Source: Pyrinomonadaceae bacterium (GTDB taxonomy: Bacteria > Acidobacteriota > Blastocatellia > Pyrinomonadales > Pyrinomonadaceae). Taken from it: 64,000 nucleotides of DNA. A program made the position numbers and the translations under genes. Below the pieces are notes generated by a model. It searched no databases. It had not been told where the DNA came from and was given only the letters and a program-made list of their open reading frames with translations. Shown piece after piece: positions 1 to 64,000 of this stretch. The number at the start of each line of letters is the position of its first letter. Positions within the stretch are counted from its first letter, which is position 1. The stretch covers positions 34,148-98,147 of the forward strand of contig JBFXJZ010000009.1 of the NCBI GenBank assembly GCA_050174305.1, in the 5' to 3' direction.

Positions 1-298
1 CTTTTGGGGAAAAGGCCCAACCCCTCCCATGCCCATAGACCCTCGCAAGCACTTGTTTTTCAACCGTTTGCCCCATACCCAACCCAACACTCCTGTAGGA
101 AAAAATACTATGTTTTTCCTACTATAACAAGGGTCGGTAATCTCAATTTACGTCAAACACAATACCAAGCCGTAACTCGCCCTAAAGTCGCTTAAAATAA
201 AATCGATCCAGAGACAAAAGTTAGCATGCCCACAAGTGTAATAACCTGAAAATGGCGAACGCGGGCCGTCAGGCCTAGGGTTAACAGGTCGTGAGAAT

Positions 299-2533
299 TC
301 AGTACTTTGGCTTCATTTCTTCCAATCTCCGATCCATATCACGGAAAAATCCGGTCACAACGGTTGAAACCATTCTCAGTCGCGCAGCCTCCATCGCAGC
401 TGTCTGATTTATCGACGCCGCCTCGGTGCGACCGTCAAAGTTTAGTTGGTTTGATACTTTCTCCATGTCGGCCGAGCGGCGAATTCCTGAAAGCTGGATT
501 CCGGCACCTTGTCTGGTGCTCGACGACGCAATCGAACCGCCCGTATTGAAAGCCTGCTTGCTTTGTGAAGCCTGAGTTTCGAGGGCTTGGTTGATCTCAC
601 CTTGGTAAACATTACTTGCCTCTACCTTCGTGTCCGCCACAATGCCAGTGTTGTTATTTTGAAGTGCGATGTTACTGCGAGTCGTAGAGTCCATCTGCTT
701 GTTTACTTCTTGGATAGGATGCTTATTTCTCGACCAGTCGAAGAGTTCCTGCCCCGTACGAATCGGAACGGTAGTTCCGGCGATCGAGGAGCCGCCGGGT
801 GTGAATTCGTACGTCTTCATTCCAAATCGCTCAAGGTTGCCATGACCGCGCAGTTCGACTTCCTTCATTCCATCGATGGTTCTAGCTTCTTTAGCTCCTT
901 GAGCCTCGGCTAGGGTTCCTGCGATCTCTCGCTTAGTTGCCGCTGCACTGCTGCTCAACCCATAGTTCTTGCTAGCCTCGGCAAGCAATGTCTGCGTCAC
1001 CTGATTTGCCCGGAGCTGTCCCAAACTAGTGGTAAGGCCGCCCTCGACTCCGGCAACCGACGAGACCAGACGAGCGTCCGTTGATTGGTTAGCGGCTTCG
1101 AGGGATTTTCTGGCGGCCGTCTGCTCGGCATTGTAGATGCCCTGAATCTGGGTGTTTTCGGCCTGTCGATTGATTGCGGCCCCGGCTACTAGTCCGTACG
1201 TCTCAAGCGCGGTTCCCATACTTGAAAGCATCCAGCCCATCGAGATCTGAGAGACACCCTCATAGACCTGTCCGCGAAGGACGCGATAGCTGAGCCACGG
1301 AACGAGTATGAAACAGAGACTGGAAACGAAGAACAGCGCAGTGACAATAAGAGCACTTGACGCTGGATCATATGCACCGTTGGTTATGATCTTGGCGGTT
1401 ACTGGATCAAGTGAGAACGTTGCCTCACCGTTGTAGATTGAAAGCGCTAGAACACCGAGACCATAGCAAACATATAGTGTCACTTCCTTGACTATCGGAA
1501 ATGCGAGAGCAAATGTAGCCACGCCCCAGCAGAACGGATAGAAGATCTGAGCCGCAAACTTCTCGTCAAAACCAAAAGCGGCGAGCACGGGCGCGGCGAG
1601 TTTCAGTCCTATCAAGATAAACAGTCCAGCGATCGCAAGAAAAAGTCCGCCGAACTTGATGATGTTTTGGCCGATCACCATAAATGTGAACATCTTTGGC
1701 AGGTTCCACCCAAGGATATTCAGTTCCCCGGTAATGTCCTTTACGGTCGATTCCTTATCCATGATGATGCCGACAAGTCCGGGCTCACCATTCGGAAGAC
1801 GCTCAGCAAGGAGTGCGTTAGGGTCCTCGACCGCAAAGTTGGCTTTCACATACTTTTTCATCTTGTCGTCGAATTCTGTGACTAGTGAACGGTTGTAAGC
1901 GCGAATTGGCCGCGCAAAGAACTTACCCGTTATCGTAAGGCCGTCGATGATAAAGGGACTCGCTCCGATCAAAACCATGAAAATGATCGACCGGATCGCC
2001 CATGCAACGAGTTGCTCGGGTCCTAGACCTCGGTTGTCATGGAACCTGCGAATAAATGCGAGGATCAAAACAAAACTCGCGATGATCCACGCCAGAAACA
2101 TAAGGATCGGCATGAGCGGCTTTATGATGGTATTGAGAACGGATTGAAATAGCCATTCCTGTCCAGTCCGCATGAGATTCTTGATCTGTTCGCTGAAACT
2201 CGGGGCGGGAGGTTTTGGGGGGACGACCGGCCCGGGAGATGGACTCGCAACCGGGTTCGCGGGGTATTTGTTCTCGAATTCACGAAGTGCCGGTGCTGGA
2301 CTTCCATCGAGCGGCGGCATAAACGGAGAATCCGAGTTGATCGTCATTATTAGGTCATTCGCCGTCACAGGCTGCCCGTTCATTGTGCCTACTGGGGTCT
2401 GACCTTCGACGCGAGGAGGGCGCGGCCGGGTTTGCCCGGCCGCTACATTGGCGAGGAGGTATGGCGAGACGAGGTAGGCGAGAACGAAGAGAGCTGTCGC
2501 TAAAGCGTGAGGAAATGGAGTCGCGTTTTTCAT
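299..2533 (-). CDS. VirB6/TrbL-like T4SS inner-membrane protein
   Basis: 744 aa with an N-terminal signal/TM, a Pro-rich linker, multiple hydrophobic spans and a long Q/S/T/A/N-rich C-terminal tail. It is the last gene of the pilin-virB3-virB4-trbJ operon, the slot normally held by VirB6/TrbL. The call rests on topology and synteny, not on a motif. Confidence 0.55.
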   Translation of the reverse strand: MKNATPFPHALATALFVLAYLVSPYLLANVAAGQTRPRPPRVEGQTPVGTMNGQPVTANDLIMTINSDSPFMPPLDGSPAPALREFENKYPANPVASPSPGPVVPPKPPAPSFSEQIKNLMRTGQEWLFQSVLNTIIKPLMPILMFLAWIIASFVLILAFIRRFHDNRGLGPEQLVAWAIRSIIFMVLIGASPFIIDGLTITGKFFARPIRAYNRSLVTEFDDKMKKYVKANFAVEDPNALLAERLPNGEPGLVGIIMDKESTVKDITGELNILGWNLPKMFTFMVIGQNIIKFGGLFLAIAGLFILIGLKLAAPVLAAFGFDEKFAAQIFYPFCWGVATFALAFPIVKEVTLYVCYGLGVLALSIYNGEATFSLDPVTAKIITNGAYDPASSALIVTALFFVSSLCFILVPWLSYRVLRGQVYEGVSQISMGWMLSSMGTALETYGLVAGAAINRQAENTQIQGIYNAEQTAARKSLEAANQSTDARLVSSVAGVEGGLTTSLGQLRANQVTQTLLAEASKNYGLSSSAAATKREIAGTLAEAQGAKEARTIDGMKEVELRGHGNLERFGMKTYEFTPGGSSIAGTTVPIRTGQELFDWSRNKHPIQEVNKQMDSTTRSNIALQNNNTGIVADTKVEASNVYQGEINQALETQASQSKQAFNTGGSIASSSTRQGAGIQLSGIRRSADMEKVSNQLNFDGRTEAASINQTAAMEAARLRMVSTVVTGFFRDMDRRLEEMKPKY

Positions 2534-2574
2534 GGCTTTGTTTGTTTTACTTTTTAGATCCGATTTTGCTGCGA

Positions 2575-3507
2575 TTATGGAAGAGGGCTTTCATAGACGT
2601 CGTCATTCCATACTTCATAGCGTTCGAGCTCGCGAAGAAAGTCGTCCGAAGCTCGTGTAATCCCAGTCATCATCTCAGTGCTTCGGCGTATTTCTTTTCC
2701 GAACTCTGTCATCTGCTCGATCTTAAGACCATAGGCAATAAATTTTGCCTGTATCTTCGCTTCAAGCTCGCGCAGCTGTCCTTCAACCGTTGATATGCGA
2801 AGATTGATCGCGAGCATCTGATCTATTAGAGATTGAACTCCATCCCGATCGGCGGCGGGATTAGCCTCTATCGCTCGCGTTTCATCAGCGATCTTCTCGC
2901 GTTCTTCATAAAGTTTGGCAAGATCGAGAAGCATGTTTTCACGGTCAAAGAGCATCCGTTCGAGTTCAGAATCGAGCTTTGCGAGGCGTTCTAGATTCTT
3001 GAGGTGGGCATCTGCGCTTCGACCGATCGAATGCCGAAGAAAGTCATCAAGGTCCCGTTTGTTTGCGTCCATATCGAAGATGCCGTTCTTCAAACGTCGA
3101 GCAATATTGACGACTGAATGAATTTGGCTGGTTATAGTCGCCTCGATTCGCTTCTTTAGTTCGAAGGTCCCGCGGATAAGCCGTCCGATAGTTGCGTAGG
3201 TAGCTATCAGCTGCTTGTGCCGCATGACCTGCTCTTCAACCTTCCCGAGGATCCCCCGCAGATTAGTTACGCTTTCAACCATCTTTTCGTACTGCTTGAC
3301 CGCTTGTTCATAGGTATCGATATAGTGGTTGATGGTCTCAAGCCACCGCGCCGCCTCTTCGACTCTCTTTTCAACCTGGAGAACGTATTGCGACGGATCG
3401 AATACCGTCCACTGTGCCCGGGCCGGGCGAACGTCGATCCCGATGAAGATCGAAGAAAGAACTGCTCCCAGAAGGATCTGCCTTATTGTTTCGTTACTTC
3501 CGATCAT
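2575..3507 (-). CDS. TrbJ/VirB5-like secreted coiled-coil T4SS protein
   Basis: 310 aa with a signal peptide, then AQWTVFDPSQYVLQ (TrbJ-type N-terminal motif) and a long helical/coiled region. Its start makes an ATGA overlap with the virB4 stop. Confidence 0.5.
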   Translation of the reverse strand: MIGSNETIRQILLGAVLSSIFIGIDVRPARAQWTVFDPSQYVLQVEKRVEEAARWLETINHYIDTYEQAVKQYEKMVESVTNLRGILGKVEEQVMRHKQLIATYATIGRLIRGTFELKKRIEATITSQIHSVVNIARRLKNGIFDMDANKRDLDDFLRHSIGRSADAHLKNLERLAKLDSELERMLFDRENMLLDLAKLYEEREKIADETRAIEANPAADRDGVQSLIDQMLAINLRISTVEGQLRELEAKIQAKFIAYGLKIEQMTEFGKEIRRSTEMMTGITRASDDFLRELERYEVWNDDVYESPLP

Positions 3508-6371
3508 GCTGTTACCTCCAAACCGTTCAGTTCACTTAGGTCAAAAGAAGATATTTCCGTGAGTCCGACGGCGGTCAATCCGCTCGGATACTTCGAGGCA
3601 AGCCACGAAACGACGATCTCAGGCGGCAGGTCGGGCCGAATATTCTCGACAAGTCTTCGCGCATTCGCTTCGTTCGTGTCGTTCGTGTTAGCCCAGAGCA
3701 TCGCGGGCGAAAGACGGATCTCGGCCATCTGGACGATCTTGTCCGCTCCACTGCCGATAACGAAAACCCACTGGGTGTATCTTCCGTACTGGTTTCTGAT
3801 CGCACGGATCGCTGCAACCGTCTCAGGGGCAAGTTCGCAGTCAGCGGCCAAACGGTCGAAGCCGCCGATCTGCTTGCCGATCATCTTTACGCCGGAATTC
3901 TTTACAAGATCAATTCCGATCTCATTCGGACGCTCCGCAGTTCCCGTAAAATGCTCGTAAGCCTGCGAGAATAGGACGGTAACAAGACCTTCTTTACGGC
4001 CGGTCACTGATGCCTCCGCGATGAGTTCCTGGATCGCCGGGAAGTGTTTGTTGATCTCGCGCATTTCGTCGCAAAGAAATAGGATTGGCGTCTTTTGCTT
4101 CCGCTCGTCTTCTTCGCCTATCTCCTGCATGATTTGGGCGCTGATTCTGAATCCGACGCTCTCACGTATCTTTTCATCGAGGCCGCTAATTCCGGAGAGC
4201 TCGAAAACGTCGAACATCGATGGAACGTCATAATCTGGATGGGTTGGTGAGTTAAGCCACGGGTCTTTTCTGTGAACATTTAGTTTTAAGTACAGCTCGC
4301 TCGCCTGGCCCTGTTGTGCAGGGTCCCAATGGTAGGTCTTCAGAACATCCAGAAAATGCCCGAGCGTTGGCTGGAATTTCGGCCTGCCCGCTCCATTGCG
4401 AGAGATCGCCATCTTATAGACCTCATCGATAACAGTGGCGGCAATAGCACTCGTGATCGCATCTGTCCTTGCCGTCTTGCTAAGAATGAGGATATCCATC
4501 AACACCATTGAAAGCTGACGTTTGGTGGGTCGGACTCCTTTTTCGATACCCGGATAGTTCCAGATATTGATCGGTTTCGGATCGGCTTCGTTGAACTCGA
4601 TATGACGGCCGCCGAAAAGCCGACAAATAGGCTTGAACGAATGCCGGTAGTCCATCACTCGGACTTTTACGTTTCCTCGATGCGCTCTGATATCCGTGAT
4701 CAGCATCGAAGCCAGGAATGATTTGCCTTCACCGGATGCTGCAGTGACGATGACTGTTGGAGACTTGATAAGAGCTCGGTCGTAAAGATCGAGACCGAAC
4801 ATCTGGCCATTCGGAGTTGTGAAGATGCTGTGCGGCCGGCGGCTTCCCCGCCAACTAGTTTCGGTCGGGACAAATGATATAACCGAGTCCGCCGTCTCCG
4901 TGAGTTCCTGTCCGGTTGGCCGCGAGGAAAGCTCACCAGCAAGCATTCGCGGATATATCGCTCGCTGCCTCACTGCGTCCTCCCTTATAGCATCGGCACC
5001 GATCTTCTTTCGAATCGCCGAAACTACCGCGTCGCACCGGTCGTCGAGTATTTCAATCTGCCGCCGAGCTTCCTTTGCTCCTTTCGACCGGCCGGCGAAT
5101 ACTATGACGTTCAAGCGAAGATTACAGATCTCTTCATTGTCGCCTTCGACCTGTTCGAGTAGGTTCTCAAGGTCGGCCTTGATCACGACTGCATCCTTCT
5201 TGAGATTTCGGAAACCGAGCCAGGTGTTGCGGCTGCCATCGATCCGGTCAATGCGCTTTTGAAGGTCCTTCTTGGCCACCTGCTTTTCAGTCGTCAACAA
5301 ATCAACGATGATCTCGTGCGGAAATCCCAAAGCCCTCGTCGCCGTCAGATAGCGCATGATATCCGCAGTCACAAAGCCATTTGGAAGTGTTTTCAGACTG
5401 ACAAGACTAACAGGCGTCCCGCTATGCCGGACATACTGCTCGCGTGTGCTCTCGATATTCGTGCTGCAAAGATATCTCCTTAGATCGACGCAATCTGTTC
5501 TTGTCAGATTTGGGAACGAATCGTGCTCCCGGCGATGGCTCGTAAAAAGAGCTTCGAACATCTCGGTTCGGGTCATCTCTCGAAGCTGTAAATTTCGCGG
5601 AAAGTTGGCTTCGAATGACTGAAAGACCCGCAACGCTTTGAGTTTGCACGCGGCTTCACTTTGTACCTCTCTCTGCACCATCAATTCACTTTCGCGATTT
5701 CTTATCCTTACGAGGGGCGATCGGAGTAGTCGTGCGATTCCGTATTCCTTTGCATCCTTTACAAGCGATGGCAAGAGAGACGACAACACGCCCTTATCGT
5801 CCGGAGCTCTGACCGGCACGCGAATCCAGACAGTAGCGGTCTGGCGCATAACTTCACCTGATCTGATCGCTTCCTCATGGAGCGAAAGATTGGTTGCCTG
5901 GAGAACTCCGGCTACGGGATCGGAAGTCGCTGAATCTCTTGACGACAGATGGTCTCGAAGAACTTCACCTATATCCAGCGAATTTACGAATCTAAACTGA
6001 ATGATCGTGTTCTTCGGCTTCTCGAATTTCAGGATAGTTTTCAGTTCCTCGATTCGTTGTTCAGTGACGTTTCCGTCGATGTAAAGGCTATTCGCGGGTT
6101 CGAAAATATATGCCTTTCCGAAACTGCCGTCCTTGTAGCAGACGGTATTTCCATCAAGTCCAGCTATTTCGGTTGGAAACAGCCGTGCCGCTTGCTCGGC
6201 CGCTAATTGAGATTTCTCGCGGCCCCGTTTTAGCAAGTCCTTCGGACCGCTTCTGTGAAACTTAAGGGCAGGCAAGATTCTCAATCCTGCTGTAAGACCG
6301 AGTCCCACGGAAAGAAGCCCTCCGAAGAATGAAATGGCGATCTGTGTGAATGATAGGTTTTCTGTGTCCAT
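3504..6371 (-). CDS. virB4: VirB4/TrbE conjugative transfer ATPase
   Basis: Walker A TAASGEGKSF and Walker B ILFLCDEMREI; ~955 aa. I moved the start to MDTENLSF (ATG at 6371), 2 nt after the virB3 stop. The longer ORF (to 6482) overlaps virB3. Confidence 0.9.
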   Translation of the reverse strand: MDTENLSFTQIAISFFGGLLSVGLGLTAGLRILPALKFHRSGPKDLLKRGREKSQLAAEQAARLFPTEIAGLDGNTVCYKDGSFGKAYIFEPANSLYIDGNVTEQRIEELKTILKFEKPKNTIIQFRFVNSLDIGEVLRDHLSSRDSATSDPVAGVLQATNLSLHEEAIRSGEVMRQTATVWIRVPVRAPDDKGVLSSLLPSLVKDAKEYGIARLLRSPLVRIRNRESELMVQREVQSEAACKLKALRVFQSFEANFPRNLQLREMTRTEMFEALFTSHRREHDSFPNLTRTDCVDLRRYLCSTNIESTREQYVRHSGTPVSLVSLKTLPNGFVTADIMRYLTATRALGFPHEIIVDLLTTEKQVAKKDLQKRIDRIDGSRNTWLGFRNLKKDAVVIKADLENLLEQVEGDNEEICNLRLNVIVFAGRSKGAKEARRQIEILDDRCDAVVSAIRKKIGADAIREDAVRQRAIYPRMLAGELSSRPTGQELTETADSVISFVPTETSWRGSRRPHSIFTTPNGQMFGLDLYDRALIKSPTVIVTAASGEGKSFLASMLITDIRAHRGNVKVRVMDYRHSFKPICRLFGGRHIEFNEADPKPINIWNYPGIEKGVRPTKRQLSMVLMDILILSKTARTDAITSAIAATVIDEVYKMAISRNGAGRPKFQPTLGHFLDVLKTYHWDPAQQGQASELYLKLNVHRKDPWLNSPTHPDYDVPSMFDVFELSGISGLDEKIRESVGFRISAQIMQEIGEEDERKQKTPILFLCDEMREINKHFPAIQELIAEASVTGRKEGLVTVLFSQAYEHFTGTAERPNEIGIDLVKNSGVKMIGKQIGGFDRLAADCELAPETVAAIRAIRNQYGRYTQWVFVIGSGADKIVQMAEIRLSPAMLWANTNDTNEANARRLVENIRPDLPPEIVVSWLASKYPSGLTAVGLTEISSFDLSELNGLEVTA

Positions 6372-6373
6372 GT

Positions 6374-6709
6374 TTATTTCCTGTTGGGTGCTTTCCAATC
6401 GGTTGGTTTTAGATCCCCTTGCAGAGGCGGTCGAAATGCCGCCCATCTGTCGATCTCGGCGTCGAACTTCTGAGAAAGCCAATAGGTCGGCTTGCTCAGT
6501 CGCAGGTAGTTAAAGACTCCCAGAAGAATCAGAAACACGAACAGTCCCAGCGGAAAGCCCAGCGGAAAATAGCCGACCCACAGACCTAATACGAACGGAA
6601 CGAGATAGGCGATACCCGTAGGGATCAAGATAAACTTCCAATCGGTCGAATAGACTCCGAACCGTTTCAAGCCCCGAAAAACATTAGGCCGCGTTGCGCG
6701 TCTTCTCAT
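6374..6709 (-). CDS. VirB3/TrbD-like small membrane protein
   Basis: 111 aa starting at MRRRATRP (ATG 6709, preceded by AGGAGG). It has two TM helices and lies between the pilin gene and virB4. The 171-aa ORF extension overlaps the pilin gene and was discarded. Confidence 0.55.
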   Translation of the reverse strand: MRRRATRPNVFRGLKRFGVYSTDWKFILIPTGIAYLVPFVLGLWVGYFPLGFPLGLFVFLILLGVFNYLRLSKPTYWLSQKFDAEIDRWAAFRPPLQGDLKPTDWKAPNRK

Positions 6710-6720
6710 TTGGCTGCCTC

Positions 6721-7074
6721 CTAAAAATTGGTATCGACCCCAACAGTACGGCCTTGAGCGAGCTGCCAGAACACCGCGACGATCGTTCCGAATGCAAACG
6801 AAAGAAGCGAACCAAACGCCTGGTTGCCCCATTCCTTTCCGGTCATTTTGTTGTAGATCGACCAGGCTACGCCGACCGCTCCAAGACAAAACAGAATGAT
6901 CGCCATGAGTTTGAGCGACTCGCGGATGATGTTCGAAAGGTTGCTCGCGTCGCCGGTGAAGATCGGGCCCTGGGCCGAACTCAGGTTTGTGGAAAGTAAG
7001 ATCAGGCCGAGCGGAGCCAATGCCGATGCCAAGCCCTTAATTTGTTTCAGTAGTTTTTTCATAATCGTCCTCAC
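6721..7074 (-). CDS. VirB2/TrbC-like pilin precursor
   Basis: 117 aa with a long signal peptide ending SSAQG, followed by two hydrophobic helices. It is the first gene of the minus-strand T4SS operon. Confidence 0.55.
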   Translation of the reverse strand: MRTIMKKLLKQIKGLASALAPLGLILLSTNLSSAQGPIFTGDASNLSNIIRESLKLMAIILFCLGAVGVAWSIYNKMTGKEWGNQAFGSLLSFAFGTIVAVFWQLAQGRTVGVDTNF

Positions 7075-7191
7075 TAAATGGATTTCTTAACGTTCCCGAA
7101 TTCGGAAGCGTCAATGATTTCACTCGCTTTGCAAGGGTCGTGCCGCAAGGCGAAAGATATCGCTGGCACATCGGTTGCCATAACCGACGAC

Positions 7192-8052
7192 ATGAAAAAA
7201 CTAACCATACGCTCGATCACATTCTTCTCAGTGCTTGTTCTTGTATTTCCTCTGACAGTTGCCTCTCAGGAAAAACAAACAATCTCTCGGACTTCACTTG
7301 CCCGAATGGACGTGCTCTCAAGAGCAAGATTATTCGAGCCAACTATCGAAAAGGCGGCAAGAAATGAAGGTGTCGATCCTTTAATTCTGTGGACGATCGC
7401 CTATAACGAAACTCGCTTCCGTCCCTGGCTGACCAGCCCGAAGAATGCTCAGGGGCTCATGCAGTTCATGCCAGCGACGGCAGCCCGATTCGGGTTAGCC
7501 AATCCATATGAACCGTCATCTTCACTGCTAGCGGCAGCCAAGTACGTGAAGTATCTGGGACGCCTATTTGATGGGAAACTCGAGTCTGTTTTGGCAGCCT
7601 ATAACGCTGGCGAAGGGACTGTTTCGGCCTACCTTCATGGCCGCGAATTAAGGGTAAATGGAAGAGTTATCAATGCTTCTAGAAGACGAATGGTCAACGG
7701 TGTCCCGCCCTACAAAGAGACCCTTAGATATGTCACACAAGGGATGGAGGTTTATCGTTGGCTTCAAAGTCAAGGTCGGCTGGGCGTGCCCACAAATACA
7801 TTCAGACCGGAACAAAACGCTCGAAAAGAAGGGCTATCAAAAATAGTTGAGGTTAAGGAAAGCCAAGCTATATCGGTGTTCTATGATCCGCGAACGGGTA
7901 AACGAAGCGTTATGTCGTACGGCAATTTGAACCGCCTCTCACAACTAGATTTCGGACCCGTGATTATTGACCCGGCCCTTCCAAGAAATTCGGCTGAACG
8001 CGCCCGGTCAACCTTTGCGGGCGAACTCCAGATATCAAAGCCAAGTCAGTAG
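7192..8052 (+). CDS. SLT-domain lytic transglycosylase (VirB1-like)
   Basis: Motifs AYNETRF, GLMQFMPATA and AAYNAGEGTV. The start is set at MKKLTIRS (ATG 7192), which gives a signal peptide. Confidence 0.85.
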   Translation: MKKLTIRSITFFSVLVLVFPLTVASQEKQTISRTSLARMDVLSRARLFEPTIEKAARNEGVDPLILWTIAYNETRFRPWLTSPKNAQGLMQFMPATAARFGLANPYEPSSSLLAAAKYVKYLGRLFDGKLESVLAAYNAGEGTVSAYLHGRELRVNGRVINASRRRMVNGVPPYKETLRYVTQGMEVYRWLQSQGRLGVPTNTFRPEQNARKEGLSKIVEVKESQAISVFYDPRTGKRSVMSYGNLNRLSQLDFGPVIIDPALPRNSAERARSTFAGELQISKPSQ

Positions 8053-8204
8053 TCGGCGAATTTTCGAGTCGATTGTGGACGACTTTCGCACCGTTCGGCA
8101 AATTTTTCGACCGGTCAAGAATGCTGTAAGAGCGAACCCGCAAAAGTACGGCTATTTCGCGTTTGGCACTAGTTTTGCCATTAGCCCTACTGAGATAAAA
8201 TCCT

Positions 8205-8999
8205 ATGAAAGCAAATGAAACCAAAATCGAATCACCTGATCCATTAAGCAGGCGTGCTGATGCGCTTACATATCTCACCCGCGATCCGGACGACATCGTA
8301 ACCATCGCCTCTCTCCTGAAGATCCTCGGCGTGTTGTTGTTTGCCCTTGTCCTCAGCGGCTGCGTAAATATGTTTCTGATCTTCAGAAAGGCTGATCGTA
8401 TCGTCGTTGATAAATCCAGTGGACGAGTTGTTGAGCTAAACAACCGGGATTACGGTTCAACAGAAACTGTCAGTATCGAACCGGACACACCAACATCGAC
8501 GGATAAAAAGTATCTGGTAAAAGAATTTCTCACCGCCCTCTACGAAGTTGAACAAACGACGCGGGAGGCACAAGTCAACAAACTCCTCCGAATGCTCGAC
8601 CCCGATCTTTCGATGGCGATGGCCACTCGACTAAAACAGAATGGCGTCCTTGCTGCCGAAAAGACAGAAAGCGTGAATTCTTCCTGGGAACTTCAGGATC
8701 TGTCGGTGGATGAAAGCGACCCATACATCCTCCGTGCGATCGGTACGCGAAAGATACGACGCAAAGCCTCAGGCCAGGACGTAGAAGAGTCCGTTCAGCT
8801 CAAATGCAAATTCCTTCTTAAAGACAGTCCGTCAGCACCGATACGCAATGACAACAACCTGAGAACGGGATTCACGATCCTACGCTTTCGGGTCGAACCC
8901 GTGAATGGGAAGACCGTCTCCCCTATAACGCTCATCGGAGATGCTGAGGAAACATCTCCACAAAATCAACCCGTTGGCGAAACAACTGGCGGCAAGTAA
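8205..8999 (+). CDS. VirB8/TrbF-like bitopic membrane protein (tentative)
   Basis: 264 aa: a short cytoplasmic N-terminus, a single TM (ILGVLLFALVLSGCVNMFLIF), then a ~190-aa periplasmic domain. It sits before the virB9/virB10-like genes. Synteny and topology only. Confidence 0.4.
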   Translation: MKANETKIESPDPLSRRADALTYLTRDPDDIVTIASLLKILGVLLFALVLSGCVNMFLIFRKADRIVVDKSSGRVVELNNRDYGSTETVSIEPDTPTSTDKKYLVKEFLTALYEVEQTTREAQVNKLLRMLDPDLSMAMATRLKQNGVLAAEKTESVNSSWELQDLSVDESDPYILRAIGTRKIRRKASGQDVEESVQLKCKFLLKDSPSAPIRNDNNLRTGFTILRFRVEPVNGKTVSPITLIGDAEETSPQNQPVGETTGGK

Positions 9000-9019
9000 G
9001 GAGGAACCTGATTTAACCC

Positions 9020-10297
9020 ATGAAAAAAACAAGAACATATAAACCCGCTGAATATTTTATGAAGTTGCTGGGAGTCGCGCTTGTGGCCGTCGCCGTGATT
9101 TCCGGAAATGCTGAGGCTCAGACTCGAAAGTTCGCAAACAAACCGAAACCCAAAAAGGTTGTCCGGCCCGTCTCGCAAGAGTCCAAGCCGGATCCCGCCG
9201 AAAAGTCCGTGAATGTTTCCGCTGCTCCCGTTGGCACGCAACCTGTTTCGGTTGTGAATGCCCCGCAGCCCGATTTTCTATCGGGAGAAGCAACGGTGAC
9301 GGTCAATCCAAGACAGCCGACCATCGTACGGCTCGGGCTTGCTCAAAATGCGGTCACAATTGTGGAGTTCCCTGCGTCAGACGGGATCTACTACATACAC
9401 GAAGGCAACCCAAAGCTTGCATCAGTGTTTCAGTCTCCTACAAAGGAAACTGACCGATCGATAACCATCTATCCGGGGGAAGGATTCGTTCCGACGAAAG
9501 ACGGCGCGACCTCGGCCGCGATCAGCCTACAGATGCGATCCGGTCTAGTTCTCATCCTTGAACTTGTGCCCGTTAGTGAGCTTAAAAAGAACGCCCACCG
9601 CTGCGTTATTACGTATGACAGGGACGCCGTTGTGTCGGCACGAAAAATTGCGGGCCTCGCTTTCAATCTTGGCGGCGAATCGGCCAGCGTCTCACCGATC
9701 AACTCGCGAGCAGTATCGAAACTTGTCGGGACCGTCCAAGTCCCAGAACCGCGAAGTTCGGAATCTTCGAACTCCGAAATCGCCTCAGTTGCCAAAGCCG
9801 CGTTCACGGATCTGCCCGATACAAAACGAGTCAGTTCAAAGCGAGCAATGACCGATTCCGAAATATCGAAAACCTCGAACAAGAGGCTGGCGGATGTCCT
9901 TCGCGATCCCAAGAAACACCTCGGAACTTGGACACCACAGCTCCACGGACTGGAGCTTTCACTGACGCGAATTACGGACCTCGATGCCGAGAACCGGCTC
10001 GTTATCATCGGCATTCGAAACTCGACAACATCCAACCTCAGGCTCGTACAAGGTTCCCCGGAACTTCAGATACAGACGCTCGACAAGGACGGCAACAGCC
10101 TTCTGACCTCGAAGCTCGATATTCGGTATCTGGAAACAACCGCATTTGAAGGACTCCTTCTGCCGGGTTCGACGACTTTTCATGCGCTCGTCTATAAAGC
10201 ACCGACTCTCGGAACCAATCAAAAGATCAGAGTTGTCGTAGCCCAGAGCAACGCCGCCGACGCGCCGATCTCGGCGGTTCTAAACGGATCAAAATAA
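9020..10297 (+). CDS. VirB9/TrbG-like secreted protein (tentative)
   Basis: 425 aa with a signal peptide (AVISGNAEAQ) and a beta-rich region, VTVNPRQPTIVRLGLAQNAVTIVEFPA, that resembles the VirB9/CagX N-domain. It lies immediately upstream of virB10. Confidence 0.45.
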   Translation: MKKTRTYKPAEYFMKLLGVALVAVAVISGNAEAQTRKFANKPKPKKVVRPVSQESKPDPAEKSVNVSAAPVGTQPVSVVNAPQPDFLSGEATVTVNPRQPTIVRLGLAQNAVTIVEFPASDGIYYIHEGNPKLASVFQSPTKETDRSITIYPGEGFVPTKDGATSAAISLQMRSGLVLILELVPVSELKKNAHRCVITYDRDAVVSARKIAGLAFNLGGESASVSPINSRAVSKLVGTVQVPEPRSSESSNSEIASVAKAAFTDLPDTKRVSSKRAMTDSEISKTSNKRLADVLRDPKKHLGTWTPQLHGLELSLTRITDLDAENRLVIIGIRNSTTSNLRLVQGSPELQIQTLDKDGNSLLTSKLDIRYLETTAFEGLLLPGSTTFHALVYKAPTLGTNQKIRVVVAQSNAADAPISAVLNGSK

Positions 10298-10309
10298 AGG
10301 AGGAATTCG

Positions 10310-11647
10310 ATGCAAACCTTATCAACCAATACCGCAGAAATTCCAACCGCCTTGCCTGACATCGAAGCAGATGAGGATCGTGAAAATCTTCTTCTTGAAA
10401 ATCAGCCTGACGAACCGGAGGATGAGGAGCTGGACTCCGTCGACCTGGCTCCTGAAGCTGATTCGCAACGCAAAAGCTCACGAACCGGAAAAGCACTAAA
10501 AAGCGTCGCTGCTTTCACGGTATTTCTTTTTCTCATGGGGGTAGCTATTACATGGTTTTTCGGAATGGGATTCTTCGCCACACAGAAACCGCAATCCGTT
10601 AACCGCACCGGCGGGAAAGATACGTCGTCTGCTCCGATGACGGAGGATGAAAAGCTCAAAGCGGCTCTAACGATGGTCGCCTCTAAAGAACCCAATATTA
10701 GCAAAGACTCTGTAGCTAACCAGACGTCCGAGATAATGACGGTTGAGAAACCCGAAACAAACGCCGGCCAACCCGGCGATATCGTTTCTATGGCAGACTC
10801 ACGATCTGGAGGATCCCCGACCACTAACATCGGCACTACCCTCGCCTCTCAGGAAACAAATGGCCCCCGGGACGAAACTTCGGAAACTAGGAACAAAGAA
10901 GATCGGCCGCGTTTAAATAGCCCTCAACTCACCCAGCCGAACACATCTATCGAGCCTGTGGGTCGATCGCTTTTCTTCGGAATAACCAAAGCAAGAAATG
11001 ACGCGACTCCTGTTCAAAATGCATCGTCGGCAACTCTTGCTACCGATCCTAAGAAGGCAAGGAGCAGTGGACAGATACCATTTGGGACCTTGCTTCCCGT
11101 CCGATTGATTGGAGCTATTTACACACTTAGAAGTTCTGGCGGCGTCGTTCGGATGGAGCTGACGCAGCCGATTGAAGGTAAGGGATACTCATACCCCGCG
11201 GGCACAATGCTTATTGGCAATCTACGAGGTGGCGAATCCGTCCGAGCTTTCGTGAGTGTTGTTGGGCTCATCGATCCGGCTTCTGGTGAGCTCGTGAAAT
11301 TCGGCGGTGAACTTATGGGAACCGACGGTGCTTCCGGCATCAAGGGAAACAGGAAGAGGATCACCGGAAAATGGGCGCGATTCTTCCGAGGCTTGAAGGA
11401 GACTGCCGGGTCAATATTGGGTTCGGTTGGCTCATTCCGTTCAGGTGGGACGATTGTCCTGTCCGAACCGCTTCGTCGTGGATCGGAACGACTGTCCGAG
11501 AATACCAGCGAATCGTTATTTGGAACCGAGCGCGAGGACACATTCCTGGAAGTATTAGCAGGAACCAGCGGCTACGTTCTTGTGACCCAACTTCCTGAAC
11601 CGACAACATCAATGACCACCACAGCGAGGGGAGCAGATAAGGAATGA
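10310..11647 (+). CDS. virB10: VirB10/TrbI-like protein
   Basis: An acidic N-terminus, one TM (FTVFLFLMGVAITWFF), a low-complexity linker, and a C-terminal domain IPFGTLLPVRLIGAIY...YPAGTMLIGN...GTDGASGIKG that matches the TrbI/VirB10 pattern. An AGGAGG RBS precedes it. Confidence 0.7.
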   Translation: MQTLSTNTAEIPTALPDIEADEDRENLLLENQPDEPEDEELDSVDLAPEADSQRKSSRTGKALKSVAAFTVFLFLMGVAITWFFGMGFFATQKPQSVNRTGGKDTSSAPMTEDEKLKAALTMVASKEPNISKDSVANQTSEIMTVEKPETNAGQPGDIVSMADSRSGGSPTTNIGTTLASQETNGPRDETSETRNKEDRPRLNSPQLTQPNTSIEPVGRSLFFGITKARNDATPVQNASSATLATDPKKARSSGQIPFGTLLPVRLIGAIYTLRSSGGVVRMELTQPIEGKGYSYPAGTMLIGNLRGGESVRAFVSVVGLIDPASGELVKFGGELMGTDGASGIKGNRKRITGKWARFFRGLKETAGSILGSVGSFRSGGTIVLSEPLRRGSERLSENTSESLFGTEREDTFLEVLAGTSGYVLVTQLPEPTTSMTTTARGADKE

Positions 11648-12732
11648 TCCCATTTGACCAGAGCCAGCCTCAGATAAATCCCCGAGACCTCGTATCAGCA
11701 GGACGCCAAGCCGATCTATTTGAACTGATGGCTCGCAGCGGATACGTGCCGGAGGAACAGGTCTTCCAAGATTTTTGCGAAAGCTTAAAATCCGGCCGTG
11801 CCTGGCTAATATCGGGTACCCGGGGTAGCGGAAAGACTGCTTTTCCGGAAGCACTAGCTGCGGCCTGTAATCTTTCGATGTGCGTTGTGGCCGGACGGGA
11901 CGGTTTGAAACAGGAAGAGATCCTTTATGACTGGGACGGCGAGGAGCAGGAAGTTTGGATGAGAGAACACCTTGCTCTCGCCAAACAGCTACCAATCGAA
12001 GAGCAGGCCGAGTTTCTAGACAACGCTCGACGATCTAAATGGCAGCGCCGATTTCTGATTCTGGGCGAAGTTGGTATGGCTTATGATCTTGCGGCAATCG
12101 CGGCATCAAGTGCTCCAAGAAAACCGCCGCCGGTTTTGATCCTCGATGAAAGCGATAAATTTGGAGCGAGCATAGAAGATTCCCTTCTTATGCCGCTCGA
12201 ACGCGGATTGATCTACATTCCCCGATACGAAGGCGGAACCGTCGGCATTTCCGATTGGCAGTCAAGACCTATAGTTATCACGACCTCAAACGATCTTCGA
12301 CATAGACTCAGTTCGCCGTTTATTTCGAGACACGTCTATAGCCGTTTCTCAAGCCCGTCACTGGAGAAGGAACTTGAGATCTTATCCACGAGAAACAAAC
12401 GCGCCACATCGGTCCAGTTGGCTCTGACTACGAAATTGATCGATGCGGTTCGCGGAATCGCGGGTTTGGAGGATCATCCTAGCGTTCGTGAATCGATCGA
12501 CATAGTAACTGCATTCGAAAGGGACTCGATCGAATCGCTAAGCCCTAAGAGCCTTGTTAGGTATTTTTGTTATTTCGTAAAGACAGGTTCATCCCGAGAA
12601 CTGCTCACTCTTCAGCTCGACTATCTTCTCGCGATGATTAACGCTTTCCACCCGGATATCGATTCATGGCTTGCCTCGCGAGATTCCAATTGGAAGCTTC
12701 GGTGGCCGCAACTCTCCGGCTTTTCAGTATGA
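11644..12732 (+). CDS. AAA+ ATPase (MoxR-like), not VirB11
   Basis: Walker A GTRGSGKT, Walker B VLILDESDKF and sensor-1-like IVITTSN. It makes an ATGA overlap with virB10. Confidence 0.7.
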   Translation: MIPFDQSQPQINPRDLVSAGRQADLFELMARSGYVPEEQVFQDFCESLKSGRAWLISGTRGSGKTAFPEALAAACNLSMCVVAGRDGLKQEEILYDWDGEEQEVWMREHLALAKQLPIEEQAEFLDNARRSKWQRRFLILGEVGMAYDLAAIAASSAPRKPPPVLILDESDKFGASIEDSLLMPLERGLIYIPRYEGGTVGISDWQSRPIVITTSNDLRHRLSSPFISRHVYSRFSSPSLEKELEILSTRNKRATSVQLALTTKLIDAVRGIAGLEDHPSVRESIDIVTAFERDSIESLSPKSLVRYFCYFVKTGSSRELLTLQLDYLLAMINAFHPDIDSWLASRDSNWKLRWPQLSGFSV

Positions 12733-13478
12733 GTAAATCAGAAAACAAATTGGGTCTCTTTTCGAGGATCAAAAAAAGGCTCGGAACGACCAGACAGTCA
12801 ATCGGTTTGTCGCAACACGTCGGCGTTCTTGTTGTCCTCTGCCTCGTCGGAATATACGGAACTTTCAGAATCCTGTCGCCTCAGAATGAAGCGGCCCAAG
12901 TCAGATTCATCGAAGCTCGTGATAGTGAACCTGACGAGGATTTGTCTACAGCCCAATCGCAAATAAAAAACCCTTTTTCCGGCCCGGAGTATGACAACGC
13001 TGTAAGACTAAGGGAAACATCCGCATTCGGAATGGCGGTCTCGTTGTCGGTGTTGTCGTTGAATACCGAAACCGGGAACCTGCCGGGCAGCGTTGGAGAA
13101 ATTACGCGACATCTTGAAAGGGCTCGACTACTACCGCCTGGGCTTCGCTACAACAGTGGGACGATTGTTTCCGAACAGAGCACATTCCAGATCGCCTATC
13201 GGCGCGAACCTCTTTCATTCGAAGTTCTCGCTATCCCTAGATCTGATCAAGGCTCTCAACTGCTATTCCGATTTCCGCTTCCGCAAAGCGAGCCCAACAC
13301 AGTTCTTTACTTTGAGGCTCTCCGCGATAACGCAATCCCGGCCGCTCTATCGACCACGGAACGACTGAGTGCCTCAGGATGGAAGATCCGGCATTGGCGG
13401 GGAGATGTGATGTCTCTTAACTCTACGACCATAGATTCGCTTAAGGAGCAAAGTGCTTTTTTACTAAATGCACGGTAG
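12729..13478 (+). CDS. Hypothetical membrane-anchored protein
   Basis: The start at MSKSENK (ATG 12729) overlaps the AAA+ stop. It has a single TM (VGVLVVLCLVGIYGTF) and no recognisable motif. Confidence 0.5.
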   Translation: MSKSENKLGLFSRIKKRLGTTRQSIGLSQHVGVLVVLCLVGIYGTFRILSPQNEAAQVRFIEARDSEPDEDLSTAQSQIKNPFSGPEYDNAVRLRETSAFGMAVSLSVLSLNTETGNLPGSVGEITRHLERARLLPPGLRYNSGTIVSEQSTFQIAYRREPLSFEVLAIPRSDQGSQLLFRFPLPQSEPNTVLYFEALRDNAIPAALSTTERLSASGWKIRHWRGDVMSLNSTTIDSLKEQSAFLLNAR

Positions 13479-13489
13479 GCAATTACGAT

Positions 13490-15505
13490 ATGTTTTCTCG
13501 CGAATGGATTGAGAAATTCGACGCTTCCTATGGGATTCCACGGAAAGCAAATGAGCAATACCTGCCATCGTATCAGGCATTTTGGCAATGGTCAGCGGAC
13601 ATTGGAATGTGCCTGTTCTTCATCACACTGGGGCTACTCGGGTCATTACTTTGCCTGTATGCGGGAATTCTATTGGACGTCTATGGGCTGATCACTTTGG
13701 TCTTTTGGGCGATGGCGTTGATATGTGTCGCTGGCTCATTTGTAGATGCGTACTCGCTGATGTGGGCTTACCGCGTTCGACGCATGAGCACCGCCCACGG
13801 CTCTGCGAGGTGGGCAAAGGCCTCTGACTTGATCCGTTGTGGTTTGATGAACCGGATCAAAGGACTGCCGTTACCCGCAAATGCCCTTCCCCTTGCAAAA
13901 GCCTTTCGGGGCCGAGATGTTTTTCTCCCCGCGAGTCAGTGGCTCCGCCACTTTGTTATGTTTGGCCCAACCGGTTCCGGGAAATCAAAGACATTCTTCA
14001 TGTCGATGATCCGGGCGACCCTAAAGAAGTCATCATGTTTAGTTTACGATCCTAAAGGCGAGCTTTTTGCCCAAACGGCAAACTCTGCCAAAACGATCTA
14101 TCGTTTAGACCTCAACGATCCGACAAAAAGCGATCGATGGAACTTCATTCCCAAATGTAGGAACGATCCGGCTTTTGCATGTCAGATTGCCGGAATGATG
14201 ATCGGGATAGAGGGCCGTCGCCGCACGAATGCGGACCCGTTCTGGGGCGATGCTGAACAAATAGCATTGACTGCGATCTTGCTGCACATAGCAGAGGTTT
14301 ACCGGGAGAAAGCGATTCCCGCGTTCGCAGCAGACTTTCTTTTATTTCTCACCGGTGAAAGCGATGAGGCATTCAACGAAACGATGTTGAATTCACCTAG
14401 TCTGTACGCAAAGCAGGCTTATCTGGCTTTTCGACAGGCTCCGATTCAGACCCGTGGCTCGATTCTGATCGGTCTGTATAACAAATTGCGTCCTTTCACT
14501 CTTGCTCCTGCCCGGATGGTAACGACGCCGCCGGCAAAAAGCGAAACTGCGCTTGGTTGCCGGTTGATAGACTTTTCAGATCTTCGCCAATCCGGTACGG
14601 CAATCTATCTCGTCGTCTCGGAAGGCGCCGCTGACGTCTATAAGGAGCTGATAGCTACCTTCATCGGCCAGGCAGTAATGGAAATGAGGCTCGATGGTGT
14701 TAATGAACCTGAGTTTCCTTGCTTCGTTCTGATTGATGAGGCCTACCAATTGAACGTTTCCGAAGTGAAACGAATCTCAGGCATCGGACGCGGTCGCGGT
14801 GTCGGATTGGGTCTCGGGTATCAGGACCTGCCTCAGATGTATGACCAATACGGACGAGAGCAGGCGAATGCAATTCTTGGAACCATAATGACCAAGATCT
14901 TTCTTCCTGGCCTGGACGACGTAACCGCCGAATACGCCTCAAAACAACTTGGCGACACAACGATCTTTTCGAAGACATTTCAAGACTTTCCGGGAAAGAA
15001 GCAGGACAATACGAGGTATGCAGAGCAAAAGCGTGCGCTGATGCAGCCGAATGAGATAAGACAAACAGCCGCTCATTCCGAAGTACTAATTATCAGCGAC
15101 ACGGCTCCGCCCATTCGAGCAGCATATCCACCTTTTGCGGCTTCTAAAAACATCTTTCGTGCTGAAACGAAAGGCACCCCTACGGAAGTTCATTTAGGCG
15201 ATGTCGATCCTCAGTTCATGCTAAGCTCTCCAGCCGAGCGGGGTCTTCCTACCAAGCATGACAAGGCCACTTTGAAAGAAATCATTTCCGCCGGGGTCGA
15301 TCGAATCTGTACAACCGAACGACTGCGTGAACTGGTTGGCACGAGCCGCCAAAAGTCAGAAAATGATCTCCAACATCAGGAGGAAGAACAACCCGATAAA
15401 AGCGATCCCGTTTGCAACGCGCTCAACGATCTTCCAAATGACTTGCGGTCAATCGCTGTTCAAAGCAATAGAAATTACTTTGGTATCGAACACGCCTCAA
15501 TCTAA
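13490..15505 (+). CDS. virD4: VirD4/TraG-family type IV coupling protein
   Basis: Two N-terminal TM helices, Walker A FGPTGSGKSK and Walker B CFVLIDEAYQL; 671 aa. Confidence 0.85.
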   Translation: MFSREWIEKFDASYGIPRKANEQYLPSYQAFWQWSADIGMCLFFITLGLLGSLLCLYAGILLDVYGLITLVFWAMALICVAGSFVDAYSLMWAYRVRRMSTAHGSARWAKASDLIRCGLMNRIKGLPLPANALPLAKAFRGRDVFLPASQWLRHFVMFGPTGSGKSKTFFMSMIRATLKKSSCLVYDPKGELFAQTANSAKTIYRLDLNDPTKSDRWNFIPKCRNDPAFACQIAGMMIGIEGRRRTNADPFWGDAEQIALTAILLHIAEVYREKAIPAFAADFLLFLTGESDEAFNETMLNSPSLYAKQAYLAFRQAPIQTRGSILIGLYNKLRPFTLAPARMVTTPPAKSETALGCRLIDFSDLRQSGTAIYLVVSEGAADVYKELIATFIGQAVMEMRLDGVNEPEFPCFVLIDEAYQLNVSEVKRISGIGRGRGVGLGLGYQDLPQMYDQYGREQANAILGTIMTKIFLPGLDDVTAEYASKQLGDTTIFSKTFQDFPGKKQDNTRYAEQKRALMQPNEIRQTAAHSEVLIISDTAPPIRAAYPPFAASKNIFRAETKGTPTEVHLGDVDPQFMLSSPAERGLPTKHDKATLKEIISAGVDRICTTERLRELVGTSRQKSENDLQHQEEEQPDKSDPVCNALNDLPNDLRSIAVQSNRNYFGIEHASI

Positions 15506-15510
15506 AATAG

Positions 15511-16029
15511 ATGTTAAATCGGCTAAAGATCTCTCTTATATTGGCTCCGCTCGCTTTGACGATGTTGATCGGAGTGTATGTCTATACCCTGTGGTCCGAG
15601 GAGCGAGAGCGATCTGCGGAAACACCATTTGACTCAAGCGGAGCGATGAATCGGGATCTGCTGAAATTTCATGAAAAGCGCGGCTCATTTCCGGAAAAGC
15701 TCGAAGATCTGGAAGGTGTGGTCTGGAAAAAGAAGGATCGAAATTATGTGTCCGGTGGGCGTTCGATGTTCCATCGGAATTACTTCTACCTGTACACAAA
15801 GGTCGGTCCACATCGTTTCACCCTCTGGGCAATACCTATAGGAAGGCTGCGCGATGACGCACCCACATTCCATCTGATTGGAACTCCCAGATCCCACAGA
15901 ACCTGGAAAGGCCCGGCAGTGCCGATTCCTGATGTAGAGAAGTTGTCAGTTACTCCTTCGTCGCATAATCTGAACATTCTGGGTCTTGTCGAACAATCAA
16001 AGACCTCAGCGTCTGCGACGATGAAATGA
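15511..16029 (+). CDS. Hypothetical membrane-anchored protein
   Basis: 172 aa with an N-terminal TM, starting 5 nt after the virD4 stop. No motif recognised. Confidence 0.45.
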   Translation: MLNRLKISLILAPLALTMLIGVYVYTLWSEERERSAETPFDSSGAMNRDLLKFHEKRGSFPEKLEDLEGVVWKKKDRNYVSGGRSMFHRNYFYLYTKVGPHRFTLWAIPIGRLRDDAPTFHLIGTPRSHRTWKGPAVPIPDVEKLSVTPSSHNLNILGLVEQSKTSASATMK

Positions 16030-16125
16030 TTCGGGTTAACTGGCGTGAACTCTCTCTATCCTTATCTATATCTGTCGCCCCTTTAACAACCTGCCAATCG
16101 GATCAGCTTTCCATTGAAACATGAA

Positions 16126-17031
16126 CTAGCTCAGCCTCTCGGCCTCCTCTTTTCTGATTTGCTTCGAATGCTTCGATGGCGAGCTACCGAAAAATCTCGA
16201 GTATTCGCGGTTGAACTGTGACGGGCTTTCGTAGCCGACCTTGTAAGCTGCATTGCTAACGGCGAGCCCCTCATGGGCGATAAGATTGCGAGCTTCCAAT
16301 AGCCGCAACTGCTTTTGAAACTGAACCGGACTAAGGCCAGTCGCCTGCTTGAATTGGCGATGAAAGGTCGTCACGGCCATTCCCGTTTCCCGCGCAACAT
16401 CGCGGACATCCATCGACTTATCAAAGTTCCTTCTTAACCACTGAACGGTTCGTTCGATCCTGGAAAAGTTACTTTCACGCAACGCGAACTGCCGGAGAGA
16501 ATCTCCTTGCGGCCCGGTGAGCACTCGATAAAAGACCTCACGCTTATACACCGATGCAAGGGCGGAGATCTCGCTGGGCCGCTCGGCCAGCCGCATCAAT
16601 CGAAACAGAGCATCGGCGATCTCACCGTTCATACGGCACGCTGTAAACGGCACCGGCTTGTCTGTCCTACCACCGCCGACATCGCGAAGCAGCCCTTGTA
16701 ATATAGTGAGGTCAAGATCTAACCCAATCGACCGGTAGGGATTGCCGTTGCCGTCCGAGTGAACTGTCGCCGTTACGGGCAAGTGCATCGGGAGAAGGAA
16801 ATAGCCCGGCCCGCTAACGTTGATACTGTGCTCGCCGATCAACATTCGCTTCGTTCCCTGTAGAACAAACCCGATCATCGGCTGATACAAAGCAGCCAGC
16901 TGATGAGCAGGCACATCGCCTCCGATAACGAACAGTCCAGAAATAGGTGTTTCAATCGGATGCGTATCCGCCCCTTGGGTCATCTCGATGATTGCCGCTA
17001 GAGGTTTATTGAGTTCGAAGCGTATTGGCAT
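16126..17031 (-). CDS. AraC-family transcriptional regulator
   Basis: A C-terminal double HTH (VARETGMAVTTFHRQFK ... AYKVGYESPSQFNREYSRFFGSSP) and an N-terminal cupin-like domain. Confidence 0.85.
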   Translation of the reverse strand: MPIRFELNKPLAAIIEMTQGADTHPIETPISGLFVIGGDVPAHQLAALYQPMIGFVLQGTKRMLIGEHSINVSGPGYFLLPMHLPVTATVHSDGNGNPYRSIGLDLDLTILQGLLRDVGGGRTDKPVPFTACRMNGEIADALFRLMRLAERPSEISALASVYKREVFYRVLTGPQGDSLRQFALRESNFSRIERTVQWLRRNFDKSMDVRDVARETGMAVTTFHRQFKQATGLSPVQFQKQLRLLEARNLIAHEGLAVSNAAYKVGYESPSQFNREYSRFFGSSPSKHSKQIRKEEAERLS

Positions 17032-17179
17032 GATTAGGCATATACTACATCATATTTAAGCCTTCTCCATAAATCGTGTTTGAGCATTTCGGCAGGTTTA
17101 GGCAAGAACTTGACACGAATGCATCTAGTTTCTGGCCGAGAGAAGAGCGAGAATTAAATCCTCAAAAAGGAGAATAATT

Positions 17180-17932
17180 ATGAAAATTGCAATCGTAACA
17201 GGCGGAAGTAACGGCATTGGAAAGGCAACGGCACTAGAACTCGCCAAACGCGGAATCGGCGTCATCCTTACGTACAACACATACGCCGATAGAGCTCATT
17301 CGGTGGTGGAAGAGATCGATGGTTCTGGCGGTAAAGCCATAGCGATGAAACTCGACCTGACTGATCGCTCAAGTTTCACAGTTTTTGAAGCGGAGCTGAA
17401 AAAAAAGATCCACGATCTATCCGGCCGAACCACGTTCGACCATCTGATCAACAACGGGGGAGCCGGTGGACCGATGGCGTTCGATGAGATGACCGAGGAA
17501 TACTTCGATCTGATCATGAACACGAACTTCAAGGGTCCGATTTTTCTGACGCAGAAGCTTGTAAAACATATGGAAAACGGCGGATCGATCGTGAACGTCA
17601 CGAGCTCGTCGAAGTCGCAGGTTTTTCTCGGCTATTCGGTCTACGGCTCACTCAAGTCTGCGTTCTCGACTTGGACTCGCTATATTGCAAAGGAACTCGC
17701 ACCGCGAGGCATCCGCGTCAATGCCGTATCGCCCGGTCCGACGATTACCAACTTCGGCGACGGAGCATTCGACCGGCACCCTGAGTTGATCGAACCGCTG
17801 GCAGCACAGTCAGTGTTCGGACGGCTTGGCTCTCCCGAAGATATCGCGAAGGTTGTCGCTAACCTCGTATCGGACGATTTCGGCTGGGTAACCGCTCAGG
17901 ATGTGGAAGCCAGCGGAGGCCACCTGCTATAG
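17180..17932 (+). CDS. Short-chain dehydrogenase/reductase (SDR)
   Basis: TGGSNGIGKA cofactor motif, NNGG, and the catalytic YGSLK (YxxxK). It is divergent from the AraC gene. Confidence 0.9.
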   Translation: MKIAIVTGGSNGIGKATALELAKRGIGVILTYNTYADRAHSVVEEIDGSGGKAIAMKLDLTDRSSFTVFEAELKKKIHDLSGRTTFDHLINNGGAGGPMAFDEMTEEYFDLIMNTNFKGPIFLTQKLVKHMENGGSIVNVTSSSKSQVFLGYSVYGSLKSAFSTWTRYIAKELAPRGIRVNAVSPGPTITNFGDGAFDRHPELIEPLAAQSVFGRLGSPEDIAKVVANLVSDDFGWVTAQDVEASGGHLL

Positions 17933-18154
17933 TCCGGCTGGACAGCCGACCAGACTTTATCTCGCCGGCACCTTCGAAGCAATGCTGTCCAATGGGACAT
18001 ACCGCTAGTCAACTACGCTGGCGTTGTTGAGAAGGTGTCGGTGCCGACTAGTGTCAGGACGGGGAGACGCAAACAAAGCGGTAGGCCGACCGCACATGGT
18101 GAACTTGCGGTGTGACGGGCCGGATCGCAAAAATTCCGCCCCGAGATCAGTAAA

Positions 18155-20407
18155 CTATCTTGTCGGGACAGGCGAATGGTCACGGCTCGGGACGCTTTGC
18201 TTGAATTCCTGCACGACCTTCGGCCTTGAAGGATCTCTTTCGTGTTGTGAATTCCGAGCATTTCTCCCAACGACGATCTCGCTCAGCTCTTGCGACAGCT
18301 GTTGGGCCTCCAAATTCAATGAATTATTTCTACCATTACCCAAGTGTTCCTCGAAAATCACGGTGGTACGATTCAGAACTACTCTTGAGTCGACATTTGA
18401 AAGCGATAAATCGAGTAGCTCCCGCTTCATTTCTTCTCGAAGTCCCTCAAAAACAAGGCTGGTGGGCAAATCTCGCTTTTCTGAGCCACTGCGAGCTGTT
18501 GTCTCTAGATGATCTTTTTGCTCCGTTGCTCGCTGATACACAAAATCCCTTTCGGCGGGCGGCAGTTTTCGGTAAAGTTCGCTGTGATCGAAGCTATTCT
18601 TGTATCGAAGTTCCTCATTCGGGGTTTTGAGACTCTGGAGGAAGTGTTTTGTCGCTGACAAGGACTCGTCAAGATATTTCCGTTCCATTCGAGATTCCAG
18701 ACTATTGACCAATTGGAGAGCCTCCGGGCTTGGAGCGATCTCACCTCTTTTCAAAGCCTCAGTTCGCGCTTTTGTGGCGGCGCCATCACCTGCATGGCTG
18801 AGTTTCGCTACGGTCATTTCTGACGTGAAGTGTCGAGGCGATTGTTCGGTAAACAACATTTGCATCTCATTGGAAGTTAGCGCGGGTGAGGTTGTAGGCT
18901 TTCGATCTCCGCCGTCCTGCTGACGATTAAAACCTACAGAAGCATTTTCAATTCTGATCTTTGACGATGCTTCAATCACTTCTTCACGTGATTGACACCG
19001 GTCCAACATCTGGGCGTAGTCTCGATATCGCTCGTTGAAATGTCTAAGCCTCGTTTCAGGTTGTTTGAGTTGGTGTTCAAGATACGCAGTCGCGAAACGC
19101 AGGTCCTCGTAATCCAGCTCCTTTCCCTTCACACCGTTCTCAATCGTTTTATCCGATTTTGCCCTAAACAGCTTCAGGATTGTGGAGGGTGGAATCCCGT
19201 TCTCAAGAGCCTCGTTGAGCGCCGGAAATTTAACCTCGGACCAGTGTTTGAGTTCGTCGACCGACATCTCGGTCGCAAGAAGATTCAGATGCGTGCTTTC
19301 AAGCTCAATTCGCTCGAACCCAAGAGTTGTCTGACCGTGTTCAGGATCCCGTTCGGTCGATAGATGTTCAGATGATTCAGCAATTTCTTCGGGCTCTTCA
19401 CCGAAAGAATGTTCCATGTTCTGCGAATTCGATTCGACAAGCTGCTCGTATGGCATCGAACGGTCCGATGGTTCCAATCTCTCCATCTCGTCAGCCACCT
19501 TCGCGATTTCTGCCAGCGTCCTATCGAACCGTTCCACGACTGATTCTGATTTCGCCTCGTCTCTAACCTGATCTAACAGTTCCTGTTTTCCGTCTAGCGA
19601 GTCGTAAATCCAACGAAAGACCTTCGCGTCGGTTTCTCGATCCGCATTACTTCCCGCGATAGTCTTCCCGTATTCCAGGATTCGGGGAGCCGCCTCTCGT
19701 GCTTTCTCTGATCCGACCAGTGCCTCAAGTCGGCCTACTCCGTATCCAAGAGTTGCCAGTTGAAGCGGTGACTTTAGATCATGCGACTCCTTCGGAATTA
19801 TCAGTACACCGTTTTGAACAGTTCCGCCACGTTCGTAGGTGTCGCGAAGAAATTGTGATTCGGCGTTGAGGAATGAAGCATGCTCGCTCCTGTTACGACC
19901 ATTGGTGTCGTCGAGTTTGGATAGTAGAAGGTCCGATTTGCTGACGGAAATTATTTCGTTGATCGCTCTTTCTGTTCGGGGATTCGATGGTCGAAAGCTT
20001 GCGTCTTGGACACTAGTGGATCGTGCGGCATGATTTAGTTCTTTTGCATCAATTGCCTTTGCAACCTTTTCGATCGCGAGCTTAACGACATCCGCGTGGC
20101 ACGTCTGCCCCGCTCGACAAAAGCATGTGATCGAGATTGGTTGGCCATTCCTGAATGCTTCACTAAGCAGGACCATACCGTCCCTGAGTCCACCTTCATT
20201 CTGCTTGTAACTACTTCGAAGCCGTTCGGAGTAAGCAATAAGAGCGGCATCGCGACCTCCACCGCGTGGTGCAATTTCGTTCCGATTGGGCGAAAGAAGA
20301 CTCAATTCTGGAGTAATAATATTCCCCAGGTCCAAACTTCTGTTTGGCGATTGCGAGTCGCTGTTGCTTAGGCGAGCTATTACTTTATTGCTCAAATCGA
20401 ATTTCAT
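18155..20407 (-). CDS. Large hypothetical protein downstream of the relaxase
   Basis: 750 aa, acidic and helical. The N-terminal ~120 aa contains ISITCFCRAGQTCHADV (a Cys/His cluster). No catalytic motif recognised. Confidence 0.55.
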   Translation of the reverse strand: MKFDLSNKVIARLSNSDSQSPNRSLDLGNIITPELSLLSPNRNEIAPRGGGRDAALIAYSERLRSSYKQNEGGLRDGMVLLSEAFRNGQPISITCFCRAGQTCHADVVKLAIEKVAKAIDAKELNHAARSTSVQDASFRPSNPRTERAINEIISVSKSDLLLSKLDDTNGRNRSEHASFLNAESQFLRDTYERGGTVQNGVLIIPKESHDLKSPLQLATLGYGVGRLEALVGSEKAREAAPRILEYGKTIAGSNADRETDAKVFRWIYDSLDGKQELLDQVRDEAKSESVVERFDRTLAEIAKVADEMERLEPSDRSMPYEQLVESNSQNMEHSFGEEPEEIAESSEHLSTERDPEHGQTTLGFERIELESTHLNLLATEMSVDELKHWSEVKFPALNEALENGIPPSTILKLFRAKSDKTIENGVKGKELDYEDLRFATAYLEHQLKQPETRLRHFNERYRDYAQMLDRCQSREEVIEASSKIRIENASVGFNRQQDGGDRKPTTSPALTSNEMQMLFTEQSPRHFTSEMTVAKLSHAGDGAATKARTEALKRGEIAPSPEALQLVNSLESRMERKYLDESLSATKHFLQSLKTPNEELRYKNSFDHSELYRKLPPAERDFVYQRATEQKDHLETTARSGSEKRDLPTSLVFEGLREEMKRELLDLSLSNVDSRVVLNRTTVIFEEHLGNGRNNSLNLEAQQLSQELSEIVVGRNARNSQHERDPSRPKVVQEFKQSVPSRDHSPVPTR

Positions 20408-20488
20408 GACTTACCCAATCCTCCTCTCGGACTTACCGAGCTATGAAAGGGCAAATAATGTGCCGAAACAATAAGACATGGAGCCGAA

Positions 20489-22858
20489 TTATCGTCCCAT
20501 TTCTATGATGATCTCTCGCTTATCTGGTTTGTGCCGAACGACTGTTCTTTGTTCTATTTCTTGGGCGTCAGATAACTGATCCTTAACCGCGACAGATTTT
20601 GGGTCCGGTAACATAGCAGTTTGAAGAATCTGGTCATAGGTGCTCGAATTGTGGCTAACAGAGTGTTCGAGAGCTAGTTTTAACCTGGATGCCTCCTTAG
20701 TATCGGGGCTGGCTGCGATCCTTTTCTCAATGTCCGCTACCTCTTTAACCGTAAAGACTGGTTGGTAATCCGGCTCCCCAGAACTTTGCCACCAAGAGTT
20801 TTGCTTGAATGTTGCGGCTTCCCTGCCAGATTCAAGCATAAGTTCTTTTGCGGCAACGAGGCTGGCCTTTAGATCGGCCTCACGCGCCTTCACCCGGCCT
20901 TCGAGTTCGTGCCTCAACAATCTGTGATCCCTGCTCTCTAACAACAAATTTAGTCCGTGATCAAGGATCGATCCTTTTCGCGGTAGATCAACATCGTTCA
21001 GACTCAGATAACTCATTGACCCGTTCGTTTTGCCCTCGATTGCAAATTTGTGAAATAGCTTTGTTTTTCGATAATATGCGAGGTCTTCTTTTGCTTTGTT
21101 CAACTCGATATTACATAGGATCTCTCGGGCGAACGTCCGCCCAGCGACGAGGTCGTTACCGTGACCCACCATCGTTTCCTCAACGATCCCTCTTGTATCG
21201 GGCTTTTGCCGTTCAAATTCTCCAATCGACTTCTTTTGTAGGTTCCAATTCGCCGAATACTGGTTTGACTGATTAAGATTTCTGGCAAGGGCATCAATCT
21301 CAAGAACTTCCTCAGCAGAAAACCTTGGCTCAAGATCCTTCTGCATTCCGTGTCGGTCCAGCACGTCGTGCAGAACTCCGACCACCTTTCGGCCCGTTTG
21401 AAGATCTTTTTGCAGATCCATCGACTGCTCGTTCAAACTGGTAGTCACCGCTTCGGTCAGTAGGCTTTGGTCTGATTTGGTATACCAGCGGCTTTCTTTA
21501 TTCGTCAAAGATTGGATCGCGACGCGAATGCTCTGAATAACCGACCCATTCTTGCTATTTCTAGCCTTTGATTCACGATCGATCATAGCCAATGAGATTC
21601 GTTCTTTTCCTACGGAAGTTTTCCTGTAATAGGCATTGTCGCGGAGGTCCATCAGCTTCCTTTCCCGATGCTGCAATCTCATTTCCGAGAGAATTTTTTG
21701 AGCGGCAAGGCGTTCAAGATCCTCCTTATCTCTTGCTTGAATTTCGTTTCTGGTCTCAAGGTCAAGGCGGATCTGTTCCAGGAATCGGTATTCCCTAACT
21801 TTCGAGTTCACAAGACACTGATTTTGAAGATCGTCCAACTCTTTTTTACTGAAAGCGGGTGCGGGCAACCTGGTTCCTTTTTTCTTATGGTTTTTTCTTA
21901 CCTGGTCGGCTTCCTTTCTCACCTCGGCCGTGTCTTCCTTTAGCTTAAAGAATTCCGACTCCTCCTTTACCAAGATGCTGTGCGTTATCGCCCTAATCTG
22001 TCGAGCCTCAGCAGTATTATCTAAGTCACTGAGTCCACCGCTCGCCGACTCTAGTTCCACTAATGAAAACTTGTGTTTCGCTCCAGTTTTCGGATCGGAA
22101 ACCGGAAATCTCAAGTTCTGACGATGCTCGACGAGGAAGGCAATTCTTTCCTCTTTAAATTTGAGTTGGTATTCGGCCAGAATCCCAAGTCGCAATGTCT
22201 CTCGTTCGTCAAAGTTTCGACCGATATTATGGACTTTGGTCTTTTCCTCCGTTCTCGATGAATTTTGGTCTTTGACGTGTCTCTGTGACGGACCGCGTTC
22301 AGCTATCAATTCCTCGAGTTTCGTCTTGGCGGATTCGATAAAGATCCCCTCGACGATCTGCTTTTCTCCATTGATTGACTCAAAGTGTGGAAGCGCCTCT
22401 CGCGGAATTTTATTTAATGATCGGGCTCGAAGATCTTTCGTCAGATAGTTCTTTTGAATGGCGATATGCACATGCGGGTTTGCCGTATTGAGATGAACGG
22501 CTCCGGCCCAGGCGAGTCTTTCGCTATTGAGACTCTTTTCAAGCTGACTCAGCGCGAACCGGGCAACGGCCTTTAGTCGTCGCTTTCGCACTTCGTCAGT
22601 CGAACCGAGATCATGAAAATCTTCCGGCCTGAATGAAAGAACCAAATGATGGAGTTCGTCGTTGGATGGTCGTCCTTTTCCGCAATTCGACTTTAGAAAG
22701 TTATTGGCGTTCCGGACGTCTAACTGGTCGGTGAAAGCGTTGAAAAGTTCACGGCCTTTTTCCGGCTCTTTGTCGGGGTCTATCTTGCTGTGAGCCAGAT
22801 AGTGCACAAGCCCGCGCGAACTGCCTCTTTTTGACTGGACGCTTGCGATAATTCTCAT
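20489..22858 (-). CDS. Conjugative relaxase (MobA/VirD2-type nickase domain)
   Basis: An N-terminal relaxase fold with a Tyr in GLVHYLAHS and the histidine triad HLNTANPHVHIAI. A long helical C-terminus follows. It makes an ATGA overlap with the upstream RHH gene. Confidence 0.8.
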   Translation of the reverse strand: MRIIASVQSKRGSSRGLVHYLAHSKIDPDKEPEKGRELFNAFTDQLDVRNANNFLKSNCGKGRPSNDELHHLVLSFRPEDFHDLGSTDEVRKRRLKAVARFALSQLEKSLNSERLAWAGAVHLNTANPHVHIAIQKNYLTKDLRARSLNKIPREALPHFESINGEKQIVEGIFIESAKTKLEELIAERGPSQRHVKDQNSSRTEEKTKVHNIGRNFDERETLRLGILAEYQLKFKEERIAFLVEHRQNLRFPVSDPKTGAKHKFSLVELESASGGLSDLDNTAEARQIRAITHSILVKEESEFFKLKEDTAEVRKEADQVRKNHKKKGTRLPAPAFSKKELDDLQNQCLVNSKVREYRFLEQIRLDLETRNEIQARDKEDLERLAAQKILSEMRLQHRERKLMDLRDNAYYRKTSVGKERISLAMIDRESKARNSKNGSVIQSIRVAIQSLTNKESRWYTKSDQSLLTEAVTTSLNEQSMDLQKDLQTGRKVVGVLHDVLDRHGMQKDLEPRFSAEEVLEIDALARNLNQSNQYSANWNLQKKSIGEFERQKPDTRGIVEETMVGHGNDLVAGRTFAREILCNIELNKAKEDLAYYRKTKLFHKFAIEGKTNGSMSYLSLNDVDLPRKGSILDHGLNLLLESRDHRLLRHELEGRVKAREADLKASLVAAKELMLESGREAATFKQNSWWQSSGEPDYQPVFTVKEVADIEKRIAASPDTKEASRLKLALEHSVSHNSSTYDQILQTAMLPDPKSVAVKDQLSDAQEIEQRTVVRHKPDKREIIIEMGR

Positions 22859-23532
22859 GAGGGATCTGTTTGCTGCTTCTGCAAATTAGGCATGGATTCG
22901 ATCCGCTTCTTGAGCACTTCTACCTTCGTACCGAGATAGCTTCGTTCCTTCAAGTCATCGTTGACAACATGCTCATGAAATAGAAGGCATTTCTTAAGAT
23001 CCGTTACAGCGTGTTCAATCAGTTCCGCCATCGCAGTTGAAGCTATAATGACGCTATCGTTTCGATCTTTTGTATCGGGTGACGCGAACTCAATTAGCTT
23101 GGTAAAGACAAGGTTCATTGATGAGATCGACATGCTCGACATTGAGTAGACTTCGGTCGTAAGAGACTTGGTAATTTGAAGCAATTCAGATACTTTTTCG
23201 AGCTCTAATTCCAAGTGTTCCACCCGATCCCGGATCTCGGCAAAGTTGCCGCTGAGTGAGAAATTTATGGACTCATTGTCACGTCCCTTGCTAACAAGCC
23301 AATCAAGCTTCATCTGACACTGGCCTGCTGCAAATTGCTTCTGCCTGTCGTTCAATGCGAAATGGATCATTCGACGGACTATGGCGGCCTTGTTCTCACC
23401 GGTTTCCTCTGCGATCTCTTCGAGCTTTCCATGATCTTCTTCATATGGCCGCACGCTTATCGGACGGCCCTGTTTCGGTTCATTCTTAACATCAATATTC
23501 TTCGCAATTCTTTCTTTGTCACGCTTTCTCAT
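22855..23532 (-). CDS. Ribbon-helix-helix relaxosome accessory protein (MobC-like, tentative)
   Basis: An RHH-like N-terminus (RPISVRPYEEDHGKLEEIAEETGENKAAIVRRMIHFAL), translationally coupled to the relaxase. Confidence 0.5.
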   Translation of the reverse strand: MRKRDKERIAKNIDVKNEPKQGRPISVRPYEEDHGKLEEIAEETGENKAAIVRRMIHFALNDRQKQFAAGQCQMKLDWLVSKGRDNESINFSLSGNFAEIRDRVEHLELELEKVSELLQITKSLTTEVYSMSSMSISSMNLVFTKLIEFASPDTKDRNDSVIIASTAMAELIEHAVTDLKKCLLFHEHVVNDDLKERSYLGTKVEVLKKRIESMPNLQKQQTDPS

Positions 23533-23913
23533 TTTTCCGGTTTTTGCTGTGCCGTTTTGTCACCAACTCGTCGTTTTGTAATTTTTCGGACAGGTTGGAG
23601 CTAAGCAAAGCTCGTGCCTTTAATGAATTTTTCGCTTAAATTTCGGTTTGTAATTTCGGTGACAAGGCGTAATTCACTGTAAGTATTGGGTTTATGCGAA
23701 TTACAATGGTCGGATTCTGGTCTATCCTGTCATACAACCACAGCTGTAATGTTCATTTTTTACAAGGCACCTCGAACCGCCTCTTTTTTACGCCAAAAGT
23801 GGTGCTCCCATACGCCACCCTTTGCTATTAAATTCCCGCTGCTCTGCTACGGCACGCCGATTGATCTCATCTTTGTGACAGCTATTTTACCGAACCAAAA
23901 GGAGACCAATTTA
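23533..23913. promoter_or_regulatory. Putative oriT / relaxase-operon control region
   Basis: An intergenic region upstream of the mobC-like and relaxase genes. TTGTAATT-type motifs recur (23575, 23648, inverted at ~23700), and TTGTCACC/GGTGACAA form an inverted pair ~95 bp apart. Confidence 0.3.
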
Positions 23914-24171
23914 ATGAACGAACAGCCTAATATCACCCCCTCTTCAAAAACGTCCCTCGAGCGGCCACTTCTGCAGATCAACCGGCTTACTTACGTCAAA
24001 TTGAATACAAGAGTACTCGAAGCAACTGAACAAAAACTCAAGCAGTATCTTCAGTTCGCGACAGCCAACATGAACACCGAGATCACAAATGACGATGTTG
24101 TCGAGTACGCGCTAAACCACCTTTTCGAACGCGATCCCGCATTCAAAAGCTGGCTTAAAATTAAGACTTAG
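23914..24171 (+). CDS. Small hypothetical protein
   Basis: 85 aa from MNEQPNIT, with an AAGGAG RBS 9 nt upstream. The longer 161-aa ORF has no RBS. Confidence 0.4.
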   Translation: MNEQPNITPSSKTSLERPLLQINRLTYVKLNTRVLEATEQKLKQYLQFATANMNTEITNDDVVEYALNHLFERDPAFKSWLKIKT

Positions 24172-24181
24172 AAGGGAGACT

Positions 24182-24835
24182 CTAGGCAGAGAAGGCTGAA
24201 GGAAGAGTTCCGATGCGGTCTAAATTTGCACCCGGAATGAAGGATTGATGGGCTATTCCGTATCTGGAAACAACCTTCTCAAGCTCCATCTCAAAATCAC
24301 GGATGTCGAACTGTTCGGAACCCTTTGAAAGATGCCCGGACAGTTCCTCCAGATCCTCTCCCGACAGATCGCGGCAAACTTTTGCCGAACTGCGAGCCAG
24401 ACGGTCTGCCACTTCTTGAAAAGCTACTCCTGAATGTCCTTTTACCCAACGCCAGGAGATGTGATGACCGTAACAGGCTTTCACGAGACGCGTCCAGAAC
24501 AGACGATTAGTTCGCATTCTATTAAGCCCAGCCATCGTGTCGATCACATATCTTGAGTCTGACACGATTTCGACCCGGCAAGAGCGATGCAGTTGTTCCA
24601 AAGCCTTTATACACGCAAGTATTTCAGCCTGCTGATTGGTAACCTGTCCGAGGTATTTGGCTACCAATTTGATCTCCAGGCGATTGTGATCAATCATCAC
24701 CGCACCGCATCCCGCCGACGAGTCGATCGCACCATTTCTCAAGCATGACGCATCGGCATAGATCCTCACCAGAGGCGTATAATCATCCGAACTTCTGATA
24801 CCGCTTTTGTTTTCAAGTAACCTTACAACACTCAT
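24182..24835 (-). CDS. RNase HI-like ribonuclease with a C-terminal extension
   Basis: DEDD residues in context: IYADAS, QQAEILA, IVSDSRYV and WVKGHSG..EVADRLA. About 70 extra residues follow the RNase H fold. Confidence 0.8.
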   Translation of the reverse strand: MSVVRLLENKSGIRSSDDYTPLVRIYADASCLRNGAIDSSAGCGAVMIDHNRLEIKLVAKYLGQVTNQQAEILACIKALEQLHRSCRVEIVSDSRYVIDTMAGLNRMRTNRLFWTRLVKACYGHHISWRWVKGHSGVAFQEVADRLARSSAKVCRDLSGEDLEELSGHLSKGSEQFDIRDFEMELEKVVSRYGIAHQSFIPGANLDRIGTLPSAFSA

Positions 24836-24913
24836 TGTCCACCTCTTGTTTTTTCTACTGAAGAAGGGGGCAAAGCTCTGAGGCCTTGCCCCTTGTTGGC
24901 GAAGCGATCTATC

Positions 24914-25357
24914 TCAGAATTGATCGACGAACCCCTCTTCGACGGGAGTCTCAGGAGCAGTTGAGCCGGTGTATTCCGGAACGTCAGGCTCGTCGCTGTT
25001 GCTGTTCAATGCCGATTCTTCCTGATCGTTACCACGGTTCGAACCGACGAACTCAAACGAGAACAACGACACCTCGGCACCCGATCTGGGTTCTCCCTTA
25101 TCCGTACTCCAGGGGCTGAACGAAAGCCTGCCGTGAACAAGCAGGGACGTGCCCTTCTTTACGTGCTCGGCTATCGTCTCAGCCGTCTTTCCGAAGGCGA
25201 CGACGTTGAACCAATGTGTGACTTGAACACGCCCTTCAGAACTGTTCTTGAACGAGTTGGACGCGATTGGAAAGCTCGCGACCGGCGTGCCCTTTTCTGT
25301 ATATCGCAGGCTCACATCGCGGCCTGTGTTTCCGAGTATCGAGATATTTGCTGACAT
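24914..25357 (-). CDS. ssb: Single-stranded DNA-binding protein (paralog 1)
   Basis: OB-fold pattern MSANISILGNTGRD...TPVASFPIASN...WFNVVAFGKTAE...LLVHGRL, with an acidic tail ending VDQF. Confidence 0.85.
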   Translation of the reverse strand: MSANISILGNTGRDVSLRYTEKGTPVASFPIASNSFKNSSEGRVQVTHWFNVVAFGKTAETIAEHVKKGTSLLVHGRLSFSPWSTDKGEPRSGAEVSLFSFEFVGSNRGNDQEESALNSNSDEPDVPEYTGSTAPETPVEEGFVDQF

Positions 25358-25491
25358 GGATTATTCTTGCTCCTTTTTTGGTTTAGTTTTTCTCCGAATG
25401 GAACGGCAGTTAGCCACTTAAGACGGACTTTGAAGCGAACTGCTTACGGGACTGGCCACCGCTCCTTTCGTTATGTGCTTCTCAACAACTT

Positions 25492-27111
25492 TCAGGCCGA
25501 AGGCACAACCTGAACGTGTGATCTTTGACTTACCGGTTGCGCAAAGAGGTTCCTCTGGATCGTGCGACTGGCGTGTACGCTCTCGCTCAGTTCCGCCTCT
25601 CTTGCCCTTACCGCATCCCAGAGTTTCTGTTTCTCCTGACGTTTAAATGCCTTTGCCGCTGCGTCGTTGTAGAGTCCGAACTTCAAGAACCGTAGCTGTC
25701 CGTGGGTTGCTTTTTCGATCTTTCGCAGCCATTGTCGAGCCTCCCTTGAAAGCTGCCCGTTGAGCCTGCCCTCCTGAGATTTTGCGACCGTGTTGAGAGC
25801 CGTGAACTCCTTGAGGGAGAGCCTCTTCTGATCCTTAAAATCCGCGTAGGCTTTCTTCTTCAGGTCTGCTACGTCGGCTGTATCGGTCGTGCCGCGGATC
25901 GCAAGATAGGTTTCCTGATAGGCGTCGTGGCGAAGGCTCCGCAGATGGAAATCGGAGTATTGACGCTGCCACAAAAGACGAAGGACTGAAGCCGCGTACT
26001 GCATCTCTTCAAAATCAGGATTGATCTCCTGATCGATAAGAATCTCGACACTGCTGCCTTTGCCGAATGTATAGATACGGCGTGCGGAACGGATCGCTTT
26101 GCCGTCATAGATTCTATCGAGTGACAGTGCCAGCCATTCCTCGAACTCCTGATCCGAGAACGGATGTCTCGAAGGCATCGACCATCCAGCACAGTTGATC
26201 ATTCGACGTCCTTCCTGAACGGCATTACCACCCAAAGAATGGCCGACAAATAGTTTCGGAAGCTGTGCGGAAAGGCCTCTCGATTCATACGGAAGACAAT
26301 TCGCATCGATCTCACAATCAAGGTCAAAAACGACCACCGAACGCTGACTTGAACTCATCGTTATACCGATCAATCCGTTCTCATCGAACTGCTCAAGTTG
26401 TTCGTAAGTGGTGAAATCACGATCAAGTTCTTCGATAGATTTATTGCCATCTTGGAGATAGAATTCCGCAAAGTCATCGAATATCATGCGGCTGACCTTC
26501 TGACGGCCGACACGTCTCAAAACAGCCTGCATTTCATCGTCGAAGTTCGGGCATTTTGGGGGGAGCGGCTTGCGTTTTTTTGCGACTTCTTGAACCCGCC
26601 TCTGGTCCGCGACACAAAGCCTTTGCTCGGTCAATATCGACTCTTCGAAGCTTATCTCACGGTCCGACAAGGTGGCTGTAACGGCCTCTAACTGCATACC
26701 GAGTAGTGCCATTTCTTTGAGAACCTCGCTTACGCTTCTGCGTCGGATCTCACCGTAGTAGTAAGAGGCAATTTGCTCATACTCAAACTGCCCGGCATCC
26801 GGACTTGCAATGGCCTTAACGCATCGGACAAATTCTTTTGCGTCCGTCTCGTCGGAAAGAACTTTCATTGCATATTCGCGAGACATTATCCTTACGCGAT
26901 CCAGAGCTTCGGGCTCAAGTTCATCGGCTATCCTGACAACCACATCACCTAAGATCGAGAACTCTTCAAGCTCGCGTCTGCGCATCGGGTTCGATGAAAG
27001 ATGGGCACACCAGTCCTGCATCGGCGAGCCGGTATTGACGGGCATGAATGCCAACATATGGTTATTCGGAGCGTGCTTTCTGAGCTGTTCAATATTGATT
27101 CTTTCTGCCAT
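25492..27111 (-). CDS. Hypothetical protein (539 aa)
   Basis: The start is set at MAERINIEQ (ATG 27111, GAGAGGAAG RBS). It contains FVGHSLGGNA, which resembles a GxSxG hydrolase elbow, but no other motif supports a fold assignment. Confidence 0.55.
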   Translation of the reverse strand: MAERINIEQLRKHAPNNHMLAFMPVNTGSPMQDWCAHLSSNPMRRRELEEFSILGDVVVRIADELEPEALDRVRIMSREYAMKVLSDETDAKEFVRCVKAIASPDAGQFEYEQIASYYYGEIRRRSVSEVLKEMALLGMQLEAVTATLSDREISFEESILTEQRLCVADQRRVQEVAKKRKPLPPKCPNFDDEMQAVLRRVGRQKVSRMIFDDFAEFYLQDGNKSIEELDRDFTTYEQLEQFDENGLIGITMSSSQRSVVVFDLDCEIDANCLPYESRGLSAQLPKLFVGHSLGGNAVQEGRRMINCAGWSMPSRHPFSDQEFEEWLALSLDRIYDGKAIRSARRIYTFGKGSSVEILIDQEINPDFEEMQYAASVLRLLWQRQYSDFHLRSLRHDAYQETYLAIRGTTDTADVADLKKKAYADFKDQKRLSLKEFTALNTVAKSQEGRLNGQLSREARQWLRKIEKATHGQLRFLKFGLYNDAAAKAFKRQEKQKLWDAVRAREAELSESVHASRTIQRNLFAQPVSQRSHVQVVPSA

Positions 27112-27265
27112 AACTTCCTCTCTTGATCGGCATAGCGCCGAATCGAAAACGCGTGTATTTAAGGGCCGCATTTTCAAAACCCTGAATAAAAAGCACCCTA
27201 ATTCAGGCTTGAAAATCCCTCGCAAGGTGCAGGAGAAGTGTGTTAAGGGAAACGAGATCGGCTGG

Positions 27266-27655
27266 CTATAAAGACAGGTCTCCTAGATGCTTTTGAAGAT
27301 AAGCGAATGTTAGCGGTGCTCGGCTTTCGAGTTGAGCCCGGCCAGTTCCGATGCCGTTTGTGGGAATAACAATTACTTGGTCGGTCGTTGAACATATCAC
27401 CGACAGACGCTCGAAGGCCTTATCGATCGCCGCTTTGTTTTGTTCGAATTCTGCATCCGTAAAGAAGGCATTCTCGCTATTGCTGGGGAGTTTCTTGGTT
27501 GGTATTCCAATGACATTCGGTTCGCCTCTCATAGCCGCAGCCTGACCGCCAAAGCCACGCCGGGCGAGGTTATCTCCGAAAAGGAAGATACAGTCGCGAT
27601 GCGCCCTAACGATACCTCTGGTGATCCACTTCATCGTCACAACGCGGTATCCCAT
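27266..27655 (-). CDS. Small hypothetical protein (129 aa)
   Basis: AAGGAG RBS; motif CIFLFGDNLARRGFGGQAAAMRGEPNVIGIPTKK. I could not place the family with confidence. Confidence 0.5.
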   Translation of the reverse strand: MGYRVVTMKWITRGIVRAHRDCIFLFGDNLARRGFGGQAAAMRGEPNVIGIPTKKLPSNSENAFFTDAEFEQNKAAIDKAFERLSVICSTTDQVIVIPTNGIGTGRAQLESRAPLTFAYLQKHLGDLSL

Positions 27656-27740
27656 TGCAGACTCCTTTTACAAAAAAGAACTGCCGCCTGAAGAGTGCTA
27701 TCTCCCCAAGCGGCAGTTGTTCATTTACCGATAGATTTGA

Positions 27741-28142
27741 TCAGTAAGCGGCGGCCTGCTGGAGTTCGACCGGGGCGGTCTGTGCCGTCTGCATTGCAAC
27801 TCCGTCTCCTTCCTCATCGCGGCGACCCGACAGGAACTGAAACTCCTGCAGGACGATCTCCGCTCCCGCCTGAGGAGATTCGTTCTGATCTACCCACGGG
27901 TTAAAGGTGAGGCGGCCTTGAACGTAAAGGCGACTACCTTTTCGCACGTATCGAGCAAGTGTCTCCGCCTGCTTTCCGAATGCCGTCACGCGGAACCAGT
28001 CCGTCTTCTCCACGCGTCCCTCCGCACTGTTCCTGAACGAGTTCGAGGCCATTGAAAAGCTCGCCACGAGTGTTCCGTTGTCCGTGATCTTAGTTTCCGG
28101 AGTCTTGCCGAGATTGCCGATGATCGAAATATTTGCTGACAT
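27741..28142 (-). CDS. ssb: Single-stranded DNA-binding protein (paralog 2)
   Basis: MSANISIIGNLGKT...LVASFSMASN...WFRVTAFGKQAE...LYVQGRL, clearly paralogous to 24914-25357. AGGAG RBS. Confidence 0.85.
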   Translation of the reverse strand: MSANISIIGNLGKTPETKITDNGTLVASFSMASNSFRNSAEGRVEKTDWFRVTAFGKQAETLARYVRKGSRLYVQGRLTFNPWVDQNESPQAGAEIVLQEFQFLSGRRDEEGDGVAMQTAQTAPVELQQAAAY

Positions 28143-28505
28143 TTTCTTAATTCTCCTGTGTGTTTAATTTTTCGAGGATCACGTTGAGTGACACCCTCAA
28201 ATCCTTCTCCGAAGGCACACCTTTTCAGCCGCTGTTTATTTGTTTTGTTTATCGAGTGATGATGGGCAACGGAAGGACTTTGAGATTCGCGGCAGCGTTT
28301 CCTGTTGGCCGAAAGGCGTTATCGGTCATCATTTGTAGTCAATTTTTTGAGGGTAATCACTGACACTAGAGGGAATAAAGGCAGTACGAATTACGTAATT
28401 CAGAGCTTTAGCCCTCAAATGGTGTTCGGTCTGGTAGGCAGTTACGGACCGCTAAAAGAACATTATCAATCATGGTTTCAGCCCTTCAGGCTTGGGATTT
28501 GTCTT

Positions 28506-29705
28506 CTATCTTACAAGTATAGGTCTATTAATGAGTTCCGACATTTCCGGTCCTTTGTAGTGTGGTTTAATCCAGATCAATTTTCTTTCTTCCGATCCTT
28601 TGCCGAATGGCTGCTTACGCCAATGACCTCTTACAATAAATCGAATGGAGAGTCTCTTTGTTTCGCTGCGACGATCATTTTCGAGTGCATCATTAACATT
28701 TTCAGTGCCATCATCTTCCACTACAATTCTCTGAATTATGAGAGGAGGGATATCAGCTCCAATCAAGTGATAATCTAGTCTAGATATTTCCCGATCTGAA
28801 TTCGGGGGATCAAACAATATCTCCCGTTTTTGCTTTCGATTCATCGACGCTGCTCGACGATGAGGAGATAATTTCTTGATTATTTCAGCGTCGTTCGACT
28901 CAAGATAAAGAATGCAGTTCAAAAGGACTCTATAAAACAACAAGACGCCGCGATTCTCATAAAAGTCATCGTCATCTAATGCAAATGACTTTTCGTCTTT
29001 AGACTCAGGCGAAATACTTAACCAATCTGTCCGAAGCATGTGTTTTATTGACCAATCCTCTCGAATCAAAAGCGACCGCTTCACAAAAAACGGCTCGCCG
29101 TTGGGTATCTTTTGATAACAAACAAACACCACCTTTCGAATACCACCTTCATCGGCACTCGTTACTGCTTCCGTCAAGAAAATATTTAGAGGTTCGAATG
29201 ATTCAGGATATGTTCCCCTCAACTGCCAAATTGCCTCAATTACTGATTTAGCAGTAATAACAAAAAGGCAGGACTCAAAAGGAAGCTTAATACTGCTTGA
29301 CGGAGCATCAAGCTCGGTATGGACTAGGTGTTCGACAAGATTATCTGTAAAGAATAAAGACTTCTTCCCAAAAAGTTCAAAATTTAGTAGCACTAAATAA
29401 TCAGCGGTAAGAAAAAACTCAATTCGTCCGACGGTGTTTTTGGAAGTGAAATCTTCCCACAGGCGACGGAAATACAACTCGTCGAATCCGGCTAATTGTC
29501 TAAAACTATTTTTCGCTTTTTGTGCGATGTTAGTAAAAGCATAGTCAAAATATCGATCGAAGCCTTTAAGTATGTCGGGATCAAAGAAAGGACCGCTCAG
29601 ACCCTCCTTTTGAATCAACCTTAAATCTTGACGAACGCACTCTGTGATCAAGGGCTGTTCCTCTGTGCGAAAATCATAGTATGTTTTAGGCAATGAAAAC
29701 GGCAT
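28506..29705 (-). CDS. Hypothetical protein (399 aa) in the AT-rich islet
   Basis: A long ORF in visibly AT-rich DNA. The C-terminus reads RFIVRGHWRKQPFGKGSEERKLIWIKPHYKGP. No family recognised. Confidence 0.5.
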   Translation of the reverse strand: MPFSLPKTYYDFRTEEQPLITECVRQDLRLIQKEGLSGPFFDPDILKGFDRYFDYAFTNIAQKAKNSFRQLAGFDELYFRRLWEDFTSKNTVGRIEFFLTADYLVLLNFELFGKKSLFFTDNLVEHLVHTELDAPSSSIKLPFESCLFVITAKSVIEAIWQLRGTYPESFEPLNIFLTEAVTSADEGGIRKVVFVCYQKIPNGEPFFVKRSLLIREDWSIKHMLRTDWLSISPESKDEKSFALDDDDFYENRGVLLFYRVLLNCILYLESNDAEIIKKLSPHRRAASMNRKQKREILFDPPNSDREISRLDYHLIGADIPPLIIQRIVVEDDGTENVNDALENDRRSETKRLSIRFIVRGHWRKQPFGKGSEERKLIWIKPHYKGPEMSELINRPILVR

Positions 29706-29773
29706 GGCTTATTCAACAACACTCAATAGATATCCTTCAAACACGCACTATAGGCCATGTTGTGCAAGCAACG

Positions 29774-30100
29774 CTACTCGCCAAGTATAAGGTGAAAATA
29801 AGCGAGGCCATGTCTTCCATCGTAGTGTAAAATCAATTCGCTTTCGGACTGAAATGCCTTCAGCGACAACTCTTCGGTTGGGTCGTCATAATAGTCCGTT
29901 TTGAAATGATATTGATTTTGATCCCTTAGAATAATCACTATTTCGAGATTCGAGTCTTCACCGTCTACTTCGCGCAACTCGAATCTGATTGTTCCCAGTT
30001 GATCGTTTGCGACAAACGTCTCCGAAACTATTTCATAGACATATGCACGGTTATCATAGACCCAAGTAGCTTTTATATCCCTGATCGTAGACATTTTCAT
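29774..30100 (-). CDS. Hypothetical protein (108 aa)
   Basis: An ORF co-oriented between the 139-aa and 399-aa genes. No motif recognised. Confidence 0.4.
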   Translation of the reverse strand: MKMSTIRDIKATWVYDNRAYVYEIVSETFVANDQLGTIRFELREVDGEDSNLEIVIILRDQNQYHFKTDYYDDPTEELSLKAFQSESELILHYDGRHGLAYFHLILGE

Positions 30101-30358
30101 ATTTTCTACCCCATCGAACCCCGTTTAATAAGCATTCAGTGTAGTTACGAAGTGCCGGTTGTTTCATTTCCGGCTCATTTGTAGTTTACGATGATTTTGC
30201 TTTTCGGGAGATTTTGCATTTGTGTAATCTAACAGGATGAGCGCACATCTTACGTCCCGTGTGTGGTATCAGCGAATAAGGTTGAGGGCTACCATGCCCA
30301 CCTGGACCTGGTTCAAGAATATCCATGTTGGTGCAAAAACAAACCAAGGCTGGAATGT

Positions 30359-30778
30359 TTATGCACCAATCAATGCGGGTTTAAGGTGGATTGAGTGTGC
30401 AGCTATGCGATATCTAAAATCTTCTCGAAAAACTGACAGGTCGCGATGGGTCGCATAAATAATGCGGACATTGACCGGCCGTGAGGTATTGGCCCCAACT
30501 TGAGTGATCGATTTTCCTTCAACAACCTTGACTAATTTGGTCTGAATATTTGGCTCCAGTTCATCTATTTCATCCAAGGAATAGTGTGCCGCCATTGGCC
30601 GCTTCAAACTTGCCCAGCTATGAACTTGCAGCCCCAGTGAACGCTCCCTTAACTTACGGATCAATTTCGCGGTACGCGTCTTGCTTGTTCCTGTTTCACC
30701 AAGCAAACAAGAGATCAAAAAATCGAGCTTTGCTAGAAAATTTATGTTTACATTCTCATTTTGCAAGGTGTATAACAT
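30359..30778 (-). pseudogene. Truncated or decayed sigma54-activator (bEBP) AAA+ fragment
   Basis: 139 aa: degenerate Walker A GETGTSKT, Walker B-like SLDEIDEL, then QTKLVKVVEGKSITQVGANTSRPVNVRIIYATHRDL..FREDFRYRI. The segment that should hold GAFTGA is missing, and so are the receiver and HTH domains. Confidence 0.45.
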
Positions 30779-30953
30779 TAAATACTAAAGAAAAACAGGA
30801 GCTAATTGCCTGATTGGAAAGAGGATAGTCTTTTTAAATCTTTGAAAAGCCGTCTCTCCTAACAAAGGTCGTACGACTACAAACCTTCAAAATGGTCATT
30901 GGTTACACGCCAATGTGATTCTTGTAACGAACCTGGGCGATTAGAAAACAATT

Positions 30954-31649
30954 TTGGCTAACTCGATCGTTTCCAAGTTGCAGACATCACCAGGATCCCC
31001 ACCCACGGGCGGACCTGGCGACGCACACGATCGCGAGGGCTTCGTCGCCGAATCATTAAAATTAATTCGAAAAGTCATCGCTGGGCGTAGATCCGTGCCT
31101 ATTGATGACGTTCCCGATATTTCGCAAGAGATCGTATTGAGACTCTGGAAGTGGCGCACCAAGTTCGGGGATAAAAGTGAGCGAATGGCCGAGGAAGATT
31201 GGTTGTCCTTCACTGCGCGTACCGCCCATAACGAAGTAAATCGAAATCTATCAAATCGCGGAAGACACGTCGAAGTATCGATTGATGACGTCGAGGTGAA
31301 TGAAGGCTCGCAAACCTCATCCTCAGCAGAAACTTTTCAACTTGTTGAAATTGCGTGGCAAGGTATTTGCAAGTTAAGTCTGCATCAAAGGCAGGCACTT
31401 CTTTTCAGTTCAGTAGATCTTGTACTTCATCTTTTCCAGTATGGAATCGAGGAAGATGAATTGTTAGAAACGCTCGGGTTGTCGAAGGAATCTTGGGAAT
31501 CTATTTCAGCAAGAATGCCTCTAACAGACCCTGAAATTGCTGAAATAGCGAATCTAGCGACCAGTAAGAGGCAAAGAGTGACCACCGCGGGTGCCATCAA
31601 GAAGGCAAGATGCGATGCCCGGAAGAGACTAAAGGAGTTGATGAAATAA
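30954..31649 (+). CDS. ECF-type sigma-70 family factor (atypical)
   Basis: A region-2-like stretch (DISQEIVLRLWKW ... SFTARTAHNEVNRNL) and a region-4-like stretch (LSLHQRQALLF ... IAEIANLATSKRQRVTTAGAIKKARCDARKRLKE). The ORF starts with TTG and the true start is uncertain. The next gene starts 1 nt after its stop. Confidence 0.55.
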   Translation: MANSIVSKLQTSPGSPPTGGPGDAHDREGFVAESLKLIRKVIAGRRSVPIDDVPDISQEIVLRLWKWRTKFGDKSERMAEEDWLSFTARTAHNEVNRNLSNRGRHVEVSIDDVEVNEGSQTSSSAETFQLVEIAWQGICKLSLHQRQALLFSSVDLVLHLFQYGIEEDELLETLGLSKESWESISARMPLTDPEIAEIANLATSKRQRVTTAGAIKKARCDARKRLKELMK

Positions 31650-32561
31650 ATGAATCAAGATCACTTATCAGCTGCTGAGGTCGCTATGTTTCGGGAAGAG
31701 AGTTTTTCTTCGCGATCGATTGAGATCGGCCGCCATCTTCTCGCCTGTAAAGAATGTCGAGCAAAACTGCCATCTGTTACTCCGCAGGAGTTTCGAGACT
31801 GTGTTCTCGGTGCTGACATCCCTCGATTGGATGAATCTGAACAAGAATACCGATTTCTCAATTTACCGGTACTGTCCTTTGCAAGAGTAGGTGCCTTTGC
31901 GGGATTCGCAGTTCTACTCTTGGCCGGGATCTATTTTATGGGCGTTCAGGGGTTAAATTCGTCCGGGGATATCGTTGTAAGAAGCAATGAACCTCCAATA
32001 GAAACATTCTTTGAATTGAAGCCGGAAGGCTCAGTCGTCGGTACAGCTTCCGGCGAGCGAGACCATGCGGCCACAAGACCAACGATTCAAACAGATGTAA
32101 CGACTCCGCCGTCGAATCTAAAGACGCGTCAAGTAACAACCCGAAAGGTCATGACCAAAGCTCCGGAGATTCGAAACTCAGAAACTCGCGGCAAGCTACC
32201 GTGTGGAGGCCAAAGATCTGTCGGTCTTGAAGCCCGACTTACCGAAGCAGGTCTGCTGCTAAGATGGAACAAAGTCCGTGGAACAGTCAAACTCAATGTC
32301 TACCTGTCTGATCTCGACGAAAAGCTGATAGACCATTTTGAGACTGTTGACCGAACCTCCCATGTGGTTTCAGCGAAACTTGACAATGAAACTGTCTATA
32401 GCCTGCGCCTGATCGTGACCCTTGAAAGTGGGGAAAGGATCGTAAGCGAGTCACAGAATTTCAAGGTCGGCGATTTAACAAATAACGCAAAATCAAGCGG
32501 TGCCGTTTCTGTACAAAAGACGACAGCCGCATCCGTACGCTGCGTGGAGGCAAAGCCATGA
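31650..32561 (+). CDS. Anti-sigma factor (zf-HC2 type) with TM and extracytoplasmic domain
   Basis: HLLACKECRAKL (H-x3-C-x2-C), a single TM (FAGFAVLLLAGIYFMGV) and a ~200-aa outer domain. Confidence 0.6.
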   Translation: MNQDHLSAAEVAMFREESFSSRSIEIGRHLLACKECRAKLPSVTPQEFRDCVLGADIPRLDESEQEYRFLNLPVLSFARVGAFAGFAVLLLAGIYFMGVQGLNSSGDIVVRSNEPPIETFFELKPEGSVVGTASGERDHAATRPTIQTDVTTPPSNLKTRQVTTRKVMTKAPEIRNSETRGKLPCGGQRSVGLEARLTEAGLLLRWNKVRGTVKLNVYLSDLDEKLIDHFETVDRTSHVVSAKLDNETVYSLRLIVTLESGERIVSESQNFKVGDLTNNAKSSGAVSVQKTTAASVRCVEAKP

Positions 32562-34537
32562 ACCCGTTCACTCATAATATGAATAGATATGAAGTCGCTT
32601 CGTCGTGGATCCCCGTCACTTTCATTACAACATTTGTACTGCTTTCGATCGTTTTTTTGTCTGTTATTTCGGCATCTGGTCAGGTGACCGACGAATTTCC
32701 GGTACCACCTTCGTTTGCTATCGAGGGAATTCCAACGATAAAGAACGCAGATGTTGAACACCTCTTTTTCGATCCCTCGGAAGTAAGAAGCAACCTAATC
32801 TGGGACGTTGACCGGACGAATCGCTCGATACTGGTAACCGATGAAAAGTCGTATATTTATCGGCTCGGTTCGCCGATGGGAAAACCGCAAAACCTGATCG
32901 ACGGCCGTTCCCCGAATATGGTTCGCGTAAGCCCGAAAGGTGGCGTATTCGCCTTCATCGACGATAAGGAAGATGCAGATAACTTTGAATTGCATCTCCG
33001 GGATGAAAACGGAAATATGCGCAAGCTTTCCTCATTTTCAGGCAAGGATGAGTCTGTGGAATCATTTGTTTGGGATGAATCTGGAAAGACGATCTTTTAT
33101 GCGCAGACTGATTACGAAAAGAAAGCAACTCGATTATGCAGCCACGACCTGTCAAAAATCACCTGCTACGACCTTGACCTTAACGGCATCTGGAATGTTA
33201 TTGACTCGGAGAAAAACAAGGTGCTTCTCAAATATTGGAAATCGTCCAGTAACCAGAGCCTTTATATTTACGACCTGATTTCGAAAAAGCTGACCACCGT
33301 CGAGGATAAAGGTAACTCGACAAGAGGATTTTTCGGCCAAGGCCGAGTCTTCTGGCTTTCCGAGGGGTCGGCGGAATGCGGTCCAGAGACTTGTCTTGCC
33401 TCGATGGACCTTAAGAACGGAAGCAGGAGGCGTGTAAGCTTGCCAAATGGTATCGCAAATCTGCAGGACGTAAAGATTTCACCGGATAAAAAGTCTTTCT
33501 TAATTCAGGAGATGCGCGATGGGATTGACAACATGCGCGTCGGCAGATTAGCGAAGAACGCGATCACTGAGACAGTGCCACCTTTCATTCGCGGTTCATA
33601 TGTTATCTGGAACACCCGATGGCTTTCGAATACGGAGATTGCGTACACAACTGAGAATATTGCTAAGCCCGCCTCAATAGAGGTCTTCGACATCTCGTCC
33701 AAAAGGACTACGGCCTGGACAAAAGAGAGGATACCAGCCCGGTTTGAGAACAAGGTGCGTCGACCAGAAGTGATAAAGTGGAAGTCCTTCGATGGCCTCG
33801 AAATATCAGGCTATATGATCAAGCCCCAACGAATTGAGGGAAGATCTCCGGTACTCATCTTTATCCACGGCGGACCGCAAGTCATCGATCGCCCGGTATT
33901 CAATTCGCAGGCCCTGAGATTCGCGGCATATCTTGGGCTAACGATCATACACACCAACATTCGCGGATCGAGAGGCTTTGGAATCGAGTTCATGGATGCC
34001 GACAACGGCGCCAAAAGGCGTGACGCGGTCAAGGACATCTCCGCTTTGCTGGACTGGGTCGAAAAACATCCTGAGCTTGACAGTGGCCGGATAGTTGTAC
34101 GCGGTGAGAGTTACGGCGGCTTTGTTGCTCTTGCCTCAGGGTTGCTAGAACCAAAGCGGGTAAAAGCCGTCATAGCCGAATATCCGTTGGTTTCAATTAG
34201 GGGCTTACTTTCCCAAAGTTCTATTGAAGAGTTCTCGATCAACGAATACGGCGATCCGAAAGACGAGCGACTAATGAAAGAACTTGATGATCTTTCTCCA
34301 TTAAACAACGTAGATCGTTGGAGCCGAGCTCCGTTGTTTATGACTAGGGGAAAGCTGGATTCAAGAAATCCCGAGAAAAACGTTCTCGACCTCAAGTCCC
34401 AACTGCAGAAAAAGGGCAACGAAGTTTGGTTCATATATGCGAAAGAAGCAGGACACGGCGTGGCCGGTCGTTATGTAACTACAGCGATGTATGAGTTTTT
34501 GAGGCAACAACTAAACAAAAAAGGAGAAAACAAATGA
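32558..34537 (+). CDS. S9-family serine peptidase (prolyl oligopeptidase / DPP type) with N-terminal propeller
   Basis: An N-terminal TM anchor; nucleophile elbow GESYGGF; C-terminal ...KEAGHGV (catalytic His region). Its start overlaps the anti-sigma stop. Confidence 0.85.
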   Translation: MNPFTHNMNRYEVASSWIPVTFITTFVLLSIVFLSVISASGQVTDEFPVPPSFAIEGIPTIKNADVEHLFFDPSEVRSNLIWDVDRTNRSILVTDEKSYIYRLGSPMGKPQNLIDGRSPNMVRVSPKGGVFAFIDDKEDADNFELHLRDENGNMRKLSSFSGKDESVESFVWDESGKTIFYAQTDYEKKATRLCSHDLSKITCYDLDLNGIWNVIDSEKNKVLLKYWKSSSNQSLYIYDLISKKLTTVEDKGNSTRGFFGQGRVFWLSEGSAECGPETCLASMDLKNGSRRRVSLPNGIANLQDVKISPDKKSFLIQEMRDGIDNMRVGRLAKNAITETVPPFIRGSYVIWNTRWLSNTEIAYTTENIAKPASIEVFDISSKRTTAWTKERIPARFENKVRRPEVIKWKSFDGLEISGYMIKPQRIEGRSPVLIFIHGGPQVIDRPVFNSQALRFAAYLGLTIIHTNIRGSRGFGIEFMDADNGAKRRDAVKDISALLDWVEKHPELDSGRIVVRGESYGGFVALASGLLEPKRVKAVIAEYPLVSIRGLLSQSSIEEFSINEYGDPKDERLMKELDDLSPLNNVDRWSRAPLFMTRGKLDSRNPEKNVLDLKSQLQKKGNEVWFIYAKEAGHGVAGRYVTTAMYEFLRQQLNKKGENK

Positions 34538-34782
34538 AGAAAATAAAATCACTTGGCTTAATGCTGGTGCTTTCGATAGGTCTGGTCGGCAATATCTTTG
34601 CGACCGGACCGGTTATAGCGGGTACTACTGGGGCCGCTCCGGGACTCCTCACGCTCGTTTTGGAACAGGTCCTATCGGCGTTCGGCGGTGAAAGCTGCCC
34701 CCTCCGAATATGCCAGAACTGTCGTCCGAATAGTGAGGGCGGTGATAACGGCAACGGTGACTGCCGCCCTCGAGATAACTAA
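34534..34782 (+). CDS. Small secreted Cys-rich peptide (82-aa precursor)
   Basis: A GGAG RBS and an ATGA overlap with the peptidase stop. Signal peptide MKKIKSLGLMLVLSIGLVGNIFA, with a C-terminus CPLRICQNCRPNSEGGDNGNGDCRPRDN (4 Cys). Confidence 0.5.
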   Translation: MKKIKSLGLMLVLSIGLVGNIFATGPVIAGTTGAAPGLLTLVLEQVLSAFGGESCPLRICQNCRPNSEGGDNGNGDCRPRDN

Positions 34783-37365
34783 ATGGACCAGAGCTTTTCG
34801 AAATGGTGTTTCCCTGGATTCGCGACAGCAAGCCGGTCAATATTACCCGGCTTGCTACTTTTACTTCTTGCGGCCGTTGGAATCCAAGGTCAATCAAAAG
34901 CCCTTTCGCCTTTACGAACTTTCTTCAACAACGGACAATTCGACGAGGTTGTGAGCCAAGCCCCTGAAGCTCTTCTGAAAGCACGCAAGACCGGAGCAGT
35001 GGCCACCTCTTCGGAAATTAACGTATTTTATGCTCTGGCCCTGATGCGGCTGGAGAGGTATGAAGAAGCGGCGACGGCTCTCGAAGAAGCCATGGCAGAC
35101 GCTGAAATCTCAAGACAGCCTCGAAGAATTGCGGCAGCGTATCTGGCTAGGGCCACGCATTTCCGTGCCCAGCGGGACTTTCCATCTGCGATAAAGTCCG
35201 CCCGCAGCGCTATGGTAGCTGCTCCTTCCGATCCGCAAATCAAGGTCGAATATCATCTCGCCATCGGCCGGATTATGTACTCGTCCGGGTACGACGTGGC
35301 TGCGATCATCTGGCTTGAAAAAGCCGAGAAACTGGCTAGCAGCCTTCCTACATCCGCTCTCCTCGATGTCCTTGGACATCTAAGCCTCTCGTGGGCATCC
35401 AAATTCAATTATGCAAGAGCGATAGAGTACGGAGAAAGATTGGTCAAGATCAGCGAGAAAACCGAATTCAAATTCCGTCACCGCCTCGCACACTACGAGT
35501 TCGGAGGGCTTCTAAGTGCGGTGGCTCAGGAGCGAAGAGCAAAGCAAATGCGTGAAACGGGCCTGAGACTCGCGTTTGCAGCTAACGACGAGTATCAGAG
35601 CTGTCTCTTTCTCACTGCAATTATACTCACTTCCCTATACGACGGTGACGTAAAGAGCGCCGAAAAACATCTCACCACACTTGATCGCGTCGATCGGAAA
35701 AAAAGATTTCAATTTGAGTCAATTTTGGGAAAAGCGGTTATCGCTGGCCTACAAGGACGAACGGAGGTGTCCGATCAAAGTTTCAAGGAACTCGAATCGC
35801 TCAAGGCTCATTCCGAATATATTATTCCGCACTGGAAGGCAGTCCTCGCCGAAAAAAGAAAAGACTGGGCCGGATTAATCAAACAAATGAAGGTTCTAGA
35901 GAAACTCACCGAAGAAGGTAACTTTCGCGAGGACCTGCCGGGCGTTTATTTTAGTCTGGCCAAGGGATACTGGGGATTAAATGAACCGGAATTGGCCATT
36001 GGGTACGCAAGCCGCTCAGCAGCGATCATCGAAAGTGATCGACCGACAGAGGACACCATTTTGTCGTTGTCGATGCTGGAGACGTACCATTCCGTTTACA
36101 GGTTGATGGCAGAAATTAAAGATAGCGGAAACAACGCAACTGCCGCTTTAGAACTTGCCGATTACTCAAAGGCTCGTGTGCTTCGTGATCGCATCGAGAC
36201 TTCGGCCCTTCGGCGTAAAGCCGATCTAGATAGCGAGACCCGCAAACTTGTGGAGGATCTCTCAACTCAATTAGTTGATGGAGGAAACGTGCGAGAGAAA
36301 TTGGCGGGTATTGAGAAAACCGTATCGCTCTCTTTGCCTCAAACCGTAACTGAACGAAAACTCAACCGGGAATTGCTTACCGCTAAAAATCTGCTCCGTG
36401 ACACCGCGATTGTCTCATACTATTTCACCGTCGGTGGCCAGCTACGAGCTCATGTAATCGAGGACCGAAAACCAGTCCGCTCGGTCGAATTGTCGCTTTC
36501 AGAGAGCGAGGCTGGTCTGATAGCACAATCCACCCGAACAAAGATCCGCGATAGGATCTTCTTCAAGAACGACGGAAAGGAAATCTATGACAAGCTACTT
36601 GCTCCATTGTCGCTTGATGCGAACCATATCGTGATCGTGCCGGACAAAGCCTTGTGGAAGATTCCGTTCCATGCATTAAGCCCTGATCGTAAATCCTACC
36701 TAATCGAACATCGAACCGTAACCTACGCGCCGTCTGTATCAATGCTCCTGAACGAACTCAGACAGCCGGCTCCAATCCGAAAAACCGTTCAGATTTTTGC
36801 TAATGATTCATTTCAAGACCGTTATTTGGCATACGTTAATCGCGAAGCCGCAAAAATCGCTGGCATTTTGGGCTCGAAACCTTTGATCGGTGCGACACGA
36901 ATGCAGTTCCTTGGCTCTGCCCTTGAAACCGACATATTACACTTCTCGATGCATGCACAAGTCAATCCGGATGAACCACTGGCGTCTTTTTTGGCGTTTA
37001 AGGCTAACGGCAAGGATCCGGGGCATATCACCGTGCAAGACCTTCTAAGCATTCGTCTCAAAAAGCAGAACCTCGCGTTTCTCGCCTCGTGCGAAACAAG
37101 CAATGTGCTTAACGGTGAAGGACTCGTAAGTATCGCATGGGCACTTCTGGGATCGGGAAGTTCGTCGGTGATATCTGCTCAGTGGGAGGCGAATGACCGC
37201 TCGACCGAGGAGTTTACCCAAGAATTCTACAGGCACTACCGCGAAGGCAAATCAACGGCAAAGGCTTTACAGGCCGCATCAATTTCTATGATCCGAAACA
37301 AGTCAAACGGCACGCACGAACCGTATTTCTGGGGAGGGTTTATCCTTCTTGGGGATTTCAGATAG
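34783..37365 (+). CDS. Exported TPR-repeat CHAT-domain (caspase-like) protease
   Basis: A signal/TM at the N-terminus and ~550 aa of TPR-like helical repeats. The C-terminal CHAT dyad context is ILHFSMHAQV (His) and LAFLASCETS (Cys). It starts directly after the peptide gene stop. Confidence 0.85.
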   Translation: MDQSFSKWCFPGFATASRSILPGLLLLLLAAVGIQGQSKALSPLRTFFNNGQFDEVVSQAPEALLKARKTGAVATSSEINVFYALALMRLERYEEAATALEEAMADAEISRQPRRIAAAYLARATHFRAQRDFPSAIKSARSAMVAAPSDPQIKVEYHLAIGRIMYSSGYDVAAIIWLEKAEKLASSLPTSALLDVLGHLSLSWASKFNYARAIEYGERLVKISEKTEFKFRHRLAHYEFGGLLSAVAQERRAKQMRETGLRLAFAANDEYQSCLFLTAIILTSLYDGDVKSAEKHLTTLDRVDRKKRFQFESILGKAVIAGLQGRTEVSDQSFKELESLKAHSEYIIPHWKAVLAEKRKDWAGLIKQMKVLEKLTEEGNFREDLPGVYFSLAKGYWGLNEPELAIGYASRSAAIIESDRPTEDTILSLSMLETYHSVYRLMAEIKDSGNNATAALELADYSKARVLRDRIETSALRRKADLDSETRKLVEDLSTQLVDGGNVREKLAGIEKTVSLSLPQTVTERKLNRELLTAKNLLRDTAIVSYYFTVGGQLRAHVIEDRKPVRSVELSLSESEAGLIAQSTRTKIRDRIFFKNDGKEIYDKLLAPLSLDANHIVIVPDKALWKIPFHALSPDRKSYLIEHRTVTYAPSVSMLLNELRQPAPIRKTVQIFANDSFQDRYLAYVNREAAKIAGILGSKPLIGATRMQFLGSALETDILHFSMHAQVNPDEPLASFLAFKANGKDPGHITVQDLLSIRLKKQNLAFLASCETSNVLNGEGLVSIAWALLGSGSSSVISAQWEANDRSTEEFTQEFYRHYREGKSTAKALQAASISMIRNKSNGTHEPYFWGGFILLGDFR

Positions 37366-37521
37366 CCTCTAGGGCGGGTGTCGTCCACATTAATCTACCT
37401 TATCGTTAATAAACGTTTGACAACTTAAGAGTTTTACGGCGCTTTAATATTAAACCTTTACGAGTGAATAACTTGGCTATTCAATATCCTTTTCGACGGG
37501 GCGTTTGGGACCTATAACCTT

Positions 37522-37689
37522 ATGGAAGAAATTGACGCAAAAAAAACTGAGAAATTTGTCAAAGAAGTCATGATGACTGAGCGACGATATGGAACCGACC
37601 AGAAGAATCAGAAGTCGAATCGCCAAAGCGATATCCGAGACTGTCTTGAAAAGTTTGTTGTCAAGGAATTAAGCGATGAAGATAAATAG
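37522..37689 (+). CDS. Possible 55-aa leader ORF overlapping the ATPase start
   Basis: Hand-translated as MEEIDAKKTEKFVKEVMMTERRYGTDQKNQKSNRQSDIRDCLEKFVVKELSDEDK. It ends at TAG 37687-37689, 14 nt into the next gene. It is below the ORF-track length cutoff and I saw no clear RBS. Confidence 0.25.
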   Translation: MEEIDAKKTEKFVKEVMMTERRYGTDQKNQKSNRQSDIRDCLEKFVVKELSDEDK

Positions 37690-39691
37690 AATCGAGTTAG
37701 AAAACTTTCGACAATTTTACGGGAAGCAGGAACTCGTTTTCGCGACGGACCCTGAAAAAAACGTAACACTTATCCATGCCGAAAACGGCTACGGCAAAAC
37801 AACTCTGCTAAACGCGATTCTATGGACGTTCTTCAATAAAACTACCACAAAGTTTGAACAGCCCGACAAGATCCTCAACTTTGAAGCCGAATCAGAAGGC
37901 ACAACATTTGCGTCTGTTAGTGTGGAATTTCAGACCCAAAATGAAACATACATCGTCAATCGAAACTTTAGTAGTCGAGCTGATGACACTAGTTTTACGG
38001 CCTTCCGGGTCGAAAGCAGTGGGGCTCTCAGCCCCCATCCTGCGCCAAAGACGCTTATCGAATCGATCGTTCCACCAGAGATGGCAAAGTACTTTTTCTT
38101 CGATGGTGAGTCTGCCGAGGCATTCTCATCGGCGACCAATCATCAGGCGGTCGGTGATGCCATTCGGAACATCCTTGGAGTTGCCCTTGCGAATACTGCA
38201 ATCAACGACCTGAAAGACATCAGAAAATCCGTGGACAGAGAATTAGGTCAACTTCAAGGGGACGAGAAGCTTAAAGCGATTGAAGACGAGCTGTCCAAAA
38301 AGATCGAGCTACTTGAACAAGCTCTTGAATACAAAAAGAATTTCAAAAGCGATATTGCTACTTTCCGATCCCACCGGGACCAAATAGTCTCAGAACTTCG
38401 CGGTTTGGAAGGTAGCCGGCTCATTCAGGAACAACGTGATGACAAGGAAAAAGACTTGGCGGTGTTGAAGGGCGACATCGAGACGACGAAGGATGAAGCG
38501 ATGAGATGGGTCGGTGAACGATCGACTGCCCTAGTGAGCCGAAAGCTAACAACGGAAACTCTAGATTTCGTTGACGAAGCAAAACTAAAAGGACGAATAC
38601 CAAGTCCCTATAATGAGGACGTTGTTAAGGATTTGCTTGAAGCAGAAAGTTGTATTTGTGGACGTGGCCTTAAATCCGGCACGGAGGAATGGAAAGCCGT
38701 TGCCAGACTACTTGTCGACGCCGCAAGCGCGGAAGTCATTGATCGCGCATTACGAGCAAGAAGCCGAATAAGGTTCCTAAGGGAGCAGGCGACCGAAGCA
38801 CCTTCGGGACTTCAGTCGATTCAGAATCGGCTTTCCAAGATGGTTGCAAAACGTGCCGAGTTGGAACAGGTAATCGACGATCTAGGACAACAAATTCAAA
38901 ATCTCCCTCTCGAAGATATTGTTGCCAAAGAACGAGCACGGCGCGACTTGGACTTCAAGATTGAGAAAGAGGTTCGCAAACTTGGCGAAATGGATGCGGG
39001 CATTCGCAAGCTCGAAGCTGAAAAGCTGTCACTCGAAAAGGCCCTGGAGGGAGCCGCACGGTCCAACAAGCAGGCGCTCAAACTTCTGACTCGTCGCAGA
39101 TTGCTTGAAAGCTCGGTAAAATTCCTAGAGGAGCTTTTGAAACAATATGAGACTCAGGCTCGCGAAAAGATAGAGGCTCAGGTGAATAAGATTCTCGATC
39201 GCGTCGCCCACCGCGAATACAAATGCAAAATTAATAGTGATTTTTCGATAGAACTGATTTACGTGGGACGGTCCACACCCAAAAGTTCTGGTGAGAATCA
39301 ACTTTTAAGCTTAGTTTTTATTGCATCTCTGGTGAAATTTGCCGCAGAGCGAGTAGATGATGAGGACTTGGTTCTTAAGCCGGGCACAATAGCACCGTTG
39401 GTTTTGGATTCTCCTTTTGGCCAACTGGATGAATCCTACCGCGAAAGTACCGCATCGTGGATGCCGAATTTAGTAGAACAATTGGTGCTACTTGTATCCA
39501 CAACTCAAGGTACGGAAGAGGTGGTTTCTACCCTTAAGGGATCGATCGGAGCCGAGTATATGCTTGTCTCTGAGAATGCGGGTCCCCGAAACGAACGGAA
39601 ACCAACGGTTTTGGTTCATAACGGCGAGGCTCATACCACTTCGTTGTACTCCCAACCAAAGGCTTTGACCAGAATCGTGAGGCTTAATTAA
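37676..39691 (+). CDS. DndD-like SMC/ABC-type ATPase (restriction-side paralog; PbeA-like)
   Basis: MKINRIELENFRQF...AENGYGKTTLLNAI (Walker A), a long coiled-coil middle, then a C-terminal GENQLLSLVF signature and PLVLDSPFGQLD (Walker B/D-loop). Confidence 0.8.
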   Translation: MKINRIELENFRQFYGKQELVFATDPEKNVTLIHAENGYGKTTLLNAILWTFFNKTTTKFEQPDKILNFEAESEGTTFASVSVEFQTQNETYIVNRNFSSRADDTSFTAFRVESSGALSPHPAPKTLIESIVPPEMAKYFFFDGESAEAFSSATNHQAVGDAIRNILGVALANTAINDLKDIRKSVDRELGQLQGDEKLKAIEDELSKKIELLEQALEYKKNFKSDIATFRSHRDQIVSELRGLEGSRLIQEQRDDKEKDLAVLKGDIETTKDEAMRWVGERSTALVSRKLTTETLDFVDEAKLKGRIPSPYNEDVVKDLLEAESCICGRGLKSGTEEWKAVARLLVDAASAEVIDRALRARSRIRFLREQATEAPSGLQSIQNRLSKMVAKRAELEQVIDDLGQQIQNLPLEDIVAKERARRDLDFKIEKEVRKLGEMDAGIRKLEAEKLSLEKALEGAARSNKQALKLLTRRRLLESSVKFLEELLKQYETQAREKIEAQVNKILDRVAHREYKCKINSDFSIELIYVGRSTPKSSGENQLLSLVFIASLVKFAAERVDDEDLVLKPGTIAPLVLDSPFGQLDESYRESTASWMPNLVEQLVLLVSTTQGTEEVVSTLKGSIGAEYMLVSENAGPRNERKPTVLVHNGEAHTTSLYSQPKALTRIVRLN

Positions 39692-39692
39692 T

Positions 39693-40151
39693 ATGCGTGG
39701 AATAAAAGCTAGCAACACACATGAGGAGATGATTCGTCACCTAACGCACCCAGTTACAGGAAAGCCTGTATTTGATTCCATGAGAAGTCTAATCTGCTTC
39801 GCGGCGGTGCTGGGCTTTGAATACGGGAAAAAAGCTTCGTTGGGTCGCCAGCAGTTCGAAGCAGTTGACGGCCGCATTTTCGAGAATAGTGACCAAGCGA
39901 TTGATCTCTTATATCTGATAGCTCTCGCTCACGAAAAAGACGCTGATATTCTTCGCGTCGAAAACGAGGAGCAGATGGTGGCGATTTTTGAGCAATTCGC
40001 TCAGGGCGGCCTCGAGATACTTGCTGGGTGGCTTCGCGAGAAGCCGGAAGATACGGTTGGTGATCGGGCCATCATAAGCGCATTCGGTAAGTATGGGTTT
40101 CTGACCGCAGGAGATGACTCCGAAGTAACGCTGTCTCAAATATCTTTCTAA
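39693..40151 (+). CDS. Small dnd-associated protein (152 aa)
   Basis: It starts 1 nt after the ATPase stop. There is no catalytic motif. Its size and position match the small 'dnd system-associated' proteins found between the ATPase and the helicase in such loci; this is from recollection and was not verified. Confidence 0.45.
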   Translation: MRGIKASNTHEEMIRHLTHPVTGKPVFDSMRSLICFAAVLGFEYGKKASLGRQQFEAVDGRIFENSDQAIDLLYLIALAHEKDADILRVENEEQMVAIFEQFAQGGLEILAGWLREKPEDTVGDRAIISAFGKYGFLTAGDDSEVTLSQISF

Positions 40152-40166
40152 CCACTACGAAGTTGA

Positions 40167-42305
40167 ATGCTCAGAAATTTCCCATTTAAACAGGTTTACA
40201 GGTCCGATACTGACCACATCCTACGAGATTTTTACATTCCAGCGCTGACCGAATCTACAAAATACGATAGGGCCGTAGGGTATTTTTCGGCTAGCATGCT
40301 CTCCTACGCCGCACAAGGCTTATCGGCCTTCGTTGAAAATGACGGACACATGCGTTTGATTGTGGGCGGCGAGTTAGACGCCTCAGAGGTTCAGGCACTC
40401 CTCGATGGGTATGAGATGCGTGACCTTATCAGTAGGCTCGGCTCACAATTCGTTCAAGTAATCGAGAGCGTTGATGACGCAATTTTCAACCGGCGACTGG
40501 AGCTCCTCTCATGGTTAGTTGCGTGTGGAAGACTCGACATAAAAGTTGCCTTAAAGACCCAAGGGATGTATCACGAGAAAATCGGCGTATTTACAGATGC
40601 CCAGGGTGACAAGATAGTATTTCAAGGATCTGCTAACGAAACACGCAATGCTCTATTACCTGACTTTAACTTTGAGTCGATTACTGTGTTTCCTAACTGG
40701 AACAGCCAGTTGAGCAGTTACTGCGAACCTTTTATAACGGGTTTTGAAGATCTATGGGAAAACAAGACTCCCAACACCGTAACAATCGATCTTCCGGAAG
40801 CAGCGAAAGCGAAATTAATTGGCATTGCAAAGAAAACGACCAAAATATTAACGCCATCAATCGAACTGGATCTCTGGCGGGATTCTCAGTTTTCCAAGCC
40901 AGAAGAAGTTCATGAACCGTCGGGTCCGGTAATTCCCCCGACCCTCTATGGCGAGGAATTTGAATTGAAACGACATCAAAGAGAGGCTTTAGAGGCATGG
41001 CGCGCCAAGGGACTAACAGGTGTGATGGCACTGGCAACGGGAGCCGGGAAGACGATCACTTCGATTTACGGAGCAGTGAAAATTTATGAAGCTGAGCAAC
41101 GCCTTTTTATGTGCGTTGCTGTTCCGTATCAGAATCTAGCGGATCAGTGGGTTGCCGTTCTCAGGAAGTTTAATATTTTCCCCATCTCCTGTTACATGAG
41201 CTCGGCCAACTGGGTTGGGGAGCTTAGTGACGCGATTTCGTTTTATCAAACGGGAGCGACAAATTTCGTTTGCGTGGTCGTCGTGAATCGAACGCTACAA
41301 TCAGAACGATTTCAGAACTTGCTTAAACAGGTAAACGGAAGCCATCTTTTATGGATAGGTGATGAATGCCATCATCACGGCAGTTCGGGTCTCAATTCTA
41401 TGCTACCGCAACAGGCTGCGATGCGGCTCGGTCTGTCCGCGACTCCCGAACACTATTTCAATGAGGATGCTACGGATCGAATACTGGATTACTACGGACA
41501 GATTGTTGCCCGCTACACTCTTGCCGAAGCATTGGAAGAAGGTGTGCTCACCCCTTACAAATACTATGTAGAGCTAGTGGATCTCACGGCTGAAGAGGCC
41601 GAGGAATATCAAGGATTAAGTGAACAGATTTCCCGACTTGCAGCAATGAACCAGAATTCTGGAGCTACAGACGGAAACGACGCTATGAAGATTCTTTTAT
41701 TTCGGCGTTCACGCTTGATAGGTAAGGCGAAGAATAAATTCAAAGCGCTAAAAGATCTGCTCGCGAATTCATCGCCAAAACCACTGACGCTTTTCTATTG
41801 CGGCGAAGGAAATACCGAGGATGAAGATTCGGGAGACACCAGCAGACAGGTGGAACTAGTAACTTCGATCCTGCGTGACCTTAACTGGAAGAGTTCTCTT
41901 TTCACTAGTCAAGAGACAACTCATGCCCGTGTCGATTTATTGGACTGTTTTCGGTTAGGCTTGATCGATGCTCTGGTTGCTATGAGATGTCTCGATGAAG
42001 GTATCGATATTCCGGCGTGTAAAACGGCTTACATTTTGGCGAGCAGCCGGAACCCGAAGCAGTTTATTCAGCGTCGCGGCCGCATTTTGCGCAGATCTCC
42101 GGGCAAGGAATTTGCAGAAATCTATGATTTTGTTGTAAAAATGCCCGATGGATCTTCTGAAACTAATGATTATGAGCGAAAGCTAATTTCGGCGGAACTT
42201 GAAAGGGTCGCCGAATTTGCAAAACTGTCATTGAATCACGCAGAAAGCATTAGGGTCTTAGCACCTATTCTTCGAGTTCACAATCTATCGCATTTGATTG
42301 CTTAA
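40167..42305 (+). CDS. PLD-family nuclease fused to an SF2 (DEAH) helicase
   Basis: An HKD-like motif YHEKIGVFTD...GSANET; helicase motif I ALATGAGKT, motif II GDECHH and motif VI QRRGRILR. Confidence 0.85.
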   Translation: MLRNFPFKQVYRSDTDHILRDFYIPALTESTKYDRAVGYFSASMLSYAAQGLSAFVENDGHMRLIVGGELDASEVQALLDGYEMRDLISRLGSQFVQVIESVDDAIFNRRLELLSWLVACGRLDIKVALKTQGMYHEKIGVFTDAQGDKIVFQGSANETRNALLPDFNFESITVFPNWNSQLSSYCEPFITGFEDLWENKTPNTVTIDLPEAAKAKLIGIAKKTTKILTPSIELDLWRDSQFSKPEEVHEPSGPVIPPTLYGEEFELKRHQREALEAWRAKGLTGVMALATGAGKTITSIYGAVKIYEAEQRLFMCVAVPYQNLADQWVAVLRKFNIFPISCYMSSANWVGELSDAISFYQTGATNFVCVVVVNRTLQSERFQNLLKQVNGSHLLWIGDECHHHGSSGLNSMLPQQAAMRLGLSATPEHYFNEDATDRILDYYGQIVARYTLAEALEEGVLTPYKYYVELVDLTAEEAEEYQGLSEQISRLAAMNQNSGATDGNDAMKILLFRRSRLIGKAKNKFKALKDLLANSSPKPLTLFYCGEGNTEDEDSGDTSRQVELVTSILRDLNWKSSLFTSQETTHARVDLLDCFRLGLIDALVAMRCLDEGIDIPACKTAYILASSRNPKQFIQRRGRILRRSPGKEFAEIYDFVVKMPDGSSETNDYERKLISAELERVAEFAKLSLNHAESIRVLAPILRVHNLSHLIA

Positions 42306-42311
42306 AACACT

Positions 42312-44132
42312 ATGAACATCAAACCCGTTTACGCGACTGTGGGCGAACTCTTCCGTTCGCGTCCGATGTTCTATGTTCCAAAGTATCAAAGGGCGTACGC
42401 ATGGGAAGCGGATCCGATTAGCGATTTCATAAAAGACCTCAATAGCTGCATCGATAAACGAAAAGCCGGGCATGACGTGAAACACTTCCTAGGCGGGATA
42501 CTAAGCGTTGAGCATGATGTAGCGGGAGTTATTAACCAACACAAATACGAAATAATCGACGGTCAACAACGGATCGCAACTTTGTGTTTGCTTGCCGCCT
42601 CCCTAATTGCGACATATAAAGAATTAGAAATAGACGCTGGGAACGCCGGGCAAACCAGCGAACAGTTGATTCTAGGGCAGCGCATTCAAGATTTGACTCA
42701 TCGGTTTTTTGAGTTCCAACAGGAAGTCAACAACAATCTCGAAACTGCCGACGTTCTCACGTTGTCGAAGGCAGATGATTCGTTTTACAGACTCTTGATC
42801 CGAAGAATGCCGTGCGATTCGAGTTTGAGGGATTCTCATAAACGGCTTGAAAAGGCTTATTCATCTCTGGATGAAAATATCAAAGCGATTGTTAATCAGC
42901 AGTTTACGCTCAACGAAAAAATCAGTGAATTGAAAATAGTGGAAACGGTGTTGCTTGGTGATTTCACCGTCATTCATATGGTGGTCGATAAAAGGAAAGA
43001 TGCGTACACTCTTTTTCAAGTAATTAACGATCGAGGCGCAAATCTTACCGACGGTGACTTATTAAGGGCGAAAACGTTGGAGATTCTAGAGAACTTCGAC
43101 AACGAGCAAAACGCTGTAGAGGCTTTGTGGGACAAGATTTTGGTCGATCCCCCTTCAGAAACGAACAACTATTTGAATTGGATTTATGAATCTTACCAAG
43201 GAACAAGAACTGCCCAAAATGTCTTGTTTGACATGTTCCTTGATAAGTTTTTCCCTCAGCATCAACAATACAATTTGGGAACTTTCACCGTTGCTGATGC
43301 CCAAGCTCTTCATTCCACTGTAGAAAGGCTTTATAAGGATATTTTGCATTGCAGGAAGTTGGTTCAAGGACAATGGCCATTTGAACGCAGACGGCCCATC
43401 ACGGGATGGGATATTACTAGGTTAAACCTTCTTCTAGTGGATCTGGATCATTCGTTATCGATTCCGTTGTTTCTGGCAGCGTCAAACCTTACTCACACTA
43501 AGTTCTCAGAAATTGTACAGATGGTAGAGCGTACGTTTTTTAGATATAAACTAATCGCTAACCAACACGCCGCATCTCTTAAGGCGATTTATCTTCAGGA
43601 ATCGCTAGCGATCAGAACGAATCCTGGAACGTATGACGTTAACCATTTAAAGACAAAACTCGATGTGCTTATTAATACTAAAGCTGGAGATGCGGTGTTT
43701 CAAAGCGGGCTGGCAGCGCTCCAGTATCAAGAGTCGGGAGGTAATAAACCCCTTAAGTATTTCCTAATGAGCATTGAATACTATTATCAATGGTACAAAG
43801 CGGGTGCGGTTGGGATTCCTAAATGTTCGGACAAGAGTAGAGTGTATGATTTCACGGGAACATCAATTGAGCATGTCTATCCCAAAAGGGCTGCTCCAAC
43901 CGACGCCACCTTGGAGCCTTTAAAGAATACCCTCGGCAATTTAACAATTATGGATCCGAAACCCAACTCGACAAGTGGCAATGATGATTTTGCTACTAAG
44001 AAGCCAGTTTATTCTGCATCTTCAGTCGAATTGACCCAAGAGATTGGAGCAAAGGCAACCTGGACAACAATTGAAATCTCGGCACACCAAGCTTTGCTGA
44101 TCGGTATAGCTCTAAAGGTATTTCGTCCCTGA
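42312..44132 (+). CDS. DUF262-DUF1524 protein (GmrSD / SspE-like architecture)
   Basis: N-terminal YVPKYQRAYAWE and IDGQQRI (DUF262, ParB-like NTPase fold). C-terminal SIEHVYPK ... GNLTIM (DUF1524, His-Me finger nuclease). Confidence 0.85.
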   Translation: MNIKPVYATVGELFRSRPMFYVPKYQRAYAWEADPISDFIKDLNSCIDKRKAGHDVKHFLGGILSVEHDVAGVINQHKYEIIDGQQRIATLCLLAASLIATYKELEIDAGNAGQTSEQLILGQRIQDLTHRFFEFQQEVNNNLETADVLTLSKADDSFYRLLIRRMPCDSSLRDSHKRLEKAYSSLDENIKAIVNQQFTLNEKISELKIVETVLLGDFTVIHMVVDKRKDAYTLFQVINDRGANLTDGDLLRAKTLEILENFDNEQNAVEALWDKILVDPPSETNNYLNWIYESYQGTRTAQNVLFDMFLDKFFPQHQQYNLGTFTVADAQALHSTVERLYKDILHCRKLVQGQWPFERRRPITGWDITRLNLLLVDLDHSLSIPLFLAASNLTHTKFSEIVQMVERTFFRYKLIANQHAASLKAIYLQESLAIRTNPGTYDVNHLKTKLDVLINTKAGDAVFQSGLAALQYQESGGNKPLKYFLMSIEYYYQWYKAGAVGIPKCSDKSRVYDFTGTSIEHVYPKRAAPTDATLEPLKNTLGNLTIMDPKPNSTSGNDDFATKKPVYSASSVELTQEIGAKATWTTIEISAHQALLIGIALKVFRP

Positions 44133-44146
44133 ATTGCAGCCTCTAT

Positions 44147-44530
44147 TCAAGCACATAATCTTAAAAGGTCAGCCACATTTTCGATTTGTTTATTGCTCGC
44201 TTTGCTTGCCAAATATCCGATCCCGCGGTGCAGATGAAGTTTGAATTGTTGGTGCAATGTGTCTTCCGTGCGGGGAAAACCATCCTCATGACACCGGACT
44301 TTAAGTAAGGCGAGGTAGATTTCGTTATATTCACCGCCAAATACCTTCCATGTCATTTCAACAGAGCTGTCGGTAACTATCTTTGCGGGTGCTGGAATTG
44401 TGGGTTCCGCCAACGAAAGGCAGAACGCCCAGCGACAAAGGACGTTCCAGTTCGAAATACCAGTGACACGTTTCAGCCGGACGAGCTGATCTTTCGCCTG
44501 TTGAGAAAGTCGAATATGCTCTATAGCCAT
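44147..44530 (-). CDS. dndE: DNA sulfur modification protein DndE
   Basis: 127 aa, IRLSQQAKDQLVRLKRVTGISNWNVLCRWAFCLSL. It is the last gene of the dndBCDE order. Confidence 0.75.
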   Translation of the reverse strand: MAIEHIRLSQQAKDQLVRLKRVTGISNWNVLCRWAFCLSLAEPTIPAPAKIVTDSSVEMTWKVFGGEYNEIYLALLKVRCHEDGFPRTEDTLHQQFKLHLHRGIGYLASKASNKQIENVADLLRLCA

Positions 44531-44536
44531 AATTGT

Positions 44537-46582
44537 TTACAGGGCTCCTTTGGTCACGAATAAGGAATCACGCTCAACCCCGGACGCAAGATCGTCGTCT
44601 TTTCCAAAGTAACCACCTCTGATCGTAGCTACCCCCATTTCATCATCGTAATCCAACGTGTAACTGCGCCCTATCGAGGGTTTCATTTGTTCGTACAACC
44701 CTAAATCAATTTCCTGATCGGTTGATAAAAGGATTACCTGGTGACTGGCGTGAGGAAAGTACCGTTCAATAAGATTTTGTCGATGGCTTGCATCGAGCCT
44801 GCCAAGAGGCGTATCAATTATTATTGGGAGTGGGCGTTCCGAAAACCTCGCAAGTCCCCAAAGCAACGCGACCGCCAATAATTGTCTCTCACCAGCAGAT
44901 AACCTTTCAGCAGGAACAACTTGATCCTCTGCATTTCGTAGCTCCAAAGAAAAATCCGATGAATTAATACATAGGGCCTCAATTAGCGTTGTTTTCCGCA
45001 ATAATTGTCGATAACTGTCTAATACCAAACTCTCGATCTGCTTCAGTTGCTTTTGAAGGAGTATTTCCCGGAATTTTTCTATAGCCTCTCTTACCTTTTT
45101 AGAGTGCAATAGTGAACGATCTACATCGTCGCGATCAAGTTCTGACCCGAAGACCTCCTCTATTTCGCGTTGTAACAAGCGTTCCTTCAACTGCCGTTCA
45201 CGGGCGAGTCTGCCAATCTCTAATTCGAGTGCAGATACATCTATTCGGGAGTTCTCAAGATTCGATCGCACTTTATCGATCTCTTCTGAGAGCCCCCCTA
45301 ATCTTTCTGCGTCTGGAATACTCGCGAGTTTGCGGTCGATGTCAAGAATGCGTTCTTGGCGAAGGTGAAATTGTCTTGAAAGACCTTTTACTGGTTTTGC
45401 AATGTCGCTAAAAAGATGGCCGTCGTTTAATGAGTCGAGGTGTCGTATAGCGGATTCGCTCAGTTCTACATACGAATCCGCAACTAGACTAGCGTCTCTT
45501 TCTTTGCGATCCGTTTGAAGAAACTCCTTAACTATATCCAAAAGATTAATGTCCGGCTGTTTTTTCCTAAGAACATTTATGAGATCCTTATCACGCTTCG
45601 CTAATACAGAACGAAGTATTCGATTCTCCTTTGAAAGCTCTTCTTGTTTTGATTGGGCATGAGTTTTTTCGATAAGCGAGCGGACGAGTGTCAGAGGGGC
45701 AGCCCCAGCCGCAAGTTCAAATAACTTAGCTTTGATGGTCTGTAATTCGCGCTTGAGGTCATCTCGGTCATCGCCGAGCGATTGCTTTGATCCAATCAGA
45801 TCGCCGCCCTCGCTCTTATATTTTTCGAGCAACCAATGAAGTTCTCGTTCAAGACGATCAATTTCTTTCGTTTGTTTCTCAGCTCTTTTACTTACATACT
45901 CTAAACGAGCCTCTTCGATTCTCTCGCACTCTTCTTTGAGGCTATCTATTCGCTTTCGATCGGCAACAGTTCCAAGATTAATTTTTTGTCTGGAATCATA
46001 AACGGCTAAATCGGATTTAAGGCGTTCTACTAAGTCTAGTCCTAAGAGGGCGCTTATCGCTTTACCCACAGACTGTCTCGAATTTTCAAGATCCGCGAAT
46101 TCTTCAATTTTTTCTCCATCAAAAAAGAATAAGTGCGACAGACTTGCAGGGAAAATTTCGTCAACAGTTTCATTCCAGTTCTCGCTTAAGAGACGGTCGT
46201 GGGAGCCATTCACGCTTACCGAGACTTTTTCGGTCAGTTTTTCCTTACGTACATACCACGAGCGGTTGATGCGATAAGTTTTCTCTTCACCTACCGCGTG
46301 CTGTGTAATTTGAATCTCTACTGACGCGCCTTGCTCTCCGTCAACGTGGTAGTTGATTGAGCGTTTCAAGTACTCGTCGTACGAAAGGCTTCCCCGATTT
46401 GAACATCGCGCACGTCGACCGTAGAGGGACAATTGAATCGCGTCGAGAAATGTGGTTTTCCCACCGCCATTTAACCCTCCAACGAGTATTATTGGCTTTT
46501 CAGGACGATGAGGTGTCAGGTCAATCTGTTGATACCCCTTATACAATCCGAAGTTGCGAAGTGCTAGTTTTTCTATTATCAC
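44537..46582 (-). CDS. dndD: DNA sulfur modification protein DndD (SMC-like ATPase)
   Basis: MIIEKLALRNFGLYKG...GLNGGGKTTFLDAIQLSLYG; a coiled coil; SAGERQLLAVALLWGL and PIIIDTPLGRLD. It makes an ATGA overlap with dndC. Confidence 0.9.
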   Translation of the reverse strand: MIIEKLALRNFGLYKGYQQIDLTPHRPEKPIILVGGLNGGGKTTFLDAIQLSLYGRRARCSNRGSLSYDEYLKRSINYHVDGEQGASVEIQITQHAVGEEKTYRINRSWYVRKEKLTEKVSVSVNGSHDRLLSENWNETVDEIFPASLSHLFFFDGEKIEEFADLENSRQSVGKAISALLGLDLVERLKSDLAVYDSRQKINLGTVADRKRIDSLKEECERIEEARLEYVSKRAEKQTKEIDRLERELHWLLEKYKSEGGDLIGSKQSLGDDRDDLKRELQTIKAKLFELAAGAAPLTLVRSLIEKTHAQSKQEELSKENRILRSVLAKRDKDLINVLRKKQPDINLLDIVKEFLQTDRKERDASLVADSYVELSESAIRHLDSLNDGHLFSDIAKPVKGLSRQFHLRQERILDIDRKLASIPDAERLGGLSEEIDKVRSNLENSRIDVSALELEIGRLARERQLKERLLQREIEEVFGSELDRDDVDRSLLHSKKVREAIEKFREILLQKQLKQIESLVLDSYRQLLRKTTLIEALCINSSDFSLELRNAEDQVVPAERLSAGERQLLAVALLWGLARFSERPLPIIIDTPLGRLDASHRQNLIERYFPHASHQVILLSTDQEIDLGLYEQMKPSIGRSYTLDYDDEMGVATIRGGYFGKDDDLASGVERDSLFVTKGAL

Positions 46583-48120
46583 GGCTTCTTTCGTTGTTCG
46601 GCCAGAGGTCTAATTTCATGAGTGTCACGGATCGAGGCGAATATTTGTTCCGTCTGCTCTTCCTTAATATCTCGCCGTTTAATAGCTCTATCAAGAGCGT
46701 CGTCCGCGTTTTCATAAAAGCTTCGCTTGAAAGCTTTGTCGATTGCCTCATATAGTCCCGCACGTTTCGTGGCAGATTTAAAGCGCCGTTCAACGTCAAT
46801 TAATTCTCTTGTCAACTCATACAAAATACGGTCTCCTCCACAGCTTTCTTTCAACAATTCCATTTCAGCGGCCGCAAACGGTAGATTGTCATCAATATTT
46901 GAATCGGGAAACTCCGTTCCTGTGATTTCAAGATATATAGTCGGAAGCAAATCCTCGATCTCATGCTTGTCAATTACCCAAATTCTACGAATTTCTCTTA
47001 ACTCAGGCATCGTAATAAGTTCAATGTCAGAAACTGACTTTGGCCCGTTTTCGCGTATCCATTTCTGAACAGACAGAAGCTTTCTAAGCCACCTCTCTCT
47101 TGCTTCCTGCGTGTATGGACCAGGAACATTGGTGTCATTATGAAGAGTCACGGAGCCGTTGGTTCTTCGGAAGTCGCGCAAATCTCTATCGTTGCGATTT
47201 CCACTTTCATCTCTTGGATCCAATTCGTTACGAAGGTCGAGAAGGGGTCTCATCCAATGCTTCTCGTCGTCATTCTGGACCATCGCCCCCATAGACTTAT
47301 CTTTATCAACTACGGTGCAAACCCAGCAACCAAATCGACTATCGCCACAACTCGGCGTGGTAGTATCAACCACCAGCGGGCACTCGCCGTCCGAGGAAGC
47401 CCCTTTATACATCGTCAAAAGATCCTTGTTGGTAAAACCCCAAGGATTTTGGACTTGCATCAAGAAGAGCCAAACGTCGTCATTCGACCAATTCTCAATC
47501 GGAGCATAAACCAACGAATTAATGAGGTTCGGTCTAATGCTAAGCTTGTCCCGTGACTGACGTTTCGCCATCTTGTCCATTGACTGGGCCCGAGTGGAAC
47601 TTTCAGCCCTACGGGTGCCCAATACCACTATTGCTTCACCATTTTCCTTGACAACTTTTTTTATAAATTCGTTTGACGGCTTAATCTTTAAGCGCTCTGT
47701 GCACCAACGAAACTTGGTCTTTGGCGCTGGGTACCCCTTGCCGATCAAATTCACCCAAAACGTGTCCGAAGTTTTTGGAGTCAACCGATGCGGGTAGATT
47801 GGTAAGGCGTCTTCAGTAGCTTTGGCCTGTATGTGTTGCAGGGACTTTCCAACCCATGACGCAACTATCGGATTTTCAACCAACGTATCGGTGGAGATAA
47901 CATGAACAGGTTTATGGAGTTCAGCTTTGCTAAGCTTTGAAAGAGCCGTCCAAATTAGCTGGAGTACCGCCGTAGAGTCTTTTCCTCCGCTGTACCCAAC
48001 GACCCACGGTATTTCGTCAGCAAGATAGATATTAGTTATTTCGGCCAGTAGTTCGTCTACCGACTTTCTAAATCCTAGAGCATTAAATGCCGACGTCGAG
48101 TTATTTGAACTATCTGCCAT
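46579..48120 (-). CDS. dndC: DNA sulfur modification protein DndC (PP-loop ATP pyrophosphatase)
   Basis: PP-loop VVGYSGGKDST and a Cys cluster (PSCGDSRFGCWVC). The start is taken at ATG 48120, which overlaps the dndB stop; the ORF could extend to 48147. Confidence 0.9.
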   Translation of the reverse strand: MADSSNNSTSAFNALGFRKSVDELLAEITNIYLADEIPWVVGYSGGKDSTAVLQLIWTALSKLSKAELHKPVHVISTDTLVENPIVASWVGKSLQHIQAKATEDALPIYPHRLTPKTSDTFWVNLIGKGYPAPKTKFRWCTERLKIKPSNEFIKKVVKENGEAIVVLGTRRAESSTRAQSMDKMAKRQSRDKLSIRPNLINSLVYAPIENWSNDDVWLFLMQVQNPWGFTNKDLLTMYKGASSDGECPLVVDTTTPSCGDSRFGCWVCTVVDKDKSMGAMVQNDDEKHWMRPLLDLRNELDPRDESGNRNDRDLRDFRRTNGSVTLHNDTNVPGPYTQEARERWLRKLLSVQKWIRENGPKSVSDIELITMPELREIRRIWVIDKHEIEDLLPTIYLEITGTEFPDSNIDDNLPFAAAEMELLKESCGGDRILYELTRELIDVERRFKSATKRAGLYEAIDKAFKRSFYENADDALDRAIKRRDIKEEQTEQIFASIRDTHEIRPLAEQRKKP

Positions 48121-49216
48121 GTTCCCCCTGTAGGAATGCGTACTCACGTTTTTGCTCTTCGACCGAGAGAGCCAATCCCATTTCTTTCTTTATTACGTTC
48201 ACTGTCAAAGTCACGCTCGCTTCTGATTTGGAAATACGACCTCCGATCATGGCACGTCCCTCCCAAAGTCTTGTGTTCGAGCGAGACCAATCGATTTTCC
48301 TTAGTTTAGATAGCTTTTTTTTCCACTCTCGTGGCTTTTCGCGGAGAAGAATATGGCCCACTTTTCCTATTGCTTGTAATGCGATTCCATGCGAGTGAAT
48401 ATATCTAGTTCGGATTTCACTTGCGGGTATCTTTCGCTCCAATACCTGATGCCACTCCGGGAAACTTTGTGCTACCTCGTACCAAAATGGGACGGCTACT
48501 TGCGATTTTAGATCCAGACTACTTTCGTCATTTGGTGAAAACATTGCACATGTTGCGGTATAGATCGCACTCAATGTGAATAACTTTCGAGAACGCAATG
48601 ACAACGTACTTTTCTCCATATCTACTACGTCTCTAAACAATGGGGTTTTTAGTGCAATTAATTTAGCCAGTTTTGCCATTTGATCACGATGATCATATAA
48701 GACGCCGATCGATTTCGAAGGGCGAATAGCATACCGATTCAAATCAGCAAACATTTGTTGGCATCGATCTAGTCCCCTGTCTACAAAAAAAACCACCGCA
48801 ATACTTTCGTCGCCAATCTCAGGATGTTCTTGTATTGCCATCTCAATCGCAGCCCTTCTATGTTGACCATCATTAATAATGAAGCGCGCCGACATGGAGA
48901 CTGACAGCTTACCGATTTGCTTATCGCTTTTCCCATTCTCGGAAGTCCCGAAGGATTCGAATGCTACATCCCCGTCAATTGAAGCTGTAATAGCAGAAAA
49001 GGTGTAATCATCCGGATTATCAATGATGTAGTTGGCCATTTCGGGTAGCCGGGTCCGGTTCAACCTCCTTTGCGCTCGAATCTCAGGAGCTAATTCTTCT
49101 TCATCAAAAATGAAGATTTTGGGTATTAACCTCAGGGGACACATTGAGACAAAATATTCCCTTTTTGCTTGGATGCCCCTAATGGCTGGGAAAATATATT
49201 CAAAGGATGACGGCAT
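48110..49216 (-). CDS. dndB: DndB (DGQHR-domain regulator of dnd)
   Basis: FIINDGQHRRAAIEMA (DGQHR motif); 368 aa; first gene of the minus-strand dnd operon. Confidence 0.85.
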   Translation of the reverse strand: MPSSFEYIFPAIRGIQAKREYFVSMCPLRLIPKIFIFDEEELAPEIRAQRRLNRTRLPEMANYIIDNPDDYTFSAITASIDGDVAFESFGTSENGKSDKQIGKLSVSMSARFIINDGQHRRAAIEMAIQEHPEIGDESIAVVFFVDRGLDRCQQMFADLNRYAIRPSKSIGVLYDHRDQMAKLAKLIALKTPLFRDVVDMEKSTLSLRSRKLFTLSAIYTATCAMFSPNDESSLDLKSQVAVPFWYEVAQSFPEWHQVLERKIPASEIRTRYIHSHGIALQAIGKVGHILLREKPREWKKKLSKLRKIDWSRSNTRLWEGRAMIGGRISKSEASVTLTVNVIKKEMGLALSVEEQKREYAFLQGEHGR

Positions 49217-49272
49217 AAACAGTCGCTTCCGTTTCTATCACGGGATTGAAGGTTAATTGTATTTATATGGTC

Positions 49273-49306
49273 TGTATGTTATTTTGTCAATAGAATATAA
49301 CATACA
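49273..49306. promoter_or_regulatory. Perfect 10-bp inverted repeat in the dndA-dndB divergent region (candidate operator)
   Basis: TGTATGTTAT-N14-ATAACATACA, read directly from the sequence. It is centred in the 132-bp intergenic region. Confidence 0.35.
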
Positions 49307-49348
49307 TTTTGCTTTTTGATACACACATGTTTTGCGGGTTGATTTGTA

Positions 49349-50476
49349 ATGATTTATCTAGACTGTAATGCTACGACACCCATTGAACCGGCGGTCGTGG
49401 ATTTAGTTTTGCATTTCCTCACCGACGAATTTGGCAATGCCGGGAGTCGGACTCACGAGTTTGGCTTACGAGCTCAACGAGCCGTAGAGAAAGCACGAGA
49501 ACAAGTTGCGAAGGTAGTTACCTGCGAACCGTCGGAAGTCATATTGACCAGCGGAGCAACTGAGAGTAACAATCTTGCGATTCTCGGACTCGAAAAATTT
49601 GCTAATGAGACGGGCAAACGCCACATTATCAGTACCGAAATTGAACACAAGGCGGTGCTCGAACCCCTTGAAATGTTATCGAAAAGAGGGTTTGATATTA
49701 CTCTCGTCGCTCCAGATTTAGACGGGAGCGTGTCCGCTGAGAATATTAAGGCCCGGCTGAGGGAAGATACGATTCTTGTTTCCGTAATGCATGTTAACAA
49801 CGAAACCGGTGTTATTCAGCCGATCACCGACATAGTTAATATCTTGGACGGGCACCCGGCATTTTTGCACGTCGATGCTGCTCAGGGTTTCGGTAAAGAC
49901 ATTCCGACATTACAAAGTCGTCGCATCGATCTAATCAGCATTAGCGGTCACAAGATATATGCTCCTAAAGGAATCGGTGCCTTAATCGTCCGTAGACGGG
50001 GCTATGATCGTCTTCCGATACAACCTCTTATGGTTGGTGGTGGGCAAGAACAAGGCCTACGTCCAGGAACTCTCCCGGTCCATCTTGCCGTTGGTCTTGG
50101 ACTAGCTTCTGAATTGGCAATTAAGAACTTTAGTCAACGTCAAGCTGATTGTAAGAAGTTTAGAGACCGCTTATTATGCGAATTGCTTCCTTTGAATCCC
50201 GTGATAAATGGCGATCTGAAGATGTCTTTACCTAACGTGGTGAATTTGTCTTTTCTTGGGATTGATTCTGAGGCTTTAATGCTCGCGTTAAAGAACGAAA
50301 TTGCGATTTCCAATGGCTCGGCGTGCACTGCTCACCTGTATAAACCGAGTCATGTACTAAAAGCGATGGGTTTAGACGACGATTCTATCCAGACTGCGGT
50401 GCGTCTTTCGTGGTGTCACCTGACAGAGGAACCAGATTGGGTCCGGGTTACGAAAATCGTCAGTTCTCTATCGTAG
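49349..50476 (+). CDS. dndA: Cysteine desulfurase DndA (IscS/NifS family)
   Basis: IYLDCNATTP, SGATESNN, PLP-lysine context SGHKIYAPKGIGAL and catalytic Cys SNGSACTA. It is divergent from dndB. Confidence 0.9.
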   Translation: MIYLDCNATTPIEPAVVDLVLHFLTDEFGNAGSRTHEFGLRAQRAVEKAREQVAKVVTCEPSEVILTSGATESNNLAILGLEKFANETGKRHIISTEIEHKAVLEPLEMLSKRGFDITLVAPDLDGSVSAENIKARLREDTILVSVMHVNNETGVIQPITDIVNILDGHPAFLHVDAAQGFGKDIPTLQSRRIDLISISGHKIYAPKGIGALIVRRRGYDRLPIQPLMVGGGQEQGLRPGTLPVHLAVGLGLASELAIKNFSQRQADCKKFRDRLLCELLPLNPVINGDLKMSLPNVVNLSFLGIDSEALMLALKNEIAISNGSACTAHLYKPSHVLKAMGLDDDSIQTAVRLSWCHLTEEPDWVRVTKIVSSLS

Positions 50477-50631
50477 CGGTATACTACAAGAAGGCGATCA
50501 ACCTTTTTGCGGAATGGTGAGGGCAGCGTCTCCCACACCGCGGCTCTCTTGCGGAATAACATCTTCGGGCCACGACGTTTTGTTCCAACTCGATTATAAC
50601 TAAAATTCTCCCGCCAGATTAATGAGTCGAA

Positions 50632-51696
50632 CTAACTGTCAAGTCGCTTTACTGCCTCAAGCATAAGCTCCGCGTCGGTTTCCGCGTAGATGTTTGTAAT
50701 GCTCATGTCCGAATGGGCAAAGAGATTCTGGACTATGAGGGGATTTGTATTTCTACGAATTAATTCGCTGGCAAAGTAGGTTCTTAAGTCGTGGAAATGA
50801 TAGTTTTCTTCTCTTGTGCCGTCTGGCTTGTTGATCTTGGCTCTTATGAGAGCCGGATGCCAGCGTTTTCGGAAATCGACAATTGGAAATGGAAGCTGTT
50901 TGTCGGCGATTAGGTCCCGTAAAACCGATGCCGCGGTTGCATTGATCGGTACGGATCGCGGAGGTCGTCCCTTCGAACCAATTACCCATACCCTTTGATT
51001 CTCAAAATCGATCACATCCTCGTTCAAAGCCAATAACTGGCCGCGGCGCAATGGCATGTTAACGGCCAATTGGACAAGCCTGTATAGCAGCTGATCGGAT
51101 TCGAGCTCCTTCCACAACGCTTTCTTCTGCTCGGTCGTAAGTAGGCGCTTTCGTGGTGGCGGCTCTGGAAGGGACTTTACATACTGCATCGGATTGCGAT
51201 CAAGAACGTCTTCCTCACAAGCGAGACTGAAGATCTTCGACAAAGTCGACATGATCCTATTGATGGAGGAAGGAGAGATCGAACTTTTCTTTTTTCGCTG
51301 GTTTTTCCCGTACTGAAGTTTGTCCCGGCAATCGCGACAATCCTGTGGCGTGATGGTGTGCAGAGGTTGATCCTTTAGGTTTTTCAAAAGGAGTTTTATG
51401 TAAAGATTCTTCGCCCCCTTATTGACGTTGTTTTGCTCTACATATTTTCGATAGGTTGTTTCTACGAAGTCTCCAAAAGTTAAAGTCGTATCCGCTTGTC
51501 CGAAAGATCTGTCGAATAGCCGCTTGACCAGTTGGCGCTCGGCGAGTTCAGCTTCTTCCTTAGTACGGGCTGTCGGAATAACCTGATGAATAGTCTTATG
51601 CCCTTTAACTCGTCTGTATACCCACCAGCGAGCTGCTGCATACGCCGGATGCTTAGCGTTTATCCGCTTACCGTTATACTTCTTAAAAACTGACAT
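50632..51696 (-). CDS. Tyrosine site-specific integrase
   Basis: The C-terminal catalytic region has RRGQLLAL (Arg I), HFHDLRTYF (H-x-x-R) and AHSDMSITNIYA (His...Tyr). Confidence 0.9.
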   Translation of the reverse strand: MSVFKKYNGKRINAKHPAYAAARWWVYRRVKGHKTIHQVIPTARTKEEAELAERQLVKRLFDRSFGQADTTLTFGDFVETTYRKYVEQNNVNKGAKNLYIKLLLKNLKDQPLHTITPQDCRDCRDKLQYGKNQRKKKSSISPSSINRIMSTLSKIFSLACEEDVLDRNPMQYVKSLPEPPPRKRLLTTEQKKALWKELESDQLLYRLVQLAVNMPLRRGQLLALNEDVIDFENQRVWVIGSKGRPPRSVPINATAASVLRDLIADKQLPFPIVDFRKRWHPALIRAKINKPDGTREENYHFHDLRTYFASELIRRNTNPLIVQNLFAHSDMSITNIYAETDAELMLEAVKRLDS

Positions 51697-51700
51697 ACGC

Positions 51701-51955
51701 TTAGTAATTCGCTAACCAGGCATCCACCTCAGTTCTATTAAAAGTTGGCCGGCCCACTCCGTGGAACGGTAAACCATTTTTTCGCATCCATCGATTGATC
51801 GTTGCACTAGATTTCTTCAGATATTTTGCGACTTCGGACTTCGTCATAATCTGGGGCGGCTGAGATGAGTGAATTGCTTTCTCGATTGCTCCCGCGACAG
51901 AGGTATCGATCAAACGAATCAGCTCAGCTTTTTCTATCGTGATAATTTCAACCAT
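51701..51955 (-). CDS. Excisionase / MerR-like HTH DNA-binding protein
   Basis: 84 aa, MTKSEVAKYLKKSSATINRWMRKNGLPF. It lies immediately upstream of the integrase. Confidence 0.7.
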   Translation of the reverse strand: MVEIITIEKAELIRLIDTSVAGAIEKAIHSSQPPQIMTKSEVAKYLKKSSATINRWMRKNGLPFHGVGRPTFNRTEVDAWLANY

Positions 51956-52222
51956 TTCCTGAACCTCCGATCACCAATTGGCAAAAAATGTGCCTCGCCA
52001 AAAAGCCATGAAAATAACCGGCATTGGCCACAAAAGTCGCGAAAACGAGCCACTCGACGCAGTTTTGTGCCACACAAAGGATGTTTATAAACCAGCCTGA
52101 TCAAGAGTGATGATCTTTGAAAGTTATGAGCGGAAAAAGAGGACAAAAAGAATACTGCAACCAACCTGCAACCAAGTCAAAGAAATGGAGCTTCCAGCAA
52201 TCGCTGAAAGCCCCATGTTTAT

Positions 52223-52299
52223 TGGTCGGGACGACAAGATTTGAACTTGCGACCTCTCGCACCCCAAGCGAACGCGCTACCAGACTGCGCTACGTCCCG
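52223..52299 (-). tRNA. tRNA-Pro (anticodon GGG), canonical
   Basis: Reverse complement: CGGGACG TA GCGC AGTCTGGTA GCGC G TTCGC TTGGGGT GCGAG AGGTC GCAAG TTCAAAT CTTGT CGTCCCG A CCA. All four stems pair, and C1:G72 is typical of Pro. Confidence 0.9.
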
Positions 52300-52343
52300 A
52301 AATTTCGATTTTTAGCTTAGATTTGGCGGGTGACTTTGTCAAC

Positions 52344-52844
52344 TCACTGATTTCTTAGGTGTTCGGCCGCCCGTTCCGTCTGATCGGTCTTCAACATCTC
52401 ACGAAGCTCAAGCAATTGTGCGCCTAGCGCCCGCAGCGCCTCGCGGCCTTCCCTGGACAGGCCTTCAGACGCCATCGCTCGCGAAAGTGTCTCCTCCGGC
52501 AATTCGAGGTCGAAAAGAGCCGGATCCGCGGCCGGTGAACTTGCAGGACCTTCAGCCGCTGCGTCAGGCTTGCTTTTGCCGTTTTCCTTCAACTCCGACT
52601 GAAGCTTTTTTCGTGCCCCGGCGATAGTGTAGAGCTCATCATAAAGCAGCTCTTTTATCCGAAGTGAGATCTCGACGTCCCGCCGTCGATAGCTTCGTTG
52701 GCCAGATCGGTTCTTTTGCGGGGCGAGTTGCGGAAATTCCGTCTCCCAATAACGGAGGACATGGGCCTGAACGTCGAGGATGTCGCATACCTCGCCGATC
52801 TTGAAGTATATTTTCTCAGGTATTACTACAGGTTCCCGATTCAT
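52344..52844 (-). CDS. MerR-family transcriptional regulator
   Basis: [25 protein letters not shown]...[12 protein letters not shown] (MerR HTH). Confidence 0.85.
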
Positions 52845-52927
52845 TACGATAGACTGTGTGTTAAAGTTCTTTATCGGTTAGTCGCCGTTATTGTATGTAT
52901 TTACGTGGTTTGTGTCAATAGGTTGAA

Positions 52928-53884
52928 ATGGTTTCGGAGTTTGACTTCATAAAGAACATTAAGGCGAAATACGGCCTTCGCGGTATCGGCGACGACTGTG
53001 CGATCCTCCCGAAAAACGACGAGTCAGACACCGTGATCACCGCCGATTTACTCGTCGAGGACATCCATTTTCGTCTCAATTGGACCTCGCCCGGATTGTT
53101 GGGAGCGAAAGTGTTGGCGGTTTCACTCTCGGACATTGCCGCGATGGGTGCCGAGCCGACGTGGGCGATGCTGTCGTTCGCCGTAACCGACTCGGTTTGG
53201 AATAGCGATTTCCTCGAGAAATTCTACGAAGGATGGTTTACGCTGGCCCGTCGTCACAACGTCGAACTGGTCGGAGGCGATGTTTCGCGAACGGCCGGAA
53301 AGATCGTTTTCGATTCGATCGTCGGCGGCAAGGTACCAACCGGAAAGGCAATCTTGCGGAGCGGGGCCCAGGTCGGCGACTCGATCTTCGTCACCGGTCC
53401 GCTTGGCGGAGCAGCCGGCGGCCTGATGATGCTCGAATCCGGTATCAAATACGGGACGGCTGACCCCGCCCGGCAAGCTTTGATAACGAAACAATTGCGA
53501 CCGGTGCCCAGGATCGAGATCGGTAACCAGCTCAGGGAAGCGGGCCTCGTGGACACGATGATCGACCTGAGCGACGGGCTCTCCTCTGACCTACGACACA
53601 TTTGCAATGCCAGCCACGTCGGTGCTCGTCTATACGCGAATGACATTCCGATCTGCCCTGATCTGACAAAGATCGGTGTCGCCCACGACCAGGCCCTTAC
53701 ATTGGCGCTAAACGGCGGCGAGGATTTCGAGCTTCTGTTCACATCAAAGGACGCTGAAATTTCTTTGCCCGGCCAATCGGACATCTACCGTATCGGTGAG
53801 ATCACCGCAAATGAAGGGGTGATTGAAGTTATCGGTAGCGAAGAGTTCGAGGTACTGCAGCCTGGTGGCTATCGCCATTTCTAA
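52928..53884 (+). CDS. thiL: Thiamine-monophosphate kinase
   Basis: EFDFIKNIK..GIGDDCAIL..ADLLVEDIHF, GGDVSRT and DLSDGLSSDL (AIR-synthase-like fold). Confidence 0.9.
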   Translation: MVSEFDFIKNIKAKYGLRGIGDDCAILPKNDESDTVITADLLVEDIHFRLNWTSPGLLGAKVLAVSLSDIAAMGAEPTWAMLSFAVTDSVWNSDFLEKFYEGWFTLARRHNVELVGGDVSRTAGKIVFDSIVGGKVPTGKAILRSGAQVGDSIFVTGPLGGAAGGLMMLESGIKYGTADPARQALITKQLRPVPRIEIGNQLREAGLVDTMIDLSDGLSSDLRHICNASHVGARLYANDIPICPDLTKIGVAHDQALTLALNGGEDFELLFTSKDAEISLPGQSDIYRIGEITANEGVIEVIGSEEFEVLQPGGYRHF

Positions 53885-53912
53885 CTTTTTTGCTCACCGC
53901 GAAAATTTTTGC

Positions 53913-53943
53913 TTGACACGGAATTTTGACCTGTGTTTATAAT
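53913..53943 (+). promoter_or_regulatory. Sigma70-like promoter candidate
   Basis: TTGACA (53913-53918) and TATAAT (53938-53943). The spacer is 19 bp, longer than optimal. Confidence 0.25.
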
Positions 53944-54156
53944 CCTCCCTGCTTCGCACCGGCGGAGTAATTTTTTTGGAGATAGTTTGATGATTCGAAG
54001 ATCGATACATAGCATCACGACCCTCACAGGCACGTCGACCGCGTTAGATATGCGGTTCGATATGGCCTGGGACGGAGCGGTCTGCTTCGGACTCGAACAG
54101 CCGAATTATCAACCCAAACAGCGCGGCACGGATCGCGCGGTAGAACCAGATTAAAA

Positions 54157-54287
54157 CAGCGGGAGCGGCGTTCCCGCTCCCGAAACATCGAAAGCAGGAC
54201 GAGCATATCGTCCGGTGATTTTTAGGAGCGGTTACGCCGGGGATATTGGAAGCCCGAGAGTAGCCGCTCCTTTTACTTTCGATGTTT
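54157..54287. ncRNA. Candidate structured RNA: hairpin plus three-way junction, class unknown
   Basis: Hand-folded. An 8-bp hairpin GGGAGCGG/CCGCTCCC (54161-54181). P1 is a 12-bp helix AAACATCGAAAG (54183-94) / CTTTCGATGTTT (54276-87). It encloses P2 GGACGA/TCGTCC (54197-54213) and P3 AGGAGCGG/CCGCTCCT (54224-54271). The strand is undetermined. Confidence 0.25.
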
Positions 54288-54312
54288 GACAACTGAATAG
54301 CCGCATTTATTT

Positions 54313-54384
54313 GTGACAAGGGGCAAGTGACGAGTGACTAGCCGATAGCATTGCTCATCACTTGTCACTCGTCCCTAGTCACTC
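54313..54384. repeat. Heptanucleotide tandem-repeat hairpin 1 (GTGACNN units)
   Basis: Left arm GTGACAA GGGGCAA GTGACGA GTGACTA. Right arm TCACTTG TCACTCG TCCCTAG TCACTC, the complementary heptads. A T7 run and then tRNA-Arg follow. Confidence 0.8.
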
Positions 54385-54391
54385 TTTTTTT

Positions 54392-54469
54392 GGAGACGTA
54401 GCTCAACGGAATCAGAGCGCCTCGCTTCGAACGAGGGGGTTGGAGGTTCGAATCCTTCCGTCTTCGCCA
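54392..54469 (+). tRNA. tRNA-Arg (anticodon TCG)
   Basis: GGAGACG TA GCTC AACGGAATCA GAGC G CCTCG CTTCGAA CGAGG GGGTT GGAGG TTCGAAT CCTTC CGTCTTC G CCA. Canonical cloverleaf with CCA encoded. Confidence 0.85.
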
Positions 54470-54481
54470 ATTTTCAAACAC

Positions 54482-54557
54482 GGGGATGAATGCAAAGCGT
54501 CGCGCGTCCAGTTTTTCAAGCTGGCCCTAGCGGGTTCGAGTCCCGCCTTCCCTACCA
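54482..54557 (+). tRNA. tRNA-Glu-like (anticodon TTC), non-canonical D region
   Basis: 76 nt that fit standard numbering. The T arm GCGGG TTCGAGT CCCGC and the anticodon arm CCAGT TTTTCAA GCTGG are fine. However it has A8 instead of U8, D-loop AAGCGTCG without the G18-G19 pair, a 13:22 A-C mismatch and a 6:67 T-T mismatch. Confidence 0.5.
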
Positions 54558-54559
54558 GG

Positions 54560-55063
54560 TCAGAGGATCAGTTCGTAGTGAAATTCGTCTTCGGTGATCC
54601 CATCGTTCCAAACTTTTTCGGTTACGTGGGTAAGCGAGAATCCAAACTTCTGATTGGCTGATCTTGACGCAAGATTTGACGCCCGATGGGAAATGATGAG
54701 CCGTGCGACGGTTGGATGCTCTCGAGCCCAGTTGATCCTCGCCTTGTAGAACATTTTAGATAGTCCCTTTCCTCTAATTTCTGGGTCCAGCCACGATCCC
54801 CACAGAATGGCAGTGCGGTTACTCGGGTCGTCCCGGTAGACCGATACGCCCGTGATACCCATCGGCAGCGTCCGAGCGAACAGTACAAAGATCGCGACTG
54901 CCTCATCCTTAAGCGATTCTTGCCACTGGACAACTGACTGATCTGCCTCTCGGTCGTAGTTCGAACCAAACACAAGTGGGTCTGTCGCAAGGGCTTTGAG
55001 GCGGATCTGCCTGAAGATCTCCCAATCGTCCTTTTCCAGTTTTCTGATCGTATATTCAGACAC
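54560..55063 (-). CDS. GNAT-family N-acetyltransferase
   Basis: 168 aa from GTG 55063, with acetyl-CoA motif A WLDPEIRGKGLSKMF. The 259-aa track ORF reads back through three tRNA genes, so it was trimmed. No obvious RBS. Confidence 0.6.
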   Translation of the reverse strand: MSEYTIRKLEKDDWEIFRQIRLKALATDPLVFGSNYDREADQSVVQWQESLKDEAVAIFVLFARTLPMGITGVSVYRDDPSNRTAILWGSWLDPEIRGKGLSKMFYKARINWAREHPTVARLIISHRASNLASRSANQKFGFSLTHVTEKVWNDGITEDEFHYELIL

Positions 55064-55086
55064 TGGGCAAAATATAACAGCACTAC

Positions 55087-55161
55087 TTCGGGGTCGTCTA
55101 ACCGGCAGGACGGCTGGCTCTGAACCAGTAGATGGAGGTTCAAATCCTTCCCCCGAAGCCA
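55087..55161 (+). tRNA. tRNA-Gln (anticodon CTG)
   Basis: TTCGGGG TC GTCT AACCGGCA GGAC G GCTGG CTCTGAA CCAGT AGAT GGAGG TTCAAAT CCTTC CCCCGAA G CCA. U1:A72 and G73 are as in bacterial tRNA-Gln. Confidence 0.85.
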
Positions 55162-55171
55162 ACATATTTAC

Positions 55172-55249
55172 CAGAGCGTTCCGCAGAAGGCTATACGGGC
55201 TTGCCTTGGAAGCAAGTGTTCGCAGGTTCGAATCCTGCCGCTCTGACCA
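55172..55249 (+). tRNA. tRNA-Pro (anticodon TGG)
   Basis: CAGAGCG TT CCGC AGAAGGCTAT ACGG G CTTGC CTTGGAA GCAAG TGTTC GCAGG TTCGAAT CCTGC CGCTCTG A CCA. C1:G72; there is a 13:22 C-A mismatch. Confidence 0.75.
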
Positions 55250-55257
55250 TACTTCCC

Positions 55258-55332
55258 GCCGGGATAGCTCAAATGGCAAGCAGCATCTGTCTTGTAAACA
55301 GAAGGTTCTGAGTTCAAATCTCAGTCCCGGCC
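55258..55332 (+). tRNA. tRNA-Thr (anticodon TGT)
   Basis: GCCGGGA TA GCTC AAATGGCAAG CAGC A TCTGT CTTGTAA ACAGA AGGTT CTGAG TTCAAAT CTCAG TCCCGGC C. It has a 13:22 C-C mismatch. This is the only array member without an encoded CCA. Confidence 0.7.
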
Positions 55333-55339
55333 AGTTCAC

Positions 55340-55416
55340 GCACGCGTGGCCAAAACGGCAAAGGCGCCGGTCTTAGAAACCGGATATTGAAGGTTCGAAT
55401 CCTTCCGCGTGTACCA
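55340..55416 (+). tRNA. tRNA with Leu anticodon TAG but a class-I (short variable arm) body
   Basis: GCACGCG TG GCCA AAACGGCAA AGGC G CCGGT CTTAGAA ACCGG ATATT GAAGG TTCGAAT CCTTC CGCGTGT A CCA. The variable region is 5 nt, whereas bacterial tRNA-Leu normally has a long extra arm. The D arm and anticodon stem resemble class-II Ser/Leu tRNAs. Confidence 0.6.
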
Positions 55417-55432
55417 CTTTGTTAGTTGCGAC

Positions 55433-55497
55433 TTTCGAGTTTCAAGTTTCGGGATCAACTTCTTTTGACTCCAGACTTGGAACTCGAAACTCGAAAC
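55433..55497. repeat. Heptanucleotide tandem-repeat hairpin 2 (TTTCNAG units)
   Basis: Left arm TTTCGAG TTTCAAG TTTCGGG. Right arm CTCGAAA CTCGAAA. It lies upstream of tRNA-Cys. Confidence 0.75.
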
Positions 55498-55505
55498 TAA
55501 TTCGG

Positions 55506-55582
55506 GCGGGTATAGCCAAGCGGCCAAAGGCGGCGGTCTGCAAAACCGTTAATCATCGGTTCAAATCCGATTACCCGCTCCA
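55506..55582 (+). tRNA. tRNA-Cys (anticodon GCA)
   Basis: GCGGGTA TA GCCA AGCGGCCAA AGGC G GCGGT CTGCAAA ACCGT TAATC ATCGG TTCAAAT CCGAT TACCCGC T CCA. U73 is the Cys discriminator. Confidence 0.8.
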
Positions 55583-55655
55583 ACTGTTTCGAGTCCCGGC
55601 TTCAGCCGGCCAACGCGAAAAGAACTGCCAGCTAAAGCTGGTACTCAAAACTTCA

Positions 55656-55733
55656 TGTGGATCGTAGCTCAATCGGCAGAGCACCTCACTGTGAATGAGG
55701 CCGTTGCAGGTTCAAATCCGGTCGATCCACCCA
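55656..55733 (+). tRNA. tRNA-His (anticodon GTG) with encoded G-1
   Basis: G(-1) TGGATCG TA GCTC AATCGGCA GAGC A CCTCA CTGTGAA TGAGG CCGTT GCAGG TTCAAAT CCGGT CGATCCA C CCA. It has the G-1:C73 pair. One A-G mismatch sits in the T stem, and 1:72 is U:A. Confidence 0.75.
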
Positions 55734-55753
55734 AAACAACAGTGGCGAGTGTT

Positions 55754-55815
55754 CAGTGGTCAGTGATCAGAGACTTCCGAGTGACTGACCACTGGTCACT
55801 GGTAACTGACCACTG
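55754..55815. repeat. Heptanucleotide tandem-repeat hairpin 3 (NNCACTG units)
   Basis: Left arm CAGTGGT CAGTGAT CAG. Right arm GTGACTG ACCACTG GTCACTG GTAACTG ACCACTG. It lies upstream of tRNA-Asp. Confidence 0.8.
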
Positions 55816-55820
55816 ACGAA

Positions 55821-55896
55821 GGGGCCGTGGCAGAAAGGCGTATGCACTTCGCTGTCGACGAAGACGATGACGGTTCGAATCCGTTCGGTCCCGCCA
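55821..55896 (+). tRNA. tRNA-Asp (anticodon GTC)
   Basis: GGGGCCG TG GCAG AAAGGCGT ATGC A CTTCG CTGTCGA CGAAG ACGAT GACGG TTCGAAT CCGTT CGGTCCC G CCA. G73 is present; there is a 13:22 mismatch. Confidence 0.75.
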
Positions 55897-55907
55897 GTTT
55901 CACAAAA

Positions 55908-55982
55908 GGACGCTTAGCTGAGACAGATCAGCGGCGGCCCGAAAAGCCGAAGAGCTTGGCGCGATACCAAGAGCGTCCACCA
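55908..55982 (+). tRNA. tRNA-Phe-like (anticodon GAA) lacking canonical T-loop and D-loop signatures
   Basis: GGACGCT TA GCTG AGACAGAT CAGC G GCGGC CCGAAAA GCCGA AGAG CTTGG CGCGATA CCAAG AGCGTCC A CCA. All stems pair except 27:43. The T-loop is CGCGATA (no T54-Psi55-C56), the D-loop has no GG, and position 33 is C. Confidence 0.45.
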
Positions 55983-56157
55983 ATCACTCAAAAAACCCGC
56001 CCGCTCACGCAGGCGGCACTGACAGGAGGCAAAACCTATGTCTGCACTTACGAGTTGCAACATTATCGCGACGTGACTGTTCAGCTTTTCCTAGTTCGCT
56101 GAAAGTTCGTCGCAAGAAACCAACATCTTTCAGCACATCAACATTGAGGAAAAGAAA

Positions 56158-56505
56158 ATGAGCAAGAAATACCACGTTCAAAAGAAGGAGTTTCTGAACA
56201 TGTTCCCGACATGGCGAGCCTACATAATCGCTTCCGTCGAAGACACCAGCGAGGTTTCGCGGTGCTGCAGCGATCACAGCGAGGCCGCCGGTCACGTTCA
56301 CTTCGAACTCGCGTCCTGCCACGACGAGATCGAACTTCACTTCTCGCTCGCGACCGCGGAAGAACGTGACAACAGCCTCTACAAGGCGAATAAACTCGCC
56401 GAGGTTATAGCCGCCTTCCGCGATGCGATCGAGAAGGAGATCGCGATCATAAACGAACGCCACTCGACGCAGCAGCAAGCTCGCGCATCGTCGGCCGTTC
56501 ACTGA
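56158..56505 (+). CDS. Hypothetical 115-aa protein inside the tRNA array
   Basis: GAGGAAAAG RBS. It contains a Cys/His-rich stretch, CCSDHSEAAGHVHFELASCHDE. I prefer it over the overlapping 172-aa minus-strand ORF, which has no RBS and an odd composition. Confidence 0.5.
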   Translation: MSKKYHVQKKEFLNMFPTWRAYIIASVEDTSEVSRCCSDHSEAAGHVHFELASCHDEIELHFSLATAEERDNSLYKANKLAEVIAAFRDAIEKEIAIINERHSTQQQARASSAVH

Positions 56506-56523
56506 TTCTCCGACCCGTCGCAC

Positions 56524-56551
56524 CCGGCCGCTTCGATCGGCAAGCGGCCGG
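56524..56551 (+). terminator. Stem-loop after the 115-aa ORF (possible terminator)
   Basis: A 10-bp stem CCGGCCGCTT/AAGCGGCCGG with an 8-nt loop. The T-rich stretch starts only ~15 nt downstream, so this is a weak intrinsic-terminator call. Confidence 0.35.
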
Positions 56552-56779
56552 CACTGGTTGGAATTATTTAGTTTTCAAACATCACAACGTCTTACCTGAC
56601 TAAACGCGGATCTCGCGGGACCGGTGAGGACAAGGGAATGAACTAATACATACCTTGGCCCGCAACGGGCCTGTTCGTCCTTTGTCCGACGAAGCCGGCC
56701 CCGCACCGCGTTTGCCTACCGTTTTTGTGACAAGCTTTTTCAGCTTGTCGCCGCAGACTGGGAGGTCTGCTCTATTTGC

Positions 56780-56856
56780 CCGCCGGTGGCCAAGCTGGTT
56801 AAGGCACTCGCCTTTTAAGCGAGGGAGCGTGGGTTCGAATCCCACCCGGCGGACCA
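56780..56856 (+). tRNA. tRNA-Lys (anticodon TTT)
   Basis: CCGCCGG TG GCCA AGCTGGTTA AGGC A CTCGC CTTTTAA GCGAG GGAGC GTGGG TTCGAAT CCCAC CCGGCGG A CCA. It has an unusual C1:G72 and a Ser/Leu-like D arm. Confidence 0.7.
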
Positions 56857-56865
56857 TTCTGAAAA

Positions 56866-56949
56866 GGATGAAGGCGGAAGGTTGAAGGATGAAACAAAGA
56901 TTATTCACGATTAACCGTTCGTCCCTCATCCTTCATCCTTCATCCTTCC
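56866..56949. repeat. Heptanucleotide tandem-repeat hairpin 4 (GGNNGAA / CTTCATC units)
   Basis: Left arm GGATGAA GGCGGAA GGTTGAA GGATGAA. Right arm CCTCATC CTTCATC CTTCATC CTTCC. It lies upstream of tRNA-Met. Confidence 0.8.
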
Positions 56950-56951
56950 AG

Positions 56952-57026
56952 GGCGGCGTAGCTCAGCGGAAGAGCAAAGGTCTCATAAACCTTGGGTCGG
57001 AGGTTCAAATCCTCCCGCCGCAACCA
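56952..57026 (+). tRNA. tRNA with CAT anticodon (Met or Ile2), with a 1:72 mismatch
   Basis: GGCGGCG TA GCTC AGCGGAA GAGC A AAGGT CTCATAA ACCTT GGGTC GGAGG TTCAAAT CCTCC CGCCGCA A CCA. It has a G1-A72 mismatch and an initiator-like GCAACCA end, but only two G:C pairs at the base of the anticodon stem. Confidence 0.7.
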
Positions 57027-57052
57027 TTTTTTCGTACAATCAAGGAGGAACA

Positions 57053-58303
57053 ATGCCATATAACAAGCTAAATATCAGCGGAGGACAGGCTGATGTCCTT
57101 TCGTGGGTCACTCACGGGCTGGACTATCAGGAAGAGAATATGCTCCGCAATGTCTCGCGTCTGCCGTGCCTTTACAAGCACGTTGCCCTGATGCCGGACG
57201 CTCATCTTGGGAAAGGTTCGATGGTCGGGTCGGTCATCGCGACCAAAGACGCTGTTATTCCGGCGACCGTCGGTGTCGACATCGGATGCGGGATGATGGC
57301 CGTAAAGACACCGTTCAAGAGCGGGATTCTCGATCGCAAGATGGCGGAGTTCCGACACGAGATCGAGCGGGCCATCCCGACCGGTTTCAATGCCTACAAG
57401 GAATCGGTTGACGAAGCGTCGCGTTGGGAAGGATTCGATACGTTCGAAGATCTTCACCCGAAGATTCAGGACCGTAAGCGGAAGTCGATGGTCCAGCTCG
57501 GAACGCTCGGCGGAGGTAACCACTTCATCGAGGTCTGTCTGGATACCGAAGACAACGTCTGGCTGATGCTGCATTCGGGATCGCGAAACATCGGTAAAGA
57601 ACTTGCCGAACGACACATCGCGACCGCGAAAACGCTTCATAAGCTGAACGAACTTCCGTCGCCTGACCTGGCTTACTTCATCAAGGGTACCGACGAGTTT
57701 CAGGCCTATTGGCACGACCTCGACTGGGCCCAAAAGTACGCGATGAAGAACCGTGAGATCATGATGAAGCGTCTGATCAAATCGATCAATCGTATGTTTA
57801 ATGCAAGTCTCGACATCGACCACGCGATCGCCACCACCCCGTCCGCCGAGGCGGCGGCCACCCCTCCTAAGACAGGAGGGGAGCGTTCGCAGATCGAAAT
57901 TGTCGTTAACTGTCATCACAACTACGTCGCTGTCGAGGAGCACTTCGGCGATAAGGTTTACGTTACCCGAAAGGGTGCGATAAATGCCGAAACCGGACGC
58001 TACGGGATCATCCCTGGTTCGATGGGAGCGAAGTCTTTCATCATCCGCGGCCTGGGAAATCCCCAGGCGTTCAACTCGTGCTCGCACGGTGCGGGACGAA
58101 AGATGTCGCGTACTAAGGCGAAAGCGAAGTACACCATCGATGATCTGAAGAAGCAGACCGCTGGCGTCGAGTGCCGAAAGGACAAAGGCGTCGTCGATGA
58201 GATCCCCGCTGCCTATAAGGACATCGAGGAAGTCATGCGTGCTCAGGACGACCTCGTCGAGATCGTCGCCGAGCTAAAACAGGTCATCTGCGTCAAGGGG
58301 TAA
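57053..58303 (+). CDS. rtcB: RNA 3'-phosphate/5'-OH ligase RtcB
   Basis: MPDAHLGKGSMVGS, DIGCGM, GGGNHFIE, HSGSRNIG, NCHHNY, PGSMG and SCSHGAGR are all present. An AAGGAGG RBS precedes it. Confidence 0.92.
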   Translation: MPYNKLNISGGQADVLSWVTHGLDYQEENMLRNVSRLPCLYKHVALMPDAHLGKGSMVGSVIATKDAVIPATVGVDIGCGMMAVKTPFKSGILDRKMAEFRHEIERAIPTGFNAYKESVDEASRWEGFDTFEDLHPKIQDRKRKSMVQLGTLGGGNHFIEVCLDTEDNVWLMLHSGSRNIGKELAERHIATAKTLHKLNELPSPDLAYFIKGTDEFQAYWHDLDWAQKYAMKNREIMMKRLIKSINRMFNASLDIDHAIATTPSAEAAATPPKTGGERSQIEIVVNCHHNYVAVEEHFGDKVYVTRKGAINAETGRYGIIPGSMGAKSFIIRGLGNPQAFNSCSHGAGRKMSRTKAKAKYTIDDLKKQTAGVECRKDKGVVDEIPAAYKDIEEVMRAQDDLVEIVAELKQVICVKG

Positions 58304-58381
58304 ATGCAGAGGCCCGACCGTCAGGGAGGGCTTAACTATCAAGTCGATCGTTAAGCCCTAGCTCACGCGCGGGCTTCCGCA

Positions 58382-58411
58382 TTCGTCGCCGAACTGAAGC
58401 AGGTCATTTGA
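58382..58411 (+). pseudogene. Relic of a second rtcB 3' end
   Basis: TTCGTCGCCGAACTGAAGCAGGTCATTTGA (FVAELKQVI*) against the rtcB end 58262-58290, ATCGTCGCCGAGCTAAAACAGGTCATCTG (IVAELKQVI...). After the first codon, the four remaining nucleotide differences are synonymous third-position changes. Confidence 0.55.
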
Positions 58412-58434
58412 GCCAAAGTCTAACCGACCACGGG

Positions 58435-58537
58435 CGTCTCACGACCGTCTCACCCTGAGACGGGCTAACCTGTGTGATCAGTATGATTTGAGCTAAAAAT
58501 CGTCTCACTTGCAAAAAAACACCGCGCATCTGAGACG
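58435..58537. repeat. Cluster of five CGTCTCA / TGAGACG heptamers
   Basis: Direct copies at 58435, 58446 and 58501; inverted copies at 58456 and 58531. Two of the resulting pairs can form hairpins. Confidence 0.6.
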
Positions 58538-58763
58538 TTCGGCCGCTGTTCCATCGTAAGCTATTGCAACGAGTGGATTTAGGTGCCGGCACGTTTCCCA
58601 TTCCTATTTCTTGAGAGCGCGTTAGGACGAGCCATGCATTTTCAAAGAGCACATCGCCGATCGAACGATGATTGCACATTGTTGCATAGGCGGCACACTT
58701 AAGCAAGGGTTTTTTGATCGGACCAAACGATCACAGCCAAAATTTTAGAAGGAGGAAATACCA

Positions 58764-59222
58764 ATGAAAATAGCAGAAGCACTTATTCTACGATCGGATA
58801 TACAGAAGCGGATCGAGCAGCTTCGTCACCGGTTGACGAACAACGCAAAGGTCCAGGAAGGCGACGCTCCGGCGGAGAAGCCGGAGGCACTTTTGAAGGA
58901 GCTTGAAGGCTCCGCGGTCGAGCTTGAGAAGCTGATCAAGCGTATCAACAAGACGAATTCGGCAACCGAGTTTGCCAAGGGCCGAACGGTGACCGATGCC
59001 CTGGCCGAGCGGGATGTTCTCCTGCTTCGCAAGGGTGTCTACAGCGGGCTGGTAGACGCGGCAACGGTTACGCAGCAGCTTTACAGCCGCTCTGAGATCA
59101 AATTCGTCGCTACTGTGAACGTCGGCCGCACGCAAAAGCAGGCGGACGCGCTCGCCAAGCAGTACCGCGAACTGGACGCGAAGATCCAGGAATTTAACTG
59201 GAAGACCGATCTCGCCGGGTGA
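58764..59222 (+). CDS. DIP1984-family-like small helical protein (tentative)
   Basis: 152 aa, MKIAEALILRSDIQKRIEQLRHRL..NAKVQEGDAPAEKPEALL...RINKTN...ALAERDVL. The GGAGG RBS is clear. The family name is from memory of the sequence pattern and is unverified. Confidence 0.5.
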   Translation: MKIAEALILRSDIQKRIEQLRHRLTNNAKVQEGDAPAEKPEALLKELEGSAVELEKLIKRINKTNSATEFAKGRTVTDALAERDVLLLRKGVYSGLVDAATVTQQLYSRSEIKFVATVNVGRTQKQADALAKQYRELDAKIQEFNWKTDLAG

Positions 59223-59303
59223 AAATCCCGGCGACGGTAGGCGGAAAAGCGAAGGCGTATGTATAAGCCGTCAACTGGCTGAAAGTTGAATAAGCGATTA
59301 TTA

Positions 59304-59357
59304 CTCGCCAATGGTAGCGTCGAGGCGGCGCTCCGGGTTCGATCCCCGGTTCGTACA
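59304..59357 (+). other. tRNA-like fragment (D-arm-like plus T arm plus 3' acceptor strand, no anticodon arm)
   Basis: CGC CAATGGTA GCG ... CCGGG TTCGATC CCCGG TTCGTAC A. Only 13 nt separate the D-like and T arms, so no full cloverleaf can be drawn. Confidence 0.35.
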
Positions 59358-59497
59358 AATTATGCCCAGCACTGTCACAAGGGTAATGAGTAATGTTCAT
59401 TGTCACTACCTATACATAGATTCGCCTTTCCGCCGAGGGTGGGCTCGGGGAAAAGATCGGTTATTGTCAGCCGTCGCCACGGAATTAACGATGCATG

Positions 59498-59717
59498 GTC
59501 GCCAACGGCGACAAATAATATAGCCTAGGGTTGAGTGAGCGATGGCGAACGAAACCCTAGGTTAAGTTGATAGAGATTTCCGTCGCTGTAGGCGACGAAC
59601 ATCCTCGAACGTTTGTTGCTCGCCTTCAGCGAGCGGAAACCGTTTTATCGTGTTCCTAGGGATCCACTCGTTTTACTCGCTGCTCCCCATGCTTTAATAT
59701 TTGTCGCCGTTGGCGAC
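59498..59717. repeat. Palindrome-rich element bounded by ~20-bp inverted repeats (REP/MITE-like)
   Basis: The ends are GTCGCCAACGGCGACAAATA and TATTTGTCGCCGTTGGCGAC. Internal hairpins are CCTAGGGTT..AACCCTAGG, CGTCGC..GCGACG and GCTCGC..GCGAGC. Related words (ATGGCGAACG, CCTAGGGTTAAC, CCGTCAGG) recur at 251-290 and 58315-58380. Confidence 0.5.
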
Positions 59718-59762
59718 GGCAAAAGGAAAGATCAGGCAGATCTCAACGATTTTCGTTGAAAT

Positions 59763-60680
59763 CTACGCTTTGGCTTCGGAGGCTGCTCCCTTGAATGCCG
59801 GAGCGAAGACGTCGCGGGCAAATTCGTCGAGAGTGATCTTTGTCGTGCTTTGGGCGTCGCGGGTGGTGGTTTTCTGGATAATGCCGTTGCTGATGGCAGC
59901 GTCCATTTCCAAGTACGAATCCGCCACGCTCGGCGAAAAGCCCATCCCTAAAAGCGCGCCCCGATAATCCTGAGCGGAGAATTCGACGTATTGCAGATCG
60001 GGCTTGCCGATCGCAGCGCCGAGTATCCCGGAGGCTTCGCTAAATGTCAGGTCCTTCGGGCCCAGAAGTTCGCGGACCTCGGTTCCCGACGATCCCGGCC
60101 CCGCAAGTATCCCGGCGGCCGCTTCGGCGATGTCGGCCGTCGCGATCATAGCGACCGGAACATCTCCCTTGATCGCACCGCCGTTGATGCCGGCACTTTT
60201 TATCAGAGGGATCATGTAGAGAAGGTTCTCCATGAAGTAGGTCGGCCTCAAGACCGTCAAGGATAGGCCGGCGACCTGCTTCAATCGTTCCTCAAAATCA
60301 TGAAGCCCGGCGATGGGCCCGGTGCCCGACGGCAGGCTGCCGCCGACGCTGCTTAGCGCGACGACGTTAAGAGTGCCGGCCGCCTGGAGCGATCTGGCGA
60401 TGCTGTCAGCAAACTTTCGGTAGTCGGCCCGCAAGTCTTCGGCAGCGGGATTCGGCGGGATCATCGCGAAAACGGCGTCGGCGCCTTCGAACGCTTTTGT
60501 CAGAAATTCGGTATCGGCAAGATCGCCGGCCCATATTTCGGCACCTTTTTCGGCGAGCGGCTTAAGCCTCTCTTCGCTTCGGGCAATTGCTCGAACTTTG
60601 TGGCCGCGGTCGAGCAGACGCTCGGCGATGCCGCCCCCAACGTGGCCGGTCGCACCGGTTATAGTGATCAAATTCGGCAT
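59763..60680 (-). CDS. NmrA-like NAD(P)-binding protein
   Basis: ITITGATGHVGGGIAERLLDRGHKVRAIARS (Rossmann GxxGxxG); 305 aa. Confidence 0.8.
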   Translation of the reverse strand: MPNLITITGATGHVGGGIAERLLDRGHKVRAIARSEERLKPLAEKGAEIWAGDLADTEFLTKAFEGADAVFAMIPPNPAAEDLRADYRKFADSIARSLQAAGTLNVVALSSVGGSLPSGTGPIAGLHDFEERLKQVAGLSLTVLRPTYFMENLLYMIPLIKSAGINGGAIKGDVPVAMIATADIAEAAAGILAGPGSSGTEVRELLGPKDLTFSEASGILGAAIGKPDLQYVEFSAQDYRGALLGMGFSPSVADSYLEMDAAISNGIIQKTTTRDAQSTTKITLDEFARDVFAPAFKGAASEAKA

Positions 60681-60867
60681 TTTCTTAACCTCCCTGGTGT
60701 GTTTTCGGCCATCCTATCAGCCGGGGAGAGCGAGGTCAATGCCGGCCTGTCGCCACGTTCGGGGCGCCGTCGCCGGACGGAACCGAAAGTCCGGGACTCT
60801 TAGACCGACCTCGATACGGGTACTGAGAACCGGTTCAATTCCGGTCCAAAGTTTCATTTCGATCAGA

Positions 60868-61278
60868 TCATCCGGCCCGCCCGGCCCCACCGAGTTTCGC
60901 CCCGATCCATGCCATCGGAATGTATGCAAGGAGAAGGTCCATGGCGATGAACCAGGTTGGTGCCGGGATCATCATTGCCGCTGCGATACCGCCAAGCAGC
61001 GTTATCGCGCCAACAATGATGCCGACGGTCATTTTGCTTGAGACTGAGATCATTGCCGCGACCATCGCTCCTACCAGGCTGCCTAACGCATGGGCAAGGA
61101 AAGGCGCGATAAAGTGTTTCGCTTCCATCATCGGCATCGCGGCGTTCAGGCCTTCGACGGTGGTAAGGTCGGCACCAGCGGGCGGCGGGATCACCATCGG
61201 GCCGACCATAACGATCCCCATGTTTACGATGCCGCCGATCACAAGGCCGGCGATAACTGCAAGTATGTTTCTTATCAT
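60868..61278 (-). CDS. Small integral membrane protein
   Basis: 136 aa from MIRNILAVIAGLVIGG (ATG 61278), with four hydrophobic helices. I prefer it over the antisense 153-aa ORF. Confidence 0.55.
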   Translation of the reverse strand: MIRNILAVIAGLVIGGIVNMGIVMVGPMVIPPPAGADLTTVEGLNAAMPMMEAKHFIAPFLAHALGSLVGAMVAAMISVSSKMTVGIIVGAITLLGGIAAAMMIPAPTWFIAMDLLLAYIPMAWIGAKLGGAGRAG

Positions 61279-61621
61279 ATTGCCCTCACGGAAAAGCGCC
61301 GACCGTTCGGCAGCTGTCGAAAATCCAGATGGTTGGGTTGAGGGTTTGTTATACACCGAAATCCGACCTAAAGCCATCTAACGATCGGAAATAGCATAGA
61401 ACGTTGGCCTGTGCCGCTGACAGATCGGCCGAGCCGAGCAGACCGTGTTCCGGAAGCCCGGGATCCGGTCATTCAATATGTAGGATTAATTTCTCGTTAA
61501 CGCCCATATATTGTGCTTGCCTAAAATAAACATTTGATATTACATTACAGGTAAGGAAATGATGACGGGCCGGCCGCCGATGGCGGGCCGGCAAATACGA
61601 CCCGAGCCTGAAAGGAGGAAG

Positions 61622-62185
61622 ATGAGTTTGTTGACCGGACGAGTATTACTGTTGAACTTTTCGTACGAGCCTCTCGGTACTGTCGGCGTGGCTCGTGCTG
61701 TCTGCCTTTGGTTTCGCGGCGCGGTTTATGTCGAGGAAAACGACGGCGACAATTGTTTGCACTCGCCCTCGACGACATTTCCCGTTCCATCGGTGATCAG
61801 GCTTCGCCACTACATCCACGTCCGCCGTAACCGCCCCGAAACCACGATGAAGCGTGCCCGGGTTTACATCCGTGACCGCTACCGCTGCCAGTACTGCGGC
61901 GAGCATCGTCATGCGAAGGACCTGACGCTCGATCACATCCTGCCTCGGGCCCAGGGCGGCGAAAGCACGCCGGCCAATCTGGTGACCGCTTGCGTAAAAT
62001 GCAACCAGCGAAAGGGCAACCGTACGCCCGAGCAGGCCCGCATGCCGCTGCTCACGTCGCAAAAGCTGCTTCGCCTCGGCTTGGATCACGTCCTTCTTTG
62101 CCACTATGCCGAATCGCGGCCTGAGTGGAAGAAGTATCTGTTCATGGACGATAATGACGAGGCCGCGAACCGTGCGGCGGCCTGA
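61622..62185 (+). CDS. HNH endonuclease
   Basis: CQYCG...LTLDHILPRAQGG...NLVTACVKCNQRKGN. The start is set at MSLLTGR (ATG 61622), preceded by AAAGGAGG. Confidence 0.85.
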   Translation: MSLLTGRVLLLNFSYEPLGTVGVARAVCLWFRGAVYVEENDGDNCLHSPSTTFPVPSVIRLRHYIHVRRNRPETTMKRARVYIRDRYRCQYCGEHRHAKDLTLDHILPRAQGGESTPANLVTACVKCNQRKGNRTPEQARMPLLTSQKLLRLGLDHVLLCHYAESRPEWKKYLFMDDNDEAANRAAA

Positions 62186-62333
62186 TCTCCTTTCATTTTG
62201 CGTCTAATATGTTGAGAGGGCGGCTGGTCTGATCGATCGGCCGCTTCTTTCTTATTGCAAGTTCGCAAACGGACCCGTCTTTTCAGGACCGTTCGTGATC
62301 GGCTATTCAGTTGTCCAATGGGGTGGAAATGTT

Positions 62334-62891
62334 ATGAAATTGCTCTTCATCTATGGACCGCCGGCGGTCGGTAAACTCACGGTCGCAAAGGAGGTTGCGA
62401 AGCTGACCGGATTCAAGGTGTTTCACAACCACCTGAGCATCGATGCGATCCTACCCGTCTTTGAATTCGCTTCCGAACCTTTCAATAAACTGGTCGAACT
62501 TATCCGGGTCGAAACGGTCGCGGAGGCGGCGAGGCGTGGCGTCGATCTTATCTATACTTTCTGTTACGCGAAGGGCCTGGACGAGATGCACGTTGAGGCG
62601 GTCGAAAAGGCAGCCCGCGAAAACGGCGGTGAGGTTCATTTCGTACTTCTCACCTGCGAACCGGATGAACTGAGACGCCGTGTCGTCCTCGAAGACAGGC
62701 TCCAGTTCCGAAAAGCTAACACGGTGGAAATGATGAATAAGTTCCTCGAAACCTACGACCTGACGGAGCCGATCCCATATGCTGACACCATTGTGATCGA
62801 CAATACGGAGCTTTCACCCGAGAACGCTGCCGCCCGGATCGTTGCGAGTACGGGACTAAAGGCGGCCAGCGGATTGAATAACCAACAGTAA
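62334..62891 (+). CDS. P-loop NTPase / kinase-like protein
   Basis: MKLLFIYGPPAVGKLTVAKE (Walker A); ~185 aa. Confidence 0.6.
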   Translation: MKLLFIYGPPAVGKLTVAKEVAKLTGFKVFHNHLSIDAILPVFEFASEPFNKLVELIRVETVAEAARRGVDLIYTFCYAKGLDEMHVEAVEKAARENGGEVHFVLLTCEPDELRRRVVLEDRLQFRKANTVEMMNKFLETYDLTEPIPYADTIVIDNTELSPENAAARIVASTGLKAASGLNNQQ

Positions 62892-62990
62892 ACGGATAGG
62901 ATGGAGGTTCGGACATTGAACGGAATGACCCGGGCCAAACGGCCGGGTCATTCTTTTTTTTATTGGCTGAAATTATGATCTAGGAGATGG

Positions 62991-63437
62991 ATGATGAAAG
63001 ACTTTTGTACAAACGAGGATGAGATCGCGGCGATCGTGCGATCGTTTGAGGATGCCACGGTAGCCCGCGGCGATTGGAAGCATGCCGATCACCTGGTGGT
63101 CGCGCTCCATTATGTAATTGACTATGACCTTGAGACTGCGGTCGAGAAAATAAAAGGCGGCTTGTTCAGGCTCCTTGAGGCGTTCAAGGTGGACCTGACG
63201 AAAGAGATGCCCTATCACGAAACGCTTACGGTTTTCTGGATGCGGACGGTCGCGGATTTTAACGCATCGAAGAACGGCACGCCGCTCGTTGAAAAGGTGA
63301 ATGAACTTGTTGCCAAATATGACAAGGATTATCCGCTGCGGTTTTACAGCCGCGAGTTCCTCTTTTCCGACGAGGCACGTGCACGTTTCGTCGAACCCGA
63401 CGTTGCCGCACTCGACCCGCAAGCCGAAATAAAATAA
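62991..63437 (+). CDS. Hypothetical protein (148 aa)
   Basis: A GGAG RBS and a natural-looking composition. I prefer it over the overlapping 180-aa minus-strand ORF. Confidence 0.5.
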   Translation: MMKDFCTNEDEIAAIVRSFEDATVARGDWKHADHLVVALHYVIDYDLETAVEKIKGGLFRLLEAFKVDLTKEMPYHETLTVFWMRTVADFNASKNGTPLVEKVNELVAKYDKDYPLRFYSREFLFSDEARARFVEPDVAALDPQAEIK

Positions 63438-63526
63438 GGGACCTGGCCGCTCATTTGGTGATAAATAAGCCCGATCCAGGTCCCAATCGTGCAGCGACGA
63501 GATCCACCCCGCCAAGGGTCACTGCA

Positions 63527-64000
63527 CTAAATATCCAGCGTCAGAAGTTCGGCTTTTTTCCCCGACTTAAAGCCGCCCATCATATTGAAGATGCTCTGCA
63601 TCGCGGAGCGCGACGGGCCTTTGTCGTGATTGACGAAACGGTAGTTCGCCGGCCGAGGGCCAATGCATCCGATCAGCCATCCCGGATGCGGGGCCTCGTG
63701 GATAAGGATGCCGGCCATGCCGCCCTTCGAATTCATGGTGTCATGATTAAGAACCCTGAAGCATTGGCCGGTTCCGTTCAATTCCTTCACAGTTTTCGAA
63801 ATGTCCATCTTGATCTGATAAGGCTTGTAAGTCCTTGGCTTCAATTGGACATAGAATTTGCTCTTATCGCTGTCCGTTCTGAAACGTTCGAGTATGTCGA
63901 ACCGGCCGATCACCTCGACAGGGCCGCCGAAAGTATCCAGCCTGATCCCCTGTGAGCCGATCCTGAATTTGGTCGTCCCCTCTCCGCAAGTATTTTCAGA
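63527..64000 (-). CDS. Hypothetical protein, 5'-partial (open to the window end)
   Basis: The frame stays open upstream of the GTG at 63913 all the way to position 64000. It contains GILIHEAPHPGWLIGCIGPR, a His...Cys pattern reminiscent of YkuD-like folds. Weak call. Confidence 0.45.
   Translation of the reverse strand, partial: SENTCGEGTTKFRIGSQGIRLDTFGGPVEVIGRFDILERFRTDSDKSKFYVQLKPRTYKPYQIKMDISKTVKELNGTGQCFRVLNHDTMNSKGGMAGILIHEAPHPGWLIGCIGPRPANYRFVNHDKGPSRSAMQSIFNMMGGFKSGKKAELLTLDI

Follow-up and report, generated by a model that had tools for sequence, protein, structure and literature searches.

A conserved five-gene cassette combining a divergent ECF-like sigma factor and a putative anti-sigma with two proteases and a small peptide predicted to be exported

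What is the role of five tightly coupled genes that begin with an apparent sigma/anti-sigma pair and continue with two proteases and a small cysteine-rich peptide? The question is raised by a locus in the window (the whole 64-kb stretch of DNA analysed), the features of which are collected in Table 1. A preliminary description had proposed two roles, release of the sigma factor by a proteolytic cascade and maturation of the small peptide, and the first of these is tentatively favoured here.

Table 1. Features of the cassette and its upstream region, by position in the window
Feature	Position	Strand	Basis or content
Decayed sigma-54 activator (bEBP) remnant	30359-30778	-	tblastn with the L003 bEBP
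Motif A: inverted repeat CTTTTTAAA-tc-TTTGAAAAG, then CCGTCT	30830-30855	+	read from sequence
Motif B: candidate ECF-type promoter AAACC-N15-GGTTAC	30881-30906	+	pattern search, PWM
Five coupled ORFs, one operon	30954-37365	+	sigma, anti-sigma, S9 peptidase, Cys-rich peptide, TPR-CHAT
Very divergent ECF-like sigma, 231 aa, TTG start	30954-31649	+	weak HMM, fold, region 2 motifs
Putative single-pass anti-sigma, 303 aa	31650-32561	+	zinc motif, TM helix, Fn3-like domain
Exported or membrane-anchored (predicted) S9 serine peptidase, 659 aa	32558-34537	+	Pfam, triad
Small exported (predicted) four-Cys peptide, 82 aa	34534-34782	+	tblastn, alignment
Exported (predicted) TPR-CHAT caspase-like protease, 860 aa	34783-37365	+	HMM, dyad, fold

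Gene content and conservation of the cassette

The ORF coordinates match the coupling first described exactly: the sigma and anti-sigma ORFs abut (31649/31650), as do those of the peptide and the CHAT protein (34782/34783), and the anti-sigma/S9 (32558-32561) and S9/peptide (34534-34537) junctions are 4-nt ATGA overlaps. A gene-neighbourhood survey of loci with a CHAT ortholog and at least 4.3 kb of upstream sequence finds the complete set, with its order kept, in 52 of 54, a co-occurrence far beyond chance. The related loci come nearly all from Pyrinomonadaceae/Blastocatellia, with CHAT identities of 40–95%; their intergenic junctions are mostly -4 to +20 nt, and in nearly all of them translation of the anti-sigma gene is coupled to that of the sigma gene (-4/0 nt). 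The signal or anchor segments reported downstream of the sigma factor are present as N-terminal hydrophobic segments of the S9, peptide and CHAT products that are conserved among orthologs, all export and topology calls for these three being made by a hydropathy heuristic alone. The unit originally proposed, in which a sigma/anti-sigma pair is joined to two proteases and a small Cys-rich peptide, is thus real and conserved, with export of the last three as a prediction from hydropathy.

The first product had been called an ECF sigma factor. Its fold agrees with this, but it fails every curated threshold (Sigma70_r2, E 0.086; TIGR02937, 21 bits against a cut-off of 42.9), and we prefer to call it a very divergent ECF-like sigma. 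Motifs of regions 2.2/2.4 are visible in the sequence, and region 4 is unusual, carrying about 35 inserted aa. Sigma70_r2 weakly matches 11 of 16 orthologs, and its threshold is reached by a distant member of the family (309 representative clusters). A coupled HxxxCxxC protein also follows the sigma factor in a distant family member. The top Foldseek matches of the AF2 model (pLDDT 74.6) are ECF sigmas: 1or7_A (sigmaE), AlgU and those of M. tuberculosis.

The second product has an N-terminal zinc motif (H5/H29-x3-C33-x2-C36), a hydrophobic, putatively transmembrane (TM) helix at about residues 77–100 followed by a low-complexity linker, and an invariant T179-R180-G181 that precedes an Fn3-like C-terminal domain (PDB 7jgu, E 3e-4) bracketed by conserved C185 and C298. 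It has no Pfam match and reaches no curated HMM threshold; members of its family match zf-HC2 weakly, and its profile matches ChrR weakly at residues 4–39.

The S9 peptidase (Peptidase_S9, E 1.2e-30; Peptidase_S9_N, the propeller, 30.9 bits) combines a beta-propeller with an alpha/beta-hydrolase domain. Its triad S518/D601/H633 and four propeller cysteines are at least 95% conserved among orthologs, 50 of 51 of which keep the N-terminal hydrophobic segment, and among solved structures it is closest to acylaminoacyl and prolyl peptidases. The identification of the last product as a CHAT protease stands. The domain is recognised by HMM at E 9e-53 with TPRs alongside, and the expected His/Cys dyad is present, His724 and Cys770 being invariant in 30 orthologs and aligning with the CHG/ACET motifs of Craspase Csx29. 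Foldseek matches of the AF2 model (pLDDT 81.9) include Csx29, separase and DdvA, all with probability 1.0, and the best TM-score of all fold matches is 0.48, to DdvA 8rot_A; against the NCBIfam Csx29 model the protein scores 36 bits (cut-off 300).

The small peptide is found by tblastn in every complete cassette and has no match in Pfam, NCBIfam or PADLOC. An alignment of 48 non-redundant sequences reveals a putative signal sequence, MKK..L..GN.FA, then a variable hydrophobic helix and an invariant motif, C-P-x-R-x-C-x-x-C-[RK]-P ... G-x-C-R-P. The peptide, the S9 propeller and the outer part of the anti-sigma all have conserved Cys pairs, which would fit an oxidising compartment.

Upstream motifs and the genomic setting

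Two conserved motifs lie upstream of the sigma gene. Motif B (consensus TATAAAAACCCt-N13-AGGTTAC) ends 48 nt before the TTG start and has ECF-like geometry (AAC ... N16 ... GTT). Its pattern has 31 matches in 1.23 Mb of loci, 29 of them on the + strand and at most 420 nt upstream of a sigma gene; in the window it is the sole match at up to one mismatch, with a PWM score of 28.4 bits (runner-up site, 8.2). From its position we assign it to the cassette sigma as a candidate promoter. The second, motif A, is a candidate operator or second promoter element: TTTT[C]-N-CCGTCT is present in 26 of 48 non-redundant upstream regions, and sequences preceding sigma genes show an enrichment of the CCGTC element of about 8-fold.

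Apart from the site of the operon itself, no strong motif-B site occurs in the 64-kb window or within 8 kb on either side across 80 loci, which leaves the operon products as the sole visible output of the sigma factor. This is consistent with an explanation in which the sigma/anti-sigma pair is merely a regulator that answers envelope stress and switches on the S9, peptide and CHAT genes. These could then form a secreted peptide-maturation pathway, with a signal, pheromone or bacteriocin-like Cys-knot peptide cut from its precursor by both proteases, or a proteolytic effector that acts in the periplasm and degrades proteins entering the cell, such as those derived from phage or conjugation. 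Indeed, with its conserved signal, variable middle and invariant Cys/Arg/Pro core the peptide resembles a precursor with processing sites, S9 enzymes take short peptides as substrates, and peptide identity best tracks that of the CHAT TPR region (rho 0.55) and of S9 (rho 0.50). However, genes for a modification enzyme, a transporter or immunity are missing from the cassette, and two observations discussed below, fusions of TPR-CHAT to the anti-sigma itself and a breakpoint just past the TM helix, count against it. We regard this explanation as unlikely, though worth keeping in view.

The ICE setting and the Pbe/Dnd defence genes beside the cassette are confirmed in the window. Its description as ICE cargo next to a defence island is right as to context, but the cassette is more than an occasional passenger: about 22 of 25 loci that were anchored on a backbone protein of one ICE family have it, and it is near-constant itself and flanked by variable defence cargo. 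SSB lies at most 4 kb upstream in 29 of 44 CHAT-anchored loci, there are 2–4 cassette copies per MAG and many divergent cassette types, and one cassette (L001) lies among chromosomal genes. In 36 of 48 loci a bEBP or its remnant, transcribed divergently from the operon, precedes the sigma gene at a distance of 200–350 bp. The copy in the window, which matches residues 6–162 of an intact 321-aa homolog (L003; GAFTGA, Sigma54_activat and HTH_8) at 47%, keeps part of the AAA+ core and has lost the GAFTGA region, and the gene is decayed in about half of the loci.

These neighbours raise the possibility that the cassette serves the conjugative element as its sensory input, with the released sigma factor transcribing the divergent bEBP and this turning on sigma-54 promoters of transfer genes, and with the secreted peptide as a self/non-self or density signal; Phr peptides or pheromones, signals that act on other elements, would be a parallel. 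The constancy of the cassette in the ICE and its proximity to SSB are compatible with such a role, and so are the GAFTGA bEBP that has no sensory domain, the near-palindromic form of motif B (AACC...GGTT) between the sigma gene and the bEBP, and two perfect TGGCAC-N5-TTGC sites before T4SS genes (7164 and 8164; 0.08 expected); the divergent types and multiple copies would fit specificity groups. Nonetheless, it seems quite improbable. First, all five ORFs and their catalytic residues are intact across loci, including ones in which the bEBP has decayed, and the cassette is thus kept without it. Second, no motif-B site accompanies the transfer genes of the window. Third, the L001 cassette has a chromosomal setting. 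Finally, the sigma factor is linked to the bEBP by adjacency alone.

A role in defence is the least probable of the explanations, and we consider it very unlikely. The module would sense phage in the periplasm and switch on neighbouring defence genes, or act as an abortive-infection type system. Defence genes do lie on one or both sides in every neighbourhood examined (elsewhere AbiE, type I/type III R-M, Thoeris, RT-Cas1 CRISPR, NTase/HEPN and Lamassu/CBASS parts), and DdvS/DdvA of Myxococcus xanthus regulates a CBASS-CRISPR island (PMC11506125). However, each locus has different neighbours, often in convergent orientation, none of these has a motif-B site in the loci examined, and PADLOC has no match for any of the five cassette proteins. 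A constant cassette beside varying defence genes is what is expected of a backbone gene by a cargo hot-spot, not of a regulator tied to its targets.

Modular inheritance and a possible split switch

High nucleotide identity between otherwise different cassettes ends at window positions 31943–31991, which correspond to anti-sigma codons ~98–114, just past the TM helix. Among 78 pairs with sigma at least 70% identical and S9 less than 65%, anti-sigma residues 1–100 average 77% identity and residues 176–303 average 51%. Clustering gives 28 cytoplasmic-module and 22 periplasmic-module clusters in 36 pairings. Reassortment of the halves is thus recurrent, the outer part of the anti-sigma being inherited with S9, peptide and CHAT and the inner part with sigma. 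Co-inheritance of neighbouring segments is expected from linkage alone, and the case for selection comes only from how sharp and how recurrent the breakpoint is. Its location suggests a need for the outer anti-sigma to fit the periplasmic proteins, a need that a purely output role of these proteins does not entail.

We tentatively favour, at somewhat less than an even chance, a reading of the cassette as a split, multi-protein envelope-signalling switch of the DdvS/DdvA type that releases an autoregulated sigma factor. From the motifs, gene order and coupling, we infer that the anti-sigma, anchored in the membrane, retains the ECF-like sigma by means of a cytoplasmic zinc domain (HxxxCxxC); the periplasmic part of the anti-sigma, the linker and the Fn3-like domain, would be the target of the co-encoded periplasmic proteases. 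Upon an envelope signal the TPR-CHAT protease would make the site-1 cut, for which the invariant T179-R180-G181 is a candidate position, a host site-2 protease and cytoplasmic proteases would then free the sigma, and the freed sigma would fire the motif-B promoter of its own operon in positive feedback. The four-Cys peptide and the S9 peptidase would be accessory parts of the periplasmic half, with the peptide most likely acting on the CHAT protease as a securin-like inhibitor, an adaptor or a decoy, and the S9 enzyme, which is of the oligopeptidase type, processing or removing the peptide.

Several features point to this split switch. First, DdvA is a fusion of the two parts, and a second fused anti-sigma/TPR-CHAT protein, with a divergent sigma upstream, is found in locus L159. 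Second, the CHAT protein has the separase/Craspase/DdvA fold and an invariant dyad. Third, the five genes form a strictly co-occurring set with translational coupling, and a distant sigma-family member likewise has a coupled HxxxCxxC protein behind it. Fourth, the module boundary lies just after the TM helix. Finally, motif B is essentially confined to the region upstream of the operon, and the Cys pairs suit the proposed compartment. Against it, if its own operon is the sole target of the sigma, the proteases and peptide could be output and not input; moreover, sigma and anti-sigma fall below curated HMM thresholds, and the split switch offers no explanation of the conserved motif A.

Relation to known systems

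Canonical anti-sigma proteolysis systems (RseA/DegS/RseP, RsiW/PrsW, FecR-type/Prc) share with the proposed switch a single-pass anti-sigma whose outer domain must be clipped before the site-2 protease acts, and an autoregulated ECF promoter. They differ in that the candidate site-1 protease of the cassette is a caspase-like Cys protease of the same operon, accompanied by an S9 peptidase and a peptide; to our knowledge no known site-1 protease belongs to the caspase-like CHAT or S9 families. Separase-securin has a protease of the same fold class (TPR/helical-repeat-CHAT), although it is eukaryotic and cytoplasmic or nuclear, and by analogy the 82-aa peptide could be a securin-like inhibitor of CHAT.

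The type III-E CRISPR Craspase comprises Cas7-11, the TPR-CHAT protein Csx29, its substrate Csx30, Csx31 and the ECF sigma RpoE (PMC10028731). As in the cassette, a TPR-CHAT protein is linked genetically to an ECF-type sigma and a protein restraining it, and the CHAT fold and dyad align. In contrast, Craspase is cytoplasmic and activated by RNA-guided Cas7-11, whereas the cassette has no Cas7-11, Csx30 or Csx31 and its proteins carry predicted export signals.

The preliminary description knew of no characterised example of exactly this composition, but DdvS/DdvA is closely analogous (PMC11506125). DdvA is a single ZAS-TM-TPR-CHAT chain, its TPR-CHAT part periplasmic, encoded next to its ECF sigma DdvS; its self-cleavage as a site-1 protease has been proposed, the CHAT-mediated cut still being a hypothesis (PMC11506125). 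Shared with the cassette are a sigma gene and, behind it, the gene of a single-pass anti-sigma that has its zinc motif in the cytoplasm, an extracytoplasmic (in the cassette, predicted) TPR-CHAT of the separase/Craspase type with a His-Cys dyad, a location among defence genes, and the proposed logic of CHAT as site-1 protease before intramembrane proteolysis. No similarity was found between the two at the sequence level. DdvS/DdvA belongs to Myxococcota and the cassette to Acidobacteriota, where it is carried on an ICE, and the motif-B search of window and loci gave no sign of neighbouring defence genes in its regulon. In the cassette the TPR-CHAT is a separate protein, predicted to be secreted, the anti-sigma has only the linker and Fn3-like domain outside, and the set is extended by an S9 peptidase and a four-Cys peptide. 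Its composition would thus represent a split and expanded variant of the DdvS/DdvA system.

A conserved five-gene cassette

The five ORFs of the cassette are real and conserved. All lie on the forward strand where the preliminary description had placed them (see table), and consecutive ORFs either abut or overlap by 4 nt. That description treated them as one unit, and comparison with relatives bears this out. Using a profile of the CHAT family we collected 80 genomic loci, almost all from MAGs of Pyrinomonadaceae/Blastocatellia, and counted co-occurrence in the 54 whose sequence reaches 4.3 kb or more upstream of the CHAT gene; by tblastn, all five genes are present in the same order and with the same spacing in 52 of these. 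The intergenic junctions across loci are mostly −4 to +20 nt, and gene calls from independent contigs give an identical layout. The CHAT orthologs themselves form a compact family of about 51 clusters sharing 42–95% identity, separated by a gap from generic CHAT proteins. Several MAGs carry two to four copies of the cassette, with a mutual identity of only 25–50%. A truncated version, in which a 168-aa S9 fragment is followed by the peptide and CHAT genes with neither sigma nor anti-sigma gene, is found at one locus (L084:9243-12595), where its neighbours include methyltransferases, a patatin/AAA system, Lamassu genes and Cap4 genes; the cassette can therefore decay.

Coordinates of the cassette, its upstream region and associated features in the window
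Feature	Position	Strand	Evidence or remark
Sigma-54 site TGGCAC-N5-TTGC, perfect	7164-7178	+	16 nt before ATG 7194
Sigma-54 site TGGCAC-N5-TTGC, perfect	8164-8178	+	27 nt before ATG 8205
Decayed bEBP remnant	30359-30778	-	cassette intact beside it
Motif A	30830-30855		inverted repeat, then CCGTCT
Motif B	30881-30906		candidate ECF-type promoter
Putative divergent ECF-like sigma	30954-31649	+	weak HMM matches, motifs, fold
Putative anti-sigma (303 aa)	31650-32561	+	HxxxCxxC motif, TM helix, Fn3-like domain
S9 peptidase	32558-34537	+	Peptidase_S9, S9 N-terminal propeller
Four-Cys peptide	34534-34782	+	ortholog alignment; no Pfam/NCBIfam match
TPR-CHAT protein	34783-37365	+	CHAT domain
PbeC	37676-39691		followed by a 152-aa gene
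PbeA	40167-42305
Orf5	42312-44132
DndD, DndC, DndB	44537-49216	-
DndA-like cysteine desulfurase	49349-50476
Tyrosine integrase	50632-51696	-	adjoins tRNA-Pro(GGG)
tRNA-Pro(GGG)	52223-52299	-	adjoins tyrosine integrase

The domain assignments of the preliminary description fare unequally: those of the S9 peptidase and the TPR-CHAT protein rest on strong Pfam/NCBIfam matches, but the ECF sigma call falls below every curated threshold. The first product scores 21.3 bits with TIGR02937 (cut-off 42.9) and 13.1 bits with Sigma70_r2 (cut-off 24; E 0.086), it has no match to Sigma70_r4, and a profile of 16 orthologs has none in the PDB. Eleven of the 16 orthologs also match Sigma70_r2 weakly, and a distant family member (P0387) passes the threshold at 29 bits. 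In Foldseek an AF2 model matches ECF sigmas best (1or7_A at probability 1.0 and E 3e-3), with low TM-scores of 0.24–0.30, and inspection by eye reveals a region 2.2-like DISQEIVLRLW and a region 2.4-like WLSFTARTAHNEVNR. Region 4 is atypical and holds an insertion, which is why the curated models fail. On these motifs and the modelled fold we call the product a putative, very divergent ECF-like sigma factor. Its family comprises 309 representative clusters, and in nearly all loci a coupled gene for an HxxxCxxC membrane protein lies downstream. At one locus (L160:5963-9284) a distant member is followed by a coupled gene for a 68-aa soluble HxxxCxxC protein and then a TonB-dependent-receptor-like protein, an arrangement indicating that the sigma family is wider than the CHAT cassette and retains a ZAS-type partner. 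At least in its main text, the 2021 ECF re-classification nowhere mentions CHAT or peptidase contexts; the family is too divergent for the standard models, and ECF censuses thus probably overlook it too.

Neither the second product nor the four-Cys peptide has a match in Pfam or NCBIfam. There are several notable features of the former. First, H5 and the N-terminal H-x3-C-x2-C residues H29, C33 and C36 are invariant across 26 homologs. Second, a hydrophobic helix at about residues 77–100 is followed by a low-complexity linker. Third, T179-R180-G181 is invariant, and a Fn3-like domain (PDB 7jgu, E 3e-4) is flanked by the conserved C185 and C298. The window protein does not match Pfam zf-HC2 (PF13490), five of the 26 homologs do so weakly (best E 0.019), and the family profile aligns with ChrR over residues 4–39 at E 0.78; the motif together with these weak matches is the whole basis for regarding it as a putative ZAS-type anti-sigma.

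The N-terminal hydrophobic segments of the remaining three products are conserved, and on hydropathy all three are predicted to be exported. The S9 peptidase (PF00326, E 1.2e-30; PF02897, 30.9 bits) has a triad of S518 (within GxSYGG), D601 and H633 that is at least 95% conserved, and four conserved cysteines in its propeller; among solved structures it comes closest to acylaminoacyl and prolyl peptidases, so that neither a subfamily nor a cleavage specificity can be named. In 48 non-redundant sequences the four-Cys peptide combines a signal peptide with a variable hydrophobic helix and with C-P-x-R-x-C-x-x-C-[RK]-P...G-x-C-R-P, a motif that is invariant. The CHAT domain is matched by PF12770 at E 9e-53, and the His/Cys dyad expected of the proposed protease is in place: H724 and C770 do not vary among 30 orthologs and align with the CHG and ACET motifs of Craspase Csx29. 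In the PDB, a profile of the family finds only TPR proteins. The AF2 model (pLDDT 81.9) matches Csx29, separase and DdvA, each with a Foldseek probability of 1.0, the best TM-score being 0.48 to DdvA (8rot_A).

Upstream motifs and the conjugative setting

Of 48 loci, 36 have a divergently oriented PspF-like bEBP (a sigma-54 activator with AAA+, GAFTGA and HTH_8 elements and no sensory domain) 200–350 bp upstream of the sigma gene. About 17 of these bEBPs are intact (at L003:4824-5789 and about 16 other loci); the rest, including that of the window, are decayed next to a cassette that has stayed intact. No GG-N10-GC sequence is present in the intergenic regions between bEBP and sigma genes, even where the bEBP is intact, and a sigma-54 promoter for the operon was rejected as a candidate. 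The window contains two perfect sigma-54 sites, against 0.08 expected, and both are in the T4SS region: ATG 7194 opens the signal-peptide-like start of the SLT transglycosylase, and ATG 8205 belongs to the first T4SS-block gene. Since these sites precede T4SS-region genes, they suggest that the transfer genes of the ICE depend on sigma-54 and the bEBP, and the bEBP probably serves those genes. A model in which the cassette acts in ICE control through the bEBP can draw on this frequent adjacency; with the cassette intact beside a decayed bEBP in the window, we regard it as improbable.

A different conserved sequence occupies the position directly upstream of the sigma gene. Motif B has the consensus TATAAAAACCCt-N13-AGGTTAC with fixed spacing, within which lies an AAAC[CT]-N15-GGTTA pattern; this AAC...N16...GTT geometry is that of ECF promoters such as those of the SigH/SigR type. 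Across 1.23 Mb of locus sequence there are 31 matches, 29 of which stand directly upstream of a sigma gene on the sense strand. The window has a single site (28.4 bits; the runner-up scores 8.2), a candidate ECF-type promoter by which the sigma factor may direct its own gene. Motif A is less widespread. A model in which the cassette regulates defence genes would fit the company that it keeps, and yet a scan of motif occurrence (not of expression) in the window and the 80 loci found no motif B upstream of Pbe/Dnd or any other flanking gene; we give this model very little weight. PADLOC-DB v2 likewise has no match to any of the five proteins, and the cassette was rejected as a known defence system.

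In order, the integrative conjugative element of the window comprises a VirB4/TraG-like ATPase and the SLT transglycosylase, then a coupling protein, a relaxase, RNase H, a 577-aa backbone protein and an SSB, then the cassette, PbeC/PbeA/Orf5, DndDCB/A, and an integrase beside tRNA-Pro. GC content climbs past about 52 kb, with a step from about 0.45 to 0.53–0.58 beyond the integrase and tRNA-Pro(GGG), and the right boundary of the ICE, with its attachment site, is likely here (50632-52299). Directly outside is a cluster of ten tRNA genes (54392-57026; Arg, Gln, Pro, Thr, Leu, Cys, His, Asp, Lys and Met). The Pbe and Dnd genes make up a complete phosphorothioate defence pair (37676-50476), with PbeC, PbeA and Orf5 being strong PADLOC matches. 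Two reverse-strand ORFs of 399 and 108 aa (28506-30100) lie between the SSB gene and the cassette, where GC content is at its lowest in the window (0.42), and have no Pfam or PADLOC matches; because this slot holds defence cargo in other copies of the ICE, they may encode a cargo system not yet described.

The preliminary description took the cassette to be ICE cargo beside a defence island. The ICE and defence setting stands, but occasional cargo does not describe the cassette. In a metagenome survey anchored on the 577-aa ICE protein rather than on the cassette, 25 loci had sufficient flanking sequence, and about 22 of these contain the cassette, its distance from the SSB gene varying; among CHAT-anchored loci, 29 of 44 have an SSB gene at most 4 kb upstream. 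These counts make the cassette a near-constant ICE module flanked by cargo hot-spots. At other loci the flanks differ each time, and include AbiE, type I/III R-M, Thoeris, RT-Cas1 CRISPR, NTase/HEPN and Lamassu/CBASS parts. A search for an intrinsic terminator after the CHAT gene and before PbeC found none, and in the window transcription may read through from one into the other, which would not be general since the genes flanking the cassette are convergent at most loci. The same 310-bp gap holds a 55-aa forward-strand ORF (37522-37689) that overlaps the start of PbeC.

Mosaicism at the membrane boundary

The cassettes are mosaics. Across the promoter and the sigma gene, six relatives share 74–89% nucleotide identity with the window; this identity ends at 31943-31991, corresponding to anti-sigma codons ~98–114, directly past the TM helix. 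Among 2278 pairs of 68 cassettes there are 78 discordant pairs, in which the sigmas are at least 70% and the S9 peptidases less than 65% identical; in these the anti-sigmas average 77% identity over residues 1–100 and 51% over residues 176–303, with the identity profile dropping at about residue 100. Clustering at 70% gives 28 inner modules (sigma and the N-terminal part of the anti-sigma) and 22 outer modules, found in 36 combinations. The sharp, recurrent break fits two interaction units, the sigma with the inner part of the anti-sigma, and the outer part of the anti-sigma with the S9 peptidase, peptide and CHAT protein, although linkage by itself predicts part of the pattern. Global identity correlations, tried as a test of co-evolution, gave only a blurred two-module picture and are superseded by the breakpoint and discordant-pair analysis. 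The modules constitute a natural 'domain-swap' data set, which could show which parts set specificity.

Relation to known systems and possible roles

The closest characterised system is DdvS/DdvA of Myxococcus xanthus, an ECF sigma factor with a ZAS anti-sigma that extends into the periplasm as a TPR-CHAT region, proposed to cleave itself ahead of RseP; the pair controls a CBASS-CRISPR island (PMC11506125, PMC6061681). The cassette has the same logic and a predicted extracytoplasmic TPR-CHAT protein with the separase/Craspase-type fold and a His-Cys dyad. However, there are several differences. First, its TPR-CHAT protein is a separate ORF, three genes downstream and with its own N-terminal hydrophobic signal, and the 303-aa anti-sigma ends instead in the Fn3-like domain. 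Second, there are two added components. Third, it has no sequence similarity to DdvS/DdvA. Finally, the motif B scan gives no sign of control over neighbouring genes. A further fused anti-sigma/TPR-CHAT protein, with a divergent sigma upstream, is encoded at locus L159; hhalign of our sigma profile against that sigma was negative. Craspase (Csx29/Csx30/RpoE) has the CHAT-sigma theme in common with the cassette but is cytoplasmic and Cas7-11-dependent. The CHAT protein scores 36.4 bits with the NCBIfam Csx29 model (cut-off 300), and Cas7-11, Csx30 and Csx31 are absent from the neighbours of the cassette in the window.

As the most likely mechanism, and tentatively, at somewhat short of an even chance, we propose that the cassette is a split DdvA-like proteolytic switch that would release an autoregulated sigma factor, our preferred guess for the peptide being a securin-like inhibitor of the CHAT protease. 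The biological output of such a switch may lie in defence, exclusion or ICE control. Alternatively, the peptide may be the output, matured by the proteases. Its signal peptide and invariant cysteines would suit such a product; a RiPP reading is kept only inside this output model, because the cassette lacks genes for a modification enzyme, a transporter or immunity, and we judge the model as a whole rather unlikely. The split switch can be elaborated, doubtfully, into a periplasmic surveillance switch on conjugative elements. Here the secreted Cys-knot peptide would restrain TPR-CHAT as securin restrains separase, a foreign envelope-crossing signal (such as a phage or competing element) would lead the S9 oligopeptidase to remove the peptide, and the released CHAT would cleave the separate anti-sigma in trans. 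If true, a sigma factor would be fed by an extracytoplasmic cascade of three protease steps, with many specificity types generated from interchangeable inner and outer modules.

Among the anti-sigmas studied so far, that of DdvS/DdvA is alone in having a periplasmic caspase-like domain, and the action of its CHAT domain as a site-1 protease is still only proposed, since a single chain is both protease and substrate and the trigger is not known (PMC11506125). In the cassette the protease and its presumed substrate are separate, and cleavage in trans can thus be tested directly, as can inhibition by the peptide and what the S9 peptidase does. The main interest of the cassette, a conserved module at a defence-cargo hot-spot in one ICE family of soil Acidobacteriota, is that it opens the idea of CHAT as a site-1 protease to testing in trans.

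What the first reader, a model, noticed from the sequence alone, without database searches (positions are those of the whole stretch)
37522..50476. Phosphorothioation island: dndBCDE/dndA paired with a four-gene non-DndFGH partner module on an ICE
dndB, dndC, dndD and dndE (minus strand) and divergent dndA are clear from their motifs. The canonical DndFGH restriction genes are absent; there is no ~1,500-aa DndH-like ORF. Instead a tightly packed plus-strand operon converges on dndE. It encodes a second DndD-like ATPase (671 aa), a 152-aa protein, a PLD-nuclease/DEAH-helicase fusion (712 aa) and a DUF262-DUF1524 protein (606 aa). From my recollection this resembles the PbeABCD-type partner described with DndCDEA in archaea. 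I cannot verify the domain-by-domain match here. A bacterial copy with dndB, carried by an ICE, would still be noteworthy.
Basis: partly seen in the sequence, partly recalled or inferred. Interest (0 to 1): 0.7.

Follow-up and report, generated by a model that had tools for sequence, protein, structure and literature searches.

The report
Dnd phosphorothioation island with Pbe and DndI
This is a complete DNA sulfur-marking (phosphorothioate) gene set joined to two already described anti-phage effector modules, Pbe and DndI, carried on a mobile element of a soil Acidobacterium; it is real, but it is a new example of known systems, not a new kind.

Summary
dndB, dndC, dndD and dndE (minus strand) and divergent dndA all score above NCBI's curated cut-offs. 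A tightly packed plus-strand operon converges on dndE, and no DndFGH is present in the window.

- 671 aa = PbeC
- 152 aa = PbeD
- 712 aa = PbeA

The fourth gene (606 aa) is not a Pbe gene. It is a full-length homologue of DndI (PDB 9JFL, E 4e-84) and keeps DndI's phosphorothioate-sensing, NTPase and HNH residues.

The module is therefore five genes: pbeB-pbeC-pbeD-pbeA-dndI.

Bacterial Pbe modules next to dndB-containing clusters are already reported in hundreds of taxa. The mobile-element setting is supported: integrase beside tRNA-Pro, coupling protein and relaxase.

The only mildly new point is that dndI sits in or beside the pbe operon. This recurs in Acidobacteriota, Desulfobacterota and Cyanobacteria, and I found no paper describing it.

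Verdict: new member of a known kind, modest interest.

The parts
37522..37689 (+). pbeB-like small protein gene (55 aa), overlapping the pbeC start by 14 nt
   Evidence: An ORF of 54-63 aa is called at the same position in independent assemblies. Homologues at 36-65% identity lie directly upstream of pbeC in L003-L009, L047 and L068, across several phyla. HHalign against the small ORFs lying between pbeA and pbeC in distant loci gives E 1.2e-5, and 7.6e-8 for a mainly gammaproteobacterial subset. It has no hit to Pfam Sp-CxC or to PADLOC.
37676..39691 (+). pbeC: CxC-type ABC ATPase with coiled-coil insert (671 aa)
   Evidence: PADLOC PbeC 1.5e-204 over the full length, against DndD at only 7.4e-45. 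TIGR03185 DndD scores 129.5, below its cut-off of 245.85. Pfam finds AAA_23 and SMC_N. Walker A is at residues 37-43 and the C326-I-C328 hook motif is present. The central CxC occurs in 79 of 79 PbeC-type and 0 of 40 DndD-type proteins.
39693..40151 (+). pbeD: 'dnd system-associated protein 4', the DndE-like partner of PbeC (152 aa)
   Evidence: TIGR04062 dnd_assoc_4 scores 70.1 bits, just below its cut-off of 74.25. Precomputed Pfam PF27807 hits this exact protein and all 43 homologues. The AlphaFold model has pLDDT 87 and pTM 0.82, with two strand-helix-helix units followed by C-terminal helices. The best PDB fold matches are DndE 4LRV and 5WTU, but weakly: E 0.7, TM 0.55-0.60 normalised to the target. 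A sequence-profile comparison with DndE is not significant, E 0.28.
40167..42305 (+). pbeA: HKD (PLD-type) nuclease domain fused to an SF2 helicase (712 aa)
   Evidence: PADLOC PbeA 8.3e-253. TIGR04095 'DNA phosphorothioation system restriction enzyme' scores 496 bits as a domain model (cut-off 600). Pfam finds ResIII, Helicase_C and PLDc_2 at 24.8 bits (cut-off 27). H136, K138, D144, N157, GAGKT 292-296, DECH 399-402 and QRRGRILR 635-642 are invariant or nearly so in 25 homologues of 53-83% identity.
42312..44132 (+). dndI homologue: DUF262 (ParB-like NTPase) plus DUF1524 (HNH nickase), 606 aa
   Evidence: PDB 9JFL (Salmonella DndI) matches at E 4.1e-84 over residues 1-604. PADLOC 'Orf5' 1.9e-228. 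Pfam finds GmrSD_N and GmrSD_C. P23/Y25/Q26, D83GQQR87, H521, N543 and N552 (equivalent to DndI N541) are all present. Their roles are described in PMC11662687.
44147..44530 (-). dndE
   Evidence: TIGR03184 scores 130.3 against a cut-off of 71.85. Pfam DndE 8.7e-44.
44537..46582 (-). dndD (canonical, no CxC hook)
   Evidence: TIGR03185 scores 567.1 against a cut-off of 245.85. It has no central CxC.
46579..48147 (-). dndC (PAPS-reductase-like sulfurtransferase; gene callers start it 9 codons later)
   Evidence: TIGR03183 scores 663.1 against a cut-off of 290.4. The SGGKDS PP-loop and a CGDSRFGCWVC cysteine cluster are present.
48110..49216 (-). dndB (DGQHR/ParB-like regulator)
   Evidence: TIGR03233 scores 537.3 against a cut-off of 328. 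Pfam DndB 3.1e-137.
49349..50476 (+). dndA (cysteine desulfurase), divergent from dndB
   Evidence: TIGR03235 scores 500 against a cut-off of 480.
50632..51955 (-). tyrosine integrase (50632-51696) and AlpA-type HTH_17 protein (51701-51955) at the end of the element
   Evidence: Pfam Phage_integrase 4.3e-21 and HTH_17 4.2e-11.
52223..52299 (-). tRNA-Pro(GGG), the likely integration site; its 3' end faces the integrase
   Evidence: ARAGORN and the sequence itself. No second copy of the tRNA 3' end was found in the window.
299..22858 (.). conjugation genes of the same element
   Evidence: Pfam hits: TraG-like P-loop ATPase at 3504-6482(-), lytic transglycosylase at 7078-8052(+), type IV coupling protein at 13490-15505(+) and MobL-type relaxase at 20489-22858(-).

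Best explanation
The region is a three-part phosphorothioate (PT) defence island carried as cargo at the integrase end of an integrative conjugative element in a Pyrinomonadaceae (Acidobacteriota) genome.

Part 1, modification: DndA, DndC, DndD and DndE put sulfur into the host DNA backbone at a short consensus motif, and DndB limits the level.

Part 2, Pbe: the operon pbeB-pbeC-pbeD-pbeA is the known Pbe, or CxC-ABC-ATPase, system.
- The PbeC-PbeD pair, a paralogue of DndD-DndE, scans DNA.
- PbeA supplies ATP-driven translocation and an HKD nuclease domain.
- The small PbeB is a required cofactor or regulator.

Part 3, DndI: the last gene of the same operon is a DndI-type enzyme.
- Its N-terminal ParB-like NTPase senses PT through a Tyr-containing hydrophobic patch.
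- Its C-terminal HNH domain nicks DNA that lacks PT.

Both effectors read the same PT mark as 'self' and act on unmarked incoming phage or plasmid DNA, giving layered protection to whichever host receives the element.

Shown here: gene identities, intact catalytic and sensor motifs, operon layout, recurrent synteny and the mobile-element context.

Inferred from published work on homologues: PT modification, PT dependence of both effectors and anti-phage activity.
For: Identities:
- Five Dnd equivalog models score above their cut-offs.
- PADLOC gives PbeC 1.5e-204, PbeA 8.3e-253 and Orf5 1.9e-228.
- DndI crystal structure sequence 9JFL matches at E 4.1e-84 over the full length, with P23/Y25/Q26, DGQQR and the HNH Asn conserved. 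The functional roles of those residues are given in PMC11662687.
- The CxC hook separates PbeC from DndD cleanly, 79 of 79 against 0 of 40.
- The PbeA HKD and helicase motifs are invariant in 25 homologues.
- PbeB is conserved in sequence and position across phyla and is profile-related to the small ORFs of A-B-C-D-ordered operons.

Linkage:
- Of 80 PbeA-anchored loci from GTDB species representatives, about half carry dnd modification genes within 10 kb.
- The same pbeBCDA-dndI layout converging on dndEDCB, with divergent dndA, recurs in L083/L084 (DndI 85% identical), the P0167 contig (66%) and L087 (62%).
- Pbe and DndI also sit together in other layouts in L088, L089 (Desulfofustis glycolicus) and L048 (Nodosilinea).

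Published function:
- PbeABCD with DndCDEA gives about 10^4-fold PT-dependent protection, and all four pbe genes are needed (PMC6459918).
- IscS-DndBCDE with DndI is a stand-alone PT-sensing defence (PMC11662687).

Mobile element. L083/L084 also carry a coupling protein, ParB and an integrase.
Against: - No experiment or modification data exist for this genome, so PT modification and defence are inferred only.
- PbeD's relation to DndE is weak by my tests: HHalign E 0.28 and Foldseek E 0.7.
- The window's PbeB does not match Pfam Sp-CxC.
- The closest species-representative locus, L003 (PbeA 74% identical), has the same layout without dndI. DndI is therefore dispensable for the Pbe module.
- Close DndI-family proteins in Microcystis and Oscillatoria have no dnd genes within 10 kb, and 320 of 553 pbeAC pairs lack nearby dndCD. 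Neither effector family is strictly tied to PT.
- The Pbe mechanism is disputed. One view is replication block without cleavage (PMC6459918); the other is HKD-mediated cleavage or suicide (PMC10853773).
- DndFGH could still lie elsewhere in the genome.
Confidence: 0.7

Rival explanations
1. Pbe and DndI form one integrated machine instead of two stacked effectors. DndI would be the PT sensor and nickase of a Pbe translocase complex, in the way that dndI is co-transcribed with dndFGH in Salmonella.
For: dndI starts 6 nt after the pbeA stop, on the same strand. Pbe and DndI sit adjacent in at least seven distinct loci from three phyla. DndI-family genes otherwise sit beside dndFGH (L090; PMC11662687). 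No PT-sensing component of Pbe has been identified (PMC6459918).
Against: DndI defends on its own with IscS-DndBCDE. Archaeal PbeABCD defends without any DndI. L003, and most of the 80 Pbe loci, have no DndI-like gene. In L088 dndI is on the dnd strand and converges on pbe, so co-transcription is not conserved.
Confidence: 0.15
2. The Pbe part acts independently of PT as an abortive-infection or suicide module released by a phage trigger, with PbeB as the inhibitor. Only DndI would be the PT-reading restriction partner of DndABCDE here.
For: This is the alternative model of PMC10853773. CxC systems often occur without dnd genes: 320 of 553, and many alphaproteobacterial loci show only PbeC-PbeD-PbeA. 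The HKD nuclease residues are invariant.
Against: In the only experimental system, Pbe protection was lost when PT was abolished and PT-modified virus escaped, with no toxicity in PT-less cells. In this clade the pbe operon is almost always next to dndBCDE (L003-L010, L047, L068).
Confidence: 0.1
3. The island is an inactive remnant, or DndFGH elsewhere in the genome is the real restriction partner.
For: Only 64 kb of a 179-kb contig of a metagenome-assembled genome could be inspected. Genomes with Pbe, Dnd and DndFGH together are reported.
Against: All ten ORFs are full length with intact motifs. The same proteins are found 100% identical in independent samples. Homologues are under evident conservation.
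Confidence: 0.05

Closest known systems
DndCDEA-PbeABCD of Haloterrigena jeotgali A29 (Xiong et al. 2019, PMC6459918); the same system is called the CxC-ABC-ATPase/DndE-anchored system by Aravind and colleagues (PMC10853773)
   Same: - PbeA has the PLD + ResIII + Helicase_C architecture.
- PbeC is an AAA_23 ATPase with a CxC hook.
- PbeD is 152 aa.
- A small protein gene lies directly upstream of pbeC.
- The module is physically linked to dndCDE and dndA.

   Different: - The gene order is B-C-D-A, not A-B-C-D. More than 30 of the closest loci share the B-C-D-A order.
- The host is bacterial and dndB is present; both features are already reported for many bacteria.
- A dndI gene is appended to the operon.
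- PbeB is 55 aa against 66 aa, and it does not match Pfam Sp-CxC.
IscS-DndBCDE-DndI of Salmonella enterica Cerro 87 (PMC11662687; PDB 9JFL)
   Same: - Full-length homology at E 4.1e-84.
- Same DUF262 + DUF1524 architecture.
- PT-sensing P23/Y25/Q26 are conserved.
- D83GQQR87 has identical numbering.
- The HNH Asn is conserved.
- It sits adjacent to dndBCDE.

   Different: - The Salmonella gene is co-transcribed with dndFGH. Here dndFGH is absent from the window and dndI follows pbeA.
- Here dndA is in the cluster, so a separate iscS is not needed.
SspABCD-SspE
   Same: SspE has the same DUF262 N-terminal PT-sensing NTPase and a DUF1524 nickase. The window protein gives weak N-terminal hits to SspE (PADLOC 1.5e-21; PDB 6JIV 2.7e-07).
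   Different: SspE is about 770 aa and works with single-strand PT made by SspABCD. No SspB, SspC or SspD is present here. The similarity is limited to roughly 100 N-terminal residues.
DndBCDE-DndFGH(-DndI) islands, for example locus L090
   Same: The same modification genes and a DndI-family gene converging on the dnd operon.
   Different: DndF, DndG and DndH (1694 aa in L090) are replaced here by the Pbe operon. No ORF above 992 aa exists in the window.

Membership tests
Dnd modification module (DndABCDE) | All five proteins match their curated equivalog models | tested here: met
   TIGR03235, TIGR03233, TIGR03183, TIGR03185 and TIGR03184 all score above their cut-offs.
Dnd modification module (DndABCDE) | PT dinucleotides present in host DNA | not testable with these tools
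   This needs LC-MS/MS or SMRT data.
PbeABCD / CxC-ABC-ATPase system | PbeA = HKD/PLD nuclease domain + ResIII + helicase C domain | tested here: met
   PADLOC PbeA 8.3e-253. Pfam finds ResIII, Helicase_C and PLDc_2 at 24.8 bits, just under its cut-off of 27. H136, K138 and N157 are invariant.
PbeABCD / CxC-ABC-ATPase system | PbeC = ABC ATPase with coiled coil and a CxC zinc hook, distinct from DndD | tested here: met
   PADLOC PbeC 1.5e-204. C326-I-C328 is present; the CxC occurs in 79 of 79 PbeC-type and 0 of 40 DndD-type proteins. The DndD equivalog model scores below its cut-off.
PbeABCD / CxC-ABC-ATPase system | PbeD = ~150-aa DndE-like (double ribbon-helix-helix) partner directly after PbeC | tested here: inconclusive
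   Position and length (152 aa) match. PF27807/TIGR04062 family membership holds, at 70.1 bits against a cut-off of 74.25. The model shows two strand-helix-helix units. The top PDB fold hits are DndE, but at E 0.7 and TM 0.55-0.60. HHalign against DndE gives E 0.28. There is no PADLOC hit.
PbeABCD / CxC-ABC-ATPase system | PbeB = small protein gene immediately upstream of pbeC | tested here: met
   The 55-aa ORF is conserved in 9 loci across phyla. HHalign against the small ORFs of A-B-C-D-ordered loci gives E 1.2e-5 and 7.6e-8. It does not hit Pfam Sp-CxC PF20304, although the L089 counterpart does.
PbeABCD / CxC-ABC-ATPase system | Conserved gene order pbeA-pbeB-pbeC-pbeD | tested here: not met
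   The order here is B-C-D-A. This is the standard order of the closest clade (L003-L037, L047, L068), while more distant loci keep A-B-C-D. It is a rearranged subtype, not grounds for exclusion.
PbeABCD / CxC-ABC-ATPase system | PT-dependent protection against viruses | not testable with these tools
   This needs phage or plasmid challenge with and without PT.
DndI | Full-length DUF262 + DUF1524 protein homologous to Salmonella DndI, with the PT-sensing Tyr patch, DGQQR and the HNH Asn | tested here: met
   9JFL matches at E 4.1e-84 over residues 1-604. P23/Y25/Q26, D83GQQR87 and N552 (equivalent to N541) are present.
DndI | Located next to dndBCDE | tested here: met
   Its stop codon is 14 nt from the dndE stop.
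DndFGH restriction module | DndF, DndG and a ~1500-aa DndH near dndBCDE | tested here: not met
   No ORF exceeds 992 aa. No DndF, DndG or DndH hit occurs among the 21 ORFs scanned against PADLOC. Only the 64-kb window was tested.
Integrative conjugative element | Integrase at a tRNA gene plus relaxase, coupling protein and mating-pair ATPase | tested here: met
Integrative conjugative element | Flanking att direct repeats | tested here: not met
   There is no second copy of the tRNA-Pro 3' end in the window. The far end probably lies beyond the window start.

The most novel reading that the evidence does not exclude
DndI-family nickases are a portable PT-sensing 'plug-in' that pairs with whichever translocase module accompanies dndBCDE: DndFGH in enterobacteria and Pbe in this clade. 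In the pbeBCDA-dndI operon, DndI would supply the PT sensing and DNA nicking that the archaeal Pbe system was reported to lack. The five genes would then act as one functional unit, not as two stacked systems.
Probability: 0.15. Interest if true: 0.5.

Novelty: new member of a known kind. Interest (0 to 1): 0.3.

Why it matters
The locus adds an Acidobacteriota, ICE-borne example to the known range of phosphorothioate defence islands. It also shows that such islands move as conjugative cargo.

The useful small point is the recurrent coupling of dndI to the pbe operon. It occurs in at least seven loci from three phyla, in parallel with the dndFGH-dndI coupling known from Salmonella. This gives a compact, clonable 13-kb locus for two questions:
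- Do Pbe and DndI cooperate or merely stack?
- Does Pbe cleave DNA at all? That point is disputed between two published accounts.

It does not open a new class of system.

Tried and rejected
- Megablast of the 13-kb region against all complete E. coli genomes found nothing. The ~50% GC had suggested an enterobacterium; the source is a Pyrinomonadaceae MAG.
- The search for att repeats of the tRNA-Pro 3' end found none in the window.
- PADLOC at E up to 10 gave nothing for PbeB and PbeD.
- PADLOC on ten neighbouring ORFs, including the CHAT/S9 operon, gave no defence hit.
- The sigma-70 promoter and terminator scan gave fewer sites than shuffled sequence and was uninformative.
- HHalign of PbeD against DndE profiles was not significant.
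- The window's flanking ICE genes have no counterparts in the related loci, so the island is not tied to one element.
- A literature search on 'DndI' or 'PbeA' as whole words was swamped by unrelated acronyms.
- 'Second DndD' for the 671-aa protein is rejected in favour of PbeC.
- 'Decayed remnant' is rejected because the ORFs and motifs are intact.

Full report
**Observation**

On the minus strand are dndE (44147-44530), dndD (44537-46582), dndC (46579-48147) and dndB (48110-49216). dndA (49349-50476) is divergent on the plus strand.

All five score above the curated cut-offs of NCBI's equivalog models, and all have matching Pfam and PADLOC hits.

Converging on dndE is a plus-strand operon of 671, 152, 712 and 606 codons. 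The gaps between these genes are 1, 15 and 6 nt, and the operon ends 14 nt from the dndE stop.

No ORF in the window is longer than 992 aa. None of the 21 ORFs scanned against PADLOC hits DndF, DndG or DndH.

**What the partner genes are**

- **671-aa protein = PbeC.** PADLOC gives PbeC 1.5e-204 over the full length, against DndD at only 7.4e-45. The DndD equivalog model scores 129.5, below its cut-off of 245.85. The protein carries C326-I-C328 in the middle of its coiled coil. A central CxC is present in 79 of 79 PbeC-type proteins and in 0 of 40 DndD-type proteins from the related loci. This is the 'CxC zinc hook' that PMC10853773 uses to define this ATPase clade.
- **712-aa protein = PbeA.** PADLOC gives 8.3e-253. 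It has the PLD + ResIII + Helicase_C architecture published for PbeA. The HKD residues (H136, K138, N157) and the helicase motifs are invariant in 25 homologues.
- **152-aa protein = PbeD.**
  - It belongs to the 'dnd system-associated protein 4' family: TIGR04062 at 70.1 bits against a cut-off of 74.25, and PF27807 in precomputed annotation.
  - It has exactly the published length of PbeD.
  - An AlphaFold model (pLDDT 87) shows two strand-helix-helix units plus C-terminal helices.
  - Its best PDB fold matches are DndE 4LRV and 5WTU, but only at E 0.7 and TM 0.55-0.60.
  - A profile-profile comparison with DndE was not significant.
  - The published claim that PbeD is a DndE cognate is therefore consistent with my data but not independently established by them.
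- **606-aa protein = a DndI homologue, not a Pbe protein.**
  - It aligns end to end with Salmonella DndI (PDB 9JFL, E 4.1e-84).
  - It hits PADLOC 'Orf5' at 1.9e-228.
  - It keeps the PT-sensing P23/Y25/Q26 patch, the D83GQQR87 NTPase motif and the HNH asparagine (N552, equivalent to DndI N541).
  - DndI with IscS-DndBCDE is a published stand-alone PT-sensing defence.

**The missing pbeB**

The finding's start coordinate, 37522, is the start of a 55-aa ORF that overlaps the pbeC start by 14 nt.

- It is called as a gene in independent assemblies.
- Homologues at 36-65% identity occupy the same position in Acidobacteriota, Alphaproteobacteria, Nitrospira, Planctomycetales, Gammaproteobacteria and Kiritimatiellae loci. 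They share a conserved core close to F-L-K-E-V-M-x-I-E-R-R-Y.
- A profile of this family matches the small ORFs that lie between pbeA and pbeC in distant loci at E 1.2e-5, and at 7.6e-8 against a mainly gammaproteobacterial subset.
- It does not match Pfam Sp-CxC, although the counterpart in L089 does. That fits the published description of this small protein as fast-evolving.

The module is therefore pbeB-pbeC-pbeD-pbeA-dndI.

**Source and setting**

The window is from contig JBFWUY010000007.1 of GCA_050247035.1, a Pyrinomonadaceae MAG.

Directly right of dndA lie a tyrosine integrase, an AlpA-type HTH protein and tRNA-Pro(GGG), whose 3' end faces the integrase. Further left are a relaxase, two SSBs, a type IV coupling protein, a TraG-like ATPase and a lytic transglycosylase.

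The 'ICE' label is therefore supported. No second att copy is in the window, however, so the far boundary is unknown.

**Comparative genomics**

PbeA has more than 2,278 homologues at E <= 1e-20. A scan of GTDB species representatives gave 80 loci. tblastn with the window's proteins showed four things.

1. There are two gene orders. The closest ~35 loci have B-C-D-A, and more distant loci have the archaeal A-B-C-D.
2. About half of the loci have dnd modification genes within 10 kb, and dndB is detected in 28 of them.
3. A DndI-like gene lies beside the system only in the window, in L048 (Nodosilinea) and in L068.
4. The nearest representative, L003 (PbeA 74% identical, same layout), has no dndI. 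There, about 60 nt separate the tblastn matches to pbeA and dndE.

Looking from the DndI side:

- The same five-gene operon converging on dndEDCB recurs in L083/L084 (85% identical; also on an element with a coupling protein, ParB and an integrase), in the P0167 contig (66%) and in L087 (62%).
- L088 has dndI on the dnd strand, converging on pbe.
- L089 (Desulfofustis glycolicus) has pbeA-B-C-D-dndI.
- L090 has the classical dndFGH-dndI layout plus an SBD-HNH gene.
- Microcystis and Oscillatoria homologues (57-61% identical) are solitary.

DndI-family genes thus accompany either DndFGH or Pbe beside dnd clusters, and can also stand alone.

**Mechanism**

Most likely (confidence 0.7), DndACDE writes PT on host DNA under DndB control. 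Two effectors, Pbe and DndI, then read PT as self and act on unmarked incoming DNA. This follows from experiments on homologues, not from data on this genome.

Rivals:
- DndI is an integral subunit of a Pbe machine (0.15).
- Pbe is a PT-independent suicide module (0.1).
- The island is inactive, or DndFGH elsewhere in the genome is the real partner (0.05).

**Novelty**

Every component has a published, experimentally studied homologue and strong matches in defence-system HMM sets.

Bacterial Pbe next to dnd clusters is documented at scale: 235 bacterial pbeAC near dndCD, including Enterobacter cloacae, and 936 bacterial taxa with tandem DndD and CxC systems. NCBI's TIGR04095 and TIGR04062 models already name these proteins as dnd-associated.

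The one feature I did not find described is dndI as the terminal gene of the pbe operon. The DndI paper mentions PbeABCD only in its introduction. The Aravind survey does not mention DndI or DUF1524. This is a recombination of known modules of the 'mix and match' kind already noted in the literature.

I rate it a new member of a known kind, interest 0.3.

Noticed in passing
window 54392-57026: Ten tRNA genes (Arg, Gln, Pro, Thr, Leu, Cys, His, Asp, Lys, Met) are packed into about 2.6 kb on the plus strand, just outside the element and next to tRNA-Pro(GGG). This is an unusually dense tRNA array.
   Followed up: no
window 30954-37365 (+): A five-gene operon lies directly upstream of pbeB: 231 aa, 303 aa, an S9 prolyl-oligopeptidase-family protein (659 aa), 82 aa and a TPR-CHAT (caspase-like) protein (860 aa). 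It matches no PADLOC model. It could be uncharacterised defence or other ICE cargo.
   Followed up: partly
window 28000-31000; 30359-30778 (-): This is the lowest-GC stretch of the window (0.42). It contains a 139-aa ORF that covers only the C-terminal part of a sigma-54 activator domain, so it is probably a gene fragment.
   Followed up: no
window 24914-25357 (-) and 27741-28142 (-): Two SSB paralogues lie on the element, with a 29-nt repeat at their 5' ends. An RNase H gene (24182-24835) lies beside them.
   Followed up: no
L085 (Microcystis aeruginosa) 10001-11821; L086 (Oscillatoria sp.) 10001-11815: DndI-family proteins 57-61% identical to the window's have no dnd, pbe or dndFGH gene within 10 kb. 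The family is therefore not always PT-linked locally.
   Followed up: partly
L083/L084 11872-13335; L087 13099-13941; L088 677-1462: Mrr_cat-domain nuclease genes ride along with the Dnd-Pbe-DndI islands in related loci. They lie either between dndI and dndE or after dndA, with a MarR regulator in L087 and L088. The window has no such gene.
   Followed up: no
L090 1669-12737: This is a classical island layout: putative dndF and dndG, dndH (1694 aa), a DndI homologue and a ScoMcrA-type SBD-HNH nuclease, converging on dndA-E-D-C-B. The same DndI clade therefore pairs with DndFGH elsewhere.
   Followed up: partly
L012-L021, L024, L028-L031, L051, L056, L057: Many alphaproteobacterial PbeC-PbeD-PbeA loci lack dndBCDE. 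Most of them have a gene giving a cysteine-desulfurase-like match (36-42% identity to DndA) about 5-9 kb downstream. The intervening genes were not examined; the literature suggests methylases may lie there.
   Followed up: no

Follow-up and report, generated by a model that had tools for sequence, protein, structure and literature searches.

tRNA gene arrays of the L-array lineage are known from cyanobacteria, mycobacteria and phages, where they hold one tRNA per anticodon together with a characteristic HNH gene and a short type-I tRNA-Leu. Mycobacterial array units are reported to contain a conserved HNH gene (PMC12803027), and for cyanobacterial L-operons an upstream conserved HNH gene and co-regulation of rtcB are reported (PMC8421152, PMC10272220). 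L-arrays were long reported to be poorly transcribed (PMC8421152). In Anabaena, 23 of 26 array tRNAs are aminoacylated in vivo, a sponge function has been raised, and the operonic tRNA-Phe(GAA) behaves anomalously on acid gels (PMC8421152).

We compared the window, a 64,000-nt stretch of a Pyrinomonadaceae (Acidobacteriota) MAG that holds a compact group of twelve tRNA genes, with 80 related loci. The twelve genes are probably a supernumerary tRNA array of the 'L-array / tRNA array unit' lineage, fixed in the Pyrinomonadaceae as a chromosomal operon that includes the RNA ligase gene rtcB, is leader-controlled and is linked to RNA repair. An HNH endonuclease gene of the L-array-associated family (61559–62185, plus strand; Pfam HNH_5, 5e-17) follows rtcB in the same orientation, as it does in 60 of the 80 related loci. 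Matches to it by tblastn, at 35–46% identity (E 9e-22 to 2e-17), are the HNH genes that adjoin or interrupt three plasmid-borne tRNA arrays: those of Nostoc 7120 pCC7120delta (24 genes), of an M. intracellulare plasmid (28 genes) and of an Acidiphilium plasmid (37 genes). In the Nostoc 7120 and M. intracellulare arrays, tRNA-Leu(UAG) has the type-I layout, G1·U72 and A73 of its Pyrinomonadaceae counterpart; the type-I length recurs in further array Leu genes, among them those on viral contigs. Because of the HNH homology and the short type-I tRNA-Leu(UAG) with G1·U72, the Pyrinomonadaceae array is a variant of this already known class. A point against the placement is that, unlike described L-arrays, which reside on a plasmid, ICE or phage, the array lies on none of these and has native G+C.

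The sequence-only reading had proposed twelve plus-strand tRNA or tRNA-like genes between 54392 and 57026, and each scores above the Rfam RF00005 gathering score of 29 bits. With default settings ARAGORN recovered ten of them with limits exactly as proposed (Arg-TCG, Gln-CTG, Pro-TGG, Thr-TGT, Leu-TAG, Cys-GCA, His-GTG, Asp-GTC, Lys-TTT and CAT), and ten genes score 51–71 bits in Rfam (E 1e-8 to 1e-13). The Glu-like TTC and Phe-like GAA genes fall below the ARAGORN default threshold; their Rfam matches reach 31.8 bits (54482–54554) and, with permissive filters only, 39.9 bits (55908–55979), and a lowered ARAGORN threshold gives them cloverleaves scoring 94 and 87, versus 112–124 for the ten fully drawn. 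As claimed, no anticodon is repeated and CCA is encoded in 11 of the 12 genes, the sole exception in both the sequence and the ARAGORN cloverleaves being Thr-TGT. The neighbouring stand-alone tRNA-Pro(GGG) (52223–52299, minus strand; ARAGORN default and Rfam), with which the syntenic block begins on the left, is canonical. The description of a dense array holds for the twelve genes but not for an unbroken run, since they form blocks of two, eight and two genes, interrupted by an antisense GNAT gene, a 115-codon ORF and a structured RNA.

The members with conventional features are, with CCA encoded unless stated, tRNA-Arg(TCG) (54392–54469; ARAGORN 121.8, Rfam 63.6 bits) and, each found by ARAGORN and Rfam, tRNA-Gln(CTG) with U1-A72 and G73 (55087–55161), tRNA-Pro(TGG) with C1-G72 and A73 (55172–55249), tRNA-Cys(GCA) with U73 (55506–55582), tRNA-His(GTG) with C73 and an encoded G-1 also read from the sequence (55658–55733), tRNA-Asp(GTC) with G73 and G37 (55821–55896) and tRNA-Lys(TTT) with C1-G72 and A73 (56780–56856; 70.6 bits). 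The tRNA-Arg(TCG) slot has an ACG anticodon in most relatives. The ARAGORN-detected TGT (Thr) gene without CCA (55258–55332) occupies a slot held elsewhere by Arg(TCT); in the alignment, the genes of both kinds all lack CCA and have one anticodon stem in common.

That several members deviate from canonical structure was confirmed by cloverleaves and alignments for the Leu-TAG, Phe-like, Glu-like and CAT genes, all of which encode CCA. The TAG (Leu) gene (55340–55416; Rfam 68 bits) is a 77-nt type-I tRNA without a long variable arm, with G1·U72 and A73, and 11 of its 20 pairs show compensatory changes across 24 loci. The Glu-like TTC gene (54482–54557; Rfam and lowered-threshold ARAGORN) has G1·U72 and an aberrant D-arm and is kept in 19 loci, with 6 of 19 pairs compensatory. 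In the Phe-like GAA gene (55908–55982; Rfam), the T-loop reads CGCGATA, the D-loop lacks GG and position 33 is C. It is kept in 17 loci with the odd T-loop and D-loop alike, and 3 of 22 pairs, in the T-stem and anticodon stem, are compensatory; the window and locus L013 depart from the family consensus by U33C and G37A. In the CAT gene (56952–57026; ARAGORN and Rfam), G1 and A72 are mismatched and the anticodon stem is without the three G-C pairs of an initiator; across 22 loci, positions 1 and 72 hold G·A or U·G, and 8 of 20 pairs are compensatory. These deviant members, the Glu-like and Phe-like genes among them, are conserved non-canonical tRNAs whose stems change in a compensatory way, rather than copies in random decay.

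Comparison across relatives bears out the proposal that the array is accessory rather than part of the core set. In 30 related loci with thiL and rtcB on one contig, the array at this one locus ranges from 0 to 26 tRNAs (median 10), with none in L041 and one apiece in L016 and L026. No anticodon is common to all arrays; even the single-isoacceptor Asp, His, Cys and Lys genes are absent from some, and the most widely retained slot, tRNA-Lys(TTT), is present in 25 of the 30. With tRNA-Pro(GGG) as an internal housekeeping control (95% median identity, 23 loci), array members are 81–87% identical between the same pairs of loci, apart from tRNA-Asp(GTC), the most conserved member at 93% median identity, and they diverge two to four times as much as the control. 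Related arrays also contain anticodons unusual in bacterial core sets (Arg-GCG, Leu-AAG and Gly-ACC). The size variation, the lack of a constant anticodon and the faster divergence therefore mark the array as accessory, and the HNH gene is typical of known supernumerary arrays. It is a real tRNA set, extra and dispensable, of a mobile type already known, and is presumably redundant with canonical copies elsewhere in the genome. Horizontal acquisition, in the sense of a recent insertion, was not borne out: the order tRNA-Pro(GGG)-merR-thiL-array-rtcB-HNH and the array position are constant over the 80 related loci, and the array has native G+C (0.53–0.55) next to a low-G+C island.

A new feature relative to the known class is the position of rtcB (3′-phosphate/5′-OH RNA ligase; 57053–58303, plus strand; Pfam RtcB, 1.5e-120; PHROG tRNA splicing ligase, 3.5e-138), which starts 27 nt 3′ of the last tRNA and is preceded by AAGGAGG. 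In most related loci rtcB is directly 3′ of, or within, the tRNA array, at a distance of 26–180 nt in about 35 of 80 loci; in type-2 loci it lies within arrays of up to 34 tRNAs. In relatives the unit is extended by Ro60/Rsr and YrlA, or by GOLLD RNA: an intact Rsr gene is found in 22 of the 80 loci, YrlA occurs in three of five Rsr-bearing type-1 loci scanned, and GOLLD RNA occurs in two type-2 loci. With RtcB and a putative upstream control region, not described before, in one chromosomal unit, spare tRNA sets are physically tied to RNA-damage repair.

Two elements inside the array are also new, one a gene for a small protein and the other a structured RNA hairpin. ORF115 (56158–56505, plus strand) encodes a small conserved protein, present in most type-1 and some type-2 loci, whose family spans 109 protein clusters of about 114 aa; substitutions at codon positions 1, 2 and 3 number 4915, 3484 and 8568. 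The protein has no Pfam match, and its AlphaFold model (pLDDT 66) gave no fold match. The structured RNA (56590–56716, plus strand) consists of a TCTTACC motif followed by a long hairpin, which has AAACGCGG/CCGCGTTTGCC as its closing stem and a GCAA-loop hairpin at its apex. The entire intergenic region containing it (56506–56779) folds with a z-score of −6.4. A strict pattern search found the RNA, which has no Rfam match, in 21 loci, with 9 of 17 pairs compensatory, and in most type-1 loci the gap between ORF115 and the next tRNA folds into a long hairpin. The GNAT acetyltransferase gene (54560–55066, minus strand; Pfam Acetyltransf_3, 1e-12), which occurs at this point of the array in L013, L046 and the window alone, could hinder the production of one continuous transcript.

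The third new component is a leader upstream of the array, conserved among relatives and combining a 54-codon ORF with a terminator/antiterminator RNA. Directly 3′ of the thiL stop codon, a promoter-like site can be read from the sequence (TTGACA, 19 nt, TATAAT; 53913–53943, plus strand); both hexamers are kept in 24 related loci, and a consensus promoter scan did not report the site because of its 19-nt spacer. The leader ORF (MIRRSIH...W...C...(N/D)YQPK...DR...D*; 53990–54154, plus strand), where the public record calls no gene, has a conserved GGAG upstream and synonymous variation (CCA/CCC/CCG) at the Pro codon of its motif. Its in-frame stop lies exactly 6 nt 5′ of hairpin H1 in 24 of 24 loci (TAA in 12, TGA in 11, TAG in one). 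The leader RNA itself (54161–54287; plus strand, as G·U pairs indicate) comprises H1 (GGGAGCGG/CCGCTCCC), P1 (GAAACATCGAAAG/CTTTCGATGTTT), the variable hairpin P2 and a terminator-like P3 (AGGAGCGGTT...GCCGCTCCT, then TTTTACTTT). Folded with its first 14 nt masked, it forms a pairing between the 3′ arm of H1 and the 5′ arm of P3. The RNA has no Rfam match, occurs once per type-1 locus, 5′ of the array, and is at least 90% identical over 24 loci whose ThiL proteins are about 50–58% identical, with one exception at 91%. It is retained where most or all tRNAs are lost; in L025 it lies about 0.8 kb 5′ of rtcB with no intervening tRNA. Stems H1 and P3 are invariant and so lend no covariation support, and the element might be a DNA-level operator; alternatively, the leader may represent a small RNA of its own together with a gene for a micro-protein.

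We infer that the unit is co-transcribed and that transcription would start at the promoter-like site 3′ of thiL and cross the leader ORF into the RNA element. There, H1 and the terminator-like P3 would compete with an antiterminator formed by the H1 3′ arm and the P3 5′ arm. A ribosome that pauses on or close to the leader stop codon would favour read-through, and operon expression would therefore be tied to translation state. Against the scheme, the simple reading of this geometry predicts, as the putative direction of attenuation, that full leader translation gives read-through and earlier ribosome stalling gives termination, the opposite of a naive 'supply on demand'. The read-through transcript would carry the tRNAs, ORF115, the structured hairpin RNA and rtcB, and the tRNAs would be freed by RNase P and 3′ processing, with the large spacer hairpins perhaps serving as processing or stabilising signals. 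The freed tRNAs, presumably aminoacylated, would supplement isoacceptors cut by ribotoxins and stress nucleases, or serve as decoys in their place, and RtcB would re-ligate the cleaved tRNAs; in relatives, Ro60/Rsr with the YrlA Y RNA, or GOLLD RNA, would form part of the array-rtcB unit. The physiological role would then be that of stress-induced spare or decoy tRNAs plus repair.

An ordinary compact core operon, holding the only or main genes for these isoacceptors, would account for ten well-scoring members, native G+C, a position fixed and vertically inherited across the family, and the largest related arrays, whose 26–34 tRNAs span nearly all amino acids. We nevertheless regard it as very improbable, given arrays that range down to one tRNA or none, the absence of essential single isoacceptors from many arrays, divergence faster than that of the neighbouring tRNA-Pro(GGG), the four non-canonical members, the unusual anticodons of related arrays and the HNH hallmark of supernumerary arrays. 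It is unlikely, though less so, that a mobile array acquired long ago survives here without function, its cryptic tRNA genes drifting to loss. All families examined show compensatory changes in their stems, which reveals selection on the cloverleaf. In the alignments the anticodon loop hardly varies within a slot, the odd Phe-like and Glu-like features are themselves kept over 17–19 loci, the leader, ORF115 and hairpin RNA are conserved, and rtcB is tightly linked. These observations stand against the shrinkage or loss in many lineages, the two members below the ARAGORN default, the Phe-like U33C and G37A changes in the window and L013, and the reported poor transcription of L-arrays (PMC8421152), which a remnant would explain.

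Somewhat better placed, but still doubtful, is a role mainly outside translation, in which the tRNAs, rather than standing in for decoders, would absorb tRNA-cleaving toxins as decoys or sponges, serve the RtcB/Ro machinery as signals or substrates, or be donors in non-ribosomal reactions. Such a role would fit the conserved non-canonical elbows (the Phe-like T-loop YGCGATA without G18G19, the Glu-like D-arm), the weak or mismatched 1:72 pairs of the Leu, Glu-like and CAT members, the physical linkage to RtcB, Rsr/YrlA (YrlA being a tRNA mimic) and GOLLD, and the sponge idea and anomalous tRNA-Phe(GAA) from Anabaena (PMC8421152). Most members, however, keep standard identity elements (His G-1/C73, Cys U73, Gln U1-A72/G73, Pro C1-G72), and most array tRNAs are aminoacylated in Anabaena (PMC8421152). 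Moreover, a non-translational role overlaps and is compatible with the preferred reading of a supernumerary, repair-linked array.

Two further genes accompany the unit on the plus strand. A DIP1984 / DUF6847 family gene (58764–59222) recurs 3′ of rtcB in L013 and five type-2 loci. A P-loop NMP-kinase-like protein (62295–62891), with weak matches only (Pfam AAA_18/AAA_33 below cut-off; adenylate kinase, 5e-4), is encoded 3′ of the HNH gene in about 10 loci.

The 12 tRNA genes that the sequence-only reading had hand-folded on the plus strand at 54392–57026 are real: ARAGORN at its default setting calls ten of them (Arg-TCG, Gln-CTG, Pro-TGG, Thr-TGT, Leu-TAG, Cys-GCA, His-GTG, Asp-GTC, Lys-TTT and CAT), and the Rfam tRNA model places all 12 over its gathering score of 29 bits. 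With that model ten array tRNAs score 51–71 bits, the Glu-like gene (TTC, 54482–54554, plus strand) 31.8 bits and the Phe-like gene (GAA, 55908–55979, plus strand) 39.9 bits, the last with permissive filters only; these two genes fold as cloverleaves in ARAGORN at a lowered threshold. The other descriptive claims of that reading stand as well, with 12 different anticodons by ARAGORN and the Rfam reading, CCA encoded by 11 of the 12 genes (the only exception being Thr-TGT), and several non-canonical members, namely the type-I Leu, Phe-like, Glu-like and CAT genes, whose oddities are seen in alignments of related loci. Three elements break the array into blocks of 2, 8 and 2 tRNA genes: an antisense GNAT gene (54560–55066), a 115-codon ORF in sense orientation (ORF115, 56158–56505) and a structured RNA (56590–56716). 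The spacers hold four hairpins with arms of 22–30 nt (54319–54383, 55422–55500, 55740–55816 and 56864–56949), made of short periodic motifs such as TCATCCT, GTCACTG and AACTCGA. These four account for five of the eight long inverted-repeat pairs of the entire 64-kb window, and the similar, non-homologous hairpins in the spacers of related loci suggest processing signals or small mobile hairpins.

The G+C content of the array (0.53–0.55) is equal to or slightly over that of the remainder of the window. Outward from its left end lie a thiL-like gene (52928–53884), a merR-like gene (52344–52844, minus strand), a tRNA-Pro(GGG) gene called by ARAGORN (52223–52299, minus strand), an HTH_17 excisionase-like gene (51701–51955, minus strand), a tyrosine integrase gene (50632–51696, minus strand) and the low-G+C body of a genomic island (28000–52200, G+C 0.42–0.48). 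The island adjoins the 3′ end of tRNA-Pro(GGG), and, integrase included, is on the opposite side of this tRNA gene from the array. It encodes dndA/B/C/D-like DNA phosphorothioation proteins (44537–50476), a GmrSD-type nuclease (42312–44132), a PLD-helicase (40167–42305), an SMC-like ATPase (37676–39691), a CHAT-TPR protein (34783–37365) and a prolyl-oligopeptidase-like protein, and looks like a defence island. On the other flank, rtcB is followed by genes for a DIP1984/DUF6847 protein, an NmrA-like protein (minus strand), an HNH endonuclease (61559–62185) and a weakly kinase-like P-loop protein.

To compare the locus across genomes, RtcB relatives were scanned with one genome per species, and the best 80 of more than 589 matches (68–87% identity; loci with L numbers) were used, all of which are Acidobacteriota (labelled Pyrinomonadaceae, Blastocatellia or Chloracidobacterium) except one ‘uncultured bacterium’ record. 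tRNA scans of these best 80 show two architectures with variable tRNA content. In type 1, where RtcB is at least 73% identical to that of the window, the order is tRNA-Pro(GGG) on the minus strand, merR, thiL, ∼0.5 kb, array, ORF115, hairpin, Lys/Met/(Asn), in some loci YrlA and rsr, then rtcB and HNH, and the slots of the array follow the order [Tyr], Arg(ACG/TCG), Gln(CTG/TTG), Pro(TGG), [Arg-TCT or TGT], Leu(TAG), [Glu], Cys, His, Asp, [Phe] ... Lys(TTT), CAT, [Asn]. In type 2, where RtcB is ∼69% identical, rtcB lies within the array, with at most 18 tRNAs upstream and 16 downstream of it (L062) among the best 80. Larger arrays also hold a ‘tRNA-Ile(TAT)’ of unusual length, 91–92 nt (L020:2751–2841, L039:4274–4365, L040:6955–7046 and type-2 loci), and anticodons seldom found in the core sets of bacteria (Arg-GCG, Leu-AAG and Gly-ACC).

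Array size was counted in the 30 of these best 80 loci that have thiL and rtcB on the same contig: it ranges from 0 to 26 tRNAs with a median of 10, no anticodon is universal (the commonest, Lys-TTT, occurs in 25), and only three arrays duplicate an anticodon. There is no array tRNA in L041, a single one in L016 and in L026, and three in L012, the flanks being intact in all four. Since tRNAs for His, Asp, Cys and Lys(UUU) are indispensable, genomes with tiny or empty arrays must carry them elsewhere, and the array is therefore dispensable. As an internal control, divergence of the array tRNAs was set against that of the stand-alone tRNA-Pro(GGG) over identical pairs of loci, which gave a median identity of 95% for tRNA-Pro(GGG) versus 81–87% for most array slots, with Asp (93%) and the Arg-TCT/TGT slot (75%) as outliers. 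The size range of 0–26 at one locus, the faster divergence than tRNA-Pro(GGG) and the hallmark HNH gene described below support the earlier suggestion that the array is accessory rather than the core tRNA set, and make an ordinary core tRNA operon a very unlikely explanation. Close relatives with 0–3 tRNAs at this locus, the many arrays that are without essential isoacceptors and the faster divergence also lend indirect support to a putative redundancy with a dispersed housekeeping tRNA set.

The TAG tRNA has a length of 77 nt and a type-I variable loop of 5 nt, together with G1·U72 and A73, in 24 of 24 loci among the best 80 of more than 589 matches, and lacks the long variable arm and 85–90 nt length of a canonical bacterial type-II tRNA-Leu; its charging would have a precedent in a bacterial (Streptomyces) LeuRS that charges a type-I tRNA-Leu (PMC6614811). 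The Phe-like gene is 83–97% identical across 17 loci of the same best 80, and in all 17 it has an invariant, non-canonical T-loop, YGCGATA (TTCGAAT expected), and a D-loop without GG; in the window and L013 it additionally carries U33C and G37A relative to the family consensus CUGAAGA. The Glu-like gene, found in 19 of the best 80 loci, combines G1·U72 with a D-stem of 3 bp and a discriminator that varies. In the CAT tRNA, positions 1 and 72 form a non-Watson–Crick pair (G·A in the window, G·A or U·G elsewhere) and the anticodon stem is A-U, A-U, G-C, G-C and U-A, so that it has neither the C1xA72 nor the three consecutive G-C pairs of a bacterial initiator; it may be an elongator Met or an Ile2 (lysidine) tRNA. 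Thr-TGT of the window occupies the slot held elsewhere by Arg-TCT, and every member of this slot is without an encoded CCA and has the same anticodon stem, which suggests an anticodon shift; anticodons also switch inside the Arg-ACG/TCG and Gln-CTG/TTG slots. Compensatory double changes occur at 11 of 20 pairs in the Leu(UAG) family, 8 of 20 in the CAT family, 6 of 19 in the Glu-like family and 3 of 22 in the Phe-like family. Judged by these changes, the array tRNAs are under continuing structural selection and the deviant members are conserved, not decayed. A functionless remnant is contradicted by this covariation. The tRNAs may instead act mainly outside translation, the Phe-like and Glu-like members in particular.

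L-arrays are long, non-periodic, supernumerary tRNA arrays that spread horizontally. That of Anabaena PCC 7120 is silent under standard conditions and induced by translational stress, a behaviour shown for Anabaena only, and has a conserved HNH gene upstream, and rtcB is an L-array neighbour in some species and co-regulated in Anabaena (PMC8421152), where the regulon of the TrcR repressor comprises the trn operon together with rtcB, the HNH gene, GNATs and an AAA ATPase (PMC10272220). In mycobacteria, ‘tRNA array units’ contain a single conserved embedded HNH gene and are redundant with chromosomal tRNAs (PMC12803027). The window array shares with this class its tandem co-orientation (12 plus-strand genes in 2.6 kb, where the class has ∼10 or more at distances that would allow co-transcription, despite one antisense gene and one sense ORF), its single gene for each of 12 anticodons and its hallmark HNH gene. 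A tblastn search of plasmids with window 61559–62182 matched HNH genes of the array type, and the matches inspected together with their flanks were those in Acaryochloris marina (41% identity, 8e-28), a M. intracellulare plasmid (46%, 4e-24), an Acidiphilium multivorum plasmid (37%, 9e-22) and Nostoc PCC 7120 pCC7120delta (35%, 2e-17), and ARAGORN on the flanks found 24 tRNAs beside or around the Nostoc gene, 28 in Mycobacterium, 37 in Acidiphilium and none inside 10 kb in Acaryochloris. Leu tRNAs of type-I length also occur in the Nostoc and Mycobacterium arrays, where Leu(UAG) has G1·U72 and A73 as in the window, and viral contigs with RtcB and arrays likewise carry type-I-length Leu genes. 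Based on the HNH homology and the likeness of the type-I Leu(UAG), we file the window array as a variant of the L-array/tRNA array unit. Its relation to horizontal spread, which in the class shows as patchy presence among related genomes and carriage by plasmids, ICEs or phages, is mixed: content and size are highly variable, yet the locus lies in the chromosome, in conserved synteny and with native G+C, and the closest viral RtcB is only 52% identical. Of the best 80 of more than 589 loci, 60 have an HNH gene after rtcB and in the same orientation, and in type 1 it is 80–98% identical to that of the window, versus 70–87% for RtcB and ∼50–58% (one exception, 91%) for ThiL. It is kept beside rtcB even where the tRNA array is absent, as in L041 and L048. 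Such conservation, and retention without an array, would be unexpected for a selfish homing endonuclease, and the higher conservation than that of RtcB argues for a role in the host rather than in homing.

The likeness to the Anabaena/Nostoc sp. PCC 7120 trn operon (PMC8421152) covers a tandem, co-oriented, non-periodic arrangement in which most anticodons have a single gene, an adjacent gene for a homologous HNH endonuclease, rtcB, GNAT and P-loop ATPase genes in the neighbourhood or regulon (PMC10272220), type-I-length Leu tRNAs with G1·U72 in Leu(UAG), and some odd or non-functional members. The Pyrinomonadaceae array differs in being chromosomal, at a fixed syntenic locus and inherited family-wide, whereas cyanobacterial L-arrays are sprinkled on plasmids; in the window, rtcB is part of the unit, 27 nt downstream, rather than distant and co-regulated; and there are 12 genes rather than the 26 of Anabaena. 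The putative upstream control region also differs, comprising a leader ORF and a structured RNA as opposed to operators for TrcR, an RHH repressor, a contrast drawn from the leader elements only. With the mycobacterial units (Yano et al. 2026, PMC12803027) the window array shares an HNH gene in or beside the array (46% identity with the copy on the M. intracellulare plasmid), a Leu(UAG) of type-I length that has G1·U72, and array tRNAs whose D, anticodon and variable arms are, in the mycobacterial units, unlike those of chromosomal tRNAs (PMC12803027); the unusual Arg-GCG and Ile-TAT anticodons of those units recur in larger Pyrinomonadaceae arrays. Unlike the window array, the mycobacterial units reside on giant linear plasmids or phages at varying insertion places and are discussed as anti-defence cargo, and unlike for the Pyrinomonadaceae loci, rtcB, Rsr and a leader are not reported for them (PMC12803027).

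The rtcB gene (57053–58303) begins 27 nt after the last tRNA and matches Pfam RtcB over its full length (1.5e-120), and it would be co-transcribed with the array. The same protein is encoded on contig JBFWUY010000007.1 of assembly GCA_050247035.1, a record whose ORF115 protein is annotated as belonging to a Pyrinomonadaceae bacterium MAG. On its sequence, the window RtcB is of the phage/archaeal-like type, not that of E. coli nor the PrfH-linked one; its matches are PHROG 1075 (3.5e-138) and the intein-type RtcB relatives of NCBIfam, and it is itself without an intein. A recent phage origin was rejected, the best IMG/VR match being the 52% noted above, though some viral contigs pair RtcB with arrays. 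The best NCBIfam model, ‘intein-containing RtcB relative’, is matched in three pieces, and the rtcB match spans 1263–1320 nt in L021, L025, L035 and L044 versus 1176–1203 nt elsewhere, so that insertions or inteins may occur in this RtcB clade. An imperfect hairpin with 38-nt arms, 79% complementary, lies directly after the rtcB stop codon (58303–58383).

Partners of RtcB known from RNA-repair operons are present in relatives. An intact Rsr gene (TROVE + vWA_Ro60; for example L007:7838–9463), the Ro60 orthologue, adjoins the array or rtcB in 22 of the best 80 of more than 589 loci, and in three loci the Y RNA YrlA exceeds its Rfam threshold in the gap that separates the last array tRNA from rsr (L018:7876–8006, L023:2763–2894 and L032:5310–5436); Rfam searches of loci without intact rsr gave no YrlA. 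Two further loci, L002 and L014, keep only the C-terminal part of rsr, and these fragments document loss of the module in the lineage of the window. The type-2 arrays L058 (1714–2193) and L062 (1890–2365) contain the structured RNA GOLLD (Rfam 176–178 bits versus a threshold of 150) just upstream of rtcB and with a tRNA within, a position that roughly corresponds to ORF115 and the hairpin of type 1. The window itself gave no rsr by tblastn and no YrlA or GOLLD by Rfam, and no rtcA cyclase or RtcR (CARF + sigma-54 activator) was found among called genes and Pfam hits ∼10 kb each side of rtcB; the window is a reduced form in which rtcB directly follows tRNA-CAT. The likeness to the Salmonella rsr-yrlBA-rtcBA operon and other bacterial Ro60/Y RNA loci (PMC4201824, PMC7790460) therefore consists of RtcB and, in the 22 relatives, of Rsr too, with YrlA immediately upstream of rsr and a common theme of damaged-tRNA response. 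The Salmonella operon, unlike the Pyrinomonadaceae unit, is without a tRNA array, and the window, unlike Salmonella, is without rsr and YrlA and shows no rtcA or RtcR in the ∼10 kb on either side of rtcB.

ORF115 is one of a protein family that comprises 109 clusters of ∼114 aa, and its substitutions show a coding pattern. It has no domain match in Pfam, NCBIfam or PHROGs, and its AlphaFold model (pLDDT 66) found nothing below E=1 in the PDB with Foldseek; it is lineage-restricted, with a conserved C-terminal AASAVH tail, and is followed by a conserved GC-rich hairpin, CCGGCCGC...GCGGCCGG. Downstream of ORF115, most type-1 loci have an intergenic region that is predicted to fold into a long hairpin, and a search with a strict pattern located the motif between ORF115 and tRNA-Lys in 21 loci, at 56590–56716 in the window and in 20 relatives (for example L017:7723–7854). 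It consists of TCTTACC and then a ∼115-nt hairpin with the closing helix AAACGCGG/CCGCGTTTGCC and a GCAA-capped apical stem, and 9 of 17 pairs are compensatory. Its internal loop, GAGG...GA(U/C)GAAGC, is reminiscent of a k-turn, and it has no Rfam match. We rejected its identification as a Y RNA, since true YrlA lies elsewhere (last tRNA to rsr), Rfam gives no match and the hairpin persists without rsr; an integron attC-like site was rejected on account of a poor core-motif fit and the absence of an integron integrase.

The gap between thiL and the first tRNA is nearly constant, at ∼510–530 nt, or ∼440 nt if Tyr precedes Arg, and was aligned over 24 of the best 80 of more than 589 loci. It begins with a promoter-like TTGACA-19 nt-TATAAT (53913–53943), conserved across the alignment, followed by a leader ORF of 54 codons with GGAG in front (53990–54154), whose product starts with a conserved MIRRS.H and contains a (N/D)YQPK...DR motif, likewise conserved, in which the Pro codon varies synonymously. 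An in-frame stop (TAA, TGA or TAG) stands exactly 6 nt ahead of stem H1 in 24 of 24 loci. The RNA core (54161–54287), with at least 90% identity over the 24 loci, comprises H1 (GGGAGCGG/CCGCTCCC), a long-range helix P1 whose G·U pairs are compatible with the plus strand only, a variable hairpin P2, and P3 (AGGAGCGGTT/GCCGCTCCT) followed by TTTTACTTT. The 3′ arm of H1 is complementary to the 5′ arm of P3, and with a mask over the stop codon and the 11 nt that follow it, mimicking a terminating ribosome, the nascent RNA is predicted to refold to pair these two arms, with loss of P3. The element occurs as a single copy per type-1 locus, invariably upstream of the array, and is retained where the array is nearly or wholly gone; in L025 it lies ∼0.8 kb upstream of rtcB with no intervening tRNA. 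The whole region (53913–54287) is unannotated and far more conserved than the flanking proteins.

A leader ORF with a terminator/antiterminator is compatible with control coupled to translation, and we read the element as a putative translation-coupled attenuator of the array–rtcB operon, through which the operon would be induced. It resembles ribosome-mediated attenuators and arrest-peptide leaders (trpL, pheL, tnaC, erm/cat; PMC3082878) in its short translated ORF directly upstream of mutually exclusive hairpins, the U-run after the last hairpin and a stop codon at a fixed position relative to the first. Unlike trpL-type leaders, it is long (54 codons), has no regulatory codon run or clear overall enrichment of array-cognate amino acids, and has the extra long-range helix P1 around its terminator stem; it would control tRNA genes and an RNA ligase, whereas trpL/erm-type leaders control a biosynthetic or resistance gene. 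A classical codon-run sensor of array amino acids was rejected, as the composition of 1229 codons shows no more than a mild skew, with Q, M, C and R raised and K lowered; the (N/D)YQPK motif, a short stretch, by itself would fit a codon sensor, which is speculation. Also rejected were a T-box or other known riboswitch, with no Rfam match even at E<=10 and no conserved UGGN loop, and a minus-strand small RNA, suggested by a minus-strand terminator-like hairpin in the window, of which the U-run is not conserved and with which the P1 G·U pairs, fitting the plus strand only, disagree. Alternatively, the element may be a separate small RNA with a micro-protein, or a DNA operator. We found no paper tying rtcB or tRNA arrays to leader-peptide attenuation.

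The interpretation best supported by these data is an operon of accessory tRNAs, of L-array descent, that was domesticated at one fixed place in the chromosome and in which array and rtcB would be fused into an RNA-damage or translation-stress unit under a translation-sensing leader. A more specific version, which we hold tentatively and with more doubt than confidence, is that a single operon for the response to translation damage unites the array, ORF115, the hairpin RNA and rtcB, and in relatives Ro60/YrlA or GOLLD as well; it would be switched on by a previously undescribed leader-peptide attenuator and deliver nuclease-evading or decoy tRNAs together with a repair ligase. The (N/D)-Y-Q-P-K codons of the leader would be read by tRNAs classically attacked by anticodon nucleases, the delivered tRNAs, including the Phe-like tRNA with its remodelled elbow and the type-I tRNA-Leu, could act as replacements or decoys, and the ligase would repair cleaved ones. 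If true, this could provide a common testable function for L-arrays, bacterial RtcB and the associated ncRNAs. Anabaena is one experimental system tying arrays to translational stress, and there the tie to rtcB is by co-regulation only; in the Pyrinomonadaceae loci the link is physical and conserved, with tRNA array, rtcB and HNH together over the best 80 of more than 589 loci, joined in relatives by Ro60 and Y RNA or by GOLLD RNA, and the conserved leader suggests a means of sensing the translation state. The loci extend L-arrays to Acidobacteriota, listed among the phyla without them in the survey of Santamaria-Gomez et al. 2021 (PMC8421152), and indicate that L-arrays can be domesticated and vertically inherited. 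Concrete objects for testing are the leader ORF with its terminator/antiterminator, the type-I tRNA-Leu, the Phe-like tRNA with its odd elbow, ORF115 and the hairpin RNA.

The relative L013 (JADJWM010000003.1) has 91–99% protein identity with the window for MerR, ThiL, GNAT, ORF115, DUF6847, NmrA, HNH and the P-loop protein, and only 62% for the downstream ORF o169. Its RtcB is only 80% identical to that of the window, and its gap from tRNA-CAT to rtcB is 991 nt versus 27 nt in the window; the rtcB segment appears to have been swapped by recombination.
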